A stretch of DNA of 64,000 nt, taken from IMG/VR virus record IMGVR_UViG_3300015261_000001, positions 1 through 64,000 of that record. The stretch is one strand, 5' to 3'. Below the pieces are notes generated by a model. The model searched no databases, was not told the origin of the DNA, and saw only the letters and a list, made by a program, of their open reading frames with translations. How positions within the stretch are numbered: position 1 is the stretch's first letter; every line of letters begins with the position of its first letter. The position numbers were made by a program, and so were the translations under genes. This document shows, piece after piece, positions 1 through 64,000 of this stretch.

Positions 1-1437
1 ACGAGTGGCGTGATACGCCGAGTCCAGCATGGAGACCATCCCCAGGCGAGACACGATCGAATCCACCACGTAGTCCACCATGCTTTCCTGGAATGCGTTC
101 GGACCTTCGACAGCTTCCGACGGACCGGTCATGTTCAGGAACTTTTCCACATGCTCGCGGATCTGGTAAGGACCGGACTTGATGCCGATCTTCACATTAC
201 CGCGACTGGACGAGTTGACCAGCTCGAACTCGCCTTCCGAGATACGGATCATTTTCAGATCGTTGTAACGCGGAAGGGTGACTTCCATGGTGCAGTACTT
301 GTTCAGCAGATGCAGCGATGCCGTATGGAACGACTCGCGGATCATGCGCTGAGAGTTGACGTACACGTGACCTTCGCAGCTGAGTGTGCAGGCTTTGAAG
401 TTGGAGTTACGCAGGGTAACGTCGCTACCCTGAATTTCCGTCTTCTTGACCTCGGTGCGATACAGGCTGCAACGGTTGGCCGCTTTAACCGTCGAACGGA
501 ACAGGTTGCAGCTGGAGTAGAAACCTTCAGCCAGTTTGCTGTCAATACAAGTGGTCTTCTTGAACTGACTCTTTTCGTAGCGATGACGCAGGCTTTGGCC
601 GGTAACGAATTTGTCGTTGCGATTGCCGTATTCCTCGTGGTCACTTTCGGCGTAAGCACCGTACTCCCACGAGTAGCCTTGTACCGAACCCTTGGCTTCC
701 AGACGCGATTCGTTCAGCGTGTTTTCTTCGCTGTCGACGTTGATCAGGTAGTTCTCGCCGTAGTAAGCGTCGTTCTTGGACGACGAGTTAACCATAACGA
801 CGCTGGCTGCCTTGCGGTTATGCGCACGACCGAAGGAGTAAGGCACCTTACCTTGTTCCATGGTCACCGACGAGTACTCGTCGAGGAGCAGCAGAGTACG
901 AGAAGTATTCCCATTCTCGCCGCCCAGGTAATAGGCGCTGAAGGTCAGTTCTTCGTAACGGTGATTTGGATACGGCAGGTATACCGTTACACCGTTGATG
1001 TTCAGGTAACCGTGCTGCGACTTGAGATCGACAGCAACTGGTTCCAGGAACACACCATTCATGGAGACCTTCTTGGAAGGTTCCAGAACAGTACGACGAG
1101 GAGCGACCGCTGGTGACAACGGCTCATCCCATGGACTGAAGCTGATCCCGCCCTCTGGCGCTGGTTGTTCGGCAACGGGAGCGCTGACAACGGTTTTGTT
1201 GTCGGAACGTGCTGGCGAAGCTTTACCGATGGCCGTTTTCAGCAGTTCTTTGCCCCACGTTTTGGCTTTGGCTTCGGTGGAAAGGTCGCTGGCTGCTACG
1301 GTAACAGCTTTCTGGCCAGTTTTGTCCTCACCCGAAGTCCCCTTCGACGTCGCTTTCTTGGCCATGGTGTCGGTATTGTTACCGGTAGCCTTGGTCTTCA
1401 GAGCGTCCGTGTTATTGGGCTTTCCTTTCTCGGTCAT
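1..1437 (-). CDS. Hypothetical protein, truncated at the left edge (>479 aa). It has a low-complexity K/T/A/P-rich N-terminus and a possible beta-solenoid-like central region.
   Basis: Not in the ORF track. ATG at 1437 lies 3 nt after the ligase stop. Manual translation (MTEKGKPNNTDALKTKATG...SQFKKTTCIDSKLAEGFYSSCNLFRSTVK...) stays open to position 1. Confidence 0.8.
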   Translation of the reverse strand, partial: MTEKGKPNNTDALKTKATGNNTDTMAKKATSKGTSGEDKTGQKAVTVAASDLSTEAKAKTWGKELLKTAIGKASPARSDNKTVVSAPVAEQPAPEGGISFSPWDEPLSPAVAPRRTVLEPSKKVSMNGVFLEPVAVDLKSQHGYLNINGVTVYLPYPNHRYEELTFSAYYLGGENGNTSRTLLLLDEYSSVTMEQGKVPYSFGRAHNRKAASVVMVNSSSKNDAYYGENYLINVDSEENTLNESRLEAKGSVQGYSWEYGAYAESDHEEYGNRNDKFVTGQSLRHRYEKSQFKKTTCIDSKLAEGFYSSCNLFRSTVKAANRCSLYRTEVKKTEIQGSDVTLRNSNFKACTLSCEGHVYVNSQRMIRESFHTASLHLLNKYCTMEVTLPRYNDLKMIRISEGEFELVNSSSRGNVKIGIKSGPYQIREHVEKFLNMTGPSEAVEGPNAFQESMVDYVVDSIVSRLGMVSMLDSAYHATR

Positions 1438-1440
1438 CGC

Positions 1441-3414
1441 TTAGTTCCCCTTGATAAAGGCAATAATCGCATCAATGCTGGAGTATTCATTTGAGTACAA
1501 CATAGGAATACCCAGCTCGGTTGCTTTTAACAGTTTGCTCTGTCCTGGCTTCTCACCCACGATTACGTATTTGCAATCTTTGGTAAGTTGCGCTGTAGCT
1601 TCAATGTCGTGTTCAGCGAAGTATTTGAACAGGTCATCACGAGGTTGACCCAAACTTCCGGTAACACAAACCTTGAAATCGTTTTCAGGGATAACCGACA
1701 TGTCAATCAGGACACGCTTCAGAGTTTCCTTGACGTTCTCCTCGAACATGGGATTCTCAAAAGCTTGAATGATCTTGATTGCCGTACCGGTAGAAATACC
1801 CTTGATCGACGTCAGGAACTTGACGTCTTTCATTTTGTCTTCAACACCGTCTTGCAAAATCTCGGTAGTGATCGAAGTAACCAATGCATTACCGACGCGC
1901 TTGGCCAGCACCACCCCAACATCAGGGAAGCACAGCGCTTTTATCACACGATGAATAGGGCGCACCATCGCTGCTTCGATGTTTGCGCGGACACGATCAG
2001 AGATGAAACCGTACTTCCCTAACTTCAGGAGGTCGATTGGCATCTTGACGTACCCGCGATCAATCAGATCAGCAATAGTTACCGGGCCTAATCCATCGAT
2101 ATCCATCCCAAACTTGTCAGCAAAGGTCACGCAACGCTGAGTAAGTTGTTCAGGACAGCCTGAGACGTTGTTACAGACGAGATCGGCGCTTTCCTTCCCT
2201 GCTCTAACCTCGAGCACAAACCCACAGCTTGGACACTCTGTAGGGGCTTTAAACAACTTACCCTTACCGGCCTTAACTACGTGGTTCAAACGAGGGATTA
2301 CATCATTGTTACGAGTTACAGAGACGACACTACCTTTCCGCAATTCCAGCGACATGAAGTTCTTGTAGTTGTCCAGCAGAGCGCGTTGACAGATCACTCC
2401 TCCCATTCGGGTAGGTGTATAGATGCCCACTGGTACAACTCGTCCCGTCTTCGTTGTGTTCCACTCAATATCGCTGATACTGGGAAAGCTTTCCTCTGGA
2501 GGATATTTATACGCTATCGCCCAGCGTGGATGTTTGTTGGTAACCCCGGCTTTACGCTGGAGAGCTAGGCTGTTCACTTTAATGACGATGCCATCACTAG
2601 GAACGAGGTCAGAACGCAGGTTCTCTTCAACAGCCGCCAGAGAAGCTGGAGGCGGTGTGTCGAACCCAAGATCACGCATGAACTCTTTCCACTGTTCGTA
2701 AGTCTGCGCGCCCAGCTCATCACTGGACCAGTACACAGCAAAGTTCAACAGATCGATTGCTTTCTCGTCCTGATTCTCTTTAGATGCACGCACCCAACCA
2801 CTGGCAGCACTACGAGGGTTCGCCTTTTTCTTTTCGGAGATCTCGTTGTAGTTGTGGTAATGAGAGATCGTCACAAACCCTTCACCCCGAACATTAAACT
2901 CGTCCGGGATAGTCACACCATGACGATTGCCCGATGGCAGCTGTAGCGGGATGTTGCAGAACAGCGGGATAGCGTGAGTAACGTCCTCGCCCACCATGCC
3001 AGCGCCACGGGTGACCATCTGAACCAGCATGCCTTTAACGTAACGCAGCTCCAGCGCAAGGCCGTCCAGCTTTACTTCGTAGACATACGCGGTATCAGGC
3101 TCGAAGCGTTTGAAGAAATTTTGGACGGGGTCCCAGCCCAAAGCTTTAGCCAAACTCAACATGGTGGTGTTGAGCTTAACCGGAGTCAGTCGATCACCAG
3201 TTGGCTCATGAATAGGCACAGGCTTGTCGTAGAACTCGAACAGCTCGGCAATCTCTGGATGTTCGCCGGCTAACTTGTTCCACTCAAGCTCCAGGTCATC
3301 GTATTCGTGGTTCGAGATTTCTTCCCGATCCTCCACGAAATAGATGTGCGCATGGTGAGTAATGAGCTTGTGCAGCTCCTCCATGCGGGAGTAAACAGTC
3401 TTTTTATCAGTCAT
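1441..3414 (-). CDS. ligA: NAD-dependent DNA ligase
   Basis: N-terminal domain Ia (YFVEDREEISNHEYD), KLDGLA adenylation motif, TRGAGMVGEDVT, VRGE, NPRSAASG, DGIVIK and PRWAIAYK motifs. Also a C4 zinc finger (CPSC...CNNVSGC), HhH repeats and a C-terminal BRCT domain (VCVTGSL...GEKPGQSKLLKATELGIP). Confidence 0.97.
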   Translation of the reverse strand: MTDKKTVYSRMEELHKLITHHAHIYFVEDREEISNHEYDDLELEWNKLAGEHPEIAELFEFYDKPVPIHEPTGDRLTPVKLNTTMLSLAKALGWDPVQNFFKRFEPDTAYVYEVKLDGLALELRYVKGMLVQMVTRGAGMVGEDVTHAIPLFCNIPLQLPSGNRHGVTIPDEFNVRGEGFVTISHYHNYNEISEKKKANPRSAASGWVRASKENQDEKAIDLLNFAVYWSSDELGAQTYEQWKEFMRDLGFDTPPPASLAAVEENLRSDLVPSDGIVIKVNSLALQRKAGVTNKHPRWAIAYKYPPEESFPSISDIEWNTTKTGRVVPVGIYTPTRMGGVICQRALLDNYKNFMSLELRKGSVVSVTRNNDVIPRLNHVVKAGKGKLFKAPTECPSCGFVLEVRAGKESADLVCNNVSGCPEQLTQRCVTFADKFGMDIDGLGPVTIADLIDRGYVKMPIDLLKLGKYGFISDRVRANIEAAMVRPIHRVIKALCFPDVGVVLAKRVGNALVTSITTEILQDGVEDKMKDVKFLTSIKGISTGTAIKIIQAFENPMFEENVKETLKRVLIDMSVIPENDFKVCVTGSLGQPRDDLFKYFAEHDIEATAQLTKDCKYVIVGEKPGQSKLLKATELGIPMLYSNEYSSIDAIIAFIKGN

Positions 3415-3448
3415 TGAAAAAGCCCTGATGCGGAATAAAGGGTAAGGT

Positions 3449-3469
3449 GCTAGGGGACAAGCCCCTAGC
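3449..3469. terminator. Short hairpin between the NTase-like operon and ligA
   Basis: GCTAGGGG-acaag-CCCCTAGC, an 8-bp perfect stem. Confidence 0.5.
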
Positions 3470-3474
3470 CCTGG

Positions 3475-3927
3475 TCAAGCAAGTTCCCGTACCTTGTTCT
3501 TTTCTTTCAAGATGTCGTTAAGAGCAACGATATCTTTGTGATCCTGCTTGCGTTTCTCAGCAGGACGCGCCGGTTCGATCAACGAGCCGCGCTTTTGAAC
3601 GGTGAGTGAAAGTGGGTCGAAAATGTTCAATTCCCCAACAGTAACGATAGTTGGGAAATAGCGATTACGTTTCCGTGTCCAGATAACACTCTTGTCCTCT
3701 GGAGGGACAACCACATCGTGCCAGGCTCGAACAGTAACACCTTGACGATCAGCCAGACGTTGGAAGTGAGGATCATCTACCCAGATGTTGAGGTCAGCCG
3801 TTTGTTCACGGATACCCATCACCACCAAAGCCCCACCGCCGCCTAAAGCGATCTGATCCATCGGTACGTTGTGCGCTACCGAGAAGAGAACGATTTGTTC
3901 GAGGATTTCTTCTTTGTTCTTAAACAT
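3475..3927 (-). CDS. Pol-beta-type nucleotidyltransferase-fold protein, paralog 1 (DxN variant)
   Basis: IALGGGGALVVMGIREQTADLNI resembles the hGG.Ah...G..R.T.DhD NTase signature. Paralogous to 3939-4385, with a shared C-terminal LxxQKR...RxxxKRxxDxKxI..L pattern. Confidence 0.7.
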   Translation of the reverse strand: MFKNKEEILEQIVLFSVAHNVPMDQIALGGGGALVVMGIREQTADLNIWVDDPHFQRLADRQGVTVRAWHDVVVPPEDKSVIWTRKRNRYFPTIVTVGELNIFDPLSLTVQKRGSLIEPARPAEKRKQDHKDIVALNDILKEKNKVRELA

Positions 3928-3938
3928 TTACGTTGCCT

Positions 3939-4385
3939 TTACGCCATGACACGAGCGGTATGTTTTTGCCCACGAATGAGTTCTTCCAGAAGACTGATCT
4001 CTTTCAAGTCAGCTTCCCGTTTACCTTCCTTCCGCGTCGGCAGCTTCGCCAGATAGCGTTTCTGCGTTAGCAAGGCAGAAGGGCTGTACGTCCAGACACC
4101 GTCAACACAAACGATCCCGGTATCGGGTTCGAACTCGTGGATATCAACGTCTGGCGCGTACTTGATCAAATCGGAAATACCTTCTTCCGTAATGACCAGA
4201 TGTTTCCCCGACAAGAACCGAAACACGCCAGTGGAAACGTCAACATCAAGGTCTTGGGTGTCCTGTCGGATACCAAACATCACCAGCGCAGATCCAGCTG
4301 AGAGGATGACATTACGTGCATCCTCGTTCAGCTCGCCTAACAATTGAGTATAACGTTCCACTACTTGTGCTTTGTCCATATTCAT
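3939..4385 (-). CDS. Pol-beta-type nucleotidyltransferase-fold protein, paralog 2 (DxD intact)
   Basis: VILSAGSALVMFGIRQDTQDLDVDV, plus a candidate third acidic residue in DVDIHE. Confidence 0.72.
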   Translation of the reverse strand: MNMDKAQVVERYTQLLGELNEDARNVILSAGSALVMFGIRQDTQDLDVDVSTGVFRFLSGKHLVITEEGISDLIKYAPDVDIHEFEPDTGIVCVDGVWTYSPSALLTQKRYLAKLPTRKEGKREADLKEISLLEELIRGQKHTARVMA

Positions 4386-4388
4386 GCC

Positions 4389-4679
4389 CTAATGAAGTGT
4401 TGGTGTGTCAGCGAAGTACTGCACGATATTCTGCACCGACTGCTCTACTGGCAATGTAGGTGCTGGGTTGTACATCGTGAAGCTCACTGGTTGTTGACCG
4501 GCTGCATCGTAAGTAACGAAAGCCTGGTTCACGCCACCGAAAGCAATGGTGGCGACTTTTGCACCAGTCTCGTCATAAGAATACGTGATGTTAACCGTTT
4601 CCGGCCCTCCAGGGAAAATCGACAGAGAACCGTCAGGGAGGATCGTTGCTTGCAGCTGGATCTGAGTTGCAGAGTTCAT
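4389..4679 (-). CDS. Hypothetical protein (96 aa, beta-rich)
   Basis: Start revised to the ATG at 4679 (MNSATQIQ), which has an AGGA SD. The longer ORF-track version overlaps sbcC. Confidence 0.65.
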   Translation of the reverse strand: MNSATQIQLQATILPDGSLSIFPGGPETVNITYSYDETGAKVATIAFGGVNQAFVTYDAAGQQPVSFTMYNPAPTLPVEQSVQNIVQYFADTPTLH

Positions 4680-4692
4680 GGAGGTGATTCCT

Positions 4693-4709
4693 GAAGATAA
4701 TGTAGGTTT
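4693..4709 (-). promoter_or_regulatory. Putative phage promoter AAACCTACATTATCTTC
   Basis: Exact 17-nt copy of 38272-38288. Both are intergenic and upstream of minus-strand genes, and resemble the CTATATTAC early motif. Confidence 0.6.
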
Positions 4710-4713
4710 CAAA

Positions 4714-7176
4714 TTAAATGATGGTGCTGTGTTTGTTCGGTTCGCCTGGCATTGACAGCCCTTCATACCGCATAGCCACCACGTTTGGATTGTTGAAGAT
4801 GCCATAAGCCGAAAGGTAATGGCTAACGCAGAACAGTTGTCGCGCGTCTTTCTTCTGTGTGATGTCTTTAACGAAGTTGAAGAACCGCCCCCGTTTGATT
4901 TCGTCAAAAGCCGTACCTACCTCGTCCATGAACAAAGGGTAGTTGTAGCCATGGTAGGACAGAGCGACGTAACGGAAGGCGAAGTCGATGATGCCAGTTT
5001 GACCCAAGCTGCAATCCGAAATATCCGGCACAGGTTTAGAGTCACCGACCACAACAGGGAACTTGTAAGTCAGGTCACCATTGCCTTTATTACAAGGTTT
5101 CACATAAAGTGGTGTATTCCAGACCGATTGAATCACTGCGTTCATGTTACCGCAATAAGTCTTAATGAAGTCGGTCATCAGTTTCCCGATGTAACCCTTG
5201 TTTGGACACATCCCATCCATCCAAGTTTCAACGAGAAGAATCCGGCGCTTCAGACGGTCAATGTCTTCGGAAATGGAATTCACCACAGCGTTTAACGAAC
5301 GGCCTTGAATGATTGCCCGAAGGTTATTATCTTTTTCTTCGGTCAAGATACTAATCCGTGTGTCGACGCGCTTACGAAGATCCACCAGCCCCTCATGCTC
5401 CAAGCCTTTCAGGATCTCTCCGCGAAGTTTCTGTAGCTTATCCAAATCCTCTTCGTAACGACGCATGGTGTCCAGAGATTCACGATGGAGTTTCAGCTTG
5501 CGCCGATAGAACGCCACCTTGTTGTTCTCCATCTGGAGTTGAGCTTCCAGCCCAGCAATGTAAACAGCTGTACCCAACACGTTGTCACTCTTGAGCATCC
5601 CTATTCTCGTGTTTAAGAGGTCTTGTTCCTCCAACAGGGACTTCTTGCGCTTCTTGACATCAAACAACCCCATATACGCTCTGATGGCGTTTAACAGGAT
5701 GTTAGTGTCGGCCTTACCAATGTCATACTCCTTGACCAACTGAACCAAGCAAGGAACGTCTCCATGCTGACGACAGAACTGGTGCAACGACATCATGGTT
5801 TCATACCACTCTTCATCGTTGTCCAACTTACCGCGCAGGATTACCTTTTCTTGTTCGAGTCGTTCAATCCGTCCACTCAAAGCAGTCTGGTGAGTACGTA
5901 ACTTCGCGATCTCGGCCGCTGTTACACCCACCTTGAACTCGTGGTCACATTCGGGACAGTTGACAGCTTCCATGTTGTCATAATGCTTCAACTGATGATT
6001 GATACCAGTCAGTTGCCCGGAGACTTCACGCAGTTCGTTGGCGATCTGCTCGAACTTGACTTGGAATTGCTTGTACTGCCCGCCGTTGAGATTCTGATCG
6101 CTTGCCAGAACCACTCGACGCAATGCAACACAAAACGACTCATGCACATGTTCCAAACCTTTGAACGATTCGTTCGGATCTTTGAACAGAGCATAGTTGT
6201 TCAGGAGGACACTGTGTTTATCCGCTTCTTCCTTGAGCTTATTTAATTCCCCCTCCAGTTGTTCAGCCTGATGTTGGAACACCAACGGGTCTTCTAAGAA
6301 TTCTTCCATTCCTTCCAGAAGACCGGCGTGTTCACTGATCACACGTTGAGTTACAGCTGCTTGCTCTTGGTGATGTTGCAACAAACCTTCCATCATTTCG
6401 ATGGTGTCCAAAAGCTCAACTTCGGTATCGAAGAAACCACTCACCGTGTTAACCGCCATCCGGTCTACCATATCGGTAAAGATCCGAATGTTCTTTTGCA
6501 ACTCAGGACTAGCGTTGTACTGTTCCAGACTACCCCGTACCATCAACGACTGACGAAGTTCGTTGTCGATTGTTCTGATGCGGTTCTCCAGTTCCTCCAC
6601 CCCACACTCGGCAATGCTCGCCAGCTTGCGACTTTCCTCAGCGTGACGACCTACCTGATTCTTGATAGCAGCTTTAAGCTCGTTACGTTCAGTCTTGAGC
6701 TTGTTGAACACACTCATGACGTACTGAGTGTCATTCGGGTAAAGCCACATCATGACTTCTTTCCGACGGTTAATCGGCATGTTTGAAAACAGATCGAAGA
6801 CTTTGAGACCGGACAACACTTTGTTACGGTTAGCGTCGAGCTTGAAGTAACTCCACACCAACTCTTTCTGAGCGGTATACGTTCCGCCCTTGTTCAGGTT
6901 CACACCATTAAGCTTGAATGTGTGTCCGTCACTTTGACCGGTTACCGAATCGAGAATAAACAGATTCTGTCCGATCTTGATCTCCACATACTTCCGTCCG
7001 TTTTCGAAGTTACCGTTTTCGGGAGGGAGTGGATTCATTTCCTTAAGAATACTGGTTTTGCCAGTACCGTTCTGAGCGATGAACAAGTTCACCATGTGCT
7101 CAACATTCAGCTCTACCTTGGTAATCCCACTGCTTAAGAGCGGGACATAGTTCTCTAAGATCAGTTTAATTAACAT
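4714..7176 (-). CDS. sbcC: SbcC/Rad50-like SMC ATPase
   Basis: Walker A AQNGTGKT, long coiled coils, central CPEC zinc hook, signature CSLGQ, Walker B/D-loop LFMDEVGTAFD and H-loop VSH. Confidence 0.9.
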   Translation of the reverse strand: MLIKLILENYVPLLSSGITKVELNVEHMVNLFIAQNGTGKTSILKEMNPLPPENGNFENGRKYVEIKIGQNLFILDSVTGQSDGHTFKLNGVNLNKGGTYTAQKELVWSYFKLDANRNKVLSGLKVFDLFSNMPINRRKEVMMWLYPNDTQYVMSVFNKLKTERNELKAAIKNQVGRHAEESRKLASIAECGVEELENRIRTIDNELRQSLMVRGSLEQYNASPELQKNIRIFTDMVDRMAVNTVSGFFDTEVELLDTIEMMEGLLQHHQEQAAVTQRVISEHAGLLEGMEEFLEDPLVFQHQAEQLEGELNKLKEEADKHSVLLNNYALFKDPNESFKGLEHVHESFCVALRRVVLASDQNLNGGQYKQFQVKFEQIANELREVSGQLTGINHQLKHYDNMEAVNCPECDHEFKVGVTAAEIAKLRTHQTALSGRIERLEQEKVILRGKLDNDEEWYETMMSLHQFCRQHGDVPCLVQLVKEYDIGKADTNILLNAIRAYMGLFDVKKRKKSLLEEQDLLNTRIGMLKSDNVLGTAVYIAGLEAQLQMENNKVAFYRRKLKLHRESLDTMRRYEEDLDKLQKLRGEILKGLEHEGLVDLRKRVDTRISILTEEKDNNLRAIIQGRSLNAVVNSISEDIDRLKRRILLVETWMDGMCPNKGYIGKLMTDFIKTYCGNMNAVIQSVWNTPLYVKPCNKGNGDLTYKFPVVVGDSKPVPDISDCSLGQTGIIDFAFRYVALSYHGYNYPLFMDEVGTAFDEIKRGRFFNFVKDITQKKDARQLFCVSHYLSAYGIFNNPNVVAMRYEGLSMPGEPNKHSTII

Positions 7177-7226
7177 GGTATGAATTCTTCAAAAGTTGTA
7201 CGTCTCTAGATAATGAGGTCAAGGGT

Positions 7227-8210
7227 ATGAACTTAATTAACTGGTTGGGCGTCGGGATTGTCGCTGCAACCAAACAAACGAACACCGGGGAGATCATGGT
7301 TCACCTCCCCAGCCAAGCTCCGACCGCTGACGGTCGCGTGGTGGCGCAGGTTGAACAGAAGCAAGAAACCAGTCTGAATGCCAACGGTGAGCAAGAAACC
7401 AGCACCACCATGGTGTCCAACGTTGTACCGGCTACTTGGAACTCGATGGGTGAACCTAACCGTAAAACTGCACCGGATGTGCGGGAAGGTTCGAAGGTTT
7501 CCGTCTATCAAGTGTCTGGGCAGAACAAGATTTACTGGACCACACACGGGTTCAGTGCGGATACTCACCGACTGGAGACGATTCAGTGGGGATTCTCCGC
7601 TAACCCTAACCTTGACGCCAACACACCGTTCGACATTAAGGATTATTTCTGTGCTACGGTGGATACCCGTGCCGGCTTCTTCTCCCTTCGTACGTCTCAA
7701 GCTAACGGCGAGAAGTCGAGTATGGAAGTTAAAATTGACGGTGCTGCGGGCCAGGTCAATATTCGAGGTAGTGAGAACAGTATCCTCAGCTTCGATGACC
7801 ACCAACATAAGTTGACTTACAACAATGTGGATGGAACCATCATTGGGGTCGACAAGAAGAACATTGCGATGTACGCGCCTGACAGCCTGACGTTGGCTGC
7901 TGAAAAGAATATCAACGTCAAGACTGAAACGCTGAACGTCCAGTGCAAGAACGTAAACATCAAAGCTGAACTGGCGAAGGTAGCAATCCCTAAAACACTG
8001 TGGGAAGGCGACATCGAACAAACCGGTAATTACAAGCAAGAAGGTAACTACGAGCAGGAAGGCGATTTTGAGCAAACGGGTAACACCACCAGTACCGGCA
8101 TCATTCATGCTGACACTGATGTTACATCTTTGGTCAGCCTGAATACTCACGTAACCTCTTTCGTAGAAAGTGGCGACGGGACATCTGGTCCACCTGTTGT
8201 TGGTACATAA
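7227..8210 (+). CDS. Baseplate central spike (gpV/gp5-like; phiKZ gp164-like)
   Basis: OB-fold-like N-terminus (APDVREGSKVSV), a beta-helix with 6-residue repeats (EGDIEQTGNYKQEGNYEQEGDFEQTGN), and a C-terminus SLNTHVT...SGDGTSGPP resembling the P2 gpV apex. Confidence 0.8.
   Translation: MNLINWLGVGIVAATKQTNTGEIMVHLPSQAPTADGRVVAQVEQKQETSLNANGEQETSTTMVSNVVPATWNSMGEPNRKTAPDVREGSKVSVYQVSGQNKIYWTTHGFSADTHRLETIQWGFSANPNLDANTPFDIKDYFCATVDTRAGFFSLRTSQANGEKSSMEVKIDGAAGQVNIRGSENSILSFDDHQHKLTYNNVDGTIIGVDKKNIAMYAPDSLTLAAEKNINVKTETLNVQCKNVNIKAELAKVAIPKTLWEGDIEQTGNYKQEGNYEQEGDFEQTGNTTSTGIIHADTDVTSLVSLNTHVTSFVESGDGTSGPPVVGT
8001..8084 (+). repeat. 18-bp (6-aa) periodic repeat in the spike beta-helix
   Basis: WEGDIEQTGNYKQEGNYEQEGDFEQTGN. 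Confidence 0.7.
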
Positions 8211-8218
8211 CAACCTTA

Positions 8219-8252
8219 CTACCCTCCCACCGGACTGCCGGTGGGAGGGTAG
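8219..8252. terminator. Bidirectional terminator-like hairpin
   Basis: CTACCCTCCCACCGG-actg-CCGGTGGGAGGGTAG, a 15-bp perfect stem between convergent genes. Confidence 0.8.
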
Positions 8253-8266
8253 GGGTTATTTTTGCA

Positions 8267-11137
8267 TCAGGAGATCAAGTCACGACGAGTAAAGAACTTG
8301 TTAGTTCCGTTCGCGCCGTCTTCATCGAACGCAGGAATAGCCGAACCACGACGCAGAGGACTCACGATGTGTTTGTCCAATACGAGGTACGAGTGGTTGA
8401 TAGCCAGGATGCCGTTGGTTGCTGTCCCGAACATTACCTCGTTGTTAGCTGCCTCACGGATGATTGGAGAACCAATCGCCTGCAAGACATCACCTTGGCG
8501 AGTCAAGTAGCAATACGTCACGCCAGCCGGGTTTACCTTTACAGGATATTCCCGATCCAGAATGTACGCCCGCCCACTCATAACCAAACGAGAACCAGCC
8601 GGGATGCGCACCCAACCTGTTTCGTTAACCTCATAAGGGTCAACACCGAGTGCACTGGTCACATCGGTCAACAGGGTCGAGTAACGACCGTTGGCAGGGT
8701 TGTGCTGATAGATCCCCTTCAGCGGAATCAACAACGGAGGATGAAGTTCATCTACCAAGTCGATTTGCTGAGTACCCTGATACAAACGGGCTGGGTTAGT
8801 CTTACCTGGAGTGATAACAGCTGTCGGCTGTGCAATGTTAGCCACAGAGAAACTGACGTCACCGTACACCGAACCAAACGCACGACTGATTACCACGTTG
8901 TACGCGTTGGCACTGGTTTGAATGGCCAGCAGATCCGATGAAGCAATCCACACACCATCGCCCGAGATCGACTTCCGAGAGTTACCGGCGGTGACTTGAC
9001 CAGTCGGAGTTACCGGAGTGAAGACAATCCCCGTAGCCGAGTTGATGACCAGAGTGAACGTGCTGCCCGACAAGGTGTAAGGAAGCACTGCGGCTTCAGC
9101 GTAGTTCACGCCGTCACTCACTACAACAATCGCACGGCTAGCAGTCAACGCAAACACTTGGATATGCGCTTCTCGCAACGCTTTGTTGGTTCCCGGATTA
9201 GCCAATTCAGCTCGAGCAATCACCGTACTTGCCGTAGCCCGCAGTGTCACCAGACTCGACTGCGACAACTTAACCGGAGCACCGACCACCAACGCACCGG
9301 TAGAGTAGTCAACCGAAGCGAAGCCAGTGAACTGGTTTTCGTTGGTGAAGGCCAGACCGCGACTGGTGATCCCGTTGCTTCCGACTGCCGCGTAAAGCGA
9401 CAAAGACAGAGGCACCGGGGTAGCACTGTTCAGTGAACGTTCCGATACCGGCATCGTCAGGCCAAATTTGTTCGCCGTTTGAGCACCAATCATGGTGTTG
9501 GCCGCCCACACGAATTCTTTCCACTCGTATTGCCCACTAACCTCATCGAGGCTGTAGACCAAGTAGTAAGTACCCGAGTCATCATGTTTCATCGGCAAGA
9601 TGCGTTCAGGCACCGGACCAAAGGGAGCATGACGAGAAGGCGAGAAAACTTCTGTACGAGCAGTCTTCACATCCACCACCCCACGGTTACCCACCATCCA
9701 GGTCTTCAGCTCAGAGAAACCACTCTCCATGCGTTTGATCCGAATAGCGTTACGGGTAGTAGCAGCTTTCACCACTTCGCCGCTTGGCAAGATAACGCCG
9801 GGGTTAACCACAGGGTTGTTCATGTCAGTCAGGTTGTTCACCCGTACCCACTGAGCACCCGCCACTGGCAACATATCAACGCCAATGGTGTCTTTGGTCA
9901 ATGTACCCAATTGACGGAACGTAGCAGAACTACCCGCCGACAGTTTACCCGGAATGATCGACTCAGTGAAGGAGATGATCAGTTTCTTGGATTGCCCACC
10001 ACTGCGAATGATCACAGGGATAGCTACGAACATGTAGATCTCGTAGTCTTGGGCGTTCCATGTCAAGCCCGTCACCACCGTGCCGTCTAGGGCGATCGTC
10101 TGACCAGCCGCCAACGTCACGAAGTCCAGCAGGTCGTAGTTGTGACTGCCGTTAGTAGCCCCAGCGTAAGGTGCTTTGTTGATCTGGGTGAACAGTGCTT
10201 GGTAAGAACCATCAACCAAATCCACCAACGTCGGGTCTGTTTCCAGCAGGTTGGTACGGAAGAACTTGTGCTGGAGAGTAACGACTGTCCCGGAGACCGC
10301 GATCGCCGTAGCAAAGCCTTTATAGGTCGCCGTCCCGTAACCGTCATACAACAGGAAGTTCCGGTTCGCGCCAGACATTGCCAACGAGCTTTTCATCTCG
10401 TAGATCTTCTTGTCAGCCAATGGCTTAAACAAGGCAACCTTACCCTCACCCGTTTCCGCACCAGCAGCGTTCCAGTTGGACCCGATGTAGTTGGTGTTGA
10501 GGTTCTGGATCTCCGACATCTGCGTTTTACGACGGATGTTCTGCGGACCGGAGAAGAAGATCGATTGCTTCTGGTAGACACCCGAATCAGAGGCCGGAGA
10601 AGCCACCAGACGGTCGCCGTTGGTCAACAGCGGACACAGAGGGCTGGTATTGAAGTAACGCGTCCCCTGGATCACTGTAGGGATCCCTACAGGGTATTCA
10701 TCCGGGTAGAAGTACGCCGCCAGAGTAAACGAGTCGTTCATCTGGTAAGCGTTCACGTTGAACGATGCACTGTTCTTGATAACCGAGGCTTTTGCACCTT
10801 GAGGGGTTACATAAGCCAATACCGGAACCAGATCCCGCTGTTCAGCCAGAGTAGCGGTCCGATAGTTATCCTTCTTACCCAACCCGATCGTTTTCTTCGA
10901 CTCATGGTGAGCCGCGCCCACGATTGCCATGTGGGTGGTAATCGGAGTTACAATCTGGTCAATAAAGGAAGTCATGTCCCGAGTGAAGGTGTCCAGTTTC
11001 TCACGGGTTGTTTCGTTGAACTCGGTGATGCTGTCATGCAGCTGATAGGACATTTGGTTCAGCTTGATGATAACCTCACCAAACCGGGGGTCTGGCTTTT
11101 CAATAAAGGGAGGTTCTTGTCCCGTGTAAACATACAT
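8267..11137 (-). CDS. Tail fibre/baseplate-associated virion protein (paralog family)
   Basis: Shares the HHESKKTIGLGKKDNYRTAT motif and the C-terminal module (...RRGSAIPA...) with 11189 and 14839. Confidence 0.7.
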   Translation of the reverse strand: MYVYTGQEPPFIEKPDPRFGEVIIKLNQMSYQLHDSITEFNETTREKLDTFTRDMTSFIDQIVTPITTHMAIVGAAHHESKKTIGLGKKDNYRTATLAEQRDLVPVLAYVTPQGAKASVIKNSASFNVNAYQMNDSFTLAAYFYPDEYPVGIPTVIQGTRYFNTSPLCPLLTNGDRLVASPASDSGVYQKQSIFFSGPQNIRRKTQMSEIQNLNTNYIGSNWNAAGAETGEGKVALFKPLADKKIYEMKSSLAMSGANRNFLLYDGYGTATYKGFATAIAVSGTVVTLQHKFFRTNLLETDPTLVDLVDGSYQALFTQINKAPYAGATNGSHNYDLLDFVTLAAGQTIALDGTVVTGLTWNAQDYEIYMFVAIPVIIRSGGQSKKLIISFTESIIPGKLSAGSSATFRQLGTLTKDTIGVDMLPVAGAQWVRVNNLTDMNNPVVNPGVILPSGEVVKAATTRNAIRIKRMESGFSELKTWMVGNRGVVDVKTARTEVFSPSRHAPFGPVPERILPMKHDDSGTYYLVYSLDEVSGQYEWKEFVWAANTMIGAQTANKFGLTMPVSERSLNSATPVPLSLSLYAAVGSNGITSRGLAFTNENQFTGFASVDYSTGALVVGAPVKLSQSSLVTLRATASTVIARAELANPGTNKALREAHIQVFALTASRAIVVVSDGVNYAEAAVLPYTLSGSTFTLVINSATGIVFTPVTPTGQVTAGNSRKSISGDGVWIASSDLLAIQTSANAYNVVISRAFGSVYGDVSFSVANIAQPTAVITPGKTNPARLYQGTQQIDLVDELHPPLLIPLKGIYQHNPANGRYSTLLTDVTSALGVDPYEVNETGWVRIPAGSRLVMSGRAYILDREYPVKVNPAGVTYCYLTRQGDVLQAIGSPIIREAANNEVMFGTATNGILAINHSYLVLDKHIVSPLRRGSAIPAFDEDGANGTNKFFTRRDLIS

Positions 11138-11188
11138 AAGCGTGCTCCGTTATTAGAACGGGGGAGTTTCCTCCCCTGCCCATTTTGC

Positions 11189-14100
11189 TTAAGGCAACAA
11201 CTCTGCGTTACGCAAGAAGCTGAAGTTACCAGCGTCCTGAGGGAACCCAGAGCTGACCGGAATGATACCGGACTCCCGTGTGTAACTGAGCATGTAGTCG
11301 CCGATCATGAACGGCTGGTGACGCACGATGGTGAGGATCTGCTTGTCGTTCGTTACCAAAGTACAGGCTGGCAACAGACTGCTACGACGACGCAGTTTCA
11401 CAGCCGACACAATAAACTTCGGCTTGTTGTCCTCAATCGTTGCATACACCCAGAACGTTTTGTTCTGTGGCGCAGGGTCCACATCCCGCAGGTCGATGGT
11501 TCCGCCGTCCATGACGTAACTCGTTCCGTTGATCATCAACTTGATACCAGCCGTGATGAACAAGATCCAACCTGTTTCTGGATACACCGAACAAGAAACA
11601 ATCCAGCCGTTCCCTGATTTGGGATGGATGGCCGCTCCACCGCCTGTGTACTGGTACGGACCACCCGGCGGTGGAGTGATGGAACCACCTTCGGGGTTGT
11701 TGGAGACCAACGTGATGTCAGACAATCCAATGCCCGGCCACATAACCGCCAAGTCACCATAGTTACGACCGTAGTGACCAACCGCCAGAGTTTCAATCTG
11801 GTTGGTTGCGATGTTCAGATCAAAGATCGCCTGCATGGTGTCACGACTACTGTACGGCACCATCTCGTAACCAGACACCATCAAGATCTTGAGGTAGTTC
11901 CCATTGCGGAAGGCGGTGAAGTAAGGCTTAGCCTGATACACCTGACTCAATTTCTCGAACTGGTTGTAGATAGTGTACACGATGCTCGCCGAGGTCGAAT
12001 AGCTCGGTGGTGTGTGCAACATCGTGAAACTGGTGATCAAGTAAACGCCCGGGTGGTCAGCATTGGGTGCTTCCACGTTTGGACGAGCGATGATCATCTG
12101 CGTCCGATAGCGACCCGTTGCCTCGACAATGTAGTTGACGCAAATCACTGTCAAGTTCAACCCACGGTACATCCCGCCGTTTTCCGCACCAAGGTGAACC
12201 ATGGTGAAGTTCCAACGAGGATTGCCTTGAGCATACGCTTTCAACTGGTCAATCACCGGCTGACGGAAGCCATAGAAGCTATTGGCTGCAAAGGTGGCTT
12301 CTTTCTTGACCGGGTCCAGCGTCTTGGTGAAAGTCCGTGGGAACGAGATTGCCACGTTACCCGATGCTGGAGCACGCATCGCTGGGTTTTCAGGAAGATG
12401 CTGAGAAACTGGGTATGCAGTCGAATAACCACAGAAGCTCAACGACGCACTACCAATCTCCACACCACCAGCCGCGCATTCAGCCGCTGTTCCCGTAATG
12501 CCAACAGTCCCGTCACTGTGGCTCAACCCCAAAGCTTTGTAGATCTCTGTGGTCAAAGGACGAGAGTAGATGTTGGCACCCAGTGTCAGGTTGTTTACCC
12601 CTTCACGAATAGCGTAACCGCCGCTTACCTTACGGTAATACATCTGACGGGCTAAGCTTGGATGCGTTTGGTCTACGGCTTCGAACAATTCGCCTTCTGC
12701 TTCGTACGTCAAAGATGCGGGAAAGGTTCCGTTCTTGGTAGCCGGTGTTACCGACGGCACTGTAACGCGCTGACGAGACATAGTGAGCACGTTGGTATCC
12801 ATCATTCTGGAGAGCAACGCTTCACCCGAAGTGATACCAGTAAAGGCGGTCACTTGGAATCGGGTAGGGAATTCACCCTGACCCTCAAACACGTTCGTCG
12901 ACACCAACTCACCTGTTGGGAAAACAACAGTGGCTGGTTGCAAGTAAGCGACGAGGTTGTTGATCAGGTATTGGTATTGCCGATATCCCACGTCGTTCGG
13001 ATTGGTGAAGTCAAGCGTCACTTGAGGGGACTTACCCGCCAAGCTCATCACACCGTTGGAGGGGTTAAAGACATAGAACATCTCGGTCACGCCAGCCACC
13101 ACGCTAGCGATAGGTGGATTTGCTGCGAGATCTACCAGACTCATGTGGAAGTACTGGTGGATGTGCAACAAGTGGTTACCACCACCGCCTGTTTGTGGCC
13201 ACGACAGACTCAAGTCACGACGCAGGATAGTTTGATAGTTCCACGGTTGGTTACCAACATAGCGCCCAAACCGAGTAACTTTACCTTGACCGTCGGTAGT
13301 GATCTTCTGTGCCACGAAGTCATAGACGCCGTTATAGGGGGTGCCTTCCCAATCCACATAAGTCAGCGCCATGGCTTCCCACGTCACATCACGACCAGCT
13401 CGAACGTCTTCGGTCAGCACGCGGTAATAGCGACTCTTTGGAACACCGCCATCCACCCGCGCCTGAATCAATACCAGATACGCGCCCATGTGGTGAATGG
13501 TGGCTTGATCGTTGTTACCGAATCGAGCAGCATTACCATAAGGTGATCCATGAATTGCAGTGACGGCGCTCATGTTGCAACGCACGTAGTTGTGAGCTGC
13601 TGGATCGAGGGTGTTGTTGGTCAGCGCGATGAACCAGTTGTCGGTTCCCAGCACGCCCGTCATGATCACCTTGTTACCACTACCCGCGATAACACGGTCA
13701 ACGTCGTAACCCCACGCAGCCAGCACAGGAGGTTTGTACTTGTAGTTGGTGTAGGTGATCTTGATGTTGTCTTTGTTGTAGTTCTCAACGATCGAGAAGT
13801 ACAGACCCTTGGTGCGACCGTCGTTGTGGTTGGTCAGCAACATCACCAGGCCGTTCGGTTCCAGACAGATAGCAGAAGCTTCGGTCTGTTGACCCATGCC
13901 TTCAAACGACCCGGAGATCATTGGAGGAATGAAGCTATCGTTACCCAACTGACTGATTGGGATAACACCGGCACGCATTGCTTGATCGGTATCCGGTTTG
14001 TAGCTGGCTGCCAGCTGTTGCACACCCAGCGGAGTACTGAACAAGTCAGCCCGCGTACCAGCGAACTCATCAGCCGGCGTAGCCGTACCGAAGTTGTCCA

Positions 14101-14782
14101 GGTTACCCAAGTCGATGTGGAACTTGGTGGTGCCGTGCGGAACGTTATAGTCGGAGTCGTGCGCATTGATGCGGGCCAACTGTGCCAACTTAACAGCTTT
14201 CAGTTGCGCGAAAGCATCATCGATGACGATATCAGCCTCCGCGTAAATCCCGACATCACGAGTACGGTAAATCCCCGCCATGTAGTTCCAGAAGAAGCTC
14301 AACTCATACCAGTCACCGATCTCGGTGATAACGCTGTGTTTATGCAGCTCCGGTGGCAGAGTCGGTGGAACACCAAACACTTTCGCCCAAGGCACTGGAA
14401 TCTTGCCGTGGGTCATCTTGTCCAACCACTCATCGAGGTTGTTACGAGGAACGAACCATGCGCCGATAGACTGATAAGTCCCGGTCACAAAAGCGTTTTC
14501 CGCCAGCACCGTTTCGGACAGGCGAATGAATGTGCAGATCGAACGGCCGGTCAGATCACAGAAAGGAGGGAACTCTTCCTCGAAGAAATAATCCTTGTTA
14601 AGTTTGAGTTCAGCGCCACGCTGGTCGTAGATCTTGGTGAGTACTTGTTCTGCAAAGAAAGGAGAACCGTTAGGAATAATCCAGGGACAGGTTTTATCCT
14701 TGATCAGCATTTTCTCGTCAATGATTCGATTGACGGGGTTGGTACCGCGAATATCGAACTGAACGATTTTGAACGGGTCCAT
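11189..14782 (-). CDS. Tail fibre-like virion protein (phiKZ gp145/gp146-like)
   Basis: Start revised to MDPFKIV. Has an N-terminal DIRGTNPVNRIIDE...PNGSPFF module and PISQLGNDSFIPPMISGSFEGMG (shared with 14839), plus the conserved C-terminal module. Confidence 0.75.
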   Translation of the reverse strand: MDPFKIVQFDIRGTNPVNRIIDEKMLIKDKTCPWIIPNGSPFFAEQVLTKIYDQRGAELKLNKDYFFEEEFPPFCDLTGRSICTFIRLSETVLAENAFVTGTYQSIGAWFVPRNNLDEWLDKMTHGKIPVPWAKVFGVPPTLPPELHKHSVITEIGDWYELSFFWNYMAGIYRTRDVGIYAEADIVIDDAFAQLKAVKLAQLARINAHDSDYNVPHGTTKFHIDLGNLDNFGTATPADEFAGTRADLFSTPLGVQQLAASYKPDTDQAMRAGVIPISQLGNDSFIPPMISGSFEGMGQQTEASAICLEPNGLVMLLTNHNDGRTKGLYFSIVENYNKDNIKITYTNYKYKPPVLAAWGYDVDRVIAGSGNKVIMTGVLGTDNWFIALTNNTLDPAAHNYVRCNMSAVTAIHGSPYGNAARFGNNDQATIHHMGAYLVLIQARVDGGVPKSRYYRVLTEDVRAGRDVTWEAMALTYVDWEGTPYNGVYDFVAQKITTDGQGKVTRFGRYVGNQPWNYQTILRRDLSLSWPQTGGGGNHLLHIHQYFHMSLVDLAANPPIASVVAGVTEMFYVFNPSNGVMSLAGKSPQVTLDFTNPNDVGYRQYQYLINNLVAYLQPATVVFPTGELVSTNVFEGQGEFPTRFQVTAFTGITSGEALLSRMMDTNVLTMSRQRVTVPSVTPATKNGTFPASLTYEAEGELFEAVDQTHPSLARQMYYRKVSGGYAIREGVNNLTLGANIYSRPLTTEIYKALGLSHSDGTVGITGTAAECAAGGVEIGSASLSFCGYSTAYPVSQHLPENPAMRAPASGNVAISFPRTFTKTLDPVKKEATFAANSFYGFRQPVIDQLKAYAQGNPRWNFTMVHLGAENGGMYRGLNLTVICVNYIVEATGRYRTQMIIARPNVEAPNADHPGVYLITSFTMLHTPPSYSTSASIVYTIYNQFEKLSQVYQAKPYFTAFRNGNYLKILMVSGYEMVPYSSRDTMQAIFDLNIATNQIETLAVGHYGRNYGDLAVMWPGIGLSDITLVSNNPEGGSITPPPGGPYQYTGGGAAIHPKSGNGWIVSCSVYPETGWILFITAGIKLMINGTSYVMDGGTIDLRDVDPAPQNKTFWVYATIEDNKPKFIVSAVKLRRRSSLLPACTLVTNDKQILTIVRHQPFMIGDYMLSYTRESGIIPVSSGFPQDAGNFSFLRNAELLP

Positions 14783-14838
14783 GAAGTAAACCTTTTGGAA
14801 AAGGAGGAGCAAGGCTGTTAACCCTGCTCCTCCAATGG

Positions 14839-17800
14839 TTAAGGAAGCAACTCGTCAGAACGAATCCATGGGATCTGCCCCTCAGTGTTAGCCAAACCAG
14901 ACGATGCCGGAATGGAGTTGCCGCGTTTGAGTTCAGAGATACGGTTGCCGTTAATCGCGAACACGTTGTAACGCTCGATCGTGAGGATCTGACGTTCGTT
15001 CGTGGTGATCGTGGCGACCCACAACTGGTATGCAGACTCCAGCCGCTTATCCGTACCAATCTCGTACTTGGCGACACCGTTGTCCAGCACGCAGTACACG
15101 TAATACGTTTTCCAACGAGGATCCGGGAATAGGTCTCGCAGGTCCATGTTGCCAGGTTCCAGATAATAGGTCTTCCCGTTGAACACCGCTTTGATGCGAG
15201 TCTTGAAGAAGATCACCCAGCCAATTTCTGGATATACCGATCCCAGCAACGGGTTGTTGACAGTACCGTTCTGCAAGGTAGCAGCACCGCCCGTGGTCAA
15301 GTCCCAACCCCAGATCACACCGATGCCGTTATCCGGTGTCACGCAACTACCACCACCACGGCTGGAGTGTTCCACAGGAGTAACAGAACTCCAGCCGTGT
15401 GACGCTGTACGGTCATTGAAGACCATAGCAAAGTCGATGGTGTAAGCATCACCCGGTGTTTGAGCCATGACCCCACAACCGTGATACACGCTGAGGGTGT
15501 TGCCCGCCAGGTAATACTGAATACGCATTGGACCCAACGAACTCAGAGGAGTATCAGACCACTCAGTGGAACCCTGAACGTACGGCGTGTTCATCGCGCG
15601 ACTTTCACCGCGCCAGTGGGACACGTTGATGACCGTGAAACCTGTCACCACATAGCGACCACCACTCGTGCTGTAGGTCGGTTGAATATTCAGGATGGTC
15701 CCAAACAAGGTATTTTGGTCAGCGGAACCCAGTTGGCCGGTGTACTGAATCGACACGGTTACTGGGAGCCAACCAAAACGAGCCAAGTTAGAGTAGGTTG
15801 GGTCACACACCGTCACAATGCCCGGAACACGACTAGCAGCCAAGGTCGCAGGGAACTGCACTTGGTTCTTTAAAGCAGCGACGATATTGGATGGGTACAA
15901 CAACTCTGACGTCGGCACTAGCGTAAGAGTCCCATCCGCCTCCAGTCGGCGATTCAAACCGTTGATCAGAACGATGTCATCAAGACCGATTGGAGCAGTC
16001 CATCCAGTACCTACAGTCTCGCGGTCGAAGTAACGTTTCTGAGCGCTGACACAAAACGCTGATTCGCCTACCTCAATCCCGGCAAAGTCCAAAGCACTGG
16101 AAGGTACACTGATTGTCGCACCACCCATACCTGGCAACGCATTGATCCTTCGAATGTCGTTGGTCAACGGACGAGAGACAATGTTCCCCTTATAGAGGTT
16201 TTGAATCTCTGGACGTACAGCGAGTTTACCCGAAACATTCTTCCAGTAAAGCCCCAGCTGAGTAGCGCGATCCTTCCTGCCGGCAGTGTAGTACTCGCCA
16301 CCTGGCGCATACATCAGCGCTTTAGGGCAAACACTAGACGCGATAGGAGAGATCATCGTTTCTTCGACGACATTCCCCCCAATTGCCTTGAGGTCATCGC
16401 CTCGAGCCCAGTTCCTCGAAACACTCGCATAACGCGTGGTGGAGTTAGTCACTTTGCAGACCATACCACCGCGAGGGAAGCCGCTAAACCCATAAGCGCC
16501 TGCTGATACCACTCGTCCATCATCCAGCACGTTGCAGCCTTGGCATTGGTAGAAGAACGTTAGCAAGTACTTTTCATTGGTACGGGCGTACTCTGGTGGA
16601 ACAATCGGGTTAGCCGCAAAGTTAACGTTGAATACCGGCGACATGGACTTACGGGTGAATACCCCCGTGTAAGGGTTGAAATCGTAGTTGATTTCTGGGA
16701 CTTGATCCGCCGCGCCGTTAACACTAGGCGAGGTGTACGCTGCGTAGTGACCCGAGATAAACTTCACCGCGTAGTTCTGAGCGTTACTTGGATCTTGGGC
16801 CACCAACGTCAGTGAACTCCGGTACAAGCCGATCATGTTGTTGCAAGGATAAGGGGAGTAGGTATACAACCCTTTGGTCACCGCCCCATTACCGTCGATG
16901 ATTGGAGTGTACCAGCGCCAGAACGGACTATTGTTAACCTGCACTCCGTCAGCATCCATGAAACTAACCAGTTGTTTCACAGCTGTTACGTCAATGGTGG
17001 CTTTGATGCTGGAAACAGGTACTCGGAAGATATGTTTGTAACGAAGGTCCATGCCAACGGTGGCGTTGGCAGCTGGCGCAGGAACGTTAGCCGACAGGAA
17101 AATGTAAACCCAATCCGCCATCAAGGCAATGCTGACCATCCCGAAGATATCGGCAACCTTCACAGCTCCTGGGTTAGGCATGATTGCATCAACCAGCGGG
17201 CGCAAGTTAATCTTCGAGTAAACGTGTTTGGCCGGGTCCAAAGAACCGTTGGTCATGCCGATGTAGTAGGCGTCTTGGAAACTGTCACCCACCAGGATAC
17301 ATTCATGACCACTGCCTTGAGCGATCCGGTCCACATTGGAACCGCTAGCCTCAAACTTGGCGTGTTCGTATTTAAAACCGGTGTACGTCAGGGTGATGTT
17401 AGACCCACTGTTGGCGTTCTCCATCACGGAGAAGTAGAGACCGCGGGTACGACCATCCATGCGGTTGCACAGGTAGGTGATTGTCCCGTCACTCTCCAGC
17501 GCCATGCCGCCAGTTTCGATAACCCCACCCAAACCTTCAAACGAACCGTCAATGTTTGGAGGAATGAAGTTGGTGTTACCGAACTGGCTGATTGGCAGCG
17601 TTTCCGCTTCCAGGAACTCGGTGGAGTTGAAGCCGTATTTGTCGATGATGGTTTGCAGACCCTGAACAGTCAGGTGCAAATCACTACGAGGTTCCAGCGC
17701 CTGCGCGCCGATTGCTGTGGCGAAGTTGTCGACCTTTTCCAAGTGGACTTGCAGGGCAGTCAAGCCATGTTCGTCTTCGGTGTCGGTGTGGTTCTGGATG

Positions 17801-18408
17801 AACGTCAGCAACATCGTCTTGTACACGTCCATGAGATGAATGAACAAATCATAGTAGTGGTCGATCTTCACCTGAATCAGCGGGCGACCGTGGTTACGAA
17901 CGGCGTCCACGATCATGTTCATCAGTTCGATGGTGTCTTGCCACGCCACGATGTCATACAACACACTGTGACCGTGCAGCTTAGGACGGAATACCACCGG
18001 CTTGTTGTGCAGGTTTTCCCACCAAACTGGACGATCATCGTTGGCAGCATTGATGATCAGTTGCAACAGAGTGCTGTCGAACAGGGAGAACTCACCGACG
18101 ACATCGTAATCCATCGTGCCTTCGGTAATGTTTTCATCCATCAGCTCGATGAGGCATCCAACTTCCATGGAAGTCAGATCGGTCAGACGAGGCATCAGTC
18201 GGAACATCCGATAATGCGTGTCGTAGATCATCGGTTCCCCGTTCGGGAAATACAGCTTCAGGCTGGTGACAAAGAACGGACTGTGCCGAGGAACAATAAC
18301 CCGGGTCCAAATCCCTGCTTCAACCTTGAACGGTTCACCACGCTTCTCGTTTTCAAGGTTCGAGTTGTCAATGTCGGTTTTGTATTCCCGGACTATTGGA
18401 AATTGCAT
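14839..18408 (-). CDS. Tail fibre-like virion protein (phiKZ gp145/gp146-like)
   Basis: PRHSPFF module, PISQFGNTNFIPPNIDGSFEGLG, and C-terminal SVYPEIGWVIF...DLRD...GNSIPASSG. Confidence 0.75.
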   Translation of the reverse strand: MQFPIVREYKTDIDNSNLENEKRGEPFKVEAGIWTRVIVPRHSPFFVTSLKLYFPNGEPMIYDTHYRMFRLMPRLTDLTSMEVGCLIELMDENITEGTMDYDVVGEFSLFDSTLLQLIINAANDDRPVWWENLHNKPVVFRPKLHGHSVLYDIVAWQDTIELMNMIVDAVRNHGRPLIQVKIDHYYDLFIHLMDVYKTMLLTFIQNHTDTEDEHGLTALQVHLEKVDNFATAIGAQALEPRSDLHLTVQGLQTIIDKYGFNSTEFLEAETLPISQFGNTNFIPPNIDGSFEGLGGVIETGGMALESDGTITYLCNRMDGRTRGLYFSVMENANSGSNITLTYTGFKYEHAKFEASGSNVDRIAQGSGHECILVGDSFQDAYYIGMTNGSLDPAKHVYSKINLRPLVDAIMPNPGAVKVADIFGMVSIALMADWVYIFLSANVPAPAANATVGMDLRYKHIFRVPVSSIKATIDVTAVKQLVSFMDADGVQVNNSPFWRWYTPIIDGNGAVTKGLYTYSPYPCNNMIGLYRSSLTLVAQDPSNAQNYAVKFISGHYAAYTSPSVNGAADQVPEINYDFNPYTGVFTRKSMSPVFNVNFAANPIVPPEYARTNEKYLLTFFYQCQGCNVLDDGRVVSAGAYGFSGFPRGGMVCKVTNSTTRYASVSRNWARGDDLKAIGGNVVEETMISPIASSVCPKALMYAPGGEYYTAGRKDRATQLGLYWKNVSGKLAVRPEIQNLYKGNIVSRPLTNDIRRINALPGMGGATISVPSSALDFAGIEVGESAFCVSAQKRYFDRETVGTGWTAPIGLDDIVLINGLNRRLEADGTLTLVPTSELLYPSNIVAALKNQVQFPATLAASRVPGIVTVCDPTYSNLARFGWLPVTVSIQYTGQLGSADQNTLFGTILNIQPTYSTSGGRYVVTGFTVINVSHWRGESRAMNTPYVQGSTEWSDTPLSSLGPMRIQYYLAGNTLSVYHGCGVMAQTPGDAYTIDFAMVFNDRTASHGWSSVTPVEHSSRGGGSCVTPDNGIGVIWGWDLTTGGAATLQNGTVNNPLLGSVYPEIGWVIFFKTRIKAVFNGKTYYLEPGNMDLRDLFPDPRWKTYYVYCVLDNGVAKYEIGTDKRLESAYQLWVATITTNERQILTIERYNVFAINGNRISELKRGNSIPASSGLANTEGQIPWIRSDELLP

Positions 18409-18422
18409 TTTCAGCTCCTGTC

Positions 18423-19178
18423 TTATTCACCGCCAAGAGGCAAAGTACCAGCAGCCAGTTGGCGAAACATTTCTTTGGCCACTTTCATCGAGATCATGAC
18501 GTTGTCGCTGTTGCCAGCAATGTCATCGGTGGTGGCTTTACGGGCGTTCGGAACCAGGTCAAGACCAATCATGGTTTTGTCAGCCATGTGTGCCTTGTCG
18601 AGAGTTTCCGCCATGTGTTCTTCAAGCATCTTCTTGACGCTGATCTGGTCGGTGCCGGTTTCCGTGATCGCCAGCAGCAGGTTCTTCAGGTACTCAACCA
18701 TGTCGAGGTAGTCGTAGGTTTGAGCAGCTGGTTGTTCGTGCGGATCAGGTGGGAAATCGAACGGTACATCGACCACATCAGACCAGTCGGCTTGACGAGG
18801 ACTGTTAACAATGTTCGCGACCAGAGTAGCGTAGGCAACCTCGTCGAGAATGAACGGACCGCCGATGGTGTCGTAGGCGGCAATCACTGGAGCGGCAACC
18901 GGCTTCAGCAGAATCACCGAACCATAGACGTTGCGCTTGAAGCGATTAATAAAACGATCGAACGTGTGACCGAAGATGTAGTCGATGCCAGGAACCAGTG
19001 GCTCGTTACTTCCTTGACGGAACAACTGGAAGTTGCGAGAGTAAAAAGGTGCTGCTCGTGGAACGAACTCGACTCGTGTACCGACACCGTTCGGCTTGAT
19101 TACTTCGTTGGGGATACGGCAGTCGACACGCTCCTGGAAGGGGTTCCAGCCGTAAACAATTGGTTGTGCCATTTTCAT
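18423..19178 (-). CDS. Short virion protein made of the N-terminal module of the fibre family
   Basis: PRAAPFY...YDTIGGPF...WSDVVDVPFDFPPDPHEQ...HMADKTMIGLDLVPNARKAT parallels the N-termini of 11189 and 14839. Confidence 0.7.
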   Translation of the reverse strand: MKMAQPIVYGWNPFQERVDCRIPNEVIKPNGVGTRVEFVPRAAPFYSRNFQLFRQGSNEPLVPGIDYIFGHTFDRFINRFKRNVYGSVILLKPVAAPVIAAYDTIGGPFILDEVAYATLVANIVNSPRQADWSDVVDVPFDFPPDPHEQPAAQTYDYLDMVEYLKNLLLAITETGTDQISVKKMLEEHMAETLDKAHMADKTMIGLDLVPNARKATTDDIAGNSDNVMISMKVAKEMFRQLAAGTLPLGGE

Positions 19179-19293
19179 CAGCTCCGAAGCGGATGGACGG
19201 GGTATTTTATGATCAATAACCCATACAGATAAAGGTTCCTATAGGAAACTATAGGGGCCGGATTTCATAGAATCGCTTAGGAGTTCCGCCCCT

Positions 19294-20532
19294 ATGTACA
19301 CGTATAAAAGGGCTGTTGGTGTTAACCAGCTAGTGCCCAGAGGAGAGGAATTGCTTGATATCAGCTCTTTTCAAACCCAAGCTTTGCCCGGTCAGTTCAG
19401 CCAACTGAAGATCGTGGTGCAGGATGGTTTGTATAAGGCTGAAGTCGCAATCGACATGGCGGACTACATTAACGAGTTCTCCGCTTTCGTTGGGACCATT
19501 CAACAATGGCTCGACACCCAGTCCAACGTACCGCTGAAGACCAGTAACACTCTACCCGGTAACCAGTATCGGTACGTCACCAGTCACGACATCCAGTACA
19601 AATGGTTTACCCTGTTCCCAGGTGATGCTCGTTTGACTGTTGATCGTCAAGCTTACCTTGATACAGCGTCTGCTCCAGATATCCGTGTAATTAAAACGGA
19701 TCGGACTGCTGTGGATTACAGAGCCCTCGCTGAACGCTCCCTGTGGACCATTAACGGCCATTTGGTACGCGCGGTGGGTGATGATGAAGCTTTGTACCTG
19801 TTGAACGCTGGCAAGCATTTCAACGTGAATGACAACATCCACGTGAACAGCCTCAACTTCAACACAGTTTCCAAGCTGAAGACTTACACTCTCAGCAAAG
19901 AAGACATCGAGTTCGATGATCACGACAGCTACAAGTTCCTGCACGTCCGTACCCCTGTCTCCATGAAAGGCAAGACGGTATGGATGAGCATCGGTGGTCG
20001 TCTGTATCTCAACGATGTTGCAACACCAGTCGGTGAGCGTTTGATCGCCATCCATACGGAACAAGTGGATTGGTTCACTCGTATCTTCGACTCGAAAGCG
20101 TTGATTGACCTGTCGGGTGTTATCGACAAAGAACGCGAAGTGGTGGGGAAGAAGTTCTTCTCTACTAAAGAGTTTTGGGAAGCGCTGTTGACCGACCAAT
20201 CAACGTTCTTCATTGTGCTGGACAACCCCAACCTGTTTGTATCGTTGGAACCCATCACAACGTACCGCTATCCCTTTACTTACCACACGGAGGAAACCAA
20301 ACCAATTCCTCTCATGACGGCGAATGGACTGCTGCCGAAATACTTTACGCGCAAGCTGATTAACCGGAGATTGCTAGACACCGATATTGGCATTCAGAAA
20401 CTTTACCTCAATAAAACAACCGGCACCGCTAACGGTGGTGACCTTTATCACGGGTATACCAATCGCTTTGCACCAAGCAAGCTGCACAACGGGTACCTTC
20501 TCTACATTCGCAGTGTGATCCAAAAGGATTAA
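19294..20532 (+). CDS. Hypothetical, probably virion structural protein (412 aa)
   Basis: Long ORF with an AGGAG SD, in a structural-gene context. Confidence 0.6.
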   Translation: MYTYKRAVGVNQLVPRGEELLDISSFQTQALPGQFSQLKIVVQDGLYKAEVAIDMADYINEFSAFVGTIQQWLDTQSNVPLKTSNTLPGNQYRYVTSHDIQYKWFTLFPGDARLTVDRQAYLDTASAPDIRVIKTDRTAVDYRALAERSLWTINGHLVRAVGDDEALYLLNAGKHFNVNDNIHVNSLNFNTVSKLKTYTLSKEDIEFDDHDSYKFLHVRTPVSMKGKTVWMSIGGRLYLNDVATPVGERLIAIHTEQVDWFTRIFDSKALIDLSGVIDKEREVVGKKFFSTKEFWEALLTDQSTFFIVLDNPNLFVSLEPITTYRYPFTYHTEETKPIPLMTANGLLPKYFTRKLINRRLLDTDIGIQKLYLNKTTGTANGGDLYHGYTNRFAPSKLHNGYLLYIRSVIQKD

Positions 20533-20535
20533 GCT

Positions 20536-21039
20536 ATGAGCGTAACTAATGAGGGGTCTAGCAAACCCTGGATTCTCTTCGTGTTTCTGTTGTTGATTTT
20601 GGGGGTTGGTGTTGCGAACCTCCTTTGGCCCCGTTCCCCTACTATCTCGGTTGAAGCTGTCGCTGGTATTCAGCAAGCTACAGCCCAGATGGAGCGGGTG
20701 GCGGAAAATGTCGAACGTAGCACGAACGCTATGACCGACTTAAATAAGTCACTGATCTTGCAAATGCGAGATCGAGCAGCCGTGGATGACAAAGGCTATG
20801 AAGACACTCTTAAGAAATATGGCATCGACCTTGGGTTGCCTGCTAGCGGCAGTCTTGCTAACGGGTTGCAGCAACGGACCCTCGATCAAGGAGGGGGATA
20901 CATACCTCCAAGTTCGGGCGCAGCAAATCCAGCTGGACAGTTACCGCAATCAAGCGAAAGCAGCACAGGCCGGGTTGACAGAAGTAATCCCGGAGCTAAA
21001 GAGCTACCCAGCGGAAATGCCCCCAAGCCACCTCAATAG
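20536..21039 (+). CDS. Putative inner-membrane spanin (Rz-like)
   Basis: Single N-terminal TM helix (WILFVFLLLILGVGVANLLW) followed by a coiled coil. Overlapped out of frame by a lipoprotein gene. Confidence 0.75.
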   Translation: MSVTNEGSSKPWILFVFLLLILGVGVANLLWPRSPTISVEAVAGIQQATAQMERVAENVERSTNAMTDLNKSLILQMRDRAAVDDKGYEDTLKKYGIDLGLPASGSLANGLQQRTLDQGGGYIPPSSGAANPAGQLPQSSESSTGRVDRSNPGAKELPSGNAPKPPQ

Positions 21040-21259
21040 CCTGATCGGCTTTTTGGAGGCTAATGACTGCACGGAACCGCAGTTGTCACTTCAAGTAAAG
21101 GAGAACTGCTATCGTGTAACCCGTGTGTTGCTCATCAACGCCACTCGGGAGCTAGACAAAACCAGTGCGACTCTATACGCCGGGCAGCGTACGATCGCGC
21201 AGTTGATCGACAACATCAATATGTTGGTCAACAGTCTCGATGCAAATACAAAGAAGTGA
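20798..21259 (+). CDS. Putative outer-membrane lipoprotein spanin (Rz1-like)
   Basis: ATG at 20798 after AAAGG. Signal peptide II with lipobox LLTG|C, and Ser rather than Asp at +2. Starts inside the i-spanin gene in the +1 frame. Confidence 0.78.
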   Translation: MKTLLRNMASTLGCLLAAVLLTGCSNGPSIKEGDTYLQVRAQQIQLDSYRNQAKAAQAGLTEVIPELKSYPAEMPPSHLNSLIGFLEANDCTEPQLSLQVKENCYRVTRVLLINATRELDKTSATLYAGQRTIAQLIDNINMLVNSLDANTKK

Positions 21260-21275
21260 CAGATGACGTACAGTA

Positions 21276-21308
21276 ACCCTCCCGTTCCCCACAAGGGAAC
21301 GGGAGGGT
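21276..21308. terminator. Bidirectional terminator-like hairpin
   Basis: ACCCTCCCGTTCCC-cacaa-GGGAACGGGAGGGT, a 14-bp stem between convergent genes. Confidence 0.8.
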
Positions 21309-21319
21309 ATACATGTTTT

Positions 21320-21721
21320 TCATTGCTCTTGTTCTTGCTTCGGCGCAGGTACAACTTTAACTTCATCGGTAGCCAGTACAGCAGCCATGCGATTCCGTAC
21401 CTTACCGCTGACCCCTTTGATCTGCATGATCGTAGAGATCGTTTTGCTGGAGTTCATGAACGTCCACGAACAGATCACCGGACCCACCACCATGATGAAC
21501 ATGGAAGTTTCACTAGGCCAGATCTTGTTCGCCGTAACCGATACAAAGATCGTGTACGAGTTGAACACACCCATGACACACACCACCAGTACAGCAAAGA
21601 TGCCGCCGATGTTGCGCAGCGCTACGGACCATGGACCAAACAGTTCACGTTCCAAACCACCTTGGGTGGGTGTAACAACAGTTGGATCTACCTCCGCCTC
21701 ATCGTTTACGTTCGTGCTCAT
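21320..21721 (-). CDS. Two-TM membrane protein, holin candidate
   Basis: Start revised to MSTNVND. Has two hydrophobic segments and a charged C-terminal tail, and lies next to the spanins. Confidence 0.5.
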   Translation of the reverse strand: MSTNVNDEAEVDPTVVTPTQGGLERELFGPWSVALRNIGGIFAVLVVCVMGVFNSYTIFVSVTANKIWPSETSMFIMVVGPVICSWTFMNSSKTISTIMQIKGVSGKVRNRMAAVLATDEVKVVPAPKQEQEQ

Positions 21722-22307
21722 CGGGAAAGACCCCATAATGTCTTGCAATCTGCTCACAACGGTAAAGCGTGATTGCTCCACTATCAGCGGAGTGTTCGTC
21801 CGCCAGAGAGATATCAATCTCACCAGCATCTAACCACGGGTAGTCCATTACGCCCTTGTGAACATCTTCTTTCTTTGATCCCGGGAAGTCAGCACCAACT
21901 ACCTGCTTGGCCAACCGGGGTAATACGTACGACAGGTGTAGGTCGTTTTTACTGCACGCTTGACACAGCATGGACACCACCTGAATCAATTGCTTGAAAG
22001 TCAGGGGCGACATACCGAGGAAGTTATCTTCGCAAATGCCAGTGTCTGGTTCAAAGATCTGAATCAGTGTATCAGCGGAACGCATCATCGCATAACTGCG
22101 CGCCGCTACACTGGTTCCGGCTGTGTCGTCAAATTGCTTGGGAATGTCATAAAGCGCTTTATCACCGAAGATGGTGTTCATGTACAGAAGCTTAAATGGT
22201 TCAGGCTTCGTGATGTTCACGTCCATGACACTCACCCCCATGCACGAGGTACTCGGGTCAATCCCAAGTACCCGTACATAGTCGGGGGATTTCACGATTT
22301 CAAACAC
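21699..22307 (-). CDS. ruvC: RuvC-like Holliday junction resolvase
   Basis: RVLGIDPSTSCMGVS, ICED, PRLAKQVVG...KEDV and DEHSADSGAI match the RuvC catalytic pattern. Confidence 0.88.
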   Translation of the reverse strand: MFEIVKSPDYVRVLGIDPSTSCMGVSVMDVNITKPEPFKLLYMNTIFGDKALYDIPKQFDDTAGTSVAARSYAMMRSADTLIQIFEPDTGICEDNFLGMSPLTFKQLIQVVSMLCQACSKNDLHLSYVLPRLAKQVVGADFPGSKKEDVHKGVMDYPWLDAGEIDISLADEHSADSGAITLYRCEQIARHYGVFPDEHERKR

Positions 22308-22906
22308 AGGTACCCTTTCTGGTTACCGTTATGAAAGCGGAGGACCGCAATCATCGGGGAGAAATCGACCAGGAACTCATCCGGTACATCCAGGCTGTGG
22401 CCCTTATACACCAGTTCGAATCCCGCCGTACTCAGTTCAGCAAACGTACCCGACATCCAGCGCCCCAACACGTTGTGCTCGGTCAGAAGGGTTGCCAGCT
22501 TCCAAGCGATAGTGTTGTCGCCATCCATCGGGTAAGTGTTACCAGAACCCAACTCATCGAGGAAGGTGATTTCTTCTGCGCTATCCAACTGCACAGAAGG
22601 AGCCATCCACGCGTGTTTCTCAGTTGGGTTAGTCAGAGGGTTCCACAGCGACATCATGGCAGGTGTTGCCACTGTGTTACTTCTGGCTTTGTTCACAAAA
22701 CGAATTACAACTTCCCCGGTGGTTTTATCCGATACTTCCAACACCAATTGACCATCCGGGGTTTTGTACGCTTGAGAGTTGATGTAATCCTCAGCGTCCA
22801 AATCAGTTTGGTAGAACTGATTAGCAAGGGCAAGTGCTTCTGCCGTCACCATCTGTTCAGTCAGGGGAAGATGGACGTCCCCCTGAAGAATCTCGGGAAT
22901 GCTCAT
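22292..22906 (-). CDS. Hypothetical protein
   Basis: ORF tightly packed within the minus-strand operon. Confidence 0.65.
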   Translation of the reverse strand: MSIPEILQGDVHLPLTEQMVTAEALALANQFYQTDLDAEDYINSQAYKTPDGQLVLEVSDKTTGEVVIRFVNKARSNTVATPAMMSLWNPLTNPTEKHAWMAPSVQLDSAEEITFLDELGSGNTYPMDGDNTIAWKLATLLTEHNVLGRWMSGTFAELSTAGFELVYKGHSLDVPDEFLVDFSPMIAVLRFHNGNQKGYLCLKS

Positions 22907-22908
22907 AC

Positions 22909-23856
22909 TCAGTTACCTACGCCAACAGCTGGTTGAGTGGAGTTGGTGTGCAGCAACATTGGCACACTGGCGCCGTGGTCGAAAGCCTGTTGGATCTTGA
23001 CATTGGTCAAGGCGTTACGGCCGTCGCGTTCGGTGACATAGTGAGCAAAGATTGCGCTCATGACTTCGGTGTACTGGATCGAACCGCCGCCGCCGATCTC
23101 GCCACGGTTCTCGGTATCGATACCCCAGGCTACACCCACTTCGTTGATCGATGCGTAACTCGCGTCGTTGTAATAGATTTTGCACGCCAGCGAGATTTCA
23201 CGGAGGTCAGCTTGAGTCAGCGAGCAGTCCAGGATGGCGGAACTGTTCACGTATTCGTTGCTGATAGGCACAGAGCCTTCGCTGGTGAAGTCCACAGGCT
23301 GTGGGTTCTCCAGGTCGTCCTTACGGTGGATGTAAGGTTTCACATCCTCCAGACCGGTCACAGGGTCACGGGTGATCTTGTTCTCGGTTGGGTTGTAGCT
23401 GTCGAAGTTGATCAGCTTCAGCCAATAGAAGGCATAAGGGATGCCGTTACGCTCTTCAACAGTACGCATGCGGAACTGCAAGCGGTTGAAGTTGTCGAGG
23501 TCGTTGTCGATCGGCCGGCAGATGAACGGCACCGCAGTGAAGAGGTTGGCGTCGATCGGCTGGTGCTGGTTGACCTTCAGCTTGGAAACACCGCGACTGT
23601 CTTTACCGTCGCAGTTGGAGCCACGCACACCAATACCGAAGTATTTCAGGTAGAAGTCGCGGCTGTTCTTCTGACCGAGCGATTCGTCAGCCAGAACTTT
23701 GTACAGTTCGTTCAACGTGGTGTATTGCGGAACCACGAATGGTCGGCCGGTAGCCACGCACTTGTTGATCAGGTTGCCGATCATCGTGTTCGTAACGGTT
23801 TGCGCCGGCACTTCGGAACGGTTCTGATCTTGCAATTCGTTGGCGGAAAGTGTCAT
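22909..23856 (-). CDS. Virion structural protein, probably baseplate
   Basis: 315-aa ORF with KYFGIG, VPFICRPIDNDL, YAFYWLK and ASINEVGV motifs, recalled as typical of a conserved phiKZ-like virion family. Confidence 0.6.
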   Translation of the reverse strand: MTLSANELQDQNRSEVPAQTVTNTMIGNLINKCVATGRPFVVPQYTTLNELYKVLADESLGQKNSRDFYLKYFGIGVRGSNCDGKDSRGVSKLKVNQHQPIDANLFTAVPFICRPIDNDLDNFNRLQFRMRTVEERNGIPYAFYWLKLINFDSYNPTENKITRDPVTGLEDVKPYIHRKDDLENPQPVDFTSEGSVPISNEYVNSSAILDCSLTQADLREISLACKIYYNDASYASINEVGVAWGIDTENRGEIGGGGSIQYTEVMSAIFAHYVTERDGRNALTNVKIQQAFDHGASVPMLLHTNSTQPAVGVGN

Positions 23857-23865
23857 GAAGTTGTC

Positions 23866-24267
23866 CTATTTAAAACTCATAGAAAAAGAGTGCTTAAAGC
23901 GCATAGAATTTGACGAACTGACCACTATCACCGAATTGGTTTTAATGACCAGTTGTCCAATGTCTGTTGGAAGCATCCCGAGGTTAGTCCAGCGGTTGAA
24001 CCAGCTAGCAATGCCATCCTTGTTGATTGCTGCGGTGTCGTACTTGAACTGTTCCTCAAGTTGCAGCGACTTGTAGTCGGTATACAGTCCGAGATCGATC
24101 CGGTCTTGTTCGTAGCGAGTAGCCTGAACCAGCGGACCAGACATCACGAAAATGGCATTCCCCGTCTTAGGATTCCGTTCCTGGTAATCGACGTTAATAA
24201 GCAGCACAACGGGGAGACCCTTGATCCGGCAGAAGTCTTCTTTGACTAACCGAAGCTCCTTACTCAT
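23866..24267 (-). CDS. Hypothetical protein
   Basis: ATGA-coupled to the upstream gene. Confidence 0.6.
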   Translation of the reverse strand: MSKELRLVKEDFCRIKGLPVVLLINVDYQERNPKTGNAIFVMSGPLVQATRYEQDRIDLGLYTDYKSLQLEEQFKYDTAAINKDGIASWFNRWTNLGMLPTDIGQLVIKTNSVIVVSSSNSMRFKHSFSMSFK

Positions 24268-26588
24268 TGCTCACCTTCTCTCGGTATGAACTTCAACCGA
24301 CTGTAATTAGTGTTGGAACCAATTTTGCTCTTATCCAACTCGTCATAACGAAGGCGACCATAATCAGTTTCCGGGATAGTCCGATCCAAGTTCGGGTAGA
24401 ACAACCGACCGTACTGGGTTGGAGGCACGATGTAATCCAGATCAGGATATTCCAGGCGACCATAATCGGTTTCTGGCAGACCCAGCTGATCAGGTGGCAA
24501 CACACGGAAGTACGAATCGTCAATGATCTTGATCGCGTAGTCAGCGAGGTTCGTCGAGAGGTCAACCCGTTTGAAGTCATCCTCAATAACGATCACTGCA
24601 AAGTTATCCGCATCCCGGCTAGCGATGATCCGCCCAGTTTCCCGGATATCCGACAGAGAGGTTACCCCGCGGATGCCATCCATGTTGTTGCCGATGTCCA
24701 AGATCGCCGAAGTCATATCAGCGTAGGACCCGTTACCCGGACCTGTCCAGCGACTGTCACCAACGAACATCTCGTTGTAGAGTTCGGTCAAGTCAGTGCC
24801 GTCATCCATTTCACGAATGGTGTGGATGGTGTACGACGACAAGCGCATCATGATGTCAATCAGCGCATTCTGCTTAATCCGCAACGATGGGTTCGTGCTG
24901 CTATCCCAACCAGTGACGCGCTTAAAGATCTCCCAAGCAAAGTTACGGGCTTCCTCCGGGGTATACTCCTCGAAGAAGAACTCATAGCGGTCTAGAAGCT
25001 CCTTATACGTCGTTGCGTCGGTCAAGTAGGCAACGCCCGACTCATACATCATGTCGACGGTATGCTGCACTCTAGCGCGCTTGTTGAGGTCGTAGAACTG
25101 GGCGTACAGTTTCTTGTGTTTCCACATGATTCCATACACTTCATCGCTGTACGACATCAGGTATTCCGGCGAGATAAAGATCTGCGGCGGAATCCACAAG
25201 TTGCGAATGTCGTAAGCAAGGAAAGGCTTGATGAACTCAGGCCCGCCAATGTCAATCAACTGCTCAACGGTCGGAGGGACCACCTTCAGCACGTTCTGGT
25301 AATACGCCGGGCAGATGTGATCCTTGGCCTGATCTCGTGAAAGGTCAGTCAAGTAACGCCAGATGTAATACGCGTCTCCAACAGGCAACCGCACTTGCTT
25401 GCCGTTCTTGGGATCGGTAACCAGAATGCGACCTTTATAGTAACCTTTGGCCGCCAGATAAACCCAGTTGTTGAACGTAACAGACATCTTGGTATCAGCA
25501 TGTCGGTTCGTGTAGTCCATCATCTTGGATTCGAGTGCTTTGGTTGGCAACTCCGAGTGCAGGCTGAATGTACCCTTCTTCAGGGCGTCGTCGTACCAAA
25601 TAGCACTTTGATCGAAGTTCTCCTTCGCCAGACTCTGTTGTTTCAGAATCATTTGACTGGTGTCGATATAGCTTGGTGTGCGGCCGTACTCTTCCAACAG
25701 GTTAAGCTGGAGTTTACGGTACATCGGTGTTGGTGTCAGTACTTCTACCTGAGTCTCGGTATTCCCTACCATGTCGTACTTGGCCAACGGGATGCTAGCG
25801 TGGGTCAACAGGTTATCTTGCAAAAGACCGAAGGTGAACTGCGCGCCAGGGTTATTCTTGAGCCATGCGATGTTGCGGTACAGCCACATGATCTGGTAGC
25901 GACTGAGACTGGCTTTGTACTTGGAGAAATCACCGTACGAGTCGATGCGACTCCAAATATAGAAGTCATGCGCATACCGCGTACCTTCCGCCTCATGACG
26001 AATTACACAGATAGCCTTAATGACGTCTGCATAAAGCTGCATAATGCCTATAGGCAGCATCAGGTTGTCTGTGAAGCGGTATTCGTGATCAAAGATCTGA
26101 CCAACCAACGAATAGATGGTTTCTTGCAGTTGGGGGATCAATTGATCCTCGTTCCACAGAACCAGCGACTTGTTGTATTTTAGGATCTTATAGTCATCCG
26201 CCTCGATGGTCTCCTCGTAAGGGATCGGTGCGAGAATGCCTCGTACAAGATCTACCTGACCCGGATACTTTTCAACGATGCGGTTAAACCAGTAGCCGCC
26301 CGCCGAGTACTCTCGGAAGGTGGCCAAATGGGTAATCATATTCTGTTTGTTGAAGATGATTTCATCGCCAGTGTCAATCGAGACAATGGTCATGATTTCA
26401 TCGGTAGGGTGGTAATCCCCGTTCATGTTCATGTAATAGCGCCAAGTGCGCTTGTCACTGCTTACGGGATATCCAGCAGCTTGCTGGACGTTGTTGTCCC
26501 GAATTGCAATGGCCTCCATCTTGATGACCATCGTTCTCGCTAAGCGAAAGACGTCAGTCATATATGCATTGAATTCAATATTGTCCAT
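24264..26588 (-). CDS. Virion structural protein (phiKZ gp128-like)
   Basis: Start revised to MDNIEFNAY. Divergent from the portal. N-terminal DKRTWRYYMNMNGDYH motif. Confidence 0.65.
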   Translation of the reverse strand: MDNIEFNAYMTDVFRLARTMVIKMEAIAIRDNNVQQAAGYPVSSDKRTWRYYMNMNGDYHPTDEIMTIVSIDTGDEIIFNKQNMITHLATFREYSAGGYWFNRIVEKYPGQVDLVRGILAPIPYEETIEADDYKILKYNKSLVLWNEDQLIPQLQETIYSLVGQIFDHEYRFTDNLMLPIGIMQLYADVIKAICVIRHEAEGTRYAHDFYIWSRIDSYGDFSKYKASLSRYQIMWLYRNIAWLKNNPGAQFTFGLLQDNLLTHASIPLAKYDMVGNTETQVEVLTPTPMYRKLQLNLLEEYGRTPSYIDTSQMILKQQSLAKENFDQSAIWYDDALKKGTFSLHSELPTKALESKMMDYTNRHADTKMSVTFNNWVYLAAKGYYKGRILVTDPKNGKQVRLPVGDAYYIWRYLTDLSRDQAKDHICPAYYQNVLKVVPPTVEQLIDIGGPEFIKPFLAYDIRNLWIPPQIFISPEYLMSYSDEVYGIMWKHKKLYAQFYDLNKRARVQHTVDMMYESGVAYLTDATTYKELLDRYEFFFEEYTPEEARNFAWEIFKRVTGWDSSTNPSLRIKQNALIDIMMRLSSYTIHTIREMDDGTDLTELYNEMFVGDSRWTGPGNGSYADMTSAILDIGNNMDGIRGVTSLSDIRETGRIIASRDADNFAVIVIEDDFKRVDLSTNLADYAIKIIDDSYFRVLPPDQLGLPETDYGRLEYPDLDYIVPPTQYGRLFYPNLDRTIPETDYGRLRYDELDKSKIGSNTNYSRLKFIPREGEQ
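24290..24476 (-). repeat. C-terminal ~17-aa tandem repeat, 3-4 copies
   Basis: PETDYGRLEYPDLD / PPTQYGRLFYPNLD / PETDYGRLRYDELD / SNTNYSRLKF. Confidence 0.8.
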
Positions 26589-26610
26589 AATTCGCTCGAA
26601 GAGGTTAAGA

Positions 26611-29600
26611 ATGGTCGCTCCAACTCGCGGTACCACCAGAGGTAATCGACATGTCGACATCGCTCGGGTGCGCCAGGACCTCACGTCACTGAACCCTGTT
26701 ATTGCGAGCACTATGCGCAACGCTGTACCGCGCAACGGGCAGTCGCCAGAGGGTGATGAGGTTACCGGCAAACGCACCGTCAACCCGTTTAAACTGGAAC
26801 GGTTGAGCAACATCATCAGTAACAACATTAACGCAGCTACCGACCTGCGAACCATCACACCATACATTGATAAAGCGGAGCTGATCTGGCGGACAATCCT
26901 GCTCTATCCAAACGGGAAGCAGGACAAGATCCTTCGGTACGACACTCAACCCTCACCAAAGAAAAACGCAAAATTGCACAGCGAACTGTTGCCCATCTGG
27001 GACAACTACTTCACGAATGGCTATAAGATCGAGAAAGATTTAAAGAAGATTGTCAGCGATATTCTCATTAATACTGGGAGTTACACGCTGTTCAATTTGA
27101 GTCGTCCAGGCTTGGATTACTTGATCAACGGCAGTGAACTTGTTGAGGTTGCTGGTAACGAATCCTTCAAGGCTGATGCTACCCGGTTCTACGATGAAGA
27201 GTTTCGTAATGAAGCTGGCAAGGTCATCGTCAAGAACAAGGGTAAATTCATTCGTGACGCTGATGTAACTGTTGTTCCGGTGAGTGGTCTGGAAGCCATC
27301 TTCGGTGGCGCTGCTCCGTATCAGGCTGACGAAGTTAAGTTGTTCGGTAAAGAAGACCCGAACAACGATTTCGGCATCACCATCACTGACAACCCGGCTG
27401 TGCTGTACTTGCAGAAGTTCGGGCAAGTCAAGCGTCGGAAAGACGTTGAAAGTGTGACGGGGATGGAAAACCTGAACCTCATGATTCAATCCGCCTTGCA
27501 CAGTAAGGATGTGAATGATCGTGGGGATGATGGCGAGAACTACCTCGGTCCGAACGATCACCGCCCTACCAAAGGCAAGGGTCCGGCTAAACCGGTCGCT
27601 ACAACTCAGAACCTCACCGACAAACAAGTAGAGGAGTTGAGCAACAAGTTCTTCCCTACTCGTAATGTGGACAGCCAGACTATTCAGTTCGTCAAGCCTA
27701 ACGACGCATTGAAGGTTGCTCCTTACGGTCGTGGTCTGACTTGGCACGTACCGAGTGAGGCGGTTATTCCGATCCACTTGAACGGAAGCAACGGCACTCA
27801 GATTGACTTCATCTTTCTGACTGACCCGAATGACGGTAGCTTCCTGAAGAACACGAATGACTTCGAGTTCTATCAAGGGTTGAAGAAGAACAGCGACGGC
27901 ATTGCCAACAAGCCAAAGAACGGTAGCGGTAACAGCCTGATCTCCAGCCTTCGTGCAATTCAAGAAGGTAAGGAATGTGACTTCGACATGTCGGAGTTCG
28001 CAGATATGGCCAAGTCCAACATCGTCCGTCGTTTCATGCAGTCGATGGTCAGCGGTCGTGGTGACAACGTCAGCATTCAGCTCGACGAAGAAACCAACAA
28101 GATCTTCCTGCAACGGATGTTCCGTCGTCAAGGTATTCGCTGCTTGTATGTTCCTGGCGAAGCTGTTACCTACATGGCACTGAACTACAACCGTTTGGGT
28201 ATTGGTCAATCGCTGACCCAGATGGCGAAGATGCACATCGCTCGTTTGGCAGCTATGGACCTCGCGGATGCAATGGCCAACTTGGAAGCGGCCACGCCGC
28301 ACAGCCTGATGACCATTAACGTCAACGAGAAGTCGCCTGAGCCGTTTGCTGACATCGCCGCAGCCCGTGCTACGTACTTCGAGGCTAACCCTCGTCTGCA
28401 CAGCATCCTGGCCACTGCACAGTTGTCGGTTCCACAGATCGTGGATGCTTTGCGTGAATCGTCTCTGACGGTTAAGGTGAATGCGGGTGACAACCCTCAT
28501 ATCCCTGTTCACGATATCCAACTCGAACACATGGACAAAACCAACTTCAAGCCGATTGATCAAAATAGCCGGCAAGAACTGTTGAATAAAGTCTCCAACT
28601 ATCTTCACTTGTCGAAGAGCTGGTTGGATGTGTCGGACGATCAGAACAACTTTGCGATCGAGGCTCTGGCCGAACACCAAATGCTTCTGAACCAGGTGGT
28701 TAACTGGCAGGAAGAGTTGGGTGATTTCCTTGTTGACTTCCAGCGTAAGCATGCTCAGGTTTGTGCTCCTTTGATGAAGGAGTTGATCGACAAGATCATG
28801 GAAAACAAAACCATGTGGATGCCGGACAGCAAGGAGAAGATCGAAGGTTCCGATGATACTGTTGTGAAGACAATCCTGTTGGACTTCCTGAACAACATGC
28901 AGTGCCTGTTCCCCACACCTACCAGCATTGAAACCACTACCAAGATTAAGGACAGTCTGGATGTGGTTAAAGATCTGGTGGACAAGTGGGTCGAGATGGC
29001 TGGTCACTCGGGTAACTTGGAACAAATCGCTAAGCTCTTGGGCTTTGGTGACTCCGAGGCGAAAGATCTGGAAATGGTTAAGGCTCAGATTAAGTCTGTG
29101 TTCTTGGCCGAAGCTTTCCGTCGTTACAACTTGCCAATGCCATTCGACGATATCATCAACGACGGTAAAGGCGGTGGTCTGGCTTCGATGGTTAACGCTA
29201 TCGTGCATCAACGTCAGAACATTGGTGAGTTCTTGGCAACCATGATGGTCGGTATCAGCGAAGTTGATGCCAAGGTTCTCAAGACACACGCCAAGAAGAT
29301 CGACAAGGCTGTAGCTAACTTGGCTAAGGCTAAGGAGGCAGCTGAAGGTGAAGCCGAGGTTGATTCTTCTTTGACCAACGGCGATCCAAATGGTGATGGT
29401 TTGAGCGCTGATGACGCCCCGGCGCCTGAAGACGGTCTCGATACCGATGCACCACCAGTGGATGACGACACCCCACCTGTTGATGATCCAGAAGCTCCGG
29501 TAGAAGAGGAGGAGGAAGAGGAAGAACCTGAGCCAAGTCCTGACGATAACGCCCCACCAGCAGATGGTGATGCGCCAGCGCCAGCGGGTGACGGAACTGA

Positions 29601-29637
29601 TCCGACCAAGAACGACCCTACCAAAAACCCGTTCTAA
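26611..29637 (+). CDS. Putative portal protein (phiKZ gp129-like)
   Basis: Start revised to the ATG at 26611 (GAGGT SD). Position relative to the capsid and nvRNAP genes fits. It has G-x-E sites (AGNES, SGLEA, TGMEN), a stem-clip-stem-like pattern (GIGQSL...ARLAAMDLADAMANLEAATP...LLNKVSNYLHL) and an acidic Pro-rich C-terminal tail. Confidence 0.7.
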   Translation: MVAPTRGTTRGNRHVDIARVRQDLTSLNPVIASTMRNAVPRNGQSPEGDEVTGKRTVNPFKLERLSNIISNNINAATDLRTITPYIDKAELIWRTILLYPNGKQDKILRYDTQPSPKKNAKLHSELLPIWDNYFTNGYKIEKDLKKIVSDILINTGSYTLFNLSRPGLDYLINGSELVEVAGNESFKADATRFYDEEFRNEAGKVIVKNKGKFIRDADVTVVPVSGLEAIFGGAAPYQADEVKLFGKEDPNNDFGITITDNPAVLYLQKFGQVKRRKDVESVTGMENLNLMIQSALHSKDVNDRGDDGENYLGPNDHRPTKGKGPAKPVATTQNLTDKQVEELSNKFFPTRNVDSQTIQFVKPNDALKVAPYGRGLTWHVPSEAVIPIHLNGSNGTQIDFIFLTDPNDGSFLKNTNDFEFYQGLKKNSDGIANKPKNGSGNSLISSLRAIQEGKECDFDMSEFADMAKSNIVRRFMQSMVSGRGDNVSIQLDEETNKIFLQRMFRRQGIRCLYVPGEAVTYMALNYNRLGIGQSLTQMAKMHIARLAAMDLADAMANLEAATPHSLMTINVNEKSPEPFADIAAARATYFEANPRLHSILATAQLSVPQIVDALRESSLTVKVNAGDNPHIPVHDIQLEHMDKTNFKPIDQNSRQELLNKVSNYLHLSKSWLDVSDDQNNFAIEALAEHQMLLNQVVNWQEELGDFLVDFQRKHAQVCAPLMKELIDKIMENKTMWMPDSKEKIEGSDDTVVKTILLDFLNNMQCLFPTPTSIETTTKIKDSLDVVKDLVDKWVEMAGHSGNLEQIAKLLGFGDSEAKDLEMVKAQIKSVFLAEAFRRYNLPMPFDDIINDGKGGGLASMVNAIVHQRQNIGEFLATMMVGISEVDAKVLKTHAKKIDKAVANLAKAKEAAEGEAEVDSSLTNGDPNGDGLSADDAPAPEDGLDTDAPPVDDDTPPVDDPEAPVEEEEEEEEPEPSPDDNAPPADGDAPAPAGDGTDPTKNDPTKNPF

Positions 29638-29663
29638 GTAAAAAGCAAAAAAAAGAAAGGTAC

Positions 29664-29698
29664 TACCCTACCCAGACCTTTACGGTCTGGGTAGGGTA
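29664..29698. terminator. Bidirectional terminator-like hairpin
   Basis: TACCCTACCCAGACC-tttac-GGTCTGGGTAGGGTA (15 bp), with an A-tract to the left that reads as a U-tract on the minus strand. Confidence 0.85.
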
Positions 29699-29713
29699 TA
29701 TGCCGCATTTTGA

Positions 29714-30271
29714 TCAGACGACTTCTGGATAGATGTACGTCGGGCCGAGACCTTGCATGGAGCGCATGAAGTTGATCGACTTCAGAATACGGTCGGTGGC
29801 CGGATCAGCAATGACGAACTGAATGCTGTCGAGGTCCGCTTCCTGGAACTTGGCCTGCTCGATGTAGCGGGTAACTGGACCCACCAGCGAAACAGCCAGC
29901 TCTTCTGGAGTCGGAACACCGTCCGGCAGAGGAAGGTCGACCAGCAGCTCAGTCAGCGAATCGATCAACGGTTGAACGCTGACAACACCGTCAATGATCA
30001 GGACTGCCAGAGGCTGTGCAGCGCGGAACAGCAGGCTGGCCGCTTCAGCGTTGCCTTCTTCCAGTTGCTTGTCGGTGACCAGCGGAGTTGCCGGTGCATC
30101 GCCAACAGCAGGAGCAGCGCCATCCGGTGCAGTAGCCGGAGCTGGAGCGGATTGGTCGTTCACCTGTTCAGCGTTAGGCTGTTGGGTGGTGTTTGGTTTT
30201 TGGTTGTTACCGCCTTGATTTTTAGCCACGAGAAGCACCCTTTGCGTTGATAATTTTTGAAAGATTGACAT
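29714..30271 (-). CDS. Hypothetical protein with a disordered Q/N/P/A-rich N-terminus
   Basis: 185-aa ORF with phage-like codon usage. Confidence 0.7.
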   Translation of the reverse strand: MSIFQKLSTQRVLLVAKNQGGNNQKPNTTQQPNAEQVNDQSAPAPATAPDGAAPAVGDAPATPLVTDKQLEEGNAEAASLLFRAAQPLAVLIIDGVVSVQPLIDSLTELLVDLPLPDGVPTPEELAVSLVGPVTRYIEQAKFQEADLDSIQFVIADPATDRILKSINFMRSMQGLGPTYIYPEVV

Positions 30272-30284
30272 AGTATTTATCTTG

Positions 30285-31010
30285 TCAGTTATCAGTTACG
30301 GTGATCCACCAACCATCACCTTCACGGTGGATGTTCACGCCACTGAATGTAGGCCGAACATCCAGGCCGCCGAAATACAGCATATACTTGCGATAAGGAA
30401 GCAAATCAAAGAAGTTATCTTTGATGAACCCCATCACAATTTCGCTGGAATAATCGGTGGCTTGTTTCGCGATAGCCTTGTTGCCGTTCTGTCTGGCTTC
30501 AATAAGACTGTCATTGATATTGCTCAGAATGTTCTTGGTGCCATCACGGTCCATTTCCCACATGACGTTCAAATCAATAACGAAAGAATGGCCTTCGTGT
30601 TTACCGAAATACGGTAGACCGCCAAGATCATCGACAACCGTTACTGATTTATTACGCCCCTTGACCGCAACTTCCTTGGGGATACGGGCTATGAACCATT
30701 GTGAATCAGGAACCAGAACATTAACCCCGTTACCGGTGTTGTAGGTGGCCAAGGAGAGCGGTGTTTTCCAATAGCCTACATAGAGACGGTATTCATGCTT
30801 ATCGTCGTCTATACGGCCGTACAGGTTGTTCTCGTTGAGGTAACGGTGAACTTCGTCTGCTATTTCGTTGTGGGGCTTGATATCTGGTGGGTATTGACCC
30901 AGATCCACGAACTCTTTGAGTAACTGTTTAAGGATGGAGACAAAATCAATAGATCCGTAAATACGGACATAGCTGTTCAGCAGCACCATCACTCGGTTGT
31001 CTTTATGCAT
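30285..31010 (-). CDS. Hypothetical protein
   Basis: 241-aa ORF with a GGAG SD. Confidence 0.7.
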   Translation of the reverse strand: MHKDNRVMVLLNSYVRIYGSIDFVSILKQLLKEFVDLGQYPPDIKPHNEIADEVHRYLNENNLYGRIDDDKHEYRLYVGYWKTPLSLATYNTGNGVNVLVPDSQWFIARIPKEVAVKGRNKSVTVVDDLGGLPYFGKHEGHSFVIDLNVMWEMDRDGTKNILSNINDSLIEARQNGNKAIAKQATDYSSEIVMGFIKDNFFDLLPYRKYMLYFGGLDVRPTFSGVNIHREGDGWWITVTDN

Positions 31011-31019
31011 TTTGTTCTC

Positions 31020-31385
31020 CTACTTCCGTTTAAGTAGATTCCGTAACCATTGGAACCGTTTAGGTTTTTCTTTGACTATCCGCAACGTCATAAGCAATGG
31101 CCACAATTGCGGATTGTTGCGAAGGATCTTGAAAGCTGTTTGGCTTTCGGTTTCCCAGTACGCGTCAATCATGTTGGTGAGTTGAACTTGCAAGACAAGC
31201 ATCTTGACCAGCGCCATAGCAAAGGCGTTATCAGGATTACCTGCGGTGTTCGCTGCATACCACAAACACCATGCTTCAGAAACCGTGCCCGTCTTCACAT
31301 TGAAGAACGTCGGTTCTTCTGGAAACTGTGCGCGAATCCCCATAACGAACTCGCGGGCTTCCTCTTCTTCTTCTTTACTGGACAT
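31020..31385 (-). CDS. Hypothetical protein
   Basis: Start revised to MSSKEEE (GGTGGAG SD). Confidence 0.65.
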   Translation of the reverse strand: MSSKEEEEEAREFVMGIRAQFPEEPTFFNVKTGTVSEAWCLWYAANTAGNPDNAFAMALVKMLVLQVQLTNMIDAYWETESQTAFKILRNNPQLWPLLMTLRIVKEKPKRFQWLRNLLKRK

Positions 31386-31445
31386 GACTCCACCCAAAAT
31401 AAATAAGTAGGGGAAGAGGGTCGTGTGACCCTCCCCGTACCTGGA

Positions 31446-31859
31446 TCAGATGCGGTCGATACGATCTTTCATCAGATCGACCAGCATCTCACGTGTTACT
31501 GGAGTGAGGTGCTCAGACAGCGGCTTGAAGTCCGTACCGAAGGTTTGTGCGTAGTAGCTGGCCTCGCCGCCGTCTTCTTTGGTGACCTTGCAGTAAACAT
31601 CCAGCAAGTAAGTTTCAGCAGCACGGAACTCAGTGAACACCACTTGAACTTTTGGATGTTCGCGGCGGTCCGGGAACACCGTGTTCAGTTGTGGCACCCA
31701 GCGTTGGACTGCTTTAAGGTAACGAGTTTGTACCTCTTCCAGCATGTCGGTGGCTTTTTCGTTGAAGTTACTCCATTCACGGAAGTTCTCCAACTTGTTC
31801 ATGAGTTGCTGGTCGGAAAGATCAGCGAATTGATTCGGGGTAAGGTCTACGGTATCCAT
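31446..31859 (-). CDS. Hypothetical protein
   Basis: Start revised to MDTVDL (GAGGA SD). Flanked by small hairpins near 31417-31434 and 31891-31908. Confidence 0.65.
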   Translation of the reverse strand: MDTVDLTPNQFADLSDQQLMNKLENFREWSNFNEKATDMLEEVQTRYLKAVQRWVPQLNTVFPDRREHPKVQVVFTEFRAAETYLLDVYCKVTKEDGGEASYYAQTFGTDFKPLSEHLTPVTREMLVDLMKDRIDRI

Positions 31860-31922
31860 AGAAAAATCCTCGTTTAAAAGAAAAAAGAAAAGGAGCCGTG
31901 AGGCTCCTCTCTTGTGGGGCAA

Positions 31923-32252
31923 TCACTCAGGAGAGCGATCACCACCGATTTTGGAGATGCTATCGATCAGGCCAGTGCCCAGACCGCCGATCGCCATGCC
32001 GAACATTGCCGACGTGGTGCCACCCAGAACTTTGATCGCCAGGCTTTCGCTTTCACCACCGCCCAGGATGTCTGCAAAGGCGTAGCCAGCAGCTGCGCCG
32101 ATTGCACCACCAGCGGCAGCAGAGATCAGAGAAGAACCTTCAGCGTAGTTGGAGAGAGCACCAGCTACTGCACCGACGATGCCGGCGGCGTGTACTGCGT
32201 TGAAACCGGATTTGCGTTGACCGACGAATGCGTTAACTTGTTTGGAACTCAT
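31923..32252 (-). CDS. Small glycine-zipper membrane protein
   Basis: Start MSSKQV (AGGAG SD). Three G/A-rich hydrophobic segments with GxxxG/AxxxG spacing. Confidence 0.65.
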   Translation of the reverse strand: MSSKQVNAFVGQRKSGFNAVHAAGIVGAVAGALSNYAEGSSLISAAAGGAIGAAAGYAFADILGGGESESLAIKVLGGTTSAMFGMAIGGLGTGLIDSISKIGGDRSPE

Positions 32253-32317
32253 GGTGCGTACTCCTAGGACGTAATAAAAGTAGACTAGCAAAGACTGCCA
32301 TGTCTTAATTCACCCTA

Positions 32318-32334
32318 AGAATATAGATCTGAAA
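32318..32334 (-). promoter_or_regulatory. Putative early-type promoter (TTTCAGATCTATATTCT)
   Basis: Nearly identical to TTTCAGACCTATATTAC at 43885-43901. Confidence 0.55.
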
Positions 32335-32351
32335 AGAACTACAACTTAAAT

Positions 32352-32945
32352 TTAAAGCTTAGCTATCTTGTCACGCATTTCATTCAATTGACTTCCAAAG
32401 GCGCGCAGATAAACATTTGGGTAGCGGGCATAGCCACCATGACCAAACTTATCCTTAATGTGTTGGATAACCCCAGCCATACGCTCATCATCAGACATTT
32501 CTGGCCATTTTGCTAACCAGTATTTATTAGAACGTTCTACCATTGCTGGAACGTCATTGGGAAACCCGCGATCCGCTGCATTGATCATGGAGGTAAATTC
32601 GCTGTAGAAGTCACCTTTATAACTCGCCCTATGTTCATGACAAGCAAAGGCCACTACATTGCGCTCATGTTGCGTTGGTAGATATTTCAAGATTAATGGG
32701 TGGTCCGTGCTGCGCATGAACTCATAACTAAGGTCATGGTGGTTAACACGGCTCCACGCAAACAGATCGTGGAAGTAAGCTGCAAAAAGGATATGGACTG
32801 GATCGAAGTCATACCCTTGATCTTTGCTGATATGCATACCAGTTTTAAATACGTCCTCGAAATGATCCTGACGATGGGCTGGGTCATTCAAGGTCCAGTG
32901 AGGGGAAAACGCGGCGATCAGTTCCTGACGAATTACATCGAGCAT
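32352..32945 (-). CDS. HD-domain phosphohydrolase
   Basis: H...H (AHRQDH), AAYFHDL, HEH and INAADR motifs. Confidence 0.85.
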   Translation of the reverse strand: MLDVIRQELIAAFSPHWTLNDPAHRQDHFEDVFKTGMHISKDQGYDFDPVHILFAAYFHDLFAWSRVNHHDLSYEFMRSTDHPLILKYLPTQHERNVVAFACHEHRASYKGDFYSEFTSMINAADRGFPNDVPAMVERSNKYWLAKWPEMSDDERMAGVIQHIKDKFGHGGYARYPNVYLRAFGSQLNEMRDKIAKL

Positions 32946-32977
32946 AAATAAAAATCCCTGTTGTTAAGTTCATGTGG

Positions 32978-32985
32978 GTAATATA
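32978..32985 (-). promoter_or_regulatory. phiKZ-type early promoter core TATATTAC
   Basis: Exact TATATTAC 32 nt upstream of the HD gene start, in an intergenic region. Confidence 0.65.
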
Positions 32986-33011
32986 GACACAAAAAATACG
33001 GTATAAAAGAA

Positions 33012-33045
33012 TACTACCTACTGTGGAATTCCACAGTAGGTAGTA
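33012..33045. terminator. Perfect 34-bp palindrome, terminator-like
   Basis: TACTACCTACTGTGGAA|TTCCACAGTAGGTAGTA, followed by TTCTTTT on the minus strand. Confidence 0.8.
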
Positions 33046-33068
33046 AGTCTAATTTAATCGCGATTGAA

Positions 33069-35405
33069 TCAGATCAGCGGGAGGAACAACAACGACTGCC
33101 GACGGCTTACACGGCGCAGGGTAGCGACGTTACGGTCCATCGAAGTATAGTTGAACGCCCACAGATGTTCGTCACTGGAGAATTGCAGGAGCTTATCCGT
33201 TACACGGATATTCTTGTCACTACCCATCGTGGGTTCGAATCCCTTCTCGACAAGATCGAAGTACTCAGGGAACTTGCTACGCTTGATAAGAAGCGGCTCG
33301 CCGTCCTGCTCTGCAACCAGCCCGTGACGCTTGTTGATTACCGTAATGTGCAACGCCCGTTCCATGGTCAGCTCTTGAAGTTTCTGAGCTTTCTGGATCA
33401 TGCCTTGATCACCACCAATCGAGTCATACTTGTCTTCAGCAGTGAAGATTTTCATATTCTCGGTAAGGAAGTTCTCAGGACCTGGTGGCGCATTGAACCA
33501 ACGATGACCTTCTTCGTCCTCTTCTTCCAGAATTGCTTCCAGATCGTCATAGTCGCGCACGATACTTGTGACCGACAGGTGACGAGGACTGTTTGGATTG
33601 TTGCTGTAACCCAGGCAGCTCACGAGCCACTCGTTCGTCAGGATAGTCAAACGACTATCAATGAAGTTAGCGAGTTCGTCGCCAATCATCCCTTCACGGA
33701 AATAATTGTTGAGCTTTTGCATCTTCATGAAGAACGACAGTGGACGTCCTTCTTCTTTGCCATCCTTGAACAGGAACGGCAGGTCTTCAATGATCGTAGC
33801 GCGTTCAGCTGCATCATCGCAGGTGTACGATTCCCAGATCACGGTGTTGAACGATGTAGCGTTGACGGTCTTGAAGTTCTTGGTCAGGTGGTCGTTGGTG
33901 GTAATCACCGCCGCCATCAACTTCTTCGAGTTGTTGGTTGCAATGAGTTCCTTCACGGTCACTACCGGAATACCTTCCAGCGTATTACAAGTTTCTACTG
34001 GGATTTCCAGAGACTTGTTTTTCTTACCCAGAGCTGCTTCGACAGCCATCTGTTTAACAACTACGTTCGTGCTATCTTGCTCTCCTTCTAGCAATGGAAG
34101 TAACTTGCTTGGGTTTGTTAATACGGTTGGCATATCCAGTCCCTCACCGCGTACTACGGTACTGAACCAACCCGAGTCATGCTCCAAGTCGATAATGACA
34201 ATACGGAAACAACCGTGCAGCACACTTTCTTCTTGAGGCGGTTGATCGGGATGACGTCTGAACACATGTTGAATGGTCTTCCAATCACTCTCAGGAACCA
34301 TGTAATGGTTTTCTTTCCCGATGTAATGGAAGAAGCGGCGGTAGTCGTAGGACTTCTTGTTGGTCGGGGTGATGTTTTGAATGTCACTCCGATACTTGTC
34401 CCAACGAGGTTGGTCCTCGTCTTGTTCGACATACGCAGTACCCTGTTGGGCGCTACGTTTTGCTAAGTTGGCATTGCGCTGAATCATTTTGTAAATGTCG
34501 CCGCTCACGTTCTGCGAGTGACTATCAACGCCTTGCTCATTACTGTAGCTGTTATACATGAACGCAGTCTGCGACTCGGAGATCAAACTGATATCAGTCC
34601 GAGTTGGCAGTTGTACATCGTACACCAAGCCAGAGTATGGATTGGTTACCCCAAAGGTTGCACAGGCCACGCCAAAGATATCTTTGTACGTTTCCAGTTG
34701 GCCAACCATGTGTTTGATTTCTGGTGTGAGGTTGTAAGCCTGTTGCCGACCCTGCGGTGTTTTGCAGAGCCATGAAATCATTTCCATAGTCAACACGTTG
34801 CGAATTGCAAAATGGATGGACGCCAAGTACTCACTGCGATCAACTTCGCCTGTGGGCTTGGATTTAGCGATGTTTACCAACCGCTGACCATACATTGGAG
34901 CTGCGGCTCGCGCGATACCCTGAATCAACTCAGGGTGGCGGTTTACCGTATTGACGAACTCATTCCTGATCGCACAAGGAGCATGCGTCTTCAGATTCAG
35001 CCTGAAGTTTTCCAGGATATTCCGATACTCGTCGTAATACAGACCACGACGCGCCATCAGAAACATTGCGAACTCAGCACACGCTTGCGCGTACTTTACA
35101 ACATACACTTGGTTGATATCGTTTTCAGTGTTGCTTTCGTTCCGAATATCGCGCAGAGCTTGATCTTCAAAACGGGCGTCACCGTACTGCTCCCACTTGA
35201 TAGTTCCACCGGCCGCACCCCCTTGGGCGTTCGGTGTATCTACCATTGCTCGGAATTGAGCCAGTGGGTCCTGCGCTACACCGTAGGGGTTAGCAGCGGC
35301 AGCCGCTCGACCCCCGATCCCCGGCAACACCGGGGAAGATGCATTCGGCATAGGGGTTGTTACACCCATATTCCGAGGTCTCAAAATACCGTCACTCATG
35401 GCCAT
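33069..35405 (-). CDS. Conserved hypothetical protein (778 aa), coupled to the nvRNAP subunit gene
   Basis: Long ORF overlapping the stop of 35396-37057. Confidence 0.75.
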   Translation of the reverse strand: MAMSDGILRPRNMGVTTPMPNASSPVLPGIGGRAAAAANPYGVAQDPLAQFRAMVDTPNAQGGAAGGTIKWEQYGDARFEDQALRDIRNESNTENDINQVYVVKYAQACAEFAMFLMARRGLYYDEYRNILENFRLNLKTHAPCAIRNEFVNTVNRHPELIQGIARAAAPMYGQRLVNIAKSKPTGEVDRSEYLASIHFAIRNVLTMEMISWLCKTPQGRQQAYNLTPEIKHMVGQLETYKDIFGVACATFGVTNPYSGLVYDVQLPTRTDISLISESQTAFMYNSYSNEQGVDSHSQNVSGDIYKMIQRNANLAKRSAQQGTAYVEQDEDQPRWDKYRSDIQNITPTNKKSYDYRRFFHYIGKENHYMVPESDWKTIQHVFRRHPDQPPQEESVLHGCFRIVIIDLEHDSGWFSTVVRGEGLDMPTVLTNPSKLLPLLEGEQDSTNVVVKQMAVEAALGKKNKSLEIPVETCNTLEGIPVVTVKELIATNNSKKLMAAVITTNDHLTKNFKTVNATSFNTVIWESYTCDDAAERATIIEDLPFLFKDGKEEGRPLSFFMKMQKLNNYFREGMIGDELANFIDSRLTILTNEWLVSCLGYSNNPNSPRHLSVTSIVRDYDDLEAILEEEDEEGHRWFNAPPGPENFLTENMKIFTAEDKYDSIGGDQGMIQKAQKLQELTMERALHITVINKRHGLVAEQDGEPLLIKRSKFPEYFDLVEKGFEPTMGSDKNIRVTDKLLQFSSDEHLWAFNYTSMDRNVATLRRVSRRQSLLFLPLI

Positions 35406-37057
35406 GGTTCTCTATAACGAAGCCGCTTATCTGTTCGTTCATACAGGTCTTTGAATTCCGGGTTCAGGCCCGTTGTTTTCCCGTTGATCAGATAAAGGCA
35501 AGGGCTGAGGAATCCTCGTCCGTCTGGGTTTGGATTCGTTACCCTCAAGTAACTATTCACGAAGGGAAGCGAGGCGTGTGTGAAACAAGCGCTGTCATTG
35601 ACATCGAAGTCTCCGCGTTTCTTCTTCCCAACGCCCGTATACACTTTGTGCTGGGGCATACAGCCCAGAACGTAGTCTACAAACGGGTTGTCCGTCGGTG
35701 TCGGTTCTTGTACAAGGTTTGCATTGCGTGCATTGTCGATCTCCTTGATGTGGAAGTGACTGGTCAAGAATCGGGCTACCTTTTTCTGGTTAATCTCCGA
35801 ATTGTTCTTGATGTCATGCTTGAAGTTGTTGGCCGCTGTTAACAGGCTGTCCAGCGTGAACTCCAAGCTTGCCAGCTCCTTATAAAGCATAGAAGCCCGG
35901 TCAGTAGTTTGTACGATCTCACTACGGTTAGCGATGATGTAGTTAAACAAGTCGAACATATTCGTCACCACAATCGACTGTGATGCGAACTTTTTGATGG
36001 AGTCCTCATCCAGGTATTCGTTGATGGCATCGAAGTGTTCATACATCAAACGCATGATGTACTCATCAGTATCGCCTGCTTTCACAGAGCAACGGCCGAT
36101 GATCAGCTTCCAATAGTCAGGGTCGTCCAAACGATCGATGTCGAAGTACGACGAGCAGCAGTCAATGATGAACAACAGCGAGCAGGTGTACTGCAAAGCC
36201 ATGGCGCTCAAAGCTGGCCGCTTTGGTGACAGGTTACGTACTGCAATGCCCATGTCCAGGTTGATGAAATCACCCAGAGAGCATTTGTTACTGGTGGAAC
36301 TGCCGGGACGGGTAAAGATCTCCCAACGGTCTTCAGGACGGCACTCGGCTAAGAGAGCATCCACGGTACCGATGCGATAATCACATTCCCCGTATTCAGT
36401 CATAGCTGCACTGAAACCCTTGTTGGCGAAGATGTACCACGCCAGCAGAGGAGTTGGGGTTTTGCTATCTTTAATCTTCCGGGCTTCCGTCGGGCTGTAA
36501 AACCGATTGGCTGCCAGGTTGATGTCCGTCGAACGGTTGATCTGCGTGCCAGTCTCCATGTGGATCTGGTCGAAGTTGAAGTGCTCAACACCGATTTTGA
36601 ACTTGAAGCCCAACACTTTAACGAACAGCGAGTTTTCCTTCGTGACTGGCAACCCTCGTTCAGCCAACACGAATTGTGCACTGTACTGTGCCCCGCGCAG
36701 AAAGATATCACCATGACGGTCCGTATACGGGAGCATGGTGTAAGACGTAAAACTGATAATCTTGCCCCCTTTGTCCCGATAGTCGATCATGATTTTAACC
36801 GGGTACAAAGTTTCCTTATGAACGTCGAAAACTTTGCGGCTGCTGTTGATCAAGTAGTTGTTGAACTCGGTCGGTGTCGCACGCACGCATTTTTGAAAGA
36901 AGACTCCCCGTTTTTCAACGCTCTTCAGTATGTTTCTTAAGGCATGATCGAACCATATAACACCGTCTTCAAATTCTTTCTGGTGGAAGCCATCGACAAT
37001 GCTCTGGTTAAATTTCGGCATTTTGTCATTGATAGCTGGTATTAACCGATGGTCCAT
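35396..37057 (-). CDS. Non-virion RNA polymerase beta subunit, N-terminal part (phiKZ gp123-like)
   Basis: MLPYTDRHGDIFLRGAQY resembles RpoB IPLMTDNGTFVINGTE. The C-terminal FTHASLPFVNSYLRVTNPNPDG sits where the RpoB HPTHYGRVCPIETPEG region would be. Gene order near the capsid gene agrees. Confidence 0.75.
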   Translation of the reverse strand: MDHRLIPAINDKMPKFNQSIVDGFHQKEFEDGVIWFDHALRNILKSVEKRGVFFQKCVRATPTEFNNYLINSSRKVFDVHKETLYPVKIMIDYRDKGGKIISFTSYTMLPYTDRHGDIFLRGAQYSAQFVLAERGLPVTKENSLFVKVLGFKFKIGVEHFNFDQIHMETGTQINRSTDINLAANRFYSPTEARKIKDSKTPTPLLAWYIFANKGFSAAMTEYGECDYRIGTVDALLAECRPEDRWEIFTRPGSSTSNKCSLGDFINLDMGIAVRNLSPKRPALSAMALQYTCSLLFIIDCCSSYFDIDRLDDPDYWKLIIGRCSVKAGDTDEYIMRLMYEHFDAINEYLDEDSIKKFASQSIVVTNMFDLFNYIIANRSEIVQTTDRASMLYKELASLEFTLDSLLTAANNFKHDIKNNSEINQKKVARFLTSHFHIKEIDNARNANLVQEPTPTDNPFVDYVLGCMPQHKVYTGVGKKKRGDFDVNDSACFTHASLPFVNSYLRVTNPNPDGRGFLSPCLYLINGKTTGLNPEFKDLYERTDKRLRYREPWP

Positions 37058-37069
37058 TCCTTAACGTCC

Positions 37070-38206
37070 TTAGGAAGTGTACAGTTTATATCCCGTAACA
37101 ACAATAGAACCAATTGCCCCTATGGCTTTGGCGATTTCTCCCCAATTGTTCGCGTTGCTACGCTTTTTGTCTAGCTCCATATTTGCCTTATGAACACTGT
37201 CCTTGATATCACTTCTTGCCTTCGAAGCGTCTTGCGATACTGCTTGCTTCAACAATTCCATCCGATGATCGTTTTTGATCTGCTGTACTTCAAGTCTGTG
37301 ATCCGCTCGGACTTGGGAGAGTTCTTCACCCAGCTTTGCTACACTTTGAGAGGTCTTTTCTAGGAGATCCTCCAGTTTCAACTTTTCACCTTGCAGAGCA
37401 TCGATAACCTTAGAATTGTTCTTCACTTTATTTTCAGCGGTAATCGTGCGTTCTGTGTTACCTGCCATAACACTGCACAGTTCTTTCGTTTGGAATAATC
37501 CCAAGAAGTCCAAATCATCTTTGGTCAGTTGGTCGAAGCTGTAGTATGCCTTGTGTGGTGGAGAATTACCGTATGATAATCCAACGTACAGCCCACCGGG
37601 TTTTGTGGGGTCTTGTACTACCGGCACCTGGACAGCTTTGCCCATGACGTTTGTGTAGACAGGTTGGCGTGTGCTTAAAGGATCGTTGATGTGAACAAAA
37701 TAGTGGAGTCCCCCTTCGGGTTGATCTTCACGAGCATCCCGACCAGCTTCAAAAAGCTGCTCCAGCGTAAAGTCAGGTGATGTAATAGGGGCTACACCTG
37801 CCTGACCGCTATCAGCAAAAAGGCTGATACCTAAAATGTCACTATGAATAATTTCTTGTTCGTCCGCCAGATCACCAGTCAGATCAATTACGAACTGCAT
37901 GTCATGGCTAAACTTCTTGTAAGAAAGAGCACCTTCCTTGCCGATGCGTTCTTGCTCAACTTTGAGGTTGGCTAACAGCTTGGCGTCGAAACGGGTCCGC
38001 GCACTTTTAGGATCTAACCACAAGTCATCGAACTTCACACCAGACAGCTTAATCCAAACGCGGCGGTGTTGATTATCAGGATGGGTCAGTTGCTTAGCTT
38101 TGCGGATGATGTAATTCAAACCACCTTGGGTTTTGACCACCAGCTCTTTGTTACTGTTGTTACTAATTCGGTATTCCAATTTAAAGTTGGAAACGTTGGT
38201 GTCCAT
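37070..38206 (-). CDS. Conserved hypothetical protein with a C-terminal coiled coil and amphipathic/hydrophobic tail
   Basis: Start likely MDTNVSNF (GAGGA SD). Heptad region is followed by WGEIAKAIGAIGSIVVTGYKLY. Confidence 0.7.
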   Translation of the reverse strand: MDTNVSNFKLEYRISNNSNKELVVKTQGGLNYIIRKAKQLTHPDNQHRRVWIKLSGVKFDDLWLDPKSARTRFDAKLLANLKVEQERIGKEGALSYKKFSHDMQFVIDLTGDLADEQEIIHSDILGISLFADSGQAGVAPITSPDFTLEQLFEAGRDAREDQPEGGLHYFVHINDPLSTRQPVYTNVMGKAVQVPVVQDPTKPGGLYVGLSYGNSPPHKAYYSFDQLTKDDLDFLGLFQTKELCSVMAGNTERTITAENKVKNNSKVIDALQGEKLKLEDLLEKTSQSVAKLGEELSQVRADHRLEVQQIKNDHRMELLKQAVSQDASKARSDIKDSVHKANMELDKKRSNANNWGEIAKAIGAIGSIVVTGYKLYTS

Positions 38207-38271
38207 GTTGAGGATCCTCGGGAACAATAGTGATAGTCTTGTGCACAGACCATCATTATTAATACGGTCCA

Positions 38272-38288
38272 GAAGATAATGTAGGTTT
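38272..38288 (-). promoter_or_regulatory. Putative phage promoter AAACCTACATTATCTTC
   Basis: Exact 17-nt copy of 4693-4709, upstream of the operon containing the nvRNAP subunit. Confidence 0.6.
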
Positions 38289-38319
38289 AAAATATTCTAA
38301 TCGAGTTTTCTAAATGCGC

Positions 38320-38360
38320 TATAAACCCCCTCTCCCCATTGCAGGGAGAGGGGGTTTATA
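38320..38360. terminator. Terminator hairpin downstream of the major capsid gene
   Basis: TATAAACCCCCTCTCCC-cattgca-GGGAGAGGGGGTTTATA, a 17-bp stem. Confidence 0.8.
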
Positions 38361-38438
38361 TTTCTGCTTTGAGACTTAACGCTAACCCCCGCTATGGCAA
38401 CTCAGGGTAAGTGAGCTGCCCGTAGCTCGTAGCAGGGA

Positions 38439-40631
38439 TTATGGTGCGTTTGGGTCTACAACTGGAACGTTGGCGCCTGCATCACCGATGTTGTCGACGA
38501 TAACGCGCTTCGCGGCCAGCTTGTTGATCAGACCTTCGTTGCTCAGGAACTCGTCGGCGTCGGTGATCTCGAGAGTACCGATGATGACGTTGAGTGCCCA
38601 GTGCTTGTAGGTCGGCAGGGTCATGACCACACCGAAGTCCTGGTCGCCACGAGTGACGTTGCCTTGAACCACGATGTTTTCTTTCGACACGACGACACCG
38701 ATGCCGGCGAGCGGGTTGATCTGCTCGGAGCTGGAGTCGTTGTAAGGAACGATGATCATGCGGCCGATTTCGCTGTCGAAGTTGGTTTCAACGACTTCGA
38801 GGTTGTCGATCGGGCCGATGGTACGAGCATCACCGGAACGGAAGATGAAACGGCTGAGGTTCTGGTGAACGACGCAGGTCCATTTGTTCTTGGTGTTGCC
38901 GCTCGAGTATTCGGCGATAGCAGCCAGGCCAGAACGGGTGTTCAGCGCGGCGACGATGTCGGCGATCTCGTTGGTGATGGCAGAGCTGATTGCGTTGAAC
39001 ACATCGCCCGAACCGTTGGCGGAGATTACTTCCGACAGGGTCAGGGAACGGCGCACAGCAGTCGCGGTCACGAAGTGCTGACCGGCCAGAACTTCAGAAC
39101 CCTGGGTGTTGGAAACAACCGGAGAACCGTCGATGCTGGTGATGTAGTCGATGTGCTTGGTCGCTTCGTCGAACGCGTGCTTGGAGCACTGGTTGTTGAT
39201 GACGATCGACATGTGGGTCAACGCGAAGTCCAGCGACGCTTGGTTCACATCGTCCTTGGCGATCGGGTACTTGACCGAGATCGGGGAACGACGTTGTACC
39301 GACAGGTGTTTCTTGGCGTCGTAAACTTCAATGCGGTAGCCGAAGTTGCCGCGGTTGGTGTTGCTCACGTTCTGGGTGGTGCCAGCAGCCACAACCGAAC
39401 CAGCGGTCAGGGAGTGGATCAGCGCCTTTTGAACGCTGTCGGCGTTACCGACCTTAACGATGTTGGCAGGGTTGTTCAGTGGACGCAGAGCGAACACGGT
39501 AACCGAGCCGGAGTTCAGGCTGAACTCGTTGGTCTGACGCTGGAAAGTACCGGTCAGGGTAACGGACAGCAGCGGCTCGTAGCCGGCGTCTTTGAAGGTC
39601 TTGAACAGAACTTCGCCGATGGCGTTGCCGTCTTTGTCGGTAACCGAGAAACCAGGCAGTTGCTTGATGCGCAGGTTCAGAGCACGGTCATCGGTGGTCT
39701 GAGCGTTGCTGGCTGGTGCGAACGTGTTGTTCGACATGGCCGCGGTGTTGATGAAGAAGTTCTTGTCGGTACCGGCCAGTTTGGCGGCGACGGCAACAGA
39801 CTTCACGGAAATCGAGTTGGACTCGAGTTCGTCAGTCGAAGTCCATGGACGCTGACCAGGAACTTGGGTCAGAGCCAGCAGGTTCGGAACGTTGACCGGA
39901 ACAGCGAACATCTGGGTGTTGTGGGTGGAACGACCGTAGGCGTCGCCCTGCATGTAGCTGACCGGGGTCGGTGCAACCAGAGCAGTAGGGGCGAAGAACA
40001 GGCGGTTGTCGCTCTGAGCGTCGTCAGGGAAGACGGTGTGCACAGACAGCACTTCGTCTTTGAACATTTCGCCGGAGCGCAGCAGGCCGAAGATCGGACG
40101 CAGATCCGACGCCGATTGCCAGGCGGTGTTACCGTAGGCGTAGGTACCCAGGCCAGCAGCACGAACGATCAGCTCGGCGCCTTCTTCCTGGTAGCCAACA
40201 CCGACGGTGGCGAACAGAGCTTCAGCGGCTTTGGTTTGCAGGTGGGACTGGGCGTTCAGGGTCAGGTTGGCTGCCTTGATGTCCTGTTCCTTACCCTGGA
40301 AGTTCTGCATCGAGAAACCTTCCAGACCGGTCACAGCGCTCAGACCGTCTTTCGCCTCGTCGAAGATCTTCACGAGTTCGTGAGGAGTCTCTTTGAGGTT
40401 TTGGCGTTTCAGAACGCCGAGGATGGCATCCTGGGTACGGCCGCTGTGGGTGCCGATGACTTGTTGCACGATCAGAGCTTCGTTACCTTGAACGCTGCTC
40501 AGAGCGGTTCCTACGTCGGTGAAGCTTTCATTGCCGGTAACGGTAGCCAGTCCGCCGGAGGTCAGCGATTGACGGATCGCGGCGAACAGGTTTTTACCCC
40601 CGTTCAGGGAGGTTTGAAGTTGCTTGGCCAT
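38439..40631 (-). CDS. Major capsid protein (phiKZ gp120-like)
   Basis: 730 aa with very strong codon bias. Propeptide with G-x-E sites (TGNES, QGNEA, TGLEGF) followed by NAQSHLQTKAAEALFATV. Lies two genes from DnaB, as in phiKZ. Confidence 0.85.
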   Translation of the reverse strand: MAKQLQTSLNGGKNLFAAIRQSLTSGGLATVTGNESFTDVGTALSSVQGNEALIVQQVIGTHSGRTQDAILGVLKRQNLKETPHELVKIFDEAKDGLSAVTGLEGFSMQNFQGKEQDIKAANLTLNAQSHLQTKAAEALFATVGVGYQEEGAELIVRAAGLGTYAYGNTAWQSASDLRPIFGLLRSGEMFKDEVLSVHTVFPDDAQSDNRLFFAPTALVAPTPVSYMQGDAYGRSTHNTQMFAVPVNVPNLLALTQVPGQRPWTSTDELESNSISVKSVAVAAKLAGTDKNFFINTAAMSNNTFAPASNAQTTDDRALNLRIKQLPGFSVTDKDGNAIGEVLFKTFKDAGYEPLLSVTLTGTFQRQTNEFSLNSGSVTVFALRPLNNPANIVKVGNADSVQKALIHSLTAGSVVAAGTTQNVSNTNRGNFGYRIEVYDAKKHLSVQRRSPISVKYPIAKDDVNQASLDFALTHMSIVINNQCSKHAFDEATKHIDYITSIDGSPVVSNTQGSEVLAGQHFVTATAVRRSLTLSEVISANGSGDVFNAISSAITNEIADIVAALNTRSGLAAIAEYSSGNTKNKWTCVVHQNLSRFIFRSGDARTIGPIDNLEVVETNFDSEIGRMIIVPYNDSSSEQINPLAGIGVVVSKENIVVQGNVTRGDQDFGVVMTLPTYKHWALNVIIGTLEITDADEFLSNEGLINKLAAKRVIVDNIGDAGANVPVVDPNAP

Positions 40632-40716
40632 AATGAGTCAGGTCCTGTGGAAAATTTGAGAACAATCGCTTTTCTATTGCGCAATAGAACTGCACATAAA
40701 ATATAATGAGCAATCC

Positions 40717-41259
40717 CTAGGGGTTCTGTATATGGACGAGTTTATACACCTCGGCCATCGTGAGTTCCCCCAAAGCAGGTTTTATTACAGATCCAAAATG
40801 GGTGTCCAAATATCCAACACGCCCATATATTGTCTCGAGAACAGCGGCAGAGATATTCTTGGCGTTCAGTTTCTCCCAACTTCCGATGTGTGGATTGGCG
40901 GTGTTAGCGGCAATCAGAAGAACCTGTCCCACTTTCGTGGAGTGGAAAGAGGTAGCTCCACGCAGGTACTCGGTTATTGCTTTACTGTCGATCGCATTAA
41001 ATGCTTCGGCGACCATACCACCGTTGTAACCCTCACCAAACGAATGAGCTGCGTCCGGCATGTCCACACCGAACAGCTGAGCCGCTGCGCGTTGGGTTGC
41101 GATGAACTGAGCCACTTCATTGTAAGTGAGCTTGTCATGGTATGCAGATATTTTTCGCAATCCGTCAAAAGGCACGGTTTGCAGAGCCAGGGCTTCTAAC
41201 ATTTCCCCGGTCACAAAATACAACTCGAACGGAAAACCGTTAGGGTATTTGAAGATCAT
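40717..41259 (-). CDS. Conserved hypothetical protein (phiKZ gp119-like position)
   Basis: ORF between the capsid gene and dnaB, with an AGGAG SD. Confidence 0.65.
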   Translation of the reverse strand: MIFKYPNGFPFELYFVTGEMLEALALQTVPFDGLRKISAYHDKLTYNEVAQFIATQRAAAQLFGVDMPDAAHSFGEGYNGGMVAEAFNAIDSKAITEYLRGATSFHSTKVGQVLLIAANTANPHIGSWEKLNAKNISAAVLETIYGRVGYLDTHFGSVIKPALGELTMAEVYKLVHIQNP

Positions 41260-41268
41260 AGACTTTGC

Positions 41269-41280
41269 ACTCCTAGGAGT
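41269..41280. promoter_or_regulatory. Palindromic double ribosome-binding site ACTCCTAGGAGT
   Basis: Gives AGGAG on both strands, 6 nt before the ATG at 41286 and 10 nt before the ATG at 41259. Confidence 0.65.
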
Positions 41281-41285
41281 TAGGC

Positions 41286-42818
41286 ATGAACGATTTACTG
41301 GTGTTGGTCAAACTGTTGACAGCACTGTACCAGGCAAAGAAGCTAAAAGACCCAAACCTGGTAACTGAGCTGACGGAGATCCTGGAAGAACTCCCAGTAC
41401 CCCCTCCAGATATTCTGACGCAAGACAAGAACCTTCGGGAAAGCATCCGGGCAGCAATTCACTGGCTGCTGAGTCAGGACGACGACGACCCACTTATAAA
41501 ATCTCTCTTAATGCAACGCGTGGCCATGTTTGTCAAGGGCGACGACGGTATTAAGGACATTATCGAAGATGGGTTGGAAGAACTGGCGACGGAAGAACTC
41601 ACTCGTAAGTTGGTCTATAAACAGATCACCGAGATTCGTCTGAATTCTGAAGACGAGACTTTCCAGAAGAAGTTCAAGCAGAAGATCAAGGATTTTCTTT
41701 ATAAGGATCATGCTGAACTGAAACGAGAGGACTGGGCTAACCTGATGGACTTGATTACCGAGAAGGTAAACAGTTCGTTTGGTGAACGTCAGTCTGAGGT
41801 TGTGGTGAGTGTTAACACCAACGACCCTGAAAGCTTCTTCGGCATCATCGAGATGGCCAAGAAGGAAAACAGTAAAGAAGGTATTCTCCGTTCAGGTATC
41901 CAAGGACTTAACCAAGGTCTGGAACCGGATGGTGGTTTCCGTCGTAGCAAGATGTACATGCTGGAAGCACTGACCAACCGTGGTAAGTCTTTTGGTATGG
42001 CTCACATTCTCGCTTCTGTGGGTATGTACAACGTACCACAGCTTCGGAACAAGGCCAAGATTCCAACGCTGTTGTTTGAGTCCTCAGAAGACACCATGGA
42101 CTTGGTGATCATGCGGATGTACAAACTGGCGTGCACAATCGATCTGAAAGTAGACGGTGACTTCCAATCTGCTGAAACGACCAACATCGTTGATGCGATT
42201 GCCAACTGCTTCAAGAAGAACGGTTGGTATCTGGTGATGAACCAGATTGAAGCTTACAAAGATAACATCTCCAACATGTTTGCTCGAGTTCGTAAGCTTG
42301 AGCTGAAAGGTCACGAGATCATCTTCTACGGCTACGACTACCTGGCCCTGCAAAACATCGACAAGGTTCCGGGTGAAAGTAAGTCCGACAAACTTCAGTT
42401 GGTTTACCGTCGTGTTCGTTCGTTTGTAACTGCTCGTGGTATCTGCTTCGTAACTCCTCACCAGTTGAGTCCAGAAGCGAAGAAGCTGCTGAAAGAACTT
42501 GATGATGAGTCAGAAGTTTACTTTGCTCGAGAAGTGGCCGGTAAGTCGATGACAGAAACGTCGACGAAGATCACCAACGAAGTAGACGGTGTGATTTGTA
42601 TTCATGTTGCTAAAACTGCTACAAAGACCTACTTCACTGGTGCTATTGGCAAACAGCGTGGTGAAGGGTGTTCACCAGAGAAGCGATTCTTTATCTATGA
42701 TCTGGATCCTGTACTTGGTTTGAAACATGACATCAATGGCAAACCAGCGTTCCGTCGAAGCTTGCAACAACGCTTCAGCGATAGTGGCGATGTCGAGAAC
42801 GATATCGACATGATGTAA
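41286..42818 (+). CDS. dnaB: DnaB-like SF4 replicative helicase (phiKZ gp118-like)
   Basis: SGIQGLN...GGFRR, Walker A ALTNRGKS, FESSED, YDYLAL, TPHQLS, EVDGVI and KQRG motifs. Confidence 0.88.
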   Translation: MNDLLVLVKLLTALYQAKKLKDPNLVTELTEILEELPVPPPDILTQDKNLRESIRAAIHWLLSQDDDDPLIKSLLMQRVAMFVKGDDGIKDIIEDGLEELATEELTRKLVYKQITEIRLNSEDETFQKKFKQKIKDFLYKDHAELKREDWANLMDLITEKVNSSFGERQSEVVVSVNTNDPESFFGIIEMAKKENSKEGILRSGIQGLNQGLEPDGGFRRSKMYMLEALTNRGKSFGMAHILASVGMYNVPQLRNKAKIPTLLFESSEDTMDLVIMRMYKLACTIDLKVDGDFQSAETTNIVDAIANCFKKNGWYLVMNQIEAYKDNISNMFARVRKLELKGHEIIFYGYDYLALQNIDKVPGESKSDKLQLVYRRVRSFVTARGICFVTPHQLSPEAKKLLKELDDESEVYFAREVAGKSMTETSTKITNEVDGVICIHVAKTATKTYFTGAIGKQRGEGCSPEKRFFIYDLDPVLGLKHDINGKPAFRRSLQQRFSDSGDVENDIDMM

Positions 42819-42869
42819 TTCCAACCAACACTTAACCTTAAAGCAAAAAAAAAAGACAAGCCATAAAGA

Positions 42870-42906
42870 CTACCCCTCCCTAGCCTCTGAGGCTAGGGAG
42901 GGGTAG
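42870..42906. terminator. Bidirectional terminator-like hairpin
   Basis: CTACCCCTCCCTAGCCT-ctg-AGGCTAGGGAGGGGTAG (17 bp) between convergent genes, with an A-tract to the left. Confidence 0.85.
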
Positions 42907-42926
42907 GTCTATGTTTGCTTTTGGTA

Positions 42927-43445
42927 TTACGCCGCGGTAGCAATGATCTGCTTGTAACCGCGTTCAGCCAATTCTTCATCACCTTCAAAGATGTATTTGA
43001 ATTGAGCCAGGTAAGCTTCACGCTCCCATGGGAATTCCACATAACCTTGAAGGGTAACGTTAAAGTGCTGACCTTCCCAGATCATGTGGCCAGCTTCTAC
43101 GATAGCCAGACGGCCATCCAGGACTTGTTGTACGTGAGTAAGCTCATGCACAAGGTAAGACCGACGGAAACGCTCACGCGCATCCTCAGGTATCTGCTTG
43201 CTCTCATTCACCATGGCATCTGGATAAATGATCAGTGCTAACTCGCGGCCATGCTTGGGAAGGATTTCTAATGTTTCTGGATTGATCTGAAGTACGACCC
43301 CGCCAACTTCACCGTAAGCTTCTACGGCTGGGAACATGCCGCGTGTAGCCATGCAAACGTGGATGTCGTATTGTTCCAACATCGCAACACCCTCTTCACC
43401 AAAGAGAGCGAGCACTTCTTCCATTTTGGTTCGCAACAGTTTCAT
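42927..43445 (-). CDS. Zincin-like metallopeptidase (HExxH)
   Basis: LVHELTHVQQ...PWEREAY. Confidence 0.75.
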   Translation of the reverse strand: MKLLRTKMEEVLALFGEEGVAMLEQYDIHVCMATRGMFPAVEAYGEVGGVVLQINPETLEILPKHGRELALIIYPDAMVNESKQIPEDARERFRRSYLVHELTHVQQVLDGRLAIVEAGHMIWEGQHFNVTLQGYVEFPWEREAYLAQFKYIFEGDEELAERGYKQIIATAA

Positions 43446-43465
43446 GAAAAGGATTCCTTAATTAA

Positions 43466-43810
43466 TTAACGAGTTTTCTTCAGGGCGGAAGTTACCAAAC
43501 TGTTACTCCAGTTGGAATCTTCGTTCATGAGTTTAAGCAGGGATGGACTGGCCTTAACCAAGTTACTCATGTCCATTTCAAAACGCCCGCCTTTACGGAT
43601 ATGCAGGACGCCCAACTGGTGACCAAATTCAGTACTGGCGAATTCGATGAAGTCGCCTTCATTGCAATACGAGATAGCCAACTGCAACATCCGCGGCATC
43701 GCGGTGTCGAAGTAATTGTAATGCCGCACCATGATGACATCCTTGGAGCGACCGCGGTACATAGTTGCTACAACGCGACGGCGAGAAGGGCTGTTGAAAT
43801 CAGTGCTCAT
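43466..43810 (-). CDS. Hypothetical protein
   Basis: 114-aa ORF with a GGAG SD, downstream of a TATATTAC motif. Confidence 0.7.
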   Translation of the reverse strand: MSTDFNSPSRRRVVATMYRGRSKDVIMVRHYNYFDTAMPRMLQLAISYCNEGDFIEFASTEFGHQLGVLHIRKGGRFEMDMSNLVKASPSLLKLMNEDSNWSNSLVTSALKKTR

Positions 43811-43884
43811 GTTGTTTCTCCGAATGTGTTTGAACGCTTACAACGTACAGGTAAACAGCTTAGTTACTAAACTTATCTACCCGG

Positions 43885-43901
43885 GTAATATAGGTCTGAA
43901 A
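43885..43901 (-). promoter_or_regulatory. phiKZ-type early promoter (TTTCAGACCTATATTAC)
   Basis: Exact TATATTAC core, intergenic, upstream of 43810. Confidence 0.65.
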
Positions 43902-43907
43902 TGAAGT

Positions 43908-44032
43908 ATAAGTTAAATAAACCCCTCGCCCCCGGAAAGGCCGGAAAGGCGAGGGGAGAAAAACATAAGTTAAATCCCCCTCACCTCGGGATACCGAGGG
44001 AGGGGGTTAATTGAGTTGGTGTAGTTAAATAA
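43908..44032. repeat. Periodic AGTTAAAT motif (x3) alternating with GC-rich hairpins
   Basis: AGTTAAAT at 43911, 43968 and 44023, with hairpins CCCCTCGCC..GGCGAGGGG and CCCCCTC(A)CCTCGG..CCGAGGGAGGGGG between them. Confidence 0.65.
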
Positions 44033-44051
44033 CAGTAACAGTAATTAATTA

Positions 44052-44891
44052 CTATTTGCTGATAGGCCGTTGTCCGTAAAGCTCCGGGCTATCGATGTCG
44101 ATGTTCTTGCTGATACCACGGAGTGTTCCCAAACCTTCGATGGTCAGAATGTCGGCCCCGCTGTTCCAGGCTTCAGTGACTCGGGAGATCAGGTGGTCCA
44201 GTGGATCAACGCCCTCTTCCAACTGTGTTTCTTCAACACAGTTACCCATGTCGATCGACAACGTTGGTTTCTGTGCAGGGACAGTCAGGGACGATTCGCG
44301 CAGAGCTTCCACGATCTGTGGAACAGAAAGTTGCGCGGTATTCAGGGTTTCCCGCAGACTAGGGTGGGCATCCCAGAACTTTTGAATCTCGGCCAGGTCT
44401 TCTGGAACAATGTCGTTGAACGTCTTTTCCATCGGGGAAACAACGCGTTCGCCGGTCGTCATGTCTTCGGCGTAACCTTCTTTCGACGGAGGATCTACTT
44501 TGTCGAGCAGGTAATGAATCGTGGCAGACAAGTAGTCGAGATGTTCGCCAAGATGCTGCAAATAGGTATCTGGGTCCAGAGAAGCACAAGGACCGTGCTC
44601 TTCGGTAATCACCCGACTAGGGATGTGTTTAAACCCGTCGGTACGAATAGCCGCCAGCAACTCTTTGGTTTCCTGAGTGTTGAAGATGGTGTAGCCCAGT
44701 TGCTGAAAGAATTTCTTCAATGCTTCGCGGATGCCACCTGGATAGGTGTCCAGAGTGTGGCCATCCAGTGCTTTACGCATCGGGCAATTTTCATCCACCC
44801 AAGCGGCATTCCACCCGTAGTTTTTTGGTTGTTCTTCATTAGTCCGGCCAATAGCATCCATTGCCGCATTCAGATCTTTTTGCGAAGTCAT
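44052..44891 (-). CDS. Accessory protein carrying a portal-derived segment
   Basis: Contains TAQLSVPQIVEALRESSLTV, against portal TAQLSVPQIVDALRESSLTV. Confidence 0.8.
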   Translation of the reverse strand: MTSQKDLNAAMDAIGRTNEEQPKNYGWNAAWVDENCPMRKALDGHTLDTYPGGIREALKKFFQQLGYTIFNTQETKELLAAIRTDGFKHIPSRVITEEHGPCASLDPDTYLQHLGEHLDYLSATIHYLLDKVDPPSKEGYAEDMTTGERVVSPMEKTFNDIVPEDLAEIQKFWDAHPSLRETLNTAQLSVPQIVEALRESSLTVPAQKPTLSIDMGNCVEETQLEEGVDPLDHLISRVTEAWNSGADILTIEGLGTLRGISKNIDIDSPELYGQRPISK

Positions 44892-44915
44892 TGCGTTACT
44901 CTCTGTCAGAAAGGT

Positions 44916-45059
44916 TTATTTGGATTCAAACGACGGACGTGCTTCCATCAACTGGATTCGTTCGAAAGTCCGTTGCATTTGTTCGAGTACTTCGTTTTGT
45001 ACAGGCTCCTGCGGAACCTCGATGATTGGAGCGGGCTGATTCTCTTCTTGATCATTCAT
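44916..45059 (-). CDS. Small acidic protein (47 aa)
   Basis: Below the ORF-track cutoff. MNDQEENQPAPIIEVPQEPVQNEVLEQMQRTFERIQLMEARPSFESK, with an AGGT SD-like motif, filling the gap upstream of 44891. Confidence 0.55.
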   Translation of the reverse strand: MNDQEENQPAPIIEVPQEPVQNEVLEQMQRTFERIQLMEARPSFESK

Positions 45060-45207
45060 GATCTAACCTACCGGTTAAAGGAATAAGGCTTAGGTAAGCT
45101 ACGCTCACCTGCTGTCTAAGAGCAAAAATACTTCCCTACTCTCCCACCTGCTTTCGCAAGTAGCTCTCAATCCAGTATAGGTATCTACACCGGACTGAAA
45201 GAAAACC

Positions 45208-46548
45208 TTACACTTGAGCAGTGAACTCTTCGTTGTTAAGGAAGAGGGTTAAAGAGGAGTGTTCCCGGAAGACCATGTCTGGACTCTCAGTATCCTTCTG
45301 TAGCTCGCTACGAGCCCCTAGGAGCGTTCCTTCCTTGTATTTCAACACATCCCCACTCATGTAGAAGAAGCGCAGCGGCATAGCGGGTTGCAGCACGTCA
45401 TGGTCCGAGTTGTTCCACTGAATGCTTTCTACGTCCCCGTCATTAAAGGAGTTAGCCGACAAGTGTTTGCAGAGGTTGTTAGTAGGGGCGTCCAAGAAGG
45501 GCGCAATCTCTTCACCACTGGAACGCTTAGCCGTCTGGTACTCGCTCAGGCTGTCTTGGCGGGTCGCAGCCGCCTGACCGCTGCCGTAGTAAGCACCTGT
45601 CTCCCCCATCACCGCATCAGAGCTTAGGATGCGTTTACCGGTACCTTCGTTCTGCCTGACGATGTCATTACCGTCAATATGCTTACCTTTACCTGTAGAC
45701 AGGATCGTGGTGACCTTGCCTTGGGTAAAGTGCGTGGCGTGCAGTGTAGGGAACACGTTCTCAGGAAGCCGGTAAATGTTCAGCACCTTACGCGCCTGTT
45801 CATACCGACCAGACTTGAACAGAGGATAGATCCACCACATTCCTTTGTAGTAGTACATCCCGAACCCTTTACTGTAAATACCGAACTCATCGTGGTTCTG
45901 CAACCAACGTCCCAGCTGAGGCAACGGAATAGCCGACGGAATGATTACCATCTGGAAAGCCCGAGCGTTGTCGATAGGTCGTTCGATATTCACACCACGG
46001 AAAGCGTCAGCGCCAGTTAGTTGAAGTTTCTTCCCGTACTTCGACAACTGGTAATGCAGAACGCTATCCAACGTGGACATCAGGTGTCGGTCAGACACCA
46101 TCTCGTTCTTCAGGATTGAGTAACCAGTCTCCATCAACTGGAACTTGACGGTAATCATGTTGATATCGTCTTTGGCACTCAGGTTTGCTGTTTGGGTGTT
46201 GTTACCAGCCATCTCCGGGTTACTGTCTCCCAGAGGAATCGCACGGTAACGCTTCATGGTTTGACTCAACCCCTGACGCTCAACAACCTCGATGTACAGA
46301 TTGTCCTTATTCGGGAGAATCTTGTTCATGTAGATACCCGGTTGAATCTGCGCCTGAATACGGAGGTCATCCGAAGCGTTGATGGCGTACAGACTCATCC
46401 GGGAAATGCCTGTTGGCATAATCAACGAGATTTGCTGGTGGTCAGGGAGAATAACCATTGCGGACAGTCTAATCTTCTTGTCGTTTCGCTTGGCTTCTAC
46501 TGAGTTAGCAAAGGCGACAAGGTTAGATAACGGACGTGGCAAATCCAT
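45208..46548 (-). CDS. Virion structural protein, possibly baseplate hub
   Basis: 446-aa ORF in a structural operon with a GIYSKGFGMYY...WWIYPLF motif. Confidence 0.6.
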   Translation of the reverse strand: MDLPRPLSNLVAFANSVEAKRNDKKIRLSAMVILPDHQQISLIMPTGISRMSLYAINASDDLRIQAQIQPGIYMNKILPNKDNLYIEVVERQGLSQTMKRYRAIPLGDSNPEMAGNNTQTANLSAKDDINMITVKFQLMETGYSILKNEMVSDRHLMSTLDSVLHYQLSKYGKKLQLTGADAFRGVNIERPIDNARAFQMVIIPSAIPLPQLGRWLQNHDEFGIYSKGFGMYYYKGMWWIYPLFKSGRYEQARKVLNIYRLPENVFPTLHATHFTQGKVTTILSTGKGKHIDGNDIVRQNEGTGKRILSSDAVMGETGAYYGSGQAAATRQDSLSEYQTAKRSSGEEIAPFLDAPTNNLCKHLSANSFNDGDVESIQWNNSDHDVLQPAMPLRFFYMSGDVLKYKEGTLLGARSELQKDTESPDMVFREHSSLTLFLNNEEFTAQV

Positions 46549-46551
46549 CGG

Positions 46552-47274
46552 TTATTTCCCTGTTTTAAAGACCCACTCTCCGAGGTTGTGCACGGAGTCA
46601 GGTGTGGCGAGGCTATCAGCAACCGCCTTGTTGGTGAGGATTGGGTGGTCAGCAAAGGACGTACCACCGAACTCCGCTTGTTGGATGCCGTCCAAATGAC
46701 TGAACCAGCTGATGCCGTCTTCGGTAGTAGAGCCAGCGGCAGCCATACCAAACAACTGCGCCAGCCCCAACAGGTTCGCTCGGTTGGCTGCTTTCTCGTC
46801 GATCACCTTGCGGTAAACGTGGGCGTTGTTCAGGTAGGACTTGATCCGCTTGTACTCGCCAAAGACGCTGTACGCCATCAACTCCAAGTTGCGGAGTTCA
46901 TCCATCGGTGGCAACGGGAACTCAGGTGCCTTATGGAACAACTCACACCAGAGCTGCAAGTACTCTTGAATCGATTCGTAGATCTCGACAATCGCGTTGT
47001 TGGGGTCGCGAAACCCCAACTCCTTCTCACTCACCAAGTTAGGCAAGATGTCGATAATTTGCGGAATCTTGTACAGTCGCTCTTGGTACTCGTCGTAATG
47101 GTTGGGGTCGTTAACGAACCCGTCCTGGGTGTACTCCGGTCTGTCCCGCAGTTCCTCGATCGACATCAACATCTTGGGTGTTACATAAACGGCGTACAAC
47201 CGGTTATTCAAGATGTTGAAAAGAAAGAAGATACGGTCCCGGATAAAGTTGTATCGACTGAGCGGTAGACTCAC
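46552..47274 (-). CDS. Conserved hypothetical protein
   Basis: Start revised to the GTG at 47274, which overlaps the upstream TGA and has a GGAGG SD. Confidence 0.65.
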   Translation of the reverse strand: MSLPLSRYNFIRDRIFFLFNILNNRLYAVYVTPKMLMSIEELRDRPEYTQDGFVNDPNHYDEYQERLYKIPQIIDILPNLVSEKELGFRDPNNAIVEIYESIQEYLQLWCELFHKAPEFPLPPMDELRNLELMAYSVFGEYKRIKSYLNNAHVYRKVIDEKAANRANLLGLAQLFGMAAAGSTTEDGISWFSHLDGIQQAEFGGTSFADHPILTNKAVADSLATPDSVHNLGEWVFKTGK

Positions 47275-48566
47275 AGAGGTCCTCCTATCCGCCGAGCAAA
47301 GCCCAACAGGCGCAGAATGATCGCGCCATGATAAAGCTGCTCCTTCGGTGTCAGGGTGAAGTAAGTTTTGCAATACGCCAACAACCGTTCGTGGTCAATG
47401 AGCTGATCACGATAGGACGAGTAAACGAGGTTCTCGAACTCGCCTTCTGGCTGGCCTTTATAGAAGCCTGCCGAGAACAAGTAAGTGATTTGTTCCTCGT
47501 TACCCGGTTGTAGGATGGGATACCCATCGTTGTTGTAATAGAGCTTGTATTGCTTGAAGTCTTTCGGGTTGGTGGTGATGAACCATTTGATCTTGCTGGA
47601 GCGCAGGTTGCCGTACAGGCGAGTGTTTTGCAGACGGCTGGTTTCCATGCGTGCGGCTTGGTTGTCGCAGATCTGGAGCAGGTTCATGTCGCAACGCAGC
47701 AACACTTCCCAGATGTTCACCGTCCCCCAACGACCTTTCTCCAAGCCACCATACTGAATGGAGAACTGGCTGATTGGTGGGTAGAGCGTACGGGCTTCAG
47801 GGTGAAGTACCGCGCACAGGAAGTTCACCAGATACGGGTCATACACCATGTCGACGTTCGGGTCAGTGCCGTACGGGAACACGATGGTGCGTTCAGGGTT
47901 CCAGTAGAACTCGCGCATGATGTAGTTGGAGATGGTCAGATTCCAGTTGAACAGTTCCTGACCGGTTTGTTCTTCTGCGGTGGTGATCAGCGAGTGACCA
48001 CCGTGCAGCGCCGAATCCTTCGAATAGACTTTACGGTCTACTGTTTTACCGACCAGAATGTCGTTGTCAGTTTTGGTCAAGAAGCCCAGCTGACGAACTT
48101 GAATCTGGTAAACCTTGTTCGCAGTGAAGTTGCGGATTTCAGGCTGTTCGACAATGGCAAACAAACCAGCGTGACCATCACCGATGTCCATGATCATAAC
48201 GTCATGGATGATTGGTGCTACATCGAAGATAATCCAGACGCTGTAAATGACCGTACTTTCACCGGTTGTCGGGTCATAGCTGAACGAGCCATCACCTTCA
48301 ATCTTGATCGACAGTCGCTCGATACTGGTGTAGCTCTGGTAAGTGCCGACACCACCCGGTGCAAACGGTTTAGGTTCTTCACCGTCTTGCAGAAACTGGC
48401 GGTAGTAATGAGTCAGTCGAGGACGACCGGTCACCATCGTTAACAAGCTGAGTTCGGGCTGCCAAGTCGAATCAACAATGGAGTGACGGAACGTTTCACT
48501 GTAAATCTTCGGAGCTTCCGGTTTAGGTGCTTCCGGCGCTCCTACTGGGCTAACTGCTAATGGCAT
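47271..48566 (-). CDS. Virion structural protein, possibly neck/head completion
   Basis: 431-aa ORF in the structural operon, with a GAGGT SD. Confidence 0.6.
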   Translation of the reverse strand: MPLAVSPVGAPEAPKPEAPKIYSETFRHSIVDSTWQPELSLLTMVTGRPRLTHYYRQFLQDGEEPKPFAPGGVGTYQSYTSIERLSIKIEGDGSFSYDPTTGESTVIYSVWIIFDVAPIIHDVMIMDIGDGHAGLFAIVEQPEIRNFTANKVYQIQVRQLGFLTKTDNDILVGKTVDRKVYSKDSALHGGHSLITTAEEQTGQELFNWNLTISNYIMREFYWNPERTIVFPYGTDPNVDMVYDPYLVNFLCAVLHPEARTLYPPISQFSIQYGGLEKGRWGTVNIWEVLLRCDMNLLQICDNQAARMETSRLQNTRLYGNLRSSKIKWFITTNPKDFKQYKLYYNNDGYPILQPGNEEQITYLFSAGFYKGQPEGEFENLVYSSYRDQLIDHERLLAYCKTYFTLTPKEQLYHGAIILRLLGFARRIGGPL

Positions 48567-48572
48567 GATTGA

Positions 48573-50078
48573 TTACCTCAAACTGTTAAAATTGTGGGCA
48601 ATAAAGTCCAAATTCATTTCGTAGATATTAAACGGCTTCTGCCATTTGCCCCAGCCTTTGTCGATCCCTTTCTTGATCAGGTGGATGTACTCATTCAGCG
48701 GACGAGGGATTTCACTGAAGTCGAACCAGCTGAAGATACTGAAGATCAAATTCCAACCTTCTGGATAACGCGTTAGATCGCCCCACAACAGCTCAGAGTA
48801 ATCGCGGATCGCGTAATCAAGGGTTATGACGATACGATACGTCAAACGCAAATCAGGGGCCTTGTAGAGCGTTACAGTGCCATCAGCACTCATCCTGAGC
48901 AACGAGGAGTCGACTTGACGGTCACCTTCCCATACTTGCAGGAGGAAAGGGGTGTCGTGGTGACTGAAAGCCACTTCATGGCGACGCAGCAGGTACGCCT
49001 TGGCAGTAGGGTTCCAGTTGAACTCTGGGATGTCGAAGATGTTGCACAGCACTTGCTCTTCAACAGGATCCACTACCAGTCGTGCTTGCAGGATTGGCTG
49101 AATCCAGTATTGCCCCGGATGCGCCCACGGATCGTGTTTCGGTTGTTTCAAATAGAACGGTGTTTGCACGTATGCAGTCGGTGGATTGATTGCACGCATG
49201 TCTTCGATTTCAGGAGCAGCTCGCACCAACACATCTTCCTGATGCTGAATCTGTGGCAGGGTAATGAACTCAAAAGGAATCTCTTCCTGATAAACGTTCA
49301 ATGGGTATTCCAAATCCCAGCCGATGAAATCGTTTAAATAGAAGCTGTAACTGAACTCTACTTCGAACTGACCGTAAGCCTGACCTTTGTTAACTTGCGC
49401 AACAAACGGTTCAGTGAACTGAATCCCCACGCTACTGGATTTCAGTGGCACAACCATCTGTGCGTGATTACCGGCAACGTTGGTCACGATGGTAGACGGC
49501 ATCCGCATGTTGGCGTAGAACCAATCAGCAAAGTCTGGAGTGTCTGGCTTGTTGCGTTGAAGCATGCCGTGGACGATCTCCAGAAACTCCATCAGCTCTT
49601 CGTTAATAACCATGTGCGTGATGGGGTTGTAGTTGAAGTCTACGATCTGGTTCTCGCGCTGACGGTTGATACGGATACGCATCTGTTCCGCTTCAGTCGA
49701 CGAATTGTGACGGGCAACCACACGAACGGTAATCTTCTTGTTCTCAAACGCTGGGCAAATCATCAACGGCAGTTTGTCGCTGTCGATGAAAATAGGTCGC
49801 TCAGTCATGGCAACCCGATTGTTCCAGAATTCACTACGCTGAACATCAGGAACAATGAAAACTTTGTTACGGAACGTGCCGTCAGTATAACGACCAGCAG
49901 TCGCGCCGTCACTCATGTTGGTGCCTACCAGCTTAGCAACATCGTTGCCGCCGTTGTAGTAGATCTGAGCAGCGGTCTCAAGCTTGTAAAAAGCGAGCAC
50001 TGCTTTGATGGAATCGTAAATCGCCGGACGCAGATAGGCGTCATAATGTTCGTTAGTAGCAATGAAAGTTTGAAGCAT
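48573..50078 (-). CDS. Virion structural protein
   Basis: Start revised to MLQTF (GAGGA SD). A hairpin lies just upstream at about 50102-50123. Confidence 0.6.
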   Translation of the reverse strand: MLQTFIATNEHYDAYLRPAIYDSIKAVLAFYKLETAAQIYYNGGNDVAKLVGTNMSDGATAGRYTDGTFRNKVFIVPDVQRSEFWNNRVAMTERPIFIDSDKLPLMICPAFENKKITVRVVARHNSSTEAEQMRIRINRQRENQIVDFNYNPITHMVINEELMEFLEIVHGMLQRNKPDTPDFADWFYANMRMPSTIVTNVAGNHAQMVVPLKSSSVGIQFTEPFVAQVNKGQAYGQFEVEFSYSFYLNDFIGWDLEYPLNVYQEEIPFEFITLPQIQHQEDVLVRAAPEIEDMRAINPPTAYVQTPFYLKQPKHDPWAHPGQYWIQPILQARLVVDPVEEQVLCNIFDIPEFNWNPTAKAYLLRRHEVAFSHHDTPFLLQVWEGDRQVDSSLLRMSADGTVTLYKAPDLRLTYRIVITLDYAIRDYSELLWGDLTRYPEGWNLIFSIFSWFDFSEIPRPLNEYIHLIKKGIDKGWGKWQKPFNIYEMNLDFIAHNFNSLR

Positions 50079-50135
50079 CTGAGCGTCCTCAAAGAAAACC
50101 ACAGCGGAGGGGTTACCTCCGCTGGGGCCTAGTGG

Positions 50136-50885
50136 CTATTCCGGGTCTACGTCACCGGGAGAAGGCATGATGATGTCCTCCCCTTTGGAACGATAGCGGA
50201 TGAAGAGGTGAGGCCCCTTCTTGGGCTTCAACACCACCATCCCTGAAAACCCATCCGTTACAACATCAATGATCTGACCTTTACCCAAGTCAGCCGCAGT
50301 CAGGTCAGTGATACCTACAGTTTCGAGGTAAGCAATAACCTTCTTGGAGAACTTGGCGGTCAGGGCCTTTTTACCCGAGGTGAAAACTTCACCCTCGCCC
50401 TGGAACACATGACCCGACAGTGCGATTTGCAGACGTGGACCCTGCAAAGGAACTTGGATCGTTTGGTTCTTTGTTTCGGTGGGTTGTTCTTTATGAACCC
50501 ACAGGACGATATTGCCCGTCCAGATAACGCTGTCTTCTGGAACGGTCAGGTCATAAACAAAGTGAGTGAGGTCACCGAACTCAACCACCTGTTCATCTAC
50601 CTTGTAGTCAACACCTTCTACCCAGAACAGGTCGTACTTCTCAGCAAAACGTTTGATTACGTCAGTGAGAGTTTCGCCGGCAGTTGCGGTAATACCGGCT
50701 TCAGCCCTTTTCAGGAAACTCGGTAGCGATGTCTTTTCCAGCTGCACGTTATCGTTGGTAACACCATCGGTAACTACGGTCAAAACAGACCGCAACAGGT
50801 TATCGGAACGCGCGGCAGTAATCGCACTACCTTCTGGCAATTGCGCCAGGAAACGTTCAAGAACTCGCGGATGGAGGTTGTTCAT
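50136..50885 (-). CDS. Hypothetical, probably virion-associated protein
   Basis: 249-aa ORF, TAATG-coupled to the upstream gene. Confidence 0.65.
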   Translation of the reverse strand: MNNLHPRVLERFLAQLPEGSAITAARSDNLLRSVLTVVTDGVTNDNVQLEKTSLPSFLKRAEAGITATAGETLTDVIKRFAEKYDLFWVEGVDYKVDEQVVEFGDLTHFVYDLTVPEDSVIWTGNIVLWVHKEQPTETKNQTIQVPLQGPRLQIALSGHVFQGEGEVFTSGKKALTAKFSKKVIAYLETVGITDLTAADLGKGQIIDVVTDGFSGMVVLKPKKGPHLFIRYRSKGEDIIMPSPGDVDPE

Positions 50886-52312
50886 TATTTCTTACCCTTC
50901 TTCTCATCGTCGTCTTTAGTGGCGGCAGCGCCCTCAGCAACGAAGATGTGCGGAGTAATGCCCGTGATCGCCTTACGGATACCTTCCGTGATTTTGTTGT
51001 GCTCCTTGACCTTCTTCTTGGCACTGTTAACAGCTGCCTTGGCGTTCTTGATCTTTTCCTGCATGCCCGACTTGGTAGCAGCCGCTGCTTCGGCATTCTT
51101 GTCATCACCGTTAGCAGAATCGCCAGCCTTCTTCAGTTCAGCAAGAGCAGCTTCGGTTTTCTTCTTTTCATCTTGAAGATCCGAACTGCCCGCGCTTTGC
51201 TTAGTCAGCAAACCCATCAGGCCGTCGATCACACCACTCGCCGAAGCAGGGTTAGACAGACGTGCAACGATCTTGCCCATAGCGCCAGTCGGGTCGACTT
51301 TAGCGGCCAGCGCAGCGATACCGGTTTTAGCCGCATCGTTGATCTGCGCGTCAGCCGCCTTGTCCATACCCTGAATGGCTTTCTTGTTGTCGTCAGCCGT
51401 GGACTCAACAACCTTGTCCTTCTCTTTCTCACCGTCAGAGTCGAACCAGTCCTTAACCGCCGTCCAAGCAGCCATCACCGCATCGTAGGCTTTACGCCCC
51501 AGTTCCTTGATCGCGTCGTAGACAGGACCTTCGTTACCGGTGTACAGCTGGAGACGAATGCCATTAGCGTTAGCCACGCCTTCGAAATACAGGCGGTCGC
51601 TACTTTCAGTACCGTTGAGGAAGTCCTCGATACCTTGCAGCATGGATAGTGGGTGATCGAACGCTTTCTCGAAAGCACAGCCGCAGGCGCAATCTTCGAG
51701 AGTGGTGCATTCAGTGCCGGCAACCCAGTCCATCATCGGAACGGTGTTGACGTAGTTGTAGTCGACCGGAGCAAACTCTTCCAGACCGGCCAACATACCC
51801 AGACGACTGGTAACGAACACATCCACCAGCGAAAGGATCTTCGCGATGTAAGCCAGTTGACTGGAAACAGCGTTACAGATCTCAACGCTGAGATCGTTCA
51901 GCCTTTCTTCGCTGTTGAAAGTTTCCAGCAGAGAGTAAGCTGCGCTGATCAGGTTGCCTACCGCCGATTGACACTCGTGGTCGTTGTTCTTGTTACCCAA
52001 CGAACAGATCATCATGGAGATGTCACGACCGGTGTGGCGCAGACCAGAATGCATGTCTTCCAACAACTGGACCAAGTAGCGTTCCAGCAGTTGGTTAACT
52101 TTCAGCTCGGACTCGTCGTAGTAGTCGAGTTCACGACCCACCACTTCAGAGCAACGAGTGATTTGTTCCCGGAGTGCTTCTTTGGTCAAAGCGATACCGT
52201 GACCTTTCAAGTACTCGAGCAGCTGGGGAGACTGGCCGGCGTCAATCGCCGTTTCATCCAGACGGGAGTAAATCGTCCCCATCAAACCCAGACGATAAAT
52301 GGATTCACTCAT
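50885..52312 (-). CDS. Inner-head (ejection) protein, phiKZ gp93-97-like paralog family
   Basis: Start revised to MSESIY. Multiple G-x-E sites (AGLEE, AGTEC, QGIED, NGTES, TGNEG) precede an amphipathic helix. Confidence 0.65.
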   Translation of the reverse strand: MSESIYRLGLMGTIYSRLDETAIDAGQSPQLLEYLKGHGIALTKEALREQITRCSEVVGRELDYYDESELKVNQLLERYLVQLLEDMHSGLRHTGRDISMMICSLGNKNNDHECQSAVGNLISAAYSLLETFNSEERLNDLSVEICNAVSSQLAYIAKILSLVDVFVTSRLGMLAGLEEFAPVDYNYVNTVPMMDWVAGTECTTLEDCACGCAFEKAFDHPLSMLQGIEDFLNGTESSDRLYFEGVANANGIRLQLYTGNEGPVYDAIKELGRKAYDAVMAAWTAVKDWFDSDGEKEKDKVVESTADDNKKAIQGMDKAADAQINDAAKTGIAALAAKVDPTGAMGKIVARLSNPASASGVIDGLMGLLTKQSAGSSDLQDEKKKTEAALAELKKAGDSANGDDKNAEAAAATKSGMQEKIKNAKAAVNSAKKKVKEHNKITEGIRKAITGITPHIFVAEGAAATKDDDEKKGKK

Positions 52313-52811
52313 CAACAGATTCCTTCTTGAACTTGACAGCCAGCACACCGCGGTACATGACCGAGTTGCGGGCATCAATGAGTAGAGTGTCTTCAGAAGT
52401 CGAAAGTTCTACTTCATGGCGGGGCAGGCTAGAAAGACCGACGAAGGCTTGCCACAACGAATACAGTTTGCCCAGTTCGTCGCCTTCACGCACTTCAAGC
52501 AGTTCACCTTCAACCAGCGGTGACTCTTCTTGAGCGGTGTCGATACCCAGACCAGCAGCCACATCCACAGCGCCCAAAGTGGAACCCGGGGTGTAGGTAA
52601 GCTCACTGATATCCTGAGGTGCGGCGAAAAGGTCGTTCAGGTCAATACGCTCGATCAGGACAACTTCTTTACGCTCTCCTGAGAACACGTATTTGAAGTA
52701 TTTGTCGTTAACCTGAGTGGTTACACCGAAACGAGTGTTGCTCAGCTTACACAAGCCTGTGGAGCTTGCCAGAGCCACGATGGAAGAACCATTGAGTACA
52801 TTCAAACGCAT
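52305..52811 (-). CDS. Hypothetical protein
   Basis: 168-aa ORF within the operon. Confidence 0.65.
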   Translation of the reverse strand: MRLNVLNGSSIVALASSTGLCKLSNTRFGVTTQVNDKYFKYVFSGERKEVVLIERIDLNDLFAAPQDISELTYTPGSTLGAVDVAAGLGIDTAQEESPLVEGELLEVREGDELGKLYSLWQAFVGLSSLPRHEVELSTSEDTLLIDARNSVMYRGVLAVKFKKESVDE

Positions 52812-52814
52812 GGC

Positions 52815-53861
52815 TTAACCCTTCTTGGTAGCGGCGGAGATAACGTCCAGGATAGCGTTAGCCGAACGGTACAACGCAGTCTGAAGCACCTTAATGTTGG
52901 CCATGGCTTCACGCACCAGCGCCTTGGTGTTCTCAACGGACTGTCTACCCTTGGCGTTATCTTTAGCCACCCGAGCCGAAACAATCAGTTGGTTCTCCAG
53001 TTGCTTGATGAACTTGCCTTCAAGGTCGTGGACGTTCTTCGCCATGGTGTCCAGTTTGACTTTCAGCGCTTTGTACTCTTTGACGTGAGTCTGGAGTTCC
53101 GAAGTCGTGGTGTGGAAAACCGCACCGCTGACATTGCGCTGGGACTGGACGTTGATGTGGTAAGCAAAGCGACCATCTTTGAAACTCAGGTCGTCAAGGC
53201 TCAGGAAGCTGATCGGCTTATTGGTGATGCCGAACGCAGTAGCAACTTCTTTGCTGAACGATTCGTTGATACCGGTATAATCGATTTCAGAGGTTTCGTT
53301 CATCAGCGCGGTGTGCGCGCTGTCCGACAGACCCTTCAGCAACTCGGTGTACTTGTTGGTCTTGTCGATGGCTTTGGCTGCGTTGGTGATTGCAGCGGTC
53401 AGCCAGCTGATGTTGGATTCCGGCTTACCCGTCTTCAGATAAATGAAGGAAACCGATTTCGGGTAAGGAATATCACCATCTTTAGCCCCGTGGGCATCAA
53501 CCAGGTTGGTGATGTTCTCAGCCTTTTGTTCGATGATCTTTTTCTTGCTGCCAAAGAAACTCCAAAGCCACTTGAAGAAATCTTTAACCGCTTGAATGGA
53601 AGCTTTAACACCACTCTTAATAGTGTCAACAAAACCTTCAACACCACCAACCGAATCAAACATGACGGGTGGGCTTGGGCGGTTGTTGAGGATGTAGCTG
53701 TAAACGTGTTCCAGACCGGAGATCTGATCGTTTTCGTTAGAGAGCTTCGCCAGCACTGGTTCTTCTGTAACTGCGTCGAAGCCTTCTTTGTCTTCTTCAT
53801 ACAGCTGAGCAACAGCTGGCGCTACGACGTAACGCAGAGGAATAGCAGAGGCGGGATTCAT
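52815..53861 (-). CDS. Inner-head protein, gp93-97-like paralog
   Basis: Start revised to MNPASA, because the longer ORF runs through a terminator. Has SGLEH and GGVE|GFVDTIKSGVKASIQAVKDFFKWLWSFF. Confidence 0.7.
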   Translation of the reverse strand: MNPASAIPLRYVVAPAVAQLYEEDKEGFDAVTEEPVLAKLSNENDQISGLEHVYSYILNNRPSPPVMFDSVGGVEGFVDTIKSGVKASIQAVKDFFKWLWSFFGSKKKIIEQKAENITNLVDAHGAKDGDIPYPKSVSFIYLKTGKPESNISWLTAAITNAAKAIDKTNKYTELLKGLSDSAHTALMNETSEIDYTGINESFSKEVATAFGITNKPISFLSLDDLSFKDGRFAYHINVQSQRNVSGAVFHTTTSELQTHVKEYKALKVKLDTMAKNVHDLEGKFIKQLENQLIVSARVAKDNAKGRQSVENTKALVREAMANIKVLQTALYRSANAILDVISAATKKG

Positions 53862-53923
53862 AATGCTTACCTGTTGGCCATTAAGGTTTAGTACATAGCA
53901 TCGGATAAATCGAAATGCGTAAT

Positions 53924-53961
53924 AAAACCTACCTACCAGGTTGCCCCGGTAGGTAGGTTTT
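53924..53961. terminator. Terminator hairpin
   Basis: AAAACCTACCTACC-(10 nt)-GGTAGGTAGGTTTT. Confidence 0.8.
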
Positions 53962-54000
53962 TCAGGCACTGTGGATTAACCACGCCGGCCGCAGTCAGGC

Positions 54001-55287
54001 TCAGATGTGAGCTTGAACAGCGTCCATGGTCTGGCGAGCCAGAGCGGCGTACAGTTTTTCCATGGTGATGGTCAGGCCGGAAGCCGAAACGAAGATCGCC
54101 TTAACCAGGTCGATTGCTTTGCCGTTGGCTTCTTTGCCGTCGCTGTTGGACTTGGTCTTGACGTTCAGAGTACCGACCACGCGATCACGCTCAGCTTTGG
54201 AGAACTTCTGCTGAACCTTGCTCGAACGGATTTCTTCGACGTAGGACTTGACCGAGGCCAGGGCGCCTTGCAGTGCAGCTGGAGTCGAGACCTTGGTGGC
54301 CACTTCGCCGGTGCTGAACTTCTTGGCGTCTTCGGTTTTACCGAAGGAGATTTTGATCGAGCGAGCAGCAGCAACGATCTCGGCGTCGGTTTCGTACTTC
54401 TCGGAGAAGACCGCGAAGATACGGAAACCAGCGTGAGCGCCCAGGACGGTGTGCTTGTCGGCCGAGTCAGTTTTCTCGCTGACTTTACCAACGGCTTTTG
54501 CAACGCCTTTGATGTCAGCGATCAGCGCGCCGTAGGCAGACTTGAACTTGGCGGCGTCGATGCCGTCGAGGTTCTTGCCCAGGTCCATGAAGGCTGGCAG
54601 AGCAGTGGCGGTCAGTTCGAACATCGAGTGGCCGGCCAGAGTTTCCAGACCTTTCAGGCCGTCGGTGGCGTAGTCGAGGCCGACGTTCCAGCCGCCCAGC
54701 TTGATCTTGTCCTTGATGGTGGCGGTCTTCACGCGCTCGCTCAGTTGCTTTTGACGGCGTTCCAGAGCGGAGGCGGTGTTGAACATGCCCACGAAGAAGT
54801 TGATCACGGTGTTGAAGATGTGCTTGATGTACTCGACAGCTTTGCTGGCACCGGCTTTGATGGTGCCCATGAAGCCTTCGATACCGGACACGGATGCCAG
54901 GCGAGCGGTGGCCGCATCGGAGATGGATTCAGCACCCAGGGTGGCGAAGTTTTGGCCGCCCAGTTTGGCGTTCAGTTTCAGAGCGCGGTTGTACTTCTGA
55001 GCGAAAGCCAGGGACGAGAACTGACCGGAGGCCAACAGACCTTCCATGCCGCCGACTTCTTCCTGAAGCTCTTCAACAGCTTCTTCGTGCTCGACCAGTT
55101 CTTCTTTGATTTCGACAACAGCTTCAGCCAGCTGCTCAACTTCAGCAATGGCTTCGGCAACGTCGGCACGCACTTCTTCTACAGCGGCTTCGGTTACGAC
55201 GACTTCGCCGTTGCCTTCGCCACCAGGTTCGCCGGTGCCACCGGCCAGAAGATCTTCAACACCTTGGTACAGAGAGAGAATGCTCAT
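54001..55287 (-). CDS. Abundant inner-head protein, gp93-97-like paralog
   Basis: Glu-rich propeptide, with QGVED, GGMEG, LGAES and SGIE|GFMGTIKAGASKAVEYIKHIFNTVINFF. Strong codon bias. Confidence 0.78.
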   Translation of the reverse strand: MSILSLYQGVEDLLAGGTGEPGGEGNGEVVVTEAAVEEVRADVAEAIAEVEQLAEAVVEIKEELVEHEEAVEELQEEVGGMEGLLASGQFSSLAFAQKYNRALKLNAKLGGQNFATLGAESISDAATARLASVSGIEGFMGTIKAGASKAVEYIKHIFNTVINFFVGMFNTASALERRQKQLSERVKTATIKDKIKLGGWNVGLDYATDGLKGLETLAGHSMFELTATALPAFMDLGKNLDGIDAAKFKSAYGALIADIKGVAKAVGKVSEKTDSADKHTVLGAHAGFRIFAVFSEKYETDAEIVAAARSIKISFGKTEDAKKFSTGEVATKVSTPAALQGALASVKSYVEEIRSSKVQQKFSKAERDRVVGTLNVKTKSNSDGKEANGKAIDLVKAIFVSASGLTITMEKLYAALARQTMDAVQAHI

Positions 55288-55336
55288 GAGCACATGTTCC
55301 TTTGTTCGTTAACGAATGGATTGTTTATAAACAGGT

Positions 55337-56350
55337 TTAAGCGAAAACCCCGAGCACACCATGAATGTACTTGTCGGTATACCCGACGACACGCGGGGTG
55401 AATCCGCTATAAAATGCGAGAGCACCCATATTGCCTGCCATCAGCTTTTCTGCTTCACCAACTACGGTTTTGCTTACCTGATCCAGCTGACTCAGGTTAC
55501 CGTCAACTCCTTTGACCATTTCGGCCCAGGATTTGATGAATCCAAGGTAGTTGTCATAGGATTCCTTAACACGCTTGTGGAGGGCGTTAACCTTATCCAG
55601 CTTGTTAAGGATTTCCGAGATTTCCGACTTGGACATGGTCAGGGTTTTAGCCTCACCTTCGGGGGCTTCCCCGGCGATGGAGTACTTCGGCGAACCCTGG
55701 TTGCTGAAGATGAAGTAGCGACCACCTGGGAGAACGTCCGACTTGAACGCATTGCCCATGTGGTTACCCAGATTGAAGTCCGGGTACTTCAGGTCATTGA
55801 ACTCGTCGATGACCGAATGAACTTGTTCAGACTTGTTGGCACCCTTCAATTTCTTGAGAGTCACCAACTCCTTATCCAAGTAAGCGATAAGGTCCTTGGT
55901 ATGCTTATCGAAAGCTTCGAGAACTTTGATGAGCGTATCCATGTCCTGCAAAATATGGTCAGGGTCACCTTTCGAGGTAATCGTTGCAACCTTGGCAGCC
56001 GACAACTTAATGTCTTTATCCGCCACCTTGTTCACATCTTTGAGGATGTTTTTGATCAAGGAAGAGTTGTCATCGAACGACTTGGTTACCGCGTTCCCTG
56101 CCAGAGTTACCCCTTTCAAGAAACCATCGATAGCCTTGCCGCCTACCCACTTGGTGACGCTGAACAACCCACGCCCCACACTGGTGAGGGTGTCGAGAGC
56201 ATCTTCTTTCAGATCCTCGCAACCCGCAACAATAGGAGCGCGGTCAGAGCCCATGATTTTACCCAACTCGATCAGATCGCGTTGGAGGCCGATGAGGGTC
56301 TGGTGGTGTTCCAGTGCATCGGCGTAGCTGCGTTTATGACCGGCGCTCAT
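55337..56350 (-). CDS. Inner-head protein, gp93-97-like paralog
   Basis: Start revised to MSAGHK (AAAGGA SD). Has an AGCE|D site and SDVLPGGRYF, paralleling SVELMGGAYF in 56362. Confidence 0.7.
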   Translation of the reverse strand: MSAGHKRSYADALEHHQTLIGLQRDLIELGKIMGSDRAPIVAGCEDLKEDALDTLTSVGRGLFSVTKWVGGKAIDGFLKGVTLAGNAVTKSFDDNSSLIKNILKDVNKVADKDIKLSAAKVATITSKGDPDHILQDMDTLIKVLEAFDKHTKDLIAYLDKELVTLKKLKGANKSEQVHSVIDEFNDLKYPDFNLGNHMGNAFKSDVLPGGRYFIFSNQGSPKYSIAGEAPEGEAKTLTMSKSEISEILNKLDKVNALHKRVKESYDNYLGFIKSWAEMVKGVDGNLSQLDQVSKTVVGEAEKLMAGNMGALAFYSGFTPRVVGYTDKYIHGVLGVFA

Positions 56351-56361
56351 GTTGTTGTCCT

Positions 56362-57666
56362 TTAAGGCGCGTTGACCTTGATGGAGTTGTTGCAGACATC
56401 GATCAGGCCGTTGATGATCAGGGTCAGGTAGTTCGACACCGAAGCACGGATCACCAGCAGTTCCATCTGGTTCTTGCGAACGATAGAGGAGAACCACTTG
56501 GCCAGAAGGGTTTTGGTTTCTTCGCTGATGTCCGTTTCGAGGAAGCCCTTGATAACGTCGTTGTAGTCGTTATCCAACAGCTTGAACTTCTCGGCGTTTT
56601 CGAAGACCTTCGCCCAGTCCTTGAGGACACCACGCAGCAGTTTGATAACCGCCTTGATTTCCTTGCTGGACAGCGAACGGATTTCAGCACCCAGTTCTTT
56701 GAAGGTGTACTCGTCGGTGTTCTCGAAACCAGTGCCGTCAAACTCCTGGTAACGAATGAGGAAGTCTTTCACCTCATCGACGTTGGTGGCCTGCTTGGCG
56801 CGCTCTTTCTGACGCACGTCGTAGAAGTAGGCACCACCCATCAACTCAACCGATTGCTTGGCCACCAGGTTTGGTCCGCCGTGACGGTTGTTCGGGTAGG
56901 TGCACTCCTTGAACGGAATCGAAGGAATGCTGATCGGCAGCTGAGTGATGCGATCATCAGCGCTGACCTGATCCAGACCAGCGAAACCACCGAAGTAGCT
57001 GAACGTCGATTGCAGCACGTTCTTGCTGTTCAGGAAGTAGTTGGTGCTGAGGCCGCCGATGGTGCTGCTGAGTTTGGTCAGGTTACCCACCCAGTCCTGG
57101 CTCACCTTGCCGTTGACCTTGAACAGGTTGTACAGGCGGTGTTCCAGAATGAACGACTCAACCGAAGCGAAGTCAGGGTGGGTGTCGACCAGGTTCTCCA
57201 GCAGGTCCAGTGACTTGGACAGGCTTTCCTGCGATTCGGTGAAGATAACGTACGAATCCTTAAAGGAAGCGCCGATACGCTGCACCACTTCACGAGAGTT
57301 CTTGTAGAAGTCACCCAGGAAGCTCTCACAGCCCATCAGACGGGTCATGAGGTAATCCTTGGGCATGAGGCTGATGCCGAGGCTTTCTGCCCCTACAACG
57401 GACTCATGGCCTTCTGCGACCGGGATTTCAACGCCGGCCTTAGTCAGGCTGCGATCGACCTCGTAAGCCACTTCAGGAGTGACCTCGTAGGCTTCCAAGT
57501 TTTGCAGGGTTTTCTGGGCGTCCATGACACGGTCCAGCGAGTCGTCCAGTTTGTTCTGGTAAGCGTTCAACTCACCAGCACTGGACGCTGCCGCCACGAT
57601 CTCCGTGGACTTCACCGCGCTGACTGCCGCCATTTCGGCTGCCAGCAGTTTATCTTGTTCAGACAT
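56362..57666 (-). CDS. Inner-head protein, gp93-97-like paralog
   Basis: Start revised to MSEQDK. Has EGHES, VGAES and MGCE|SFLGDFYK sites. Confidence 0.7.
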   Translation of the reverse strand: MSEQDKLLAAEMAAVSAVKSTEIVAAASSAGELNAYQNKLDDSLDRVMDAQKTLQNLEAYEVTPEVAYEVDRSLTKAGVEIPVAEGHESVVGAESLGISLMPKDYLMTRLMGCESFLGDFYKNSREVVQRIGASFKDSYVIFTESQESLSKSLDLLENLVDTHPDFASVESFILEHRLYNLFKVNGKVSQDWVGNLTKLSSTIGGLSTNYFLNSKNVLQSTFSYFGGFAGLDQVSADDRITQLPISIPSIPFKECTYPNNRHGGPNLVAKQSVELMGGAYFYDVRQKERAKQATNVDEVKDFLIRYQEFDGTGFENTDEYTFKELGAEIRSLSSKEIKAVIKLLRGVLKDWAKVFENAEKFKLLDNDYNDVIKGFLETDISEETKTLLAKWFSSIVRKNQMELLVIRASVSNYLTLIINGLIDVCNNSIKVNAP

Positions 57667-58171
57667 AGTAGGCTTCTCCGCCGAGCAGCTGCAAGAACCG
57701 CCCAACGTTGGCTGGGCTAATGCCGGCCATCAGGCGATAGAAATCATAGTCATGTACGACATAACCATCTTCCAATAAAGGAAGCACGTTAGCCGCACGT
57801 TTGGAAGGGGTGTAAAGAGCGGAGCGGATGCGGTTGGCACTTTGCAGCTTTTGCTCTTCGATCTTCAGACTGGTGACAATGGACTGGTGACCAATCCGGC
57901 CATTGAGGTAATGGACGATGTCCTTCACCAAGTTGGCCAGAGGACCAGACCCACCGTCATAGTTCGCTTCCATGAACAAACGGAAACTACCACCAATCAG
58001 ACGACCGGCTTCACGCAACGTTTCAACGGCGACATGGCCACCAATCACCAACTCGAAATCGCTGTATGCATCCTTGCGGAGCAGACTCAGGTTCTTGAAG
58101 ATGGCCGCCATGTCACCATCACTCAGTTCAGCATTAACGAACCCGTGAGGTGCAACGCGATAATTAGGCAT
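57659..58171 (-). CDS. Hypothetical, probably virion protein
   Basis: 170-aa ORF overlapping both neighbours by 8 nt. Confidence 0.65.
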   Translation of the reverse strand: MPNYRVAPHGFVNAELSDGDMAAIFKNLSLLRKDAYSDFELVIGGHVAVETLREAGRLIGGSFRLFMEANYDGGSGPLANLVKDIVHYLNGRIGHQSIVTSLKIEEQKLQSANRIRSALYTPSKRAANVLPLLEDGYVVHDYDFYRLMAGISPANVGRFLQLLGGEAYYV

Positions 58172-59048
58172 ACTCTTTCTCGATGGATTCGATCAGGGCG
58201 ACGTTCTTGATGATTTCGTCCTGATAGATTTCGATCTGATGATCCAGATCGGCGTCATCGACACCATTCTTCTGGTTCACCGCCTGGGTGATCTTCATGG
58301 CGAAGACCTCGTTGTCCTTGCGGGCTTTGTCGATGCGCGCGAGGTTGAGGTTCATCTTGTTCAGCTTGTACCAGAAGACCGGGTTGATCTGATGGATGCC
58401 GAAGCCCTGCTGGATCAGCGAGGCCATCTCAGCGCCTTCGGTCGATTCCATCACAGCGATCGAGGTTTCCGACACTTCTACTTCCGGGATAGCCATCAGG
58501 TTATCCAAGATGATGCGAGAGCCTTTCAGCAGCATCACAGTGCTGCCTTTGTAGAACTCGATGGTCTGGTTGATGAAACGCAGATCAGCTTTCGCCAGAG
58601 TCTTCTCGGCTTCACGATCACCTTTGTTCTTCATGGTGATCAGGACGTCGTAAACTAGACCGGTGTAACGGACCCAGTGGGTCAGGTGTTCGATCAGGTT
58701 GAGCAGGTTGGCCTGACGCAGGTCAATCAGCTTGCCGTCCCAGATTTCGTCTTTACTGGACTGAACCATTTTGGTCAGACCGAGTACCAGAGCCGACACG
58801 GTAGTCAGCGAGGTTTTCACCGCGTGCTGGAAACCCACGCCGCGGAAGCCGACGTTGTCGAGTTCACGGGTAATGCTTTTGGTGATCATCCACTGATTGA
58901 TCTCGTGACCGAGGTCGATCTTGTTGGCTTCCATCCGGGTGATGTTGGCCGTCAGGTCAGTGGCTACCACGCCGAGCGCGGTGATCTGGTCGACCAGCTC
59001 GCGCTTCTTAAAGGTCTTGACACCTTTAACGTAGGAAAGAATATCCAT
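58164..59048 (-). CDS. Virion head protein (phiKZ gp90-like position)
   Basis: 294-aa helical ORF, TAATG-coupled. Assignment is from gene order. Confidence 0.55.
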   Translation of the reverse strand: MDILSYVKGVKTFKKRELVDQITALGVVATDLTANITRMEANKIDLGHEINQWMITKSITRELDNVGFRGVGFQHAVKTSLTTVSALVLGLTKMVQSSKDEIWDGKLIDLRQANLLNLIEHLTHWVRYTGLVYDVLITMKNKGDREAEKTLAKADLRFINQTIEFYKGSTVMLLKGSRIILDNLMAIPEVEVSETSIAVMESTEGAEMASLIQQGFGIHQINPVFWYKLNKMNLNLARIDKARKDNEVFAMKITQAVNQKNGVDDADLDHQIEIYQDEIIKNVALIESIEKEYA

Positions 59049-60154
59049 TACATACCCCCATTCAACAGTTTAACCAGGTCCTGGAGGGTGTTGGCGGAGC
59101 CCTCTTTCTTCGACTTCACTGCCAGGTCGCGGCGAGTGTAAGTTTCCGGCATGGTCTGGCCGTCAGTGTAGAAGAAGAAGATGCCACGGTCATCGTCACA
59201 TACGACGATGGTGTTTGCAGACAACTTCTCGAAGATCGTTTGACGCGAAGCCGAGTTACTGAACTTCTTGCCGATAGCCAATTCGATCTGTGTAACTTCA
59301 GCCTGACTCAGGATGATGGAGTTAGCCATCGAGTTCACGCTGAGAACGCCGGTACGCACAGCTTCCAGGGCGTTGTTGGTGTCGCGTTTCATGGCTTCTT
59401 TATAGTAGCCAGTCGCGTCGCCGTTCTTCGCTTGGAAACGGGCTTTGACGATGTCAGTACCGTTGAACCATTCCGGGTTGGTGATTTCACCGGTGCGCTT
59501 CATCAACCAACGCATTTGCAGATCTTCGTCATTCTTGGCCACGGAGAACAAGCGGCGCAGGCCGGCGTCGTCCATTGGCACAGGAATCTGACGGAAGGTC
59601 ATCGGGAAATCGATCTTGATGCCGTTCTCGCCGAAGATGGTGGCGTTAACTACGCGACCAACAGACAGAGGGGTGTATTCCATCAGGTCAGGGATAGTCT
59701 TGCTACCCACCTGAACGTAGTTCACCTTGCCTTCGTCTTCATTCTTCTGCGCTGGCTTGATGTTGGTGTCCAGCGCTTCGAGGCCGGCCATCAACGACAA
59801 CATACCTGCACGGTTCGGGTTGATGCTCCCGATCAGGCTTTCAACCTTGACGCCCACACCAGTGGCATTCTGCAAAGCCAGGTGTGTCAGGGTGGCAACG
59901 ATGTCCCGCAGGTTGATTACGGTCATCAAATCTTGCATGTATTCTTGATGGAGCAGACCACGGTCTACAACCACCATTGGAGCGAGAACGCCCTTCGCAG
60001 CACTGCGGTGAACCGAGCTGGTATTCACCACATTGTATGCATGTCTGGCCCGGTCCGTCACTTTGGCGGCCGCACCGATGTCCGAACTTTCAGGATAAAG
60101 CTGTTTGGCAATGTCCAGAAAGAAGGACCCGATATTGAGAGCTGGTCCGATCAT
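59048..60154 (-). CDS. Virion head/inner-body protein (phiKZ gp89-like position)
   Basis: 368 aa with an AGLE|A site. Assignment is from gene order. Confidence 0.55.
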   Translation of the reverse strand: MIGPALNIGSFFLDIAKQLYPESSDIGAAAKVTDRARHAYNVVNTSSVHRSAAKGVLAPMVVVDRGLLHQEYMQDLMTVINLRDIVATLTHLALQNATGVGVKVESLIGSINPNRAGMLSLMAGLEALDTNIKPAQKNEDEGKVNYVQVGSKTIPDLMEYTPLSVGRVVNATIFGENGIKIDFPMTFRQIPVPMDDAGLRRLFSVAKNDEDLQMRWLMKRTGEITNPEWFNGTDIVKARFQAKNGDATGYYKEAMKRDTNNALEAVRTGVLSVNSMANSIILSQAEVTQIELAIGKKFSNSASRQTIFEKLSANTIVVCDDDRGIFFFYTDGQTMPETYTRRDLAVKSKKEGSANTLQDLVKLLNGGM

Positions 60155-60183
60155 GGGAAACCCCTGTTTTAAGGTATTAAAAA

Positions 60184-61257
60184 ATGGCTGACAACCCGAA
60201 AGATAACGATGGGTGGCTGTTAAGAACTCCCGGGAACACCGCCCCGGAGCAACCCATTTCCGCTCAGAACGCTCGTGATTGGTTCAATTACGTGTTCAAG
60301 GAAAATGGCGGGCCTGGCTACGACAGTGCGCTCACTAACCTGCTTCGCGGCATTCGTATTCTGGGACCGGGCAATACACTCGCTCCCATCCCAGATGACA
60401 CCATAGGATTAGCGTTTGTTACACGGCCGATGCTGAACCTGTCGGACTCTAACGTCATCAAGCATCCTCAACTCCTTCCGCTGTATCGTCCAGACCGCAA
60501 CAGTTTGCTCGCTTACATCAAAGGGTTGTTGGATCCGACATGGGGTGCAGCGAACAGCGGTGACGATACTGTCCTTGATCCACTTAACCCATGGATCCCC
60601 CCGCTCACCAACTTCCTGAAAGTGAGTTCAGGTTTTCCTGACTTGACTTTGCCTGTCGGTAAAAGCCAGCCAGGTTTCCGTGGTGAGGTCTACGCGTACG
60701 TCGACGGCATCCTCAAAGTCAACTATGACTACGACATCCGTCAGAGCTACCACAACGCCAAACCTTCTTTCCTTCCTTATATGTTTGAAGTCTGGACCCA
60801 CTACATTGAAGGGGTAACAGTCGGCGACGAAGGGTTGGAACCGTATTGGGGTGCGTTGGAACAAAACTACCTCGATTACACCTGCCGTATTTATCACATC
60901 ATCCTGAACAAGAACATGCGCAACATCGAGTGGATCTTCTGCTGTGGTGGTGCGTGGCCTACGACCTTCCCGTCTGGTGCTTTCAGTACCATCGACAGAA
61001 CGCAGAACACTCTGCGTGGTCAAGGTCAGGATGAGTTGGAAATCAACTTCACCTGTCAAGGTTTCCGTTTCAGTAACATTCGTATTGCGGATGCGTTCAA
61101 TCGCACAACCTTGTTCCGTAATCCGAACATGCACCCTTCGGTGCGCGACAAGTATTACAGAAAACTCCCATTCCGAGATTACTACTTGAGTGGGTATGGC
61201 ACCTACCCATGGATCGAACTTGGAACCATGGAACTGGAATATTGGGGTAAGAAATAA
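60184..61257 (+). CDS. Virion structural protein, tail/baseplate (phiKZ gp88-like)
   Basis: GLAFVTRPMLNLS...SGFPD...DYTCRIY motifs. Divergent from the head genes. Confidence 0.6.
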   Translation: MADNPKDNDGWLLRTPGNTAPEQPISAQNARDWFNYVFKENGGPGYDSALTNLLRGIRILGPGNTLAPIPDDTIGLAFVTRPMLNLSDSNVIKHPQLLPLYRPDRNSLLAYIKGLLDPTWGAANSGDDTVLDPLNPWIPPLTNFLKVSSGFPDLTLPVGKSQPGFRGEVYAYVDGILKVNYDYDIRQSYHNAKPSFLPYMFEVWTHYIEGVTVGDEGLEPYWGALEQNYLDYTCRIYHIILNKNMRNIEWIFCCGGAWPTTFPSGAFSTIDRTQNTLRGQGQDELEINFTCQGFRFSNIRIADAFNRTTLFRNPNMHPSVRDKYYRKLPFRDYYLSGYGTYPWIELGTMELEYWGKK

Positions 61258-64000
61258 TGACCATCTCTCAAGACGAGCTGGAGCGGTTGGCGAATAACCC
61301 CATCCGCGGGATCAACCTTGTTGTAAACGAAGTCGAGACCAACTGGTTCAACGGCACGGTTAAGCTGAACAGTAAGTCGCACCCAGCAGTCCTGATGATG
61401 GATTTGATCTTGGGTACGTCTCACGGTTTCACTAACCGTCTGCTCGACGCTACCAGTCGGAATCACTTGCGTCATGCTCGTAACGTCTCTGAACTCAGCC
61501 GCAACATGGGTGATGAAGAACGTTACGGGCTGTTCGCTTATCCTTCCGCTTCGATGGCTCAGTTGGCTATGGACATCGACACCTTCATGGCGATTGCTCA
61601 AGATCGTATCGAGCAAGTGGGAAAGATCAGCGTTACGTATAAAGAGCTGACGATTCCGAAGGACACTGTACTGCCGGTCAATGGTTATGACTTCATGATC
61701 ATGAACGGCATTCGTGTACAGTACAACGAACGCAGCGGCTGGCGTGTGATGTACGACGGTGACACCAACAACCCGTTGGCACCGATTTCTGACAACCTGT
61801 TGGCACGCGACTTCAAGCAAGTCGAAGATCGTAAGTATGTGTTGGTCAACATTCCCGTGTTGCAGTTGTCTTGCCTGGGTCTGGAAAACATCACAGCAAA
61901 CGAGGCGTCCGGTTGCCGTGGTAGCTACACCTTCACGGACAATCTTTTCGGTGTTCGTGCTTTCCTGATTAACGACAACGGTCTCAACGAGATTCGCGTT
62001 AGCTTTGACCAGGACGTGTTTGATCCACTGACGGTCACGCTGGCGCTGGATATCGACACGGTCAACAACAAGATCGCGTACGAGATTCCCGACGTTTACA
62101 TCCAGAACAAACTGGGCGTGGGTTCGATCCGTATCTACACGTACACCACCAAAGGTGTGCTGACGAAGAACCTGACCGACGTAGCACCGACCACCATCCA
62201 GCCCAACTACCAAGACTACCGTTACGGTATGGGCAATCTTGACAAGTATGCTGCTCCGCTGCGAAATGCAAGCGGTATTGCGTGGCGTATTGTTGAAATG
62301 GTTCGTGGTGGTGTTGATCCTGTTCCGTTTACCGTGATGAAGCAGCGTGTGATTGACGGCCGCCAACAGCGTACTCTGCCGATCACTGAGAACAACCTGA
62401 AGGGTGCCGTGGAGAACTACGGCTACAACCCAGTGAAGGCAATCGACTATGTGACCGGTCGTAAGTACGCCCTCACCAAGGAACTGCCGATTCAGGACAA
62501 CAAAGGTTTCTACGCGCCGATGGCGTGCTTTGTGGGTAGCTATCTGGCTTCGGTTAACGATCTGGTTAACAGCGGCGTTGTGTTCGATAACGGTGCTCGC
62601 ATCACCATCCCGCACAACGTGATGTTCGACGTGAGTGTTCCTACCAGCAAGTTGATCAACAAGCTGACTCAGGATCGTTATAACCAAATGAGCGGCGAGC
62701 AGTTGGTTGATCTGTTGTCGAAGATCACTCTGGTCTACACGCCGTTCTATTACGTGATGGACACCACTGACCAACAAGCCGTACTTCGCACGTATCACCT
62801 CGATGCTCCGAAGATCAACACGCAAACCTACAAACAGGCTAACCCTGCGTTGGGTCTGGGTGTAGGCGTTGGTCAGATGATGATCGTTCAACGCGACGGT
62901 GGTTACACCATCACCATGGTGACTCAGTCGGACAACGCGTACAAGAAGCTGGAGAACGATCAGCTCGGTGTCCAGTTGTCGATTCATCCGCAAGACACCA
63001 ACAGCTTGGCCAGTATCGCTGGTGTGCTGGTGGCGGTAACACAAGAAGGTGAGCGAGTTTGGGAGTTCAATCTGAATACCCAGTTCGATGTGGATGTCAA
63101 TGACATTCTCTACTTCACCAACTTCATGCAGTTTGGTTCGGTACAGCTGGAGACCGGTACTCCGTTGACCGTTGACACCACGTTCATCTTCACGGTGGCT
63201 GGTGACAAGGATGTAACGCAGTCGGATATCGATGACAAGATCGATGACTCTATCTTCCGTATTCCGATGGTAGGGATTCTGGAGACGAGTTACAGCATCA
63301 CTTACGGTAAACGTTTGGCCAACCTTTATAGCCGGATTCGTCCGCTGGTAGGTGAGGCGCAGTACAAGCGTTATGATGCTGACATTCCTGCTCGCTACAC
63401 GTCGACCAAGTTCAAGCGTGACGAGAACGGTCAGTTGATATTTGATGAAGTGACCGGGCAACCAATCACCGAGTATCAAGCTGGCGATATCATCTACAAC
63501 TCTGACGGTACTCCAAGCCTGATGTATCGTCGTGATATCGACATCGTCTACGAGAACGGCGAACCAGTTATGCTGGAACCTCGTTTCTTGAAGTACCACT
63601 GGGACTTCATCGCGTTTGACGGTAACTACAAGTACAGCAAAGACGATTACGATATTCAGTTCGCTCAGGAGACGAAAGACTTCTTTGCTAACACCATCGA
63701 CCAGGACATGTTGGGCTTCACGTCTCAGTCGTTGGACCGCACCAACCTGTACTTCCAGCCTCGTAGCAAGTTGGGGTATCAGCGAGTGGTGGTGAACAGT
63801 AACTACGAATCCGTGCTTCGCCAGGATCTGTCGTTCACTGTGACCTACTACTTGACGGAAAGCGGTTATCGCAATCAGAACCTTCGGGATGCTCTGGAGG
63901 TCAGCACTCCACGTCAACTCAACACCGGCTTGTTTGGTGAGACCACAGTCAGCGTTGCGGCTTTGGTTAAAGCGTTGCTGGATAATGCTGGGGCTGATGT
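61257..64000 (+). CDS. Large baseplate wedge-like virion protein (phiKZ gp87-like), truncated at the right edge
   Basis: Not in the ORF track. ATG overlaps the TAA of the previous gene (MTISQDELERLANNPIRGINLVV...). The frame appears open to the window end and is mirrored by the long antisense ORF 61203-63917. Confidence 0.7.
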   Translation, partial: MTISQDELERLANNPIRGINLVVNEVETNWFNGTVKLNSKSHPAVLMMDLILGTSHGFTNRLLDATSRNHLRHARNVSELSRNMGDEERYGLFAYPSASMAQLAMDIDTFMAIAQDRIEQVGKISVTYKELTIPKDTVLPVNGYDFMIMNGIRVQYNERSGWRVMYDGDTNNPLAPISDNLLARDFKQVEDRKYVLVNIPVLQLSCLGLENITANEASGCRGSYTFTDNLFGVRAFLINDNGLNEIRVSFDQDVFDPLTVTLALDIDTVNNKIAYEIPDVYIQNKLGVGSIRIYTYTTKGVLTKNLTDVAPTTIQPNYQDYRYGMGNLDKYAAPLRNASGIAWRIVEMVRGGVDPVPFTVMKQRVIDGRQQRTLPITENNLKGAVENYGYNPVKAIDYVTGRKYALTKELPIQDNKGFYAPMACFVGSYLASVNDLVNSGVVFDNGARITIPHNVMFDVSVPTSKLINKLTQDRYNQMSGEQLVDLLSKITLVYTPFYYVMDTTDQQAVLRTYHLDAPKINTQTYKQANPALGLGVGVGQMMIVQRDGGYTITMVTQSDNAYKKLENDQLGVQLSIHPQDTNSLASIAGVLVAVTQEGERVWEFNLNTQFDVDVNDILYFTNFMQFGSVQLETGTPLTVDTTFIFTVAGDKDVTQSDIDDKIDDSIFRIPMVGILETSYSITYGKRLANLYSRIRPLVGEAQYKRYDADIPARYTSTKFKRDENGQLIFDEVTGQPITEYQAGDIIYNSDGTPSLMYRRDIDIVYENGEPVMLEPRFLKYHWDFIAFDGNYKYSKDDYDIQFAQETKDFFANTIDQDMLGFTSQSLDRTNLYFQPRSKLGYQRVVVNSNYESVLRQDLSFTVTYYLTESGYRNQNLRDALEVSTPRQLNTGLFGETTVSVAALVKALLDNAGAD

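What the first reader, a model, noticed from the sequence alone, without database searches (positions are those of the whole stretch)
44280..44339. Accessory protein carries a selected copy of the phage's own portal clip-domain segment: candidate portal mimic or decoy
Seen: the 279-aa ORF 44052-44891 contains TAQLSVPQIVEALRESSLTV (44280-44339, minus strand), while the putative portal contains TAQLSVPQIVDALRESSLTV (28414-28473). That is 19/20 identical. By codon, 9 are identical, 10 differ synonymously and 1 differs conservatively (D/E), so the peptide rather than the DNA appears conserved. Weaker similarity extends upstream (SPMEKTFNDI...FWDAHPSL vs SPEPFADI...YFEANPRL) and perhaps downstream (QLE...PLD vs QLE...PID). 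The rest of the protein looks unrelated to the portal. Knowledge: in portals, the segment between the two stem helices is the clip, which docks terminase and neck adaptors, and the portal fold is the trigger for Avs4-type STAND immune sensors. Inference: the copied segment lies in the clip. The protein could be a decoy that titrates portal-sensing defences, a competitor or timer for terminase or neck binding, or an exclusion factor against related phages.
Basis: partly seen in the sequence, partly recalled or inferred. Interest (0 to 1): 0.9.

Follow-up and report, generated by a model that had tools for sequence, protein, structure and literature searches.

The report
Portal clip fragment inside accessory protein
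A small, fast-evolving accessory protein of an uncultured jumbo phage carries an old copy of part of the phage portal's docking collar, and its 20-residue core is still almost identical to the portal's, so it may act as a stand-in for that collar, though its closest relatives have lost the piece.

Summary
ORF 44052-44891 (-) and the portal gene share a 20-residue stretch that is 19/20 identical. The DNA is 48/60 identical: 9 identical codons, 10 synonymous, 1 D/E. Homology extends over about 57-80 residues (E=2e-11).

- **Portal call:** 26611-29637 is a phiKZ gp129 / Goslar gp36-type portal.
- **Location:** the stretch is the last helix plus strand of the clip.
- **Age:** the DNA identity is near what random synonymous codons give (42.9±2.9) and no higher than to ten other portals (43-49/60). 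The copy is old, and the phage's own portal cannot be named as donor.
- **Conservation:** the 20-mer is nearly invariant in more than 100 related portals, so tracking of the cognate portal cannot be tested.
- **Gene context:** the ORF sits in a variable island and evolves far faster than its neighbours (dN 0.48 against 0.01-0.17).
- **Relatives:** its orthologues keep only remnants of the segment (IADAHREASLTV, QVVDAIRASS) or none.

My reading is an ancient capture of clip-coding sequence, with the core under portal-like purifying selection in this lineage only. That fits a clip surrogate that binds a clip partner. The partner is unknown, and an Avs4 decoy in particular is unsupported.

The parts
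44052..44891 (-). Accessory gene, 279 aa. It has an N-terminal family domain, a portal-clip-like module and a C-terminal tail.
   Evidence: ORF listed. The identical protein occurs on 8 assembled contigs. Syntenic orthologues are P0002, P0003 and P0121. No Pfam, PHROG or PADLOC family matches.
44466..44789 (-). N-terminal helical domain (aa 35-142), shared by a small family of positional orthologues. Motif: PGGIR..LKK...TKELL.A..TDGF..IP...LLDK.
   Evidence: phmmer over 1.8 billion representatives found only P0002-P0006. The profile search added P0121 and P0122. AF2 predicts helices at pLDDT 57-72.
44196..44438 (-). Portal clip-like module (aa 152-232).
   Evidence: BLASTP to the window's own portal, E=2e-11. 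Alignments to other portals run to aa 232-239. tblastn hits only the portal genes of RisingSun/Joad (aa 170-232) and the EL group (aa 172-204). A clip HMM built from 114 portals scores E=1.3e-14.
44280..44339 (-). Core 20-mer TAQLSVPQIVEALRESSLTV (aa 185-204).
   Evidence: 19/20 residues and 48/60 bases identical to the portal. Predicted helix at 190-199.
26611..29637 (+). Portal gene of the phiKZ gp129 / Goslar gp36 type. The database gene call (P0007, 974 aa) implies a start 34 codons later, at about 26713 (computed, not read from the sequence).
   Evidence: phrog_3004 E=1.6e-245. PDB portal chains match at E=1e-31 to 5e-33. 114 homologues were found.
28291..28560 (+). Portal clip region between the two predicted stem helices.
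   Evidence: AF2 secondary structure, P0007 numbering: stem helix 497-526, strand 531-537, helices 544-558, 560-568 and 574-584, strands 585-591 and 601-606, stem helix 617-631. Goslar gp36 stem+clip spans 520-642.
28414..28473 (+). Portal 20-mer TAQLSVPQIVDALRESSLTV: the end of one helix, a loop, the last clip helix and the start of a strand.
   Evidence: It is the fifth most conserved 20-residue block of the portal, with mean identity 0.81-0.83 against 0.53 overall. It is near-invariant in more than 100 portals.
44916..45059 (-). 47-aa ORF directly upstream, probably co-transcribed. It is present in the three phages with the long-form accessory protein and absent next to the short form P0121.
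43922..44006 (-). Two strong hairpins after the ORF's stop codon, each followed by TTTAACTTAT. They probably mark the end of the transcription unit.
   Evidence: Sequence. RNA fold -54.2 kcal/mol, z=-5.6. The motif occurs twice in the window against 0.1 expected.

Best explanation
The 279-aa protein belongs to a small, fast-evolving family of accessory proteins. The family occupies a variable slot between the late structural block and the helicase gene in EL-related jumbo phages.

Shown: an ancestor of the long-form members captured about 80 codons of a portal gene. These encode the clip (strand, two helices, loop, helix, strand). The event is old enough that synonymous sites are now saturated.

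Shown: since then the flanks of the captured piece have diverged, even at residues that are invariant in portals. The 20-residue helix-strand core has stayed at 19/20.

Inferred: in this lineage the core is under purifying selection as tight as in the portal itself. The simplest cause is that it makes the same contact as in the portal, so the protein acts as a free, monomeric stand-in for the clip and binds something that normally binds the clip.

Inferred, weaker: the gene sits in a hypervariable island and its orthologues gain and lose the module. This favours a competitive or decoy role over a core assembly role. Candidates are titrating a host factor that recognises the clip, or occupying terminase or adaptor.
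For: - **Homology and uniqueness:**
- **Portal identity and clip location:**
- **Age:** 48/60 identical bases against 42.9±2.9 expected from random synonymous codons (P=0.06). Ten other portals score 43-49/60. No closer donor was found in IMG/VR or the JGI metagenomes.
- **Ancestry within the family:** P0002 and P0003 each give their best HSP against the portal at this same site. The clip HMM scores them at E=7e-6 and 9e-4.
- **Divergence after capture:** the ORF has H where portals have invariant N559, and it lacks the invariant N594.
- **Fast evolution:** ORF dN is 0.48 against 0.012-0.17 for the neighbours, between the window and L001. DNA identity falls from 86.5% to 67% or less at the ORF start. 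At that rate I estimate roughly 8-10 replacements in 20 residues; 1 is seen.
- **Matching constraint pattern:** the core is also the most conserved part of the clip in portals.
- **Real gene:** syntenic orthologues exist, and tandem hairpins follow the stop codon.
- **Precedent:** a host defence protein is known to bind a portal clip.
Against: - Only one lineage carries the intact core. P0002 comes from a phage whose helicase is 99% identical, and it has deleted 21 residues covering 16 of the 20.
- P0003 is degraded. P0121 lacks the module although its phage's portal (P0015) keeps the 20-mer; the pairing rests on matching contig length only.
- No complex could be modelled. The AF2 model of the ORF is poor (pLDDT 46.8) and fold searches returned nothing.
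- The core could be conserved for folding or self-association rather than for mimicry.
- There are no expression data and no known partner.
- The rate argument was applied to a segment that had been picked out because it is conserved.
Confidence: 0.42

Rival explanations
1. Captured fragment with no mimic function. The clip piece was picked up by illegitimate recombination and now serves only as a structural element of the accessory protein, for example a folding core or a self-association strand. Its conservation reflects folding constraints and not a shared partner with the portal.
For: Orthologues delete or degrade it without losing the reading frame. The conserved part of the family is the N-terminal domain. 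No partner is known. The P0001/P0002-specific block EGVDPL.HLI..V.EAW..G.D.L.IEG next to the module is well conserved and is not portal-like.
Against: Folding constraints alone rarely hold 19 of 20 residues, including solvent-type positions (T, Q, S, R, E, S, S), while adjacent helices of the same module drift to about 30% identity. The pattern of constraint copies that seen in portals.
Confidence: 0.25
2. Recent patch transfer. A short gene-conversion tract from a portal gene, either the phage's own or that of a co-infecting relative not yet sampled, refreshed a degenerate ancestral motif. The near-identity would then be recent history and not selection.
For: The drop from 19/20 to about 30% identity at the edges is sharp. 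The longest run of identical bases with the own portal is 17, against 8-13 for other portals (P about 0.02 under random synonymous codons). The island shows mosaic behaviour. P0002 lacks exactly a 21-residue block.
Against: There are 12 differences in 60 bases to the own portal and at least 11 to every other portal examined, which is about the level of synonymous saturation. No closer donor exists in IMG/VR or the JGI metagenomes. The flanks are also portal-derived and colinear without gaps, so the whole module, not just the core, came from a portal.
Confidence: 0.13
3. Assembly or timing factor. The module docks onto the portal ring or onto the phage's own terminase or adaptor. It would regulate packaging or neck attachment as a normal part of morphogenesis.
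For: In solved relatives the clip is the docking site for the adaptor, and for terminase in general portal knowledge (quoted). The gene lies at the end of the neck/baseplate gene block, next to homologues of the stopper gp99 and the spoke gp101.
Against: Morphogenetic factors are normally conserved. This gene is absent from most of the more than 100 related phages, whose portals keep the 20-mer. It also evolves 3-40 times faster than its neighbours.
Confidence: 0.12
4. Avs4-type decoy. The protein titrates STAND sensors that recognise the portal fold.
For: Portal proteins do trigger Avs4 and Avs11. The gene has the genomic look of a counter-defence gene.
Against: Avs sensors are described as recognising whole folds through extended interfaces. 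The ORF has at most about 80 clip-like residues and no wing, stem or crown. A decoy that bound such a sensor might activate it instead of blocking it. Nothing here tests the idea.
Confidence: 0.05

Closest known systems
Clip domain of Chimalliviridae-type portals (phiKZ gp129, PDB 9XPE; Goslar gp36, PDB chain 11ed_J)
   Same: ORF residues 152-232 are homologous to the clip. The 20-residue helix-strand core is 19/20 identical to the window's own portal and to the family consensus.
   Different: The ORF has no wing, stem or crown. Its N-terminal domain is unrelated to portals: hhalign finds only the short motif, at probability 2.4%. It cannot be a portal subunit. Residues invariant in portals are replaced in the flanks of the module.
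Clip-sensing defence SpbK and its trigger, the SPbeta portal YonE (PMC11984713)
   Same: It shows that a host immune protein can bind a portal through the clip. That makes a free clip-like module a plausible competitor.
   Different: The known counter-defence there, Nip, binds SpbK and is not a clip mimic. The phage and host are unrelated to this one. No SpbK-like sensor is known for this phage's unknown host.
Avs4/Avs11 portal-sensing STAND NTPases (bioRxiv 10.64898/2026.01.04.697583)
   Same: The portal is a recognised immune trigger.
   Different: Recognition is fold-wide over extended interfaces, and the ORF reproduces only a small part of the fold.
Fast-evolving accessory genes in variable islands of phage genomes (the concept as in bioRxiv 10.1101/2023.04.06.535777; I saw only its abstract)
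   Same: The gene sits in a variable slot flanked by conserved genes. It shows strong rate acceleration, domain gain and loss, and a narrow distribution.
   Different: Function has not been tested. I know of no accessory protein that carries a piece of its phage's portal, and the literature searches found none.

Membership tests
phiKZ gp129-type portal (for 26611-29637) | Full-length homology to the portal family profile | tested here: met
   phrog_3004 E=1.6e-245 over residues 13-989. 114 homologues of 966-1087 aa.
phiKZ gp129-type portal (for 26611-29637) | Homology to portal chains seen as dodecamers in solved virions | tested here: met
   9xpe_M PHIKZ129 (12 chains), 11ed_J Goslar portal gp36 and 36za_o8 (12 chains), E=1e-31 to 5e-33.
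phiKZ gp129-type portal (for 26611-29637) | Stem helix, clip, stem helix topology, with the 20-mer inside the clip | tested here: met
   The segment aligns to Goslar gp36 581-600, inside the stem+clip span 520-642. AF2 secondary structure places it between helices 497-526 and 617-631 (the model's confidence is low, so only the topology is used).
Portal protein (for ORF 44052-44891) | Wing, stem and crown domains, and a length compatible with a portal subunit | tested here: not met
   279 aa. The similarity is confined to aa 152-232. The profile-profile comparison finds nothing else.
Accessory-protein family of the gp101-helicase island (P0001-P0006, P0121, P0122) | Conserved N-terminal helical domain and the same genomic slot | tested here: met
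   for the domain. for synteny.
Portal-clip mimic or decoy (functional class) | The mimicking element is conserved across homologues or co-varies with the cognate portal | tested here: not met
   P0002 lacks 16 of the 20 residues. P0003 is degraded. P0121 lacks it although its probable cognate portal P0015 keeps it. Co-variation cannot be tested because the portal 20-mer is near-invariant.
Portal-clip mimic or decoy (functional class) | Purifying selection on the element in the carrier lineage | tested here: met
   One replacement in 20 residues despite saturated synonymous sites and an ORF-wide dN of 0.48. The flanks have diverged at residues invariant in portals.
Portal-clip mimic or decoy (functional class) | Physical binding to a clip partner (terminase, adaptor, portal or host sensor) | not testable with these tools
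   No multimer modelling or coordinates were available. The monomer model has pLDDT 46.8.
Known anti-phage defence proteins (PADLOC) | A match to any PADLOC model | tested here: not met
   No hit at E<=0.1.

The most novel reading that the evidence does not exclude
A jumbo phage encodes a free-standing surrogate of its portal's clip. The protein either soaks up a host sensor that detects the exposed clip, or captures the terminase or adaptor of co-infecting relatives. This would be a decoy built from the phage's own structural gene. The gain and loss of the module among close relatives would then record an ongoing arms race.
Probability: 0.18. Interest if true: 0.85.

Novelty: new variant of a known kind. 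Interest (0 to 1): 0.5.

Why it matters
Phage structural proteins are major triggers of bacterial immunity, and the portal clip is the hub for terminase and neck docking. If an accessory protein really works as a detached clip, it would be the first example I know of in which a phage reuses a piece of its own portal as a competitor or decoy. It would also give a small, tractable probe for what binds the clip in nucleus-forming jumbo phages, where packaging takes place at the phage nucleus surface. Even without a function, the case is a clean natural experiment. The same 20 residues sit in two very different proteins, the DNA is saturated with synonymous changes, and the peptide is intact. That marks those residues as the functional core of the clip.

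Tried and rejected
- **Family libraries:** Pfam, PHROGs and PADLOC give nothing for the ORF.
- **PDB sequence search:** it gives only weak hits of the EAWNSGADILTIEG stretch to designed TIM barrels, with no stretch significant on its own. I treat these as chance.
- **Structure:** AF2 on the 6-sequence family alignment gave pLDDT 46.8. Foldseek against PDB and BFVD gave no hit at E<=0.001. The AF2 portal model was also poor (53.2), so I used only its secondary structure.
- **Profile comparison:** hhalign of the family profile against the portal profile is not significant (probability 2.4%), because the alignment treats the 21-residue block as an insert.
- **Cognate portal of P0002:** I looked for it among the closest portals. 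P0008 and P0010 come from other samples, so co-variation could not be tested.
- **Other accessory copies:** I scanned for them with a back-translated pattern. IMG/VR gave 7 stretches and the JGI metagenomes gave 10. Only portals, the window's own ORF and three unrelated chance matches were found.
- **Distant relatives:** single-protein locus searches in IMG/VR returned only the window's own contig.
- **Shared DNA element:** I considered that the two regions share a regulatory site or RNA. The differences sit at synonymous positions, so I rejected this.
- **Wrong strand:** I considered that the + strand ORF 44070-45086 is the real gene. Orthologues, synteny and the strand of the neighbours all support the minus-strand ORF, so I rejected this.

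Full report
**The observation**

On the minus strand, 44280-44339 encodes TAQLSVPQIVEALRESSLTV, residues 185-204 of the 279-aa ORF 44052-44891. On the plus strand, 28414-28473 encodes TAQLSVPQIVDALRESSLTV inside the long ORF ending at 29637. The peptides match at 19/20 and the DNA at 48/60, with 9 identical codons, 10 synonymous and 1 D/E change.

BLASTP extends the match to ORF 152-204 against portal 565-621, with 30/57 identities and E=2e-11.

I ran an all-against-all comparison of the 225 ORFs of at least 60 aa in the window. This is the only local match between otherwise unrelated genes.

**The large gene**

It is the portal.
- It matches phrog_3004 over its whole length (E=1.6e-245).
- It matches the portal chains of three solved jumbo-phage virions, including phiKZ gp129 (9XPE) and Goslar gp36.
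- The neighbouring genes and the DNA place the window in an uncultured jumbo phage of about 238 kb (IMGVR_UViG_3300015261_000001).
- The nearest cultured relatives are the Pseudomonas phage EL group. The 446-aa neighbour is 70% identical to its EL-group homologue, and otherwise there is only weak DNA similarity to PaBG.

**Where the segment sits**

In the phmmer alignment the 20-mer corresponds to Goslar gp36 581-600. The Goslar paper assigns residues 520-642 to the stem and clip.

The AF2 model of the portal is of low confidence, but its secondary structure gives the expected order. In P0007 numbering this is:
- long stem helix 497-526
- strand 531-537
- helices 544-558, 560-568 and 574-584
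- strands 585-591 and 601-606
- second stem helix 617-631

The 20-mer is therefore the loop, the last clip helix (PQIVDALRESS) and the start of the following strand (LTVKV).

**How conserved the segment is in portals**

Among 114 portal homologues, down to about 55% identity in this region, the 20-mer is nearly invariant, and dozens carry it exactly. It is the fifth most conserved 20-residue block of the whole protein. Two things follow. The ORF's copy matches the family consensus and not specifically its own portal.

**Age and donor**

If two sequences encode this peptide with codons drawn at random from the phage's usage, they share 42.9±2.9 of 60 bases. The observed 48 is not significantly higher (P=0.06).

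The ORF's 60 bases are 43-49/60 identical to ten other portals, including ones 91-95% identical in protein to the window's portal. The own portal does not stand out. At protein level the best-matching clip is P0061, not the own portal.

Degenerate-pattern scans of IMG/VR and the JGI metagenomes found no closer donor and no second accessory copy.

One weak hint of a link to the own portal is a 17-base identical run, against 8-13 for the others (P about 0.02). I do not rely on it.

The copy is therefore old, or its donor is unsampled.

**The accessory gene and its relatives**

An exhaustive phmmer search of 1.8 billion representatives, plus a profile search, found only seven relatives. All that could be placed occupy the same slot: after the baseplate-spoke gene (phiKZ gp101 homologue) and before the helicase gene on the opposite strand. 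In EL-group phages that slot holds unrelated small genes.

What the family shares is an N-terminal helical domain (aa 35-142). The C-terminal half varies:
- **P0002** is 300 aa. Its phage's helicase is 99% identical and its spoke protein 92% identical to the window's. It lacks 21 residues covering 16 of the 20 and keeps ...DAH|REASLTV.
- **P0003** keeps VAQVVDAIRASS.
- **Both** give their best HSP against the portal at exactly this site. A clip HMM scores them at E=7e-6 and 9e-4.
- **The short forms** (P0004-6, P0121, P0122) have nothing significant. P0121's phage probably has portal P0015, which keeps the 20-mer. This pairing rests on both proteins having a longest contig of 228,330 bp.

The module is therefore ancestral to the long forms and has been eroded in every sampled relative except the window's.

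**Rates**

Between the window and L001 the neighbours have dN 0.012-0.17 and dS 0.57-1.4. The ORF has dN 0.48 with saturated dS. DNA identity falls from 86.5% to 67% or less exactly at the ORF's start codon. The gene is real, since it is conserved in frame, syntenic and followed by two strong hairpins, but it evolves 3-40 times faster than its surroundings.

Against that background my own estimate is roughly 8-10 replacements in a 20-residue stretch of this age. One is seen. The flanks of the same captured module have drifted to about 30% identity, including at residues invariant in portals: N559 is H in the ORF, and N594 is missing. I infer purifying selection on the core in this lineage. The caveat is that the segment was picked out because it is conserved.

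**Mechanism**

Shown: an old capture of clip-coding sequence by an accessory gene, a portal-like pattern of constraint within it, and loss in relatives.

Inferred: the core keeps the contact it makes in the portal, so the protein acts as a detached clip.

In solved relatives the stem and clip contact the adaptor. In portals generally the clip also docks terminase (quoted). At least one host defence protein, SpbK, binds a portal through its clip. Because the gene behaves like a fast-evolving island gene and not a conserved morphogenetic factor, I favour a competitive or decoy role. The partner is unknown.

The Avs4 version is the least likely. Avs sensors are described as reading whole folds over extended interfaces, and the ORF has no wing, stem or crown.

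The rivals are laid out with their tests in the rival section: a structural scaffold with no mimicry, a recent conversion patch from an unsampled portal, and an assembly or timing factor.

**Limits**

There are no coordinates or multimer modelling, a poor monomer model, no expression data, an unknown host, and only one lineage with the intact element.

**Verdict**

The portal and clip assignments are correct. 'Selected copy' is supported for this lineage. 'Own portal', 'tracks the cognate portal' and 'Avs decoy' are not supported.

Noticed in passing
window 42927-43445 (-): The 172-aa protein two genes downstream carries an HExxH-type motif (VHELTHV). It has weak matches to PHROGs of unknown function and a faint M48-peptidase-like PADLOC hit (E=0.024). 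It may be a small metallopeptidase. It is conserved at 68-76% in L001 and L002.
   Followed up: partly
window 43885-44006 (-): Two strong GC-rich hairpins follow the ORF's stop codon, each followed by TTTAACTTAT (2 occurrences against 0.1 expected). Next comes CTATATTAC just upstream of the 114-aa gene. From memory, this resembles the AT-rich early-promoter core of phiKZ-like phages. It looks like a terminator-promoter junction.
   Followed up: partly
window 44916-45059 (-): A 47-aa acidic ORF precedes the accessory gene in the three phages with the long form (window, L001, L002). It is absent next to the short form P0121 in L024. It may be a partner of the long form.
   Followed up: partly
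window 27040-29289 (-), 38601-40706 (+), 44070-45086 (+), 54007-55401 (+), 7233-8213 (-): Very long open frames run antisense to several real genes: 749 aa opposite the portal, 701 aa opposite the putative capsid gene and 338 aa opposite the accessory ORF. This is probably a codon-usage effect and not coding sequence. It could mislead gene callers.
   Followed up: no
window 11189-14812 (-), 14839-18408 (-), 18423-19178 (-): Adjacent large paralogues of 1207 and 1189 aa share 28% identity over 774 residues (E=9e-67). A third, shorter relative follows. Their identity was not determined.
   Followed up: no
window 3475-3927 (-) and 3939-4385 (-): A tandem pair of paralogues of about 150 aa shares 27% identity (E=1e-8).
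   Followed up: no
window 45208-46548 (-) and 47271-48566 (-): These neighbours were identified from solved virions. The 446-aa protein is the inner-peripheral baseplate spoke (phiKZ gp101 / Goslar gp220). The 431-aa protein is the stopper (phiKZ gp99 / Goslar gp50).
   Followed up: yes
L001 3107-3604: The close relative that carries P0002 has an extra HNH-type gene of 165 aa (weak PF13392 hit) between the 172-aa gene and the helicase. The window lacks it. This is another sign that the island is a recombination hotspot.
   Followed up: no
window 44129-44170 (-), ORF aa 241-254: The stretch AWNSGADILTIEGL weakly resembles the repeated KEAWKKGADILIVD unit of de novo designed TIM barrels in the PDB (E=0.0017 for the whole sequence, no single stretch significant). 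It is conserved in P0002. I treat it as chance.
   Followed up: partly
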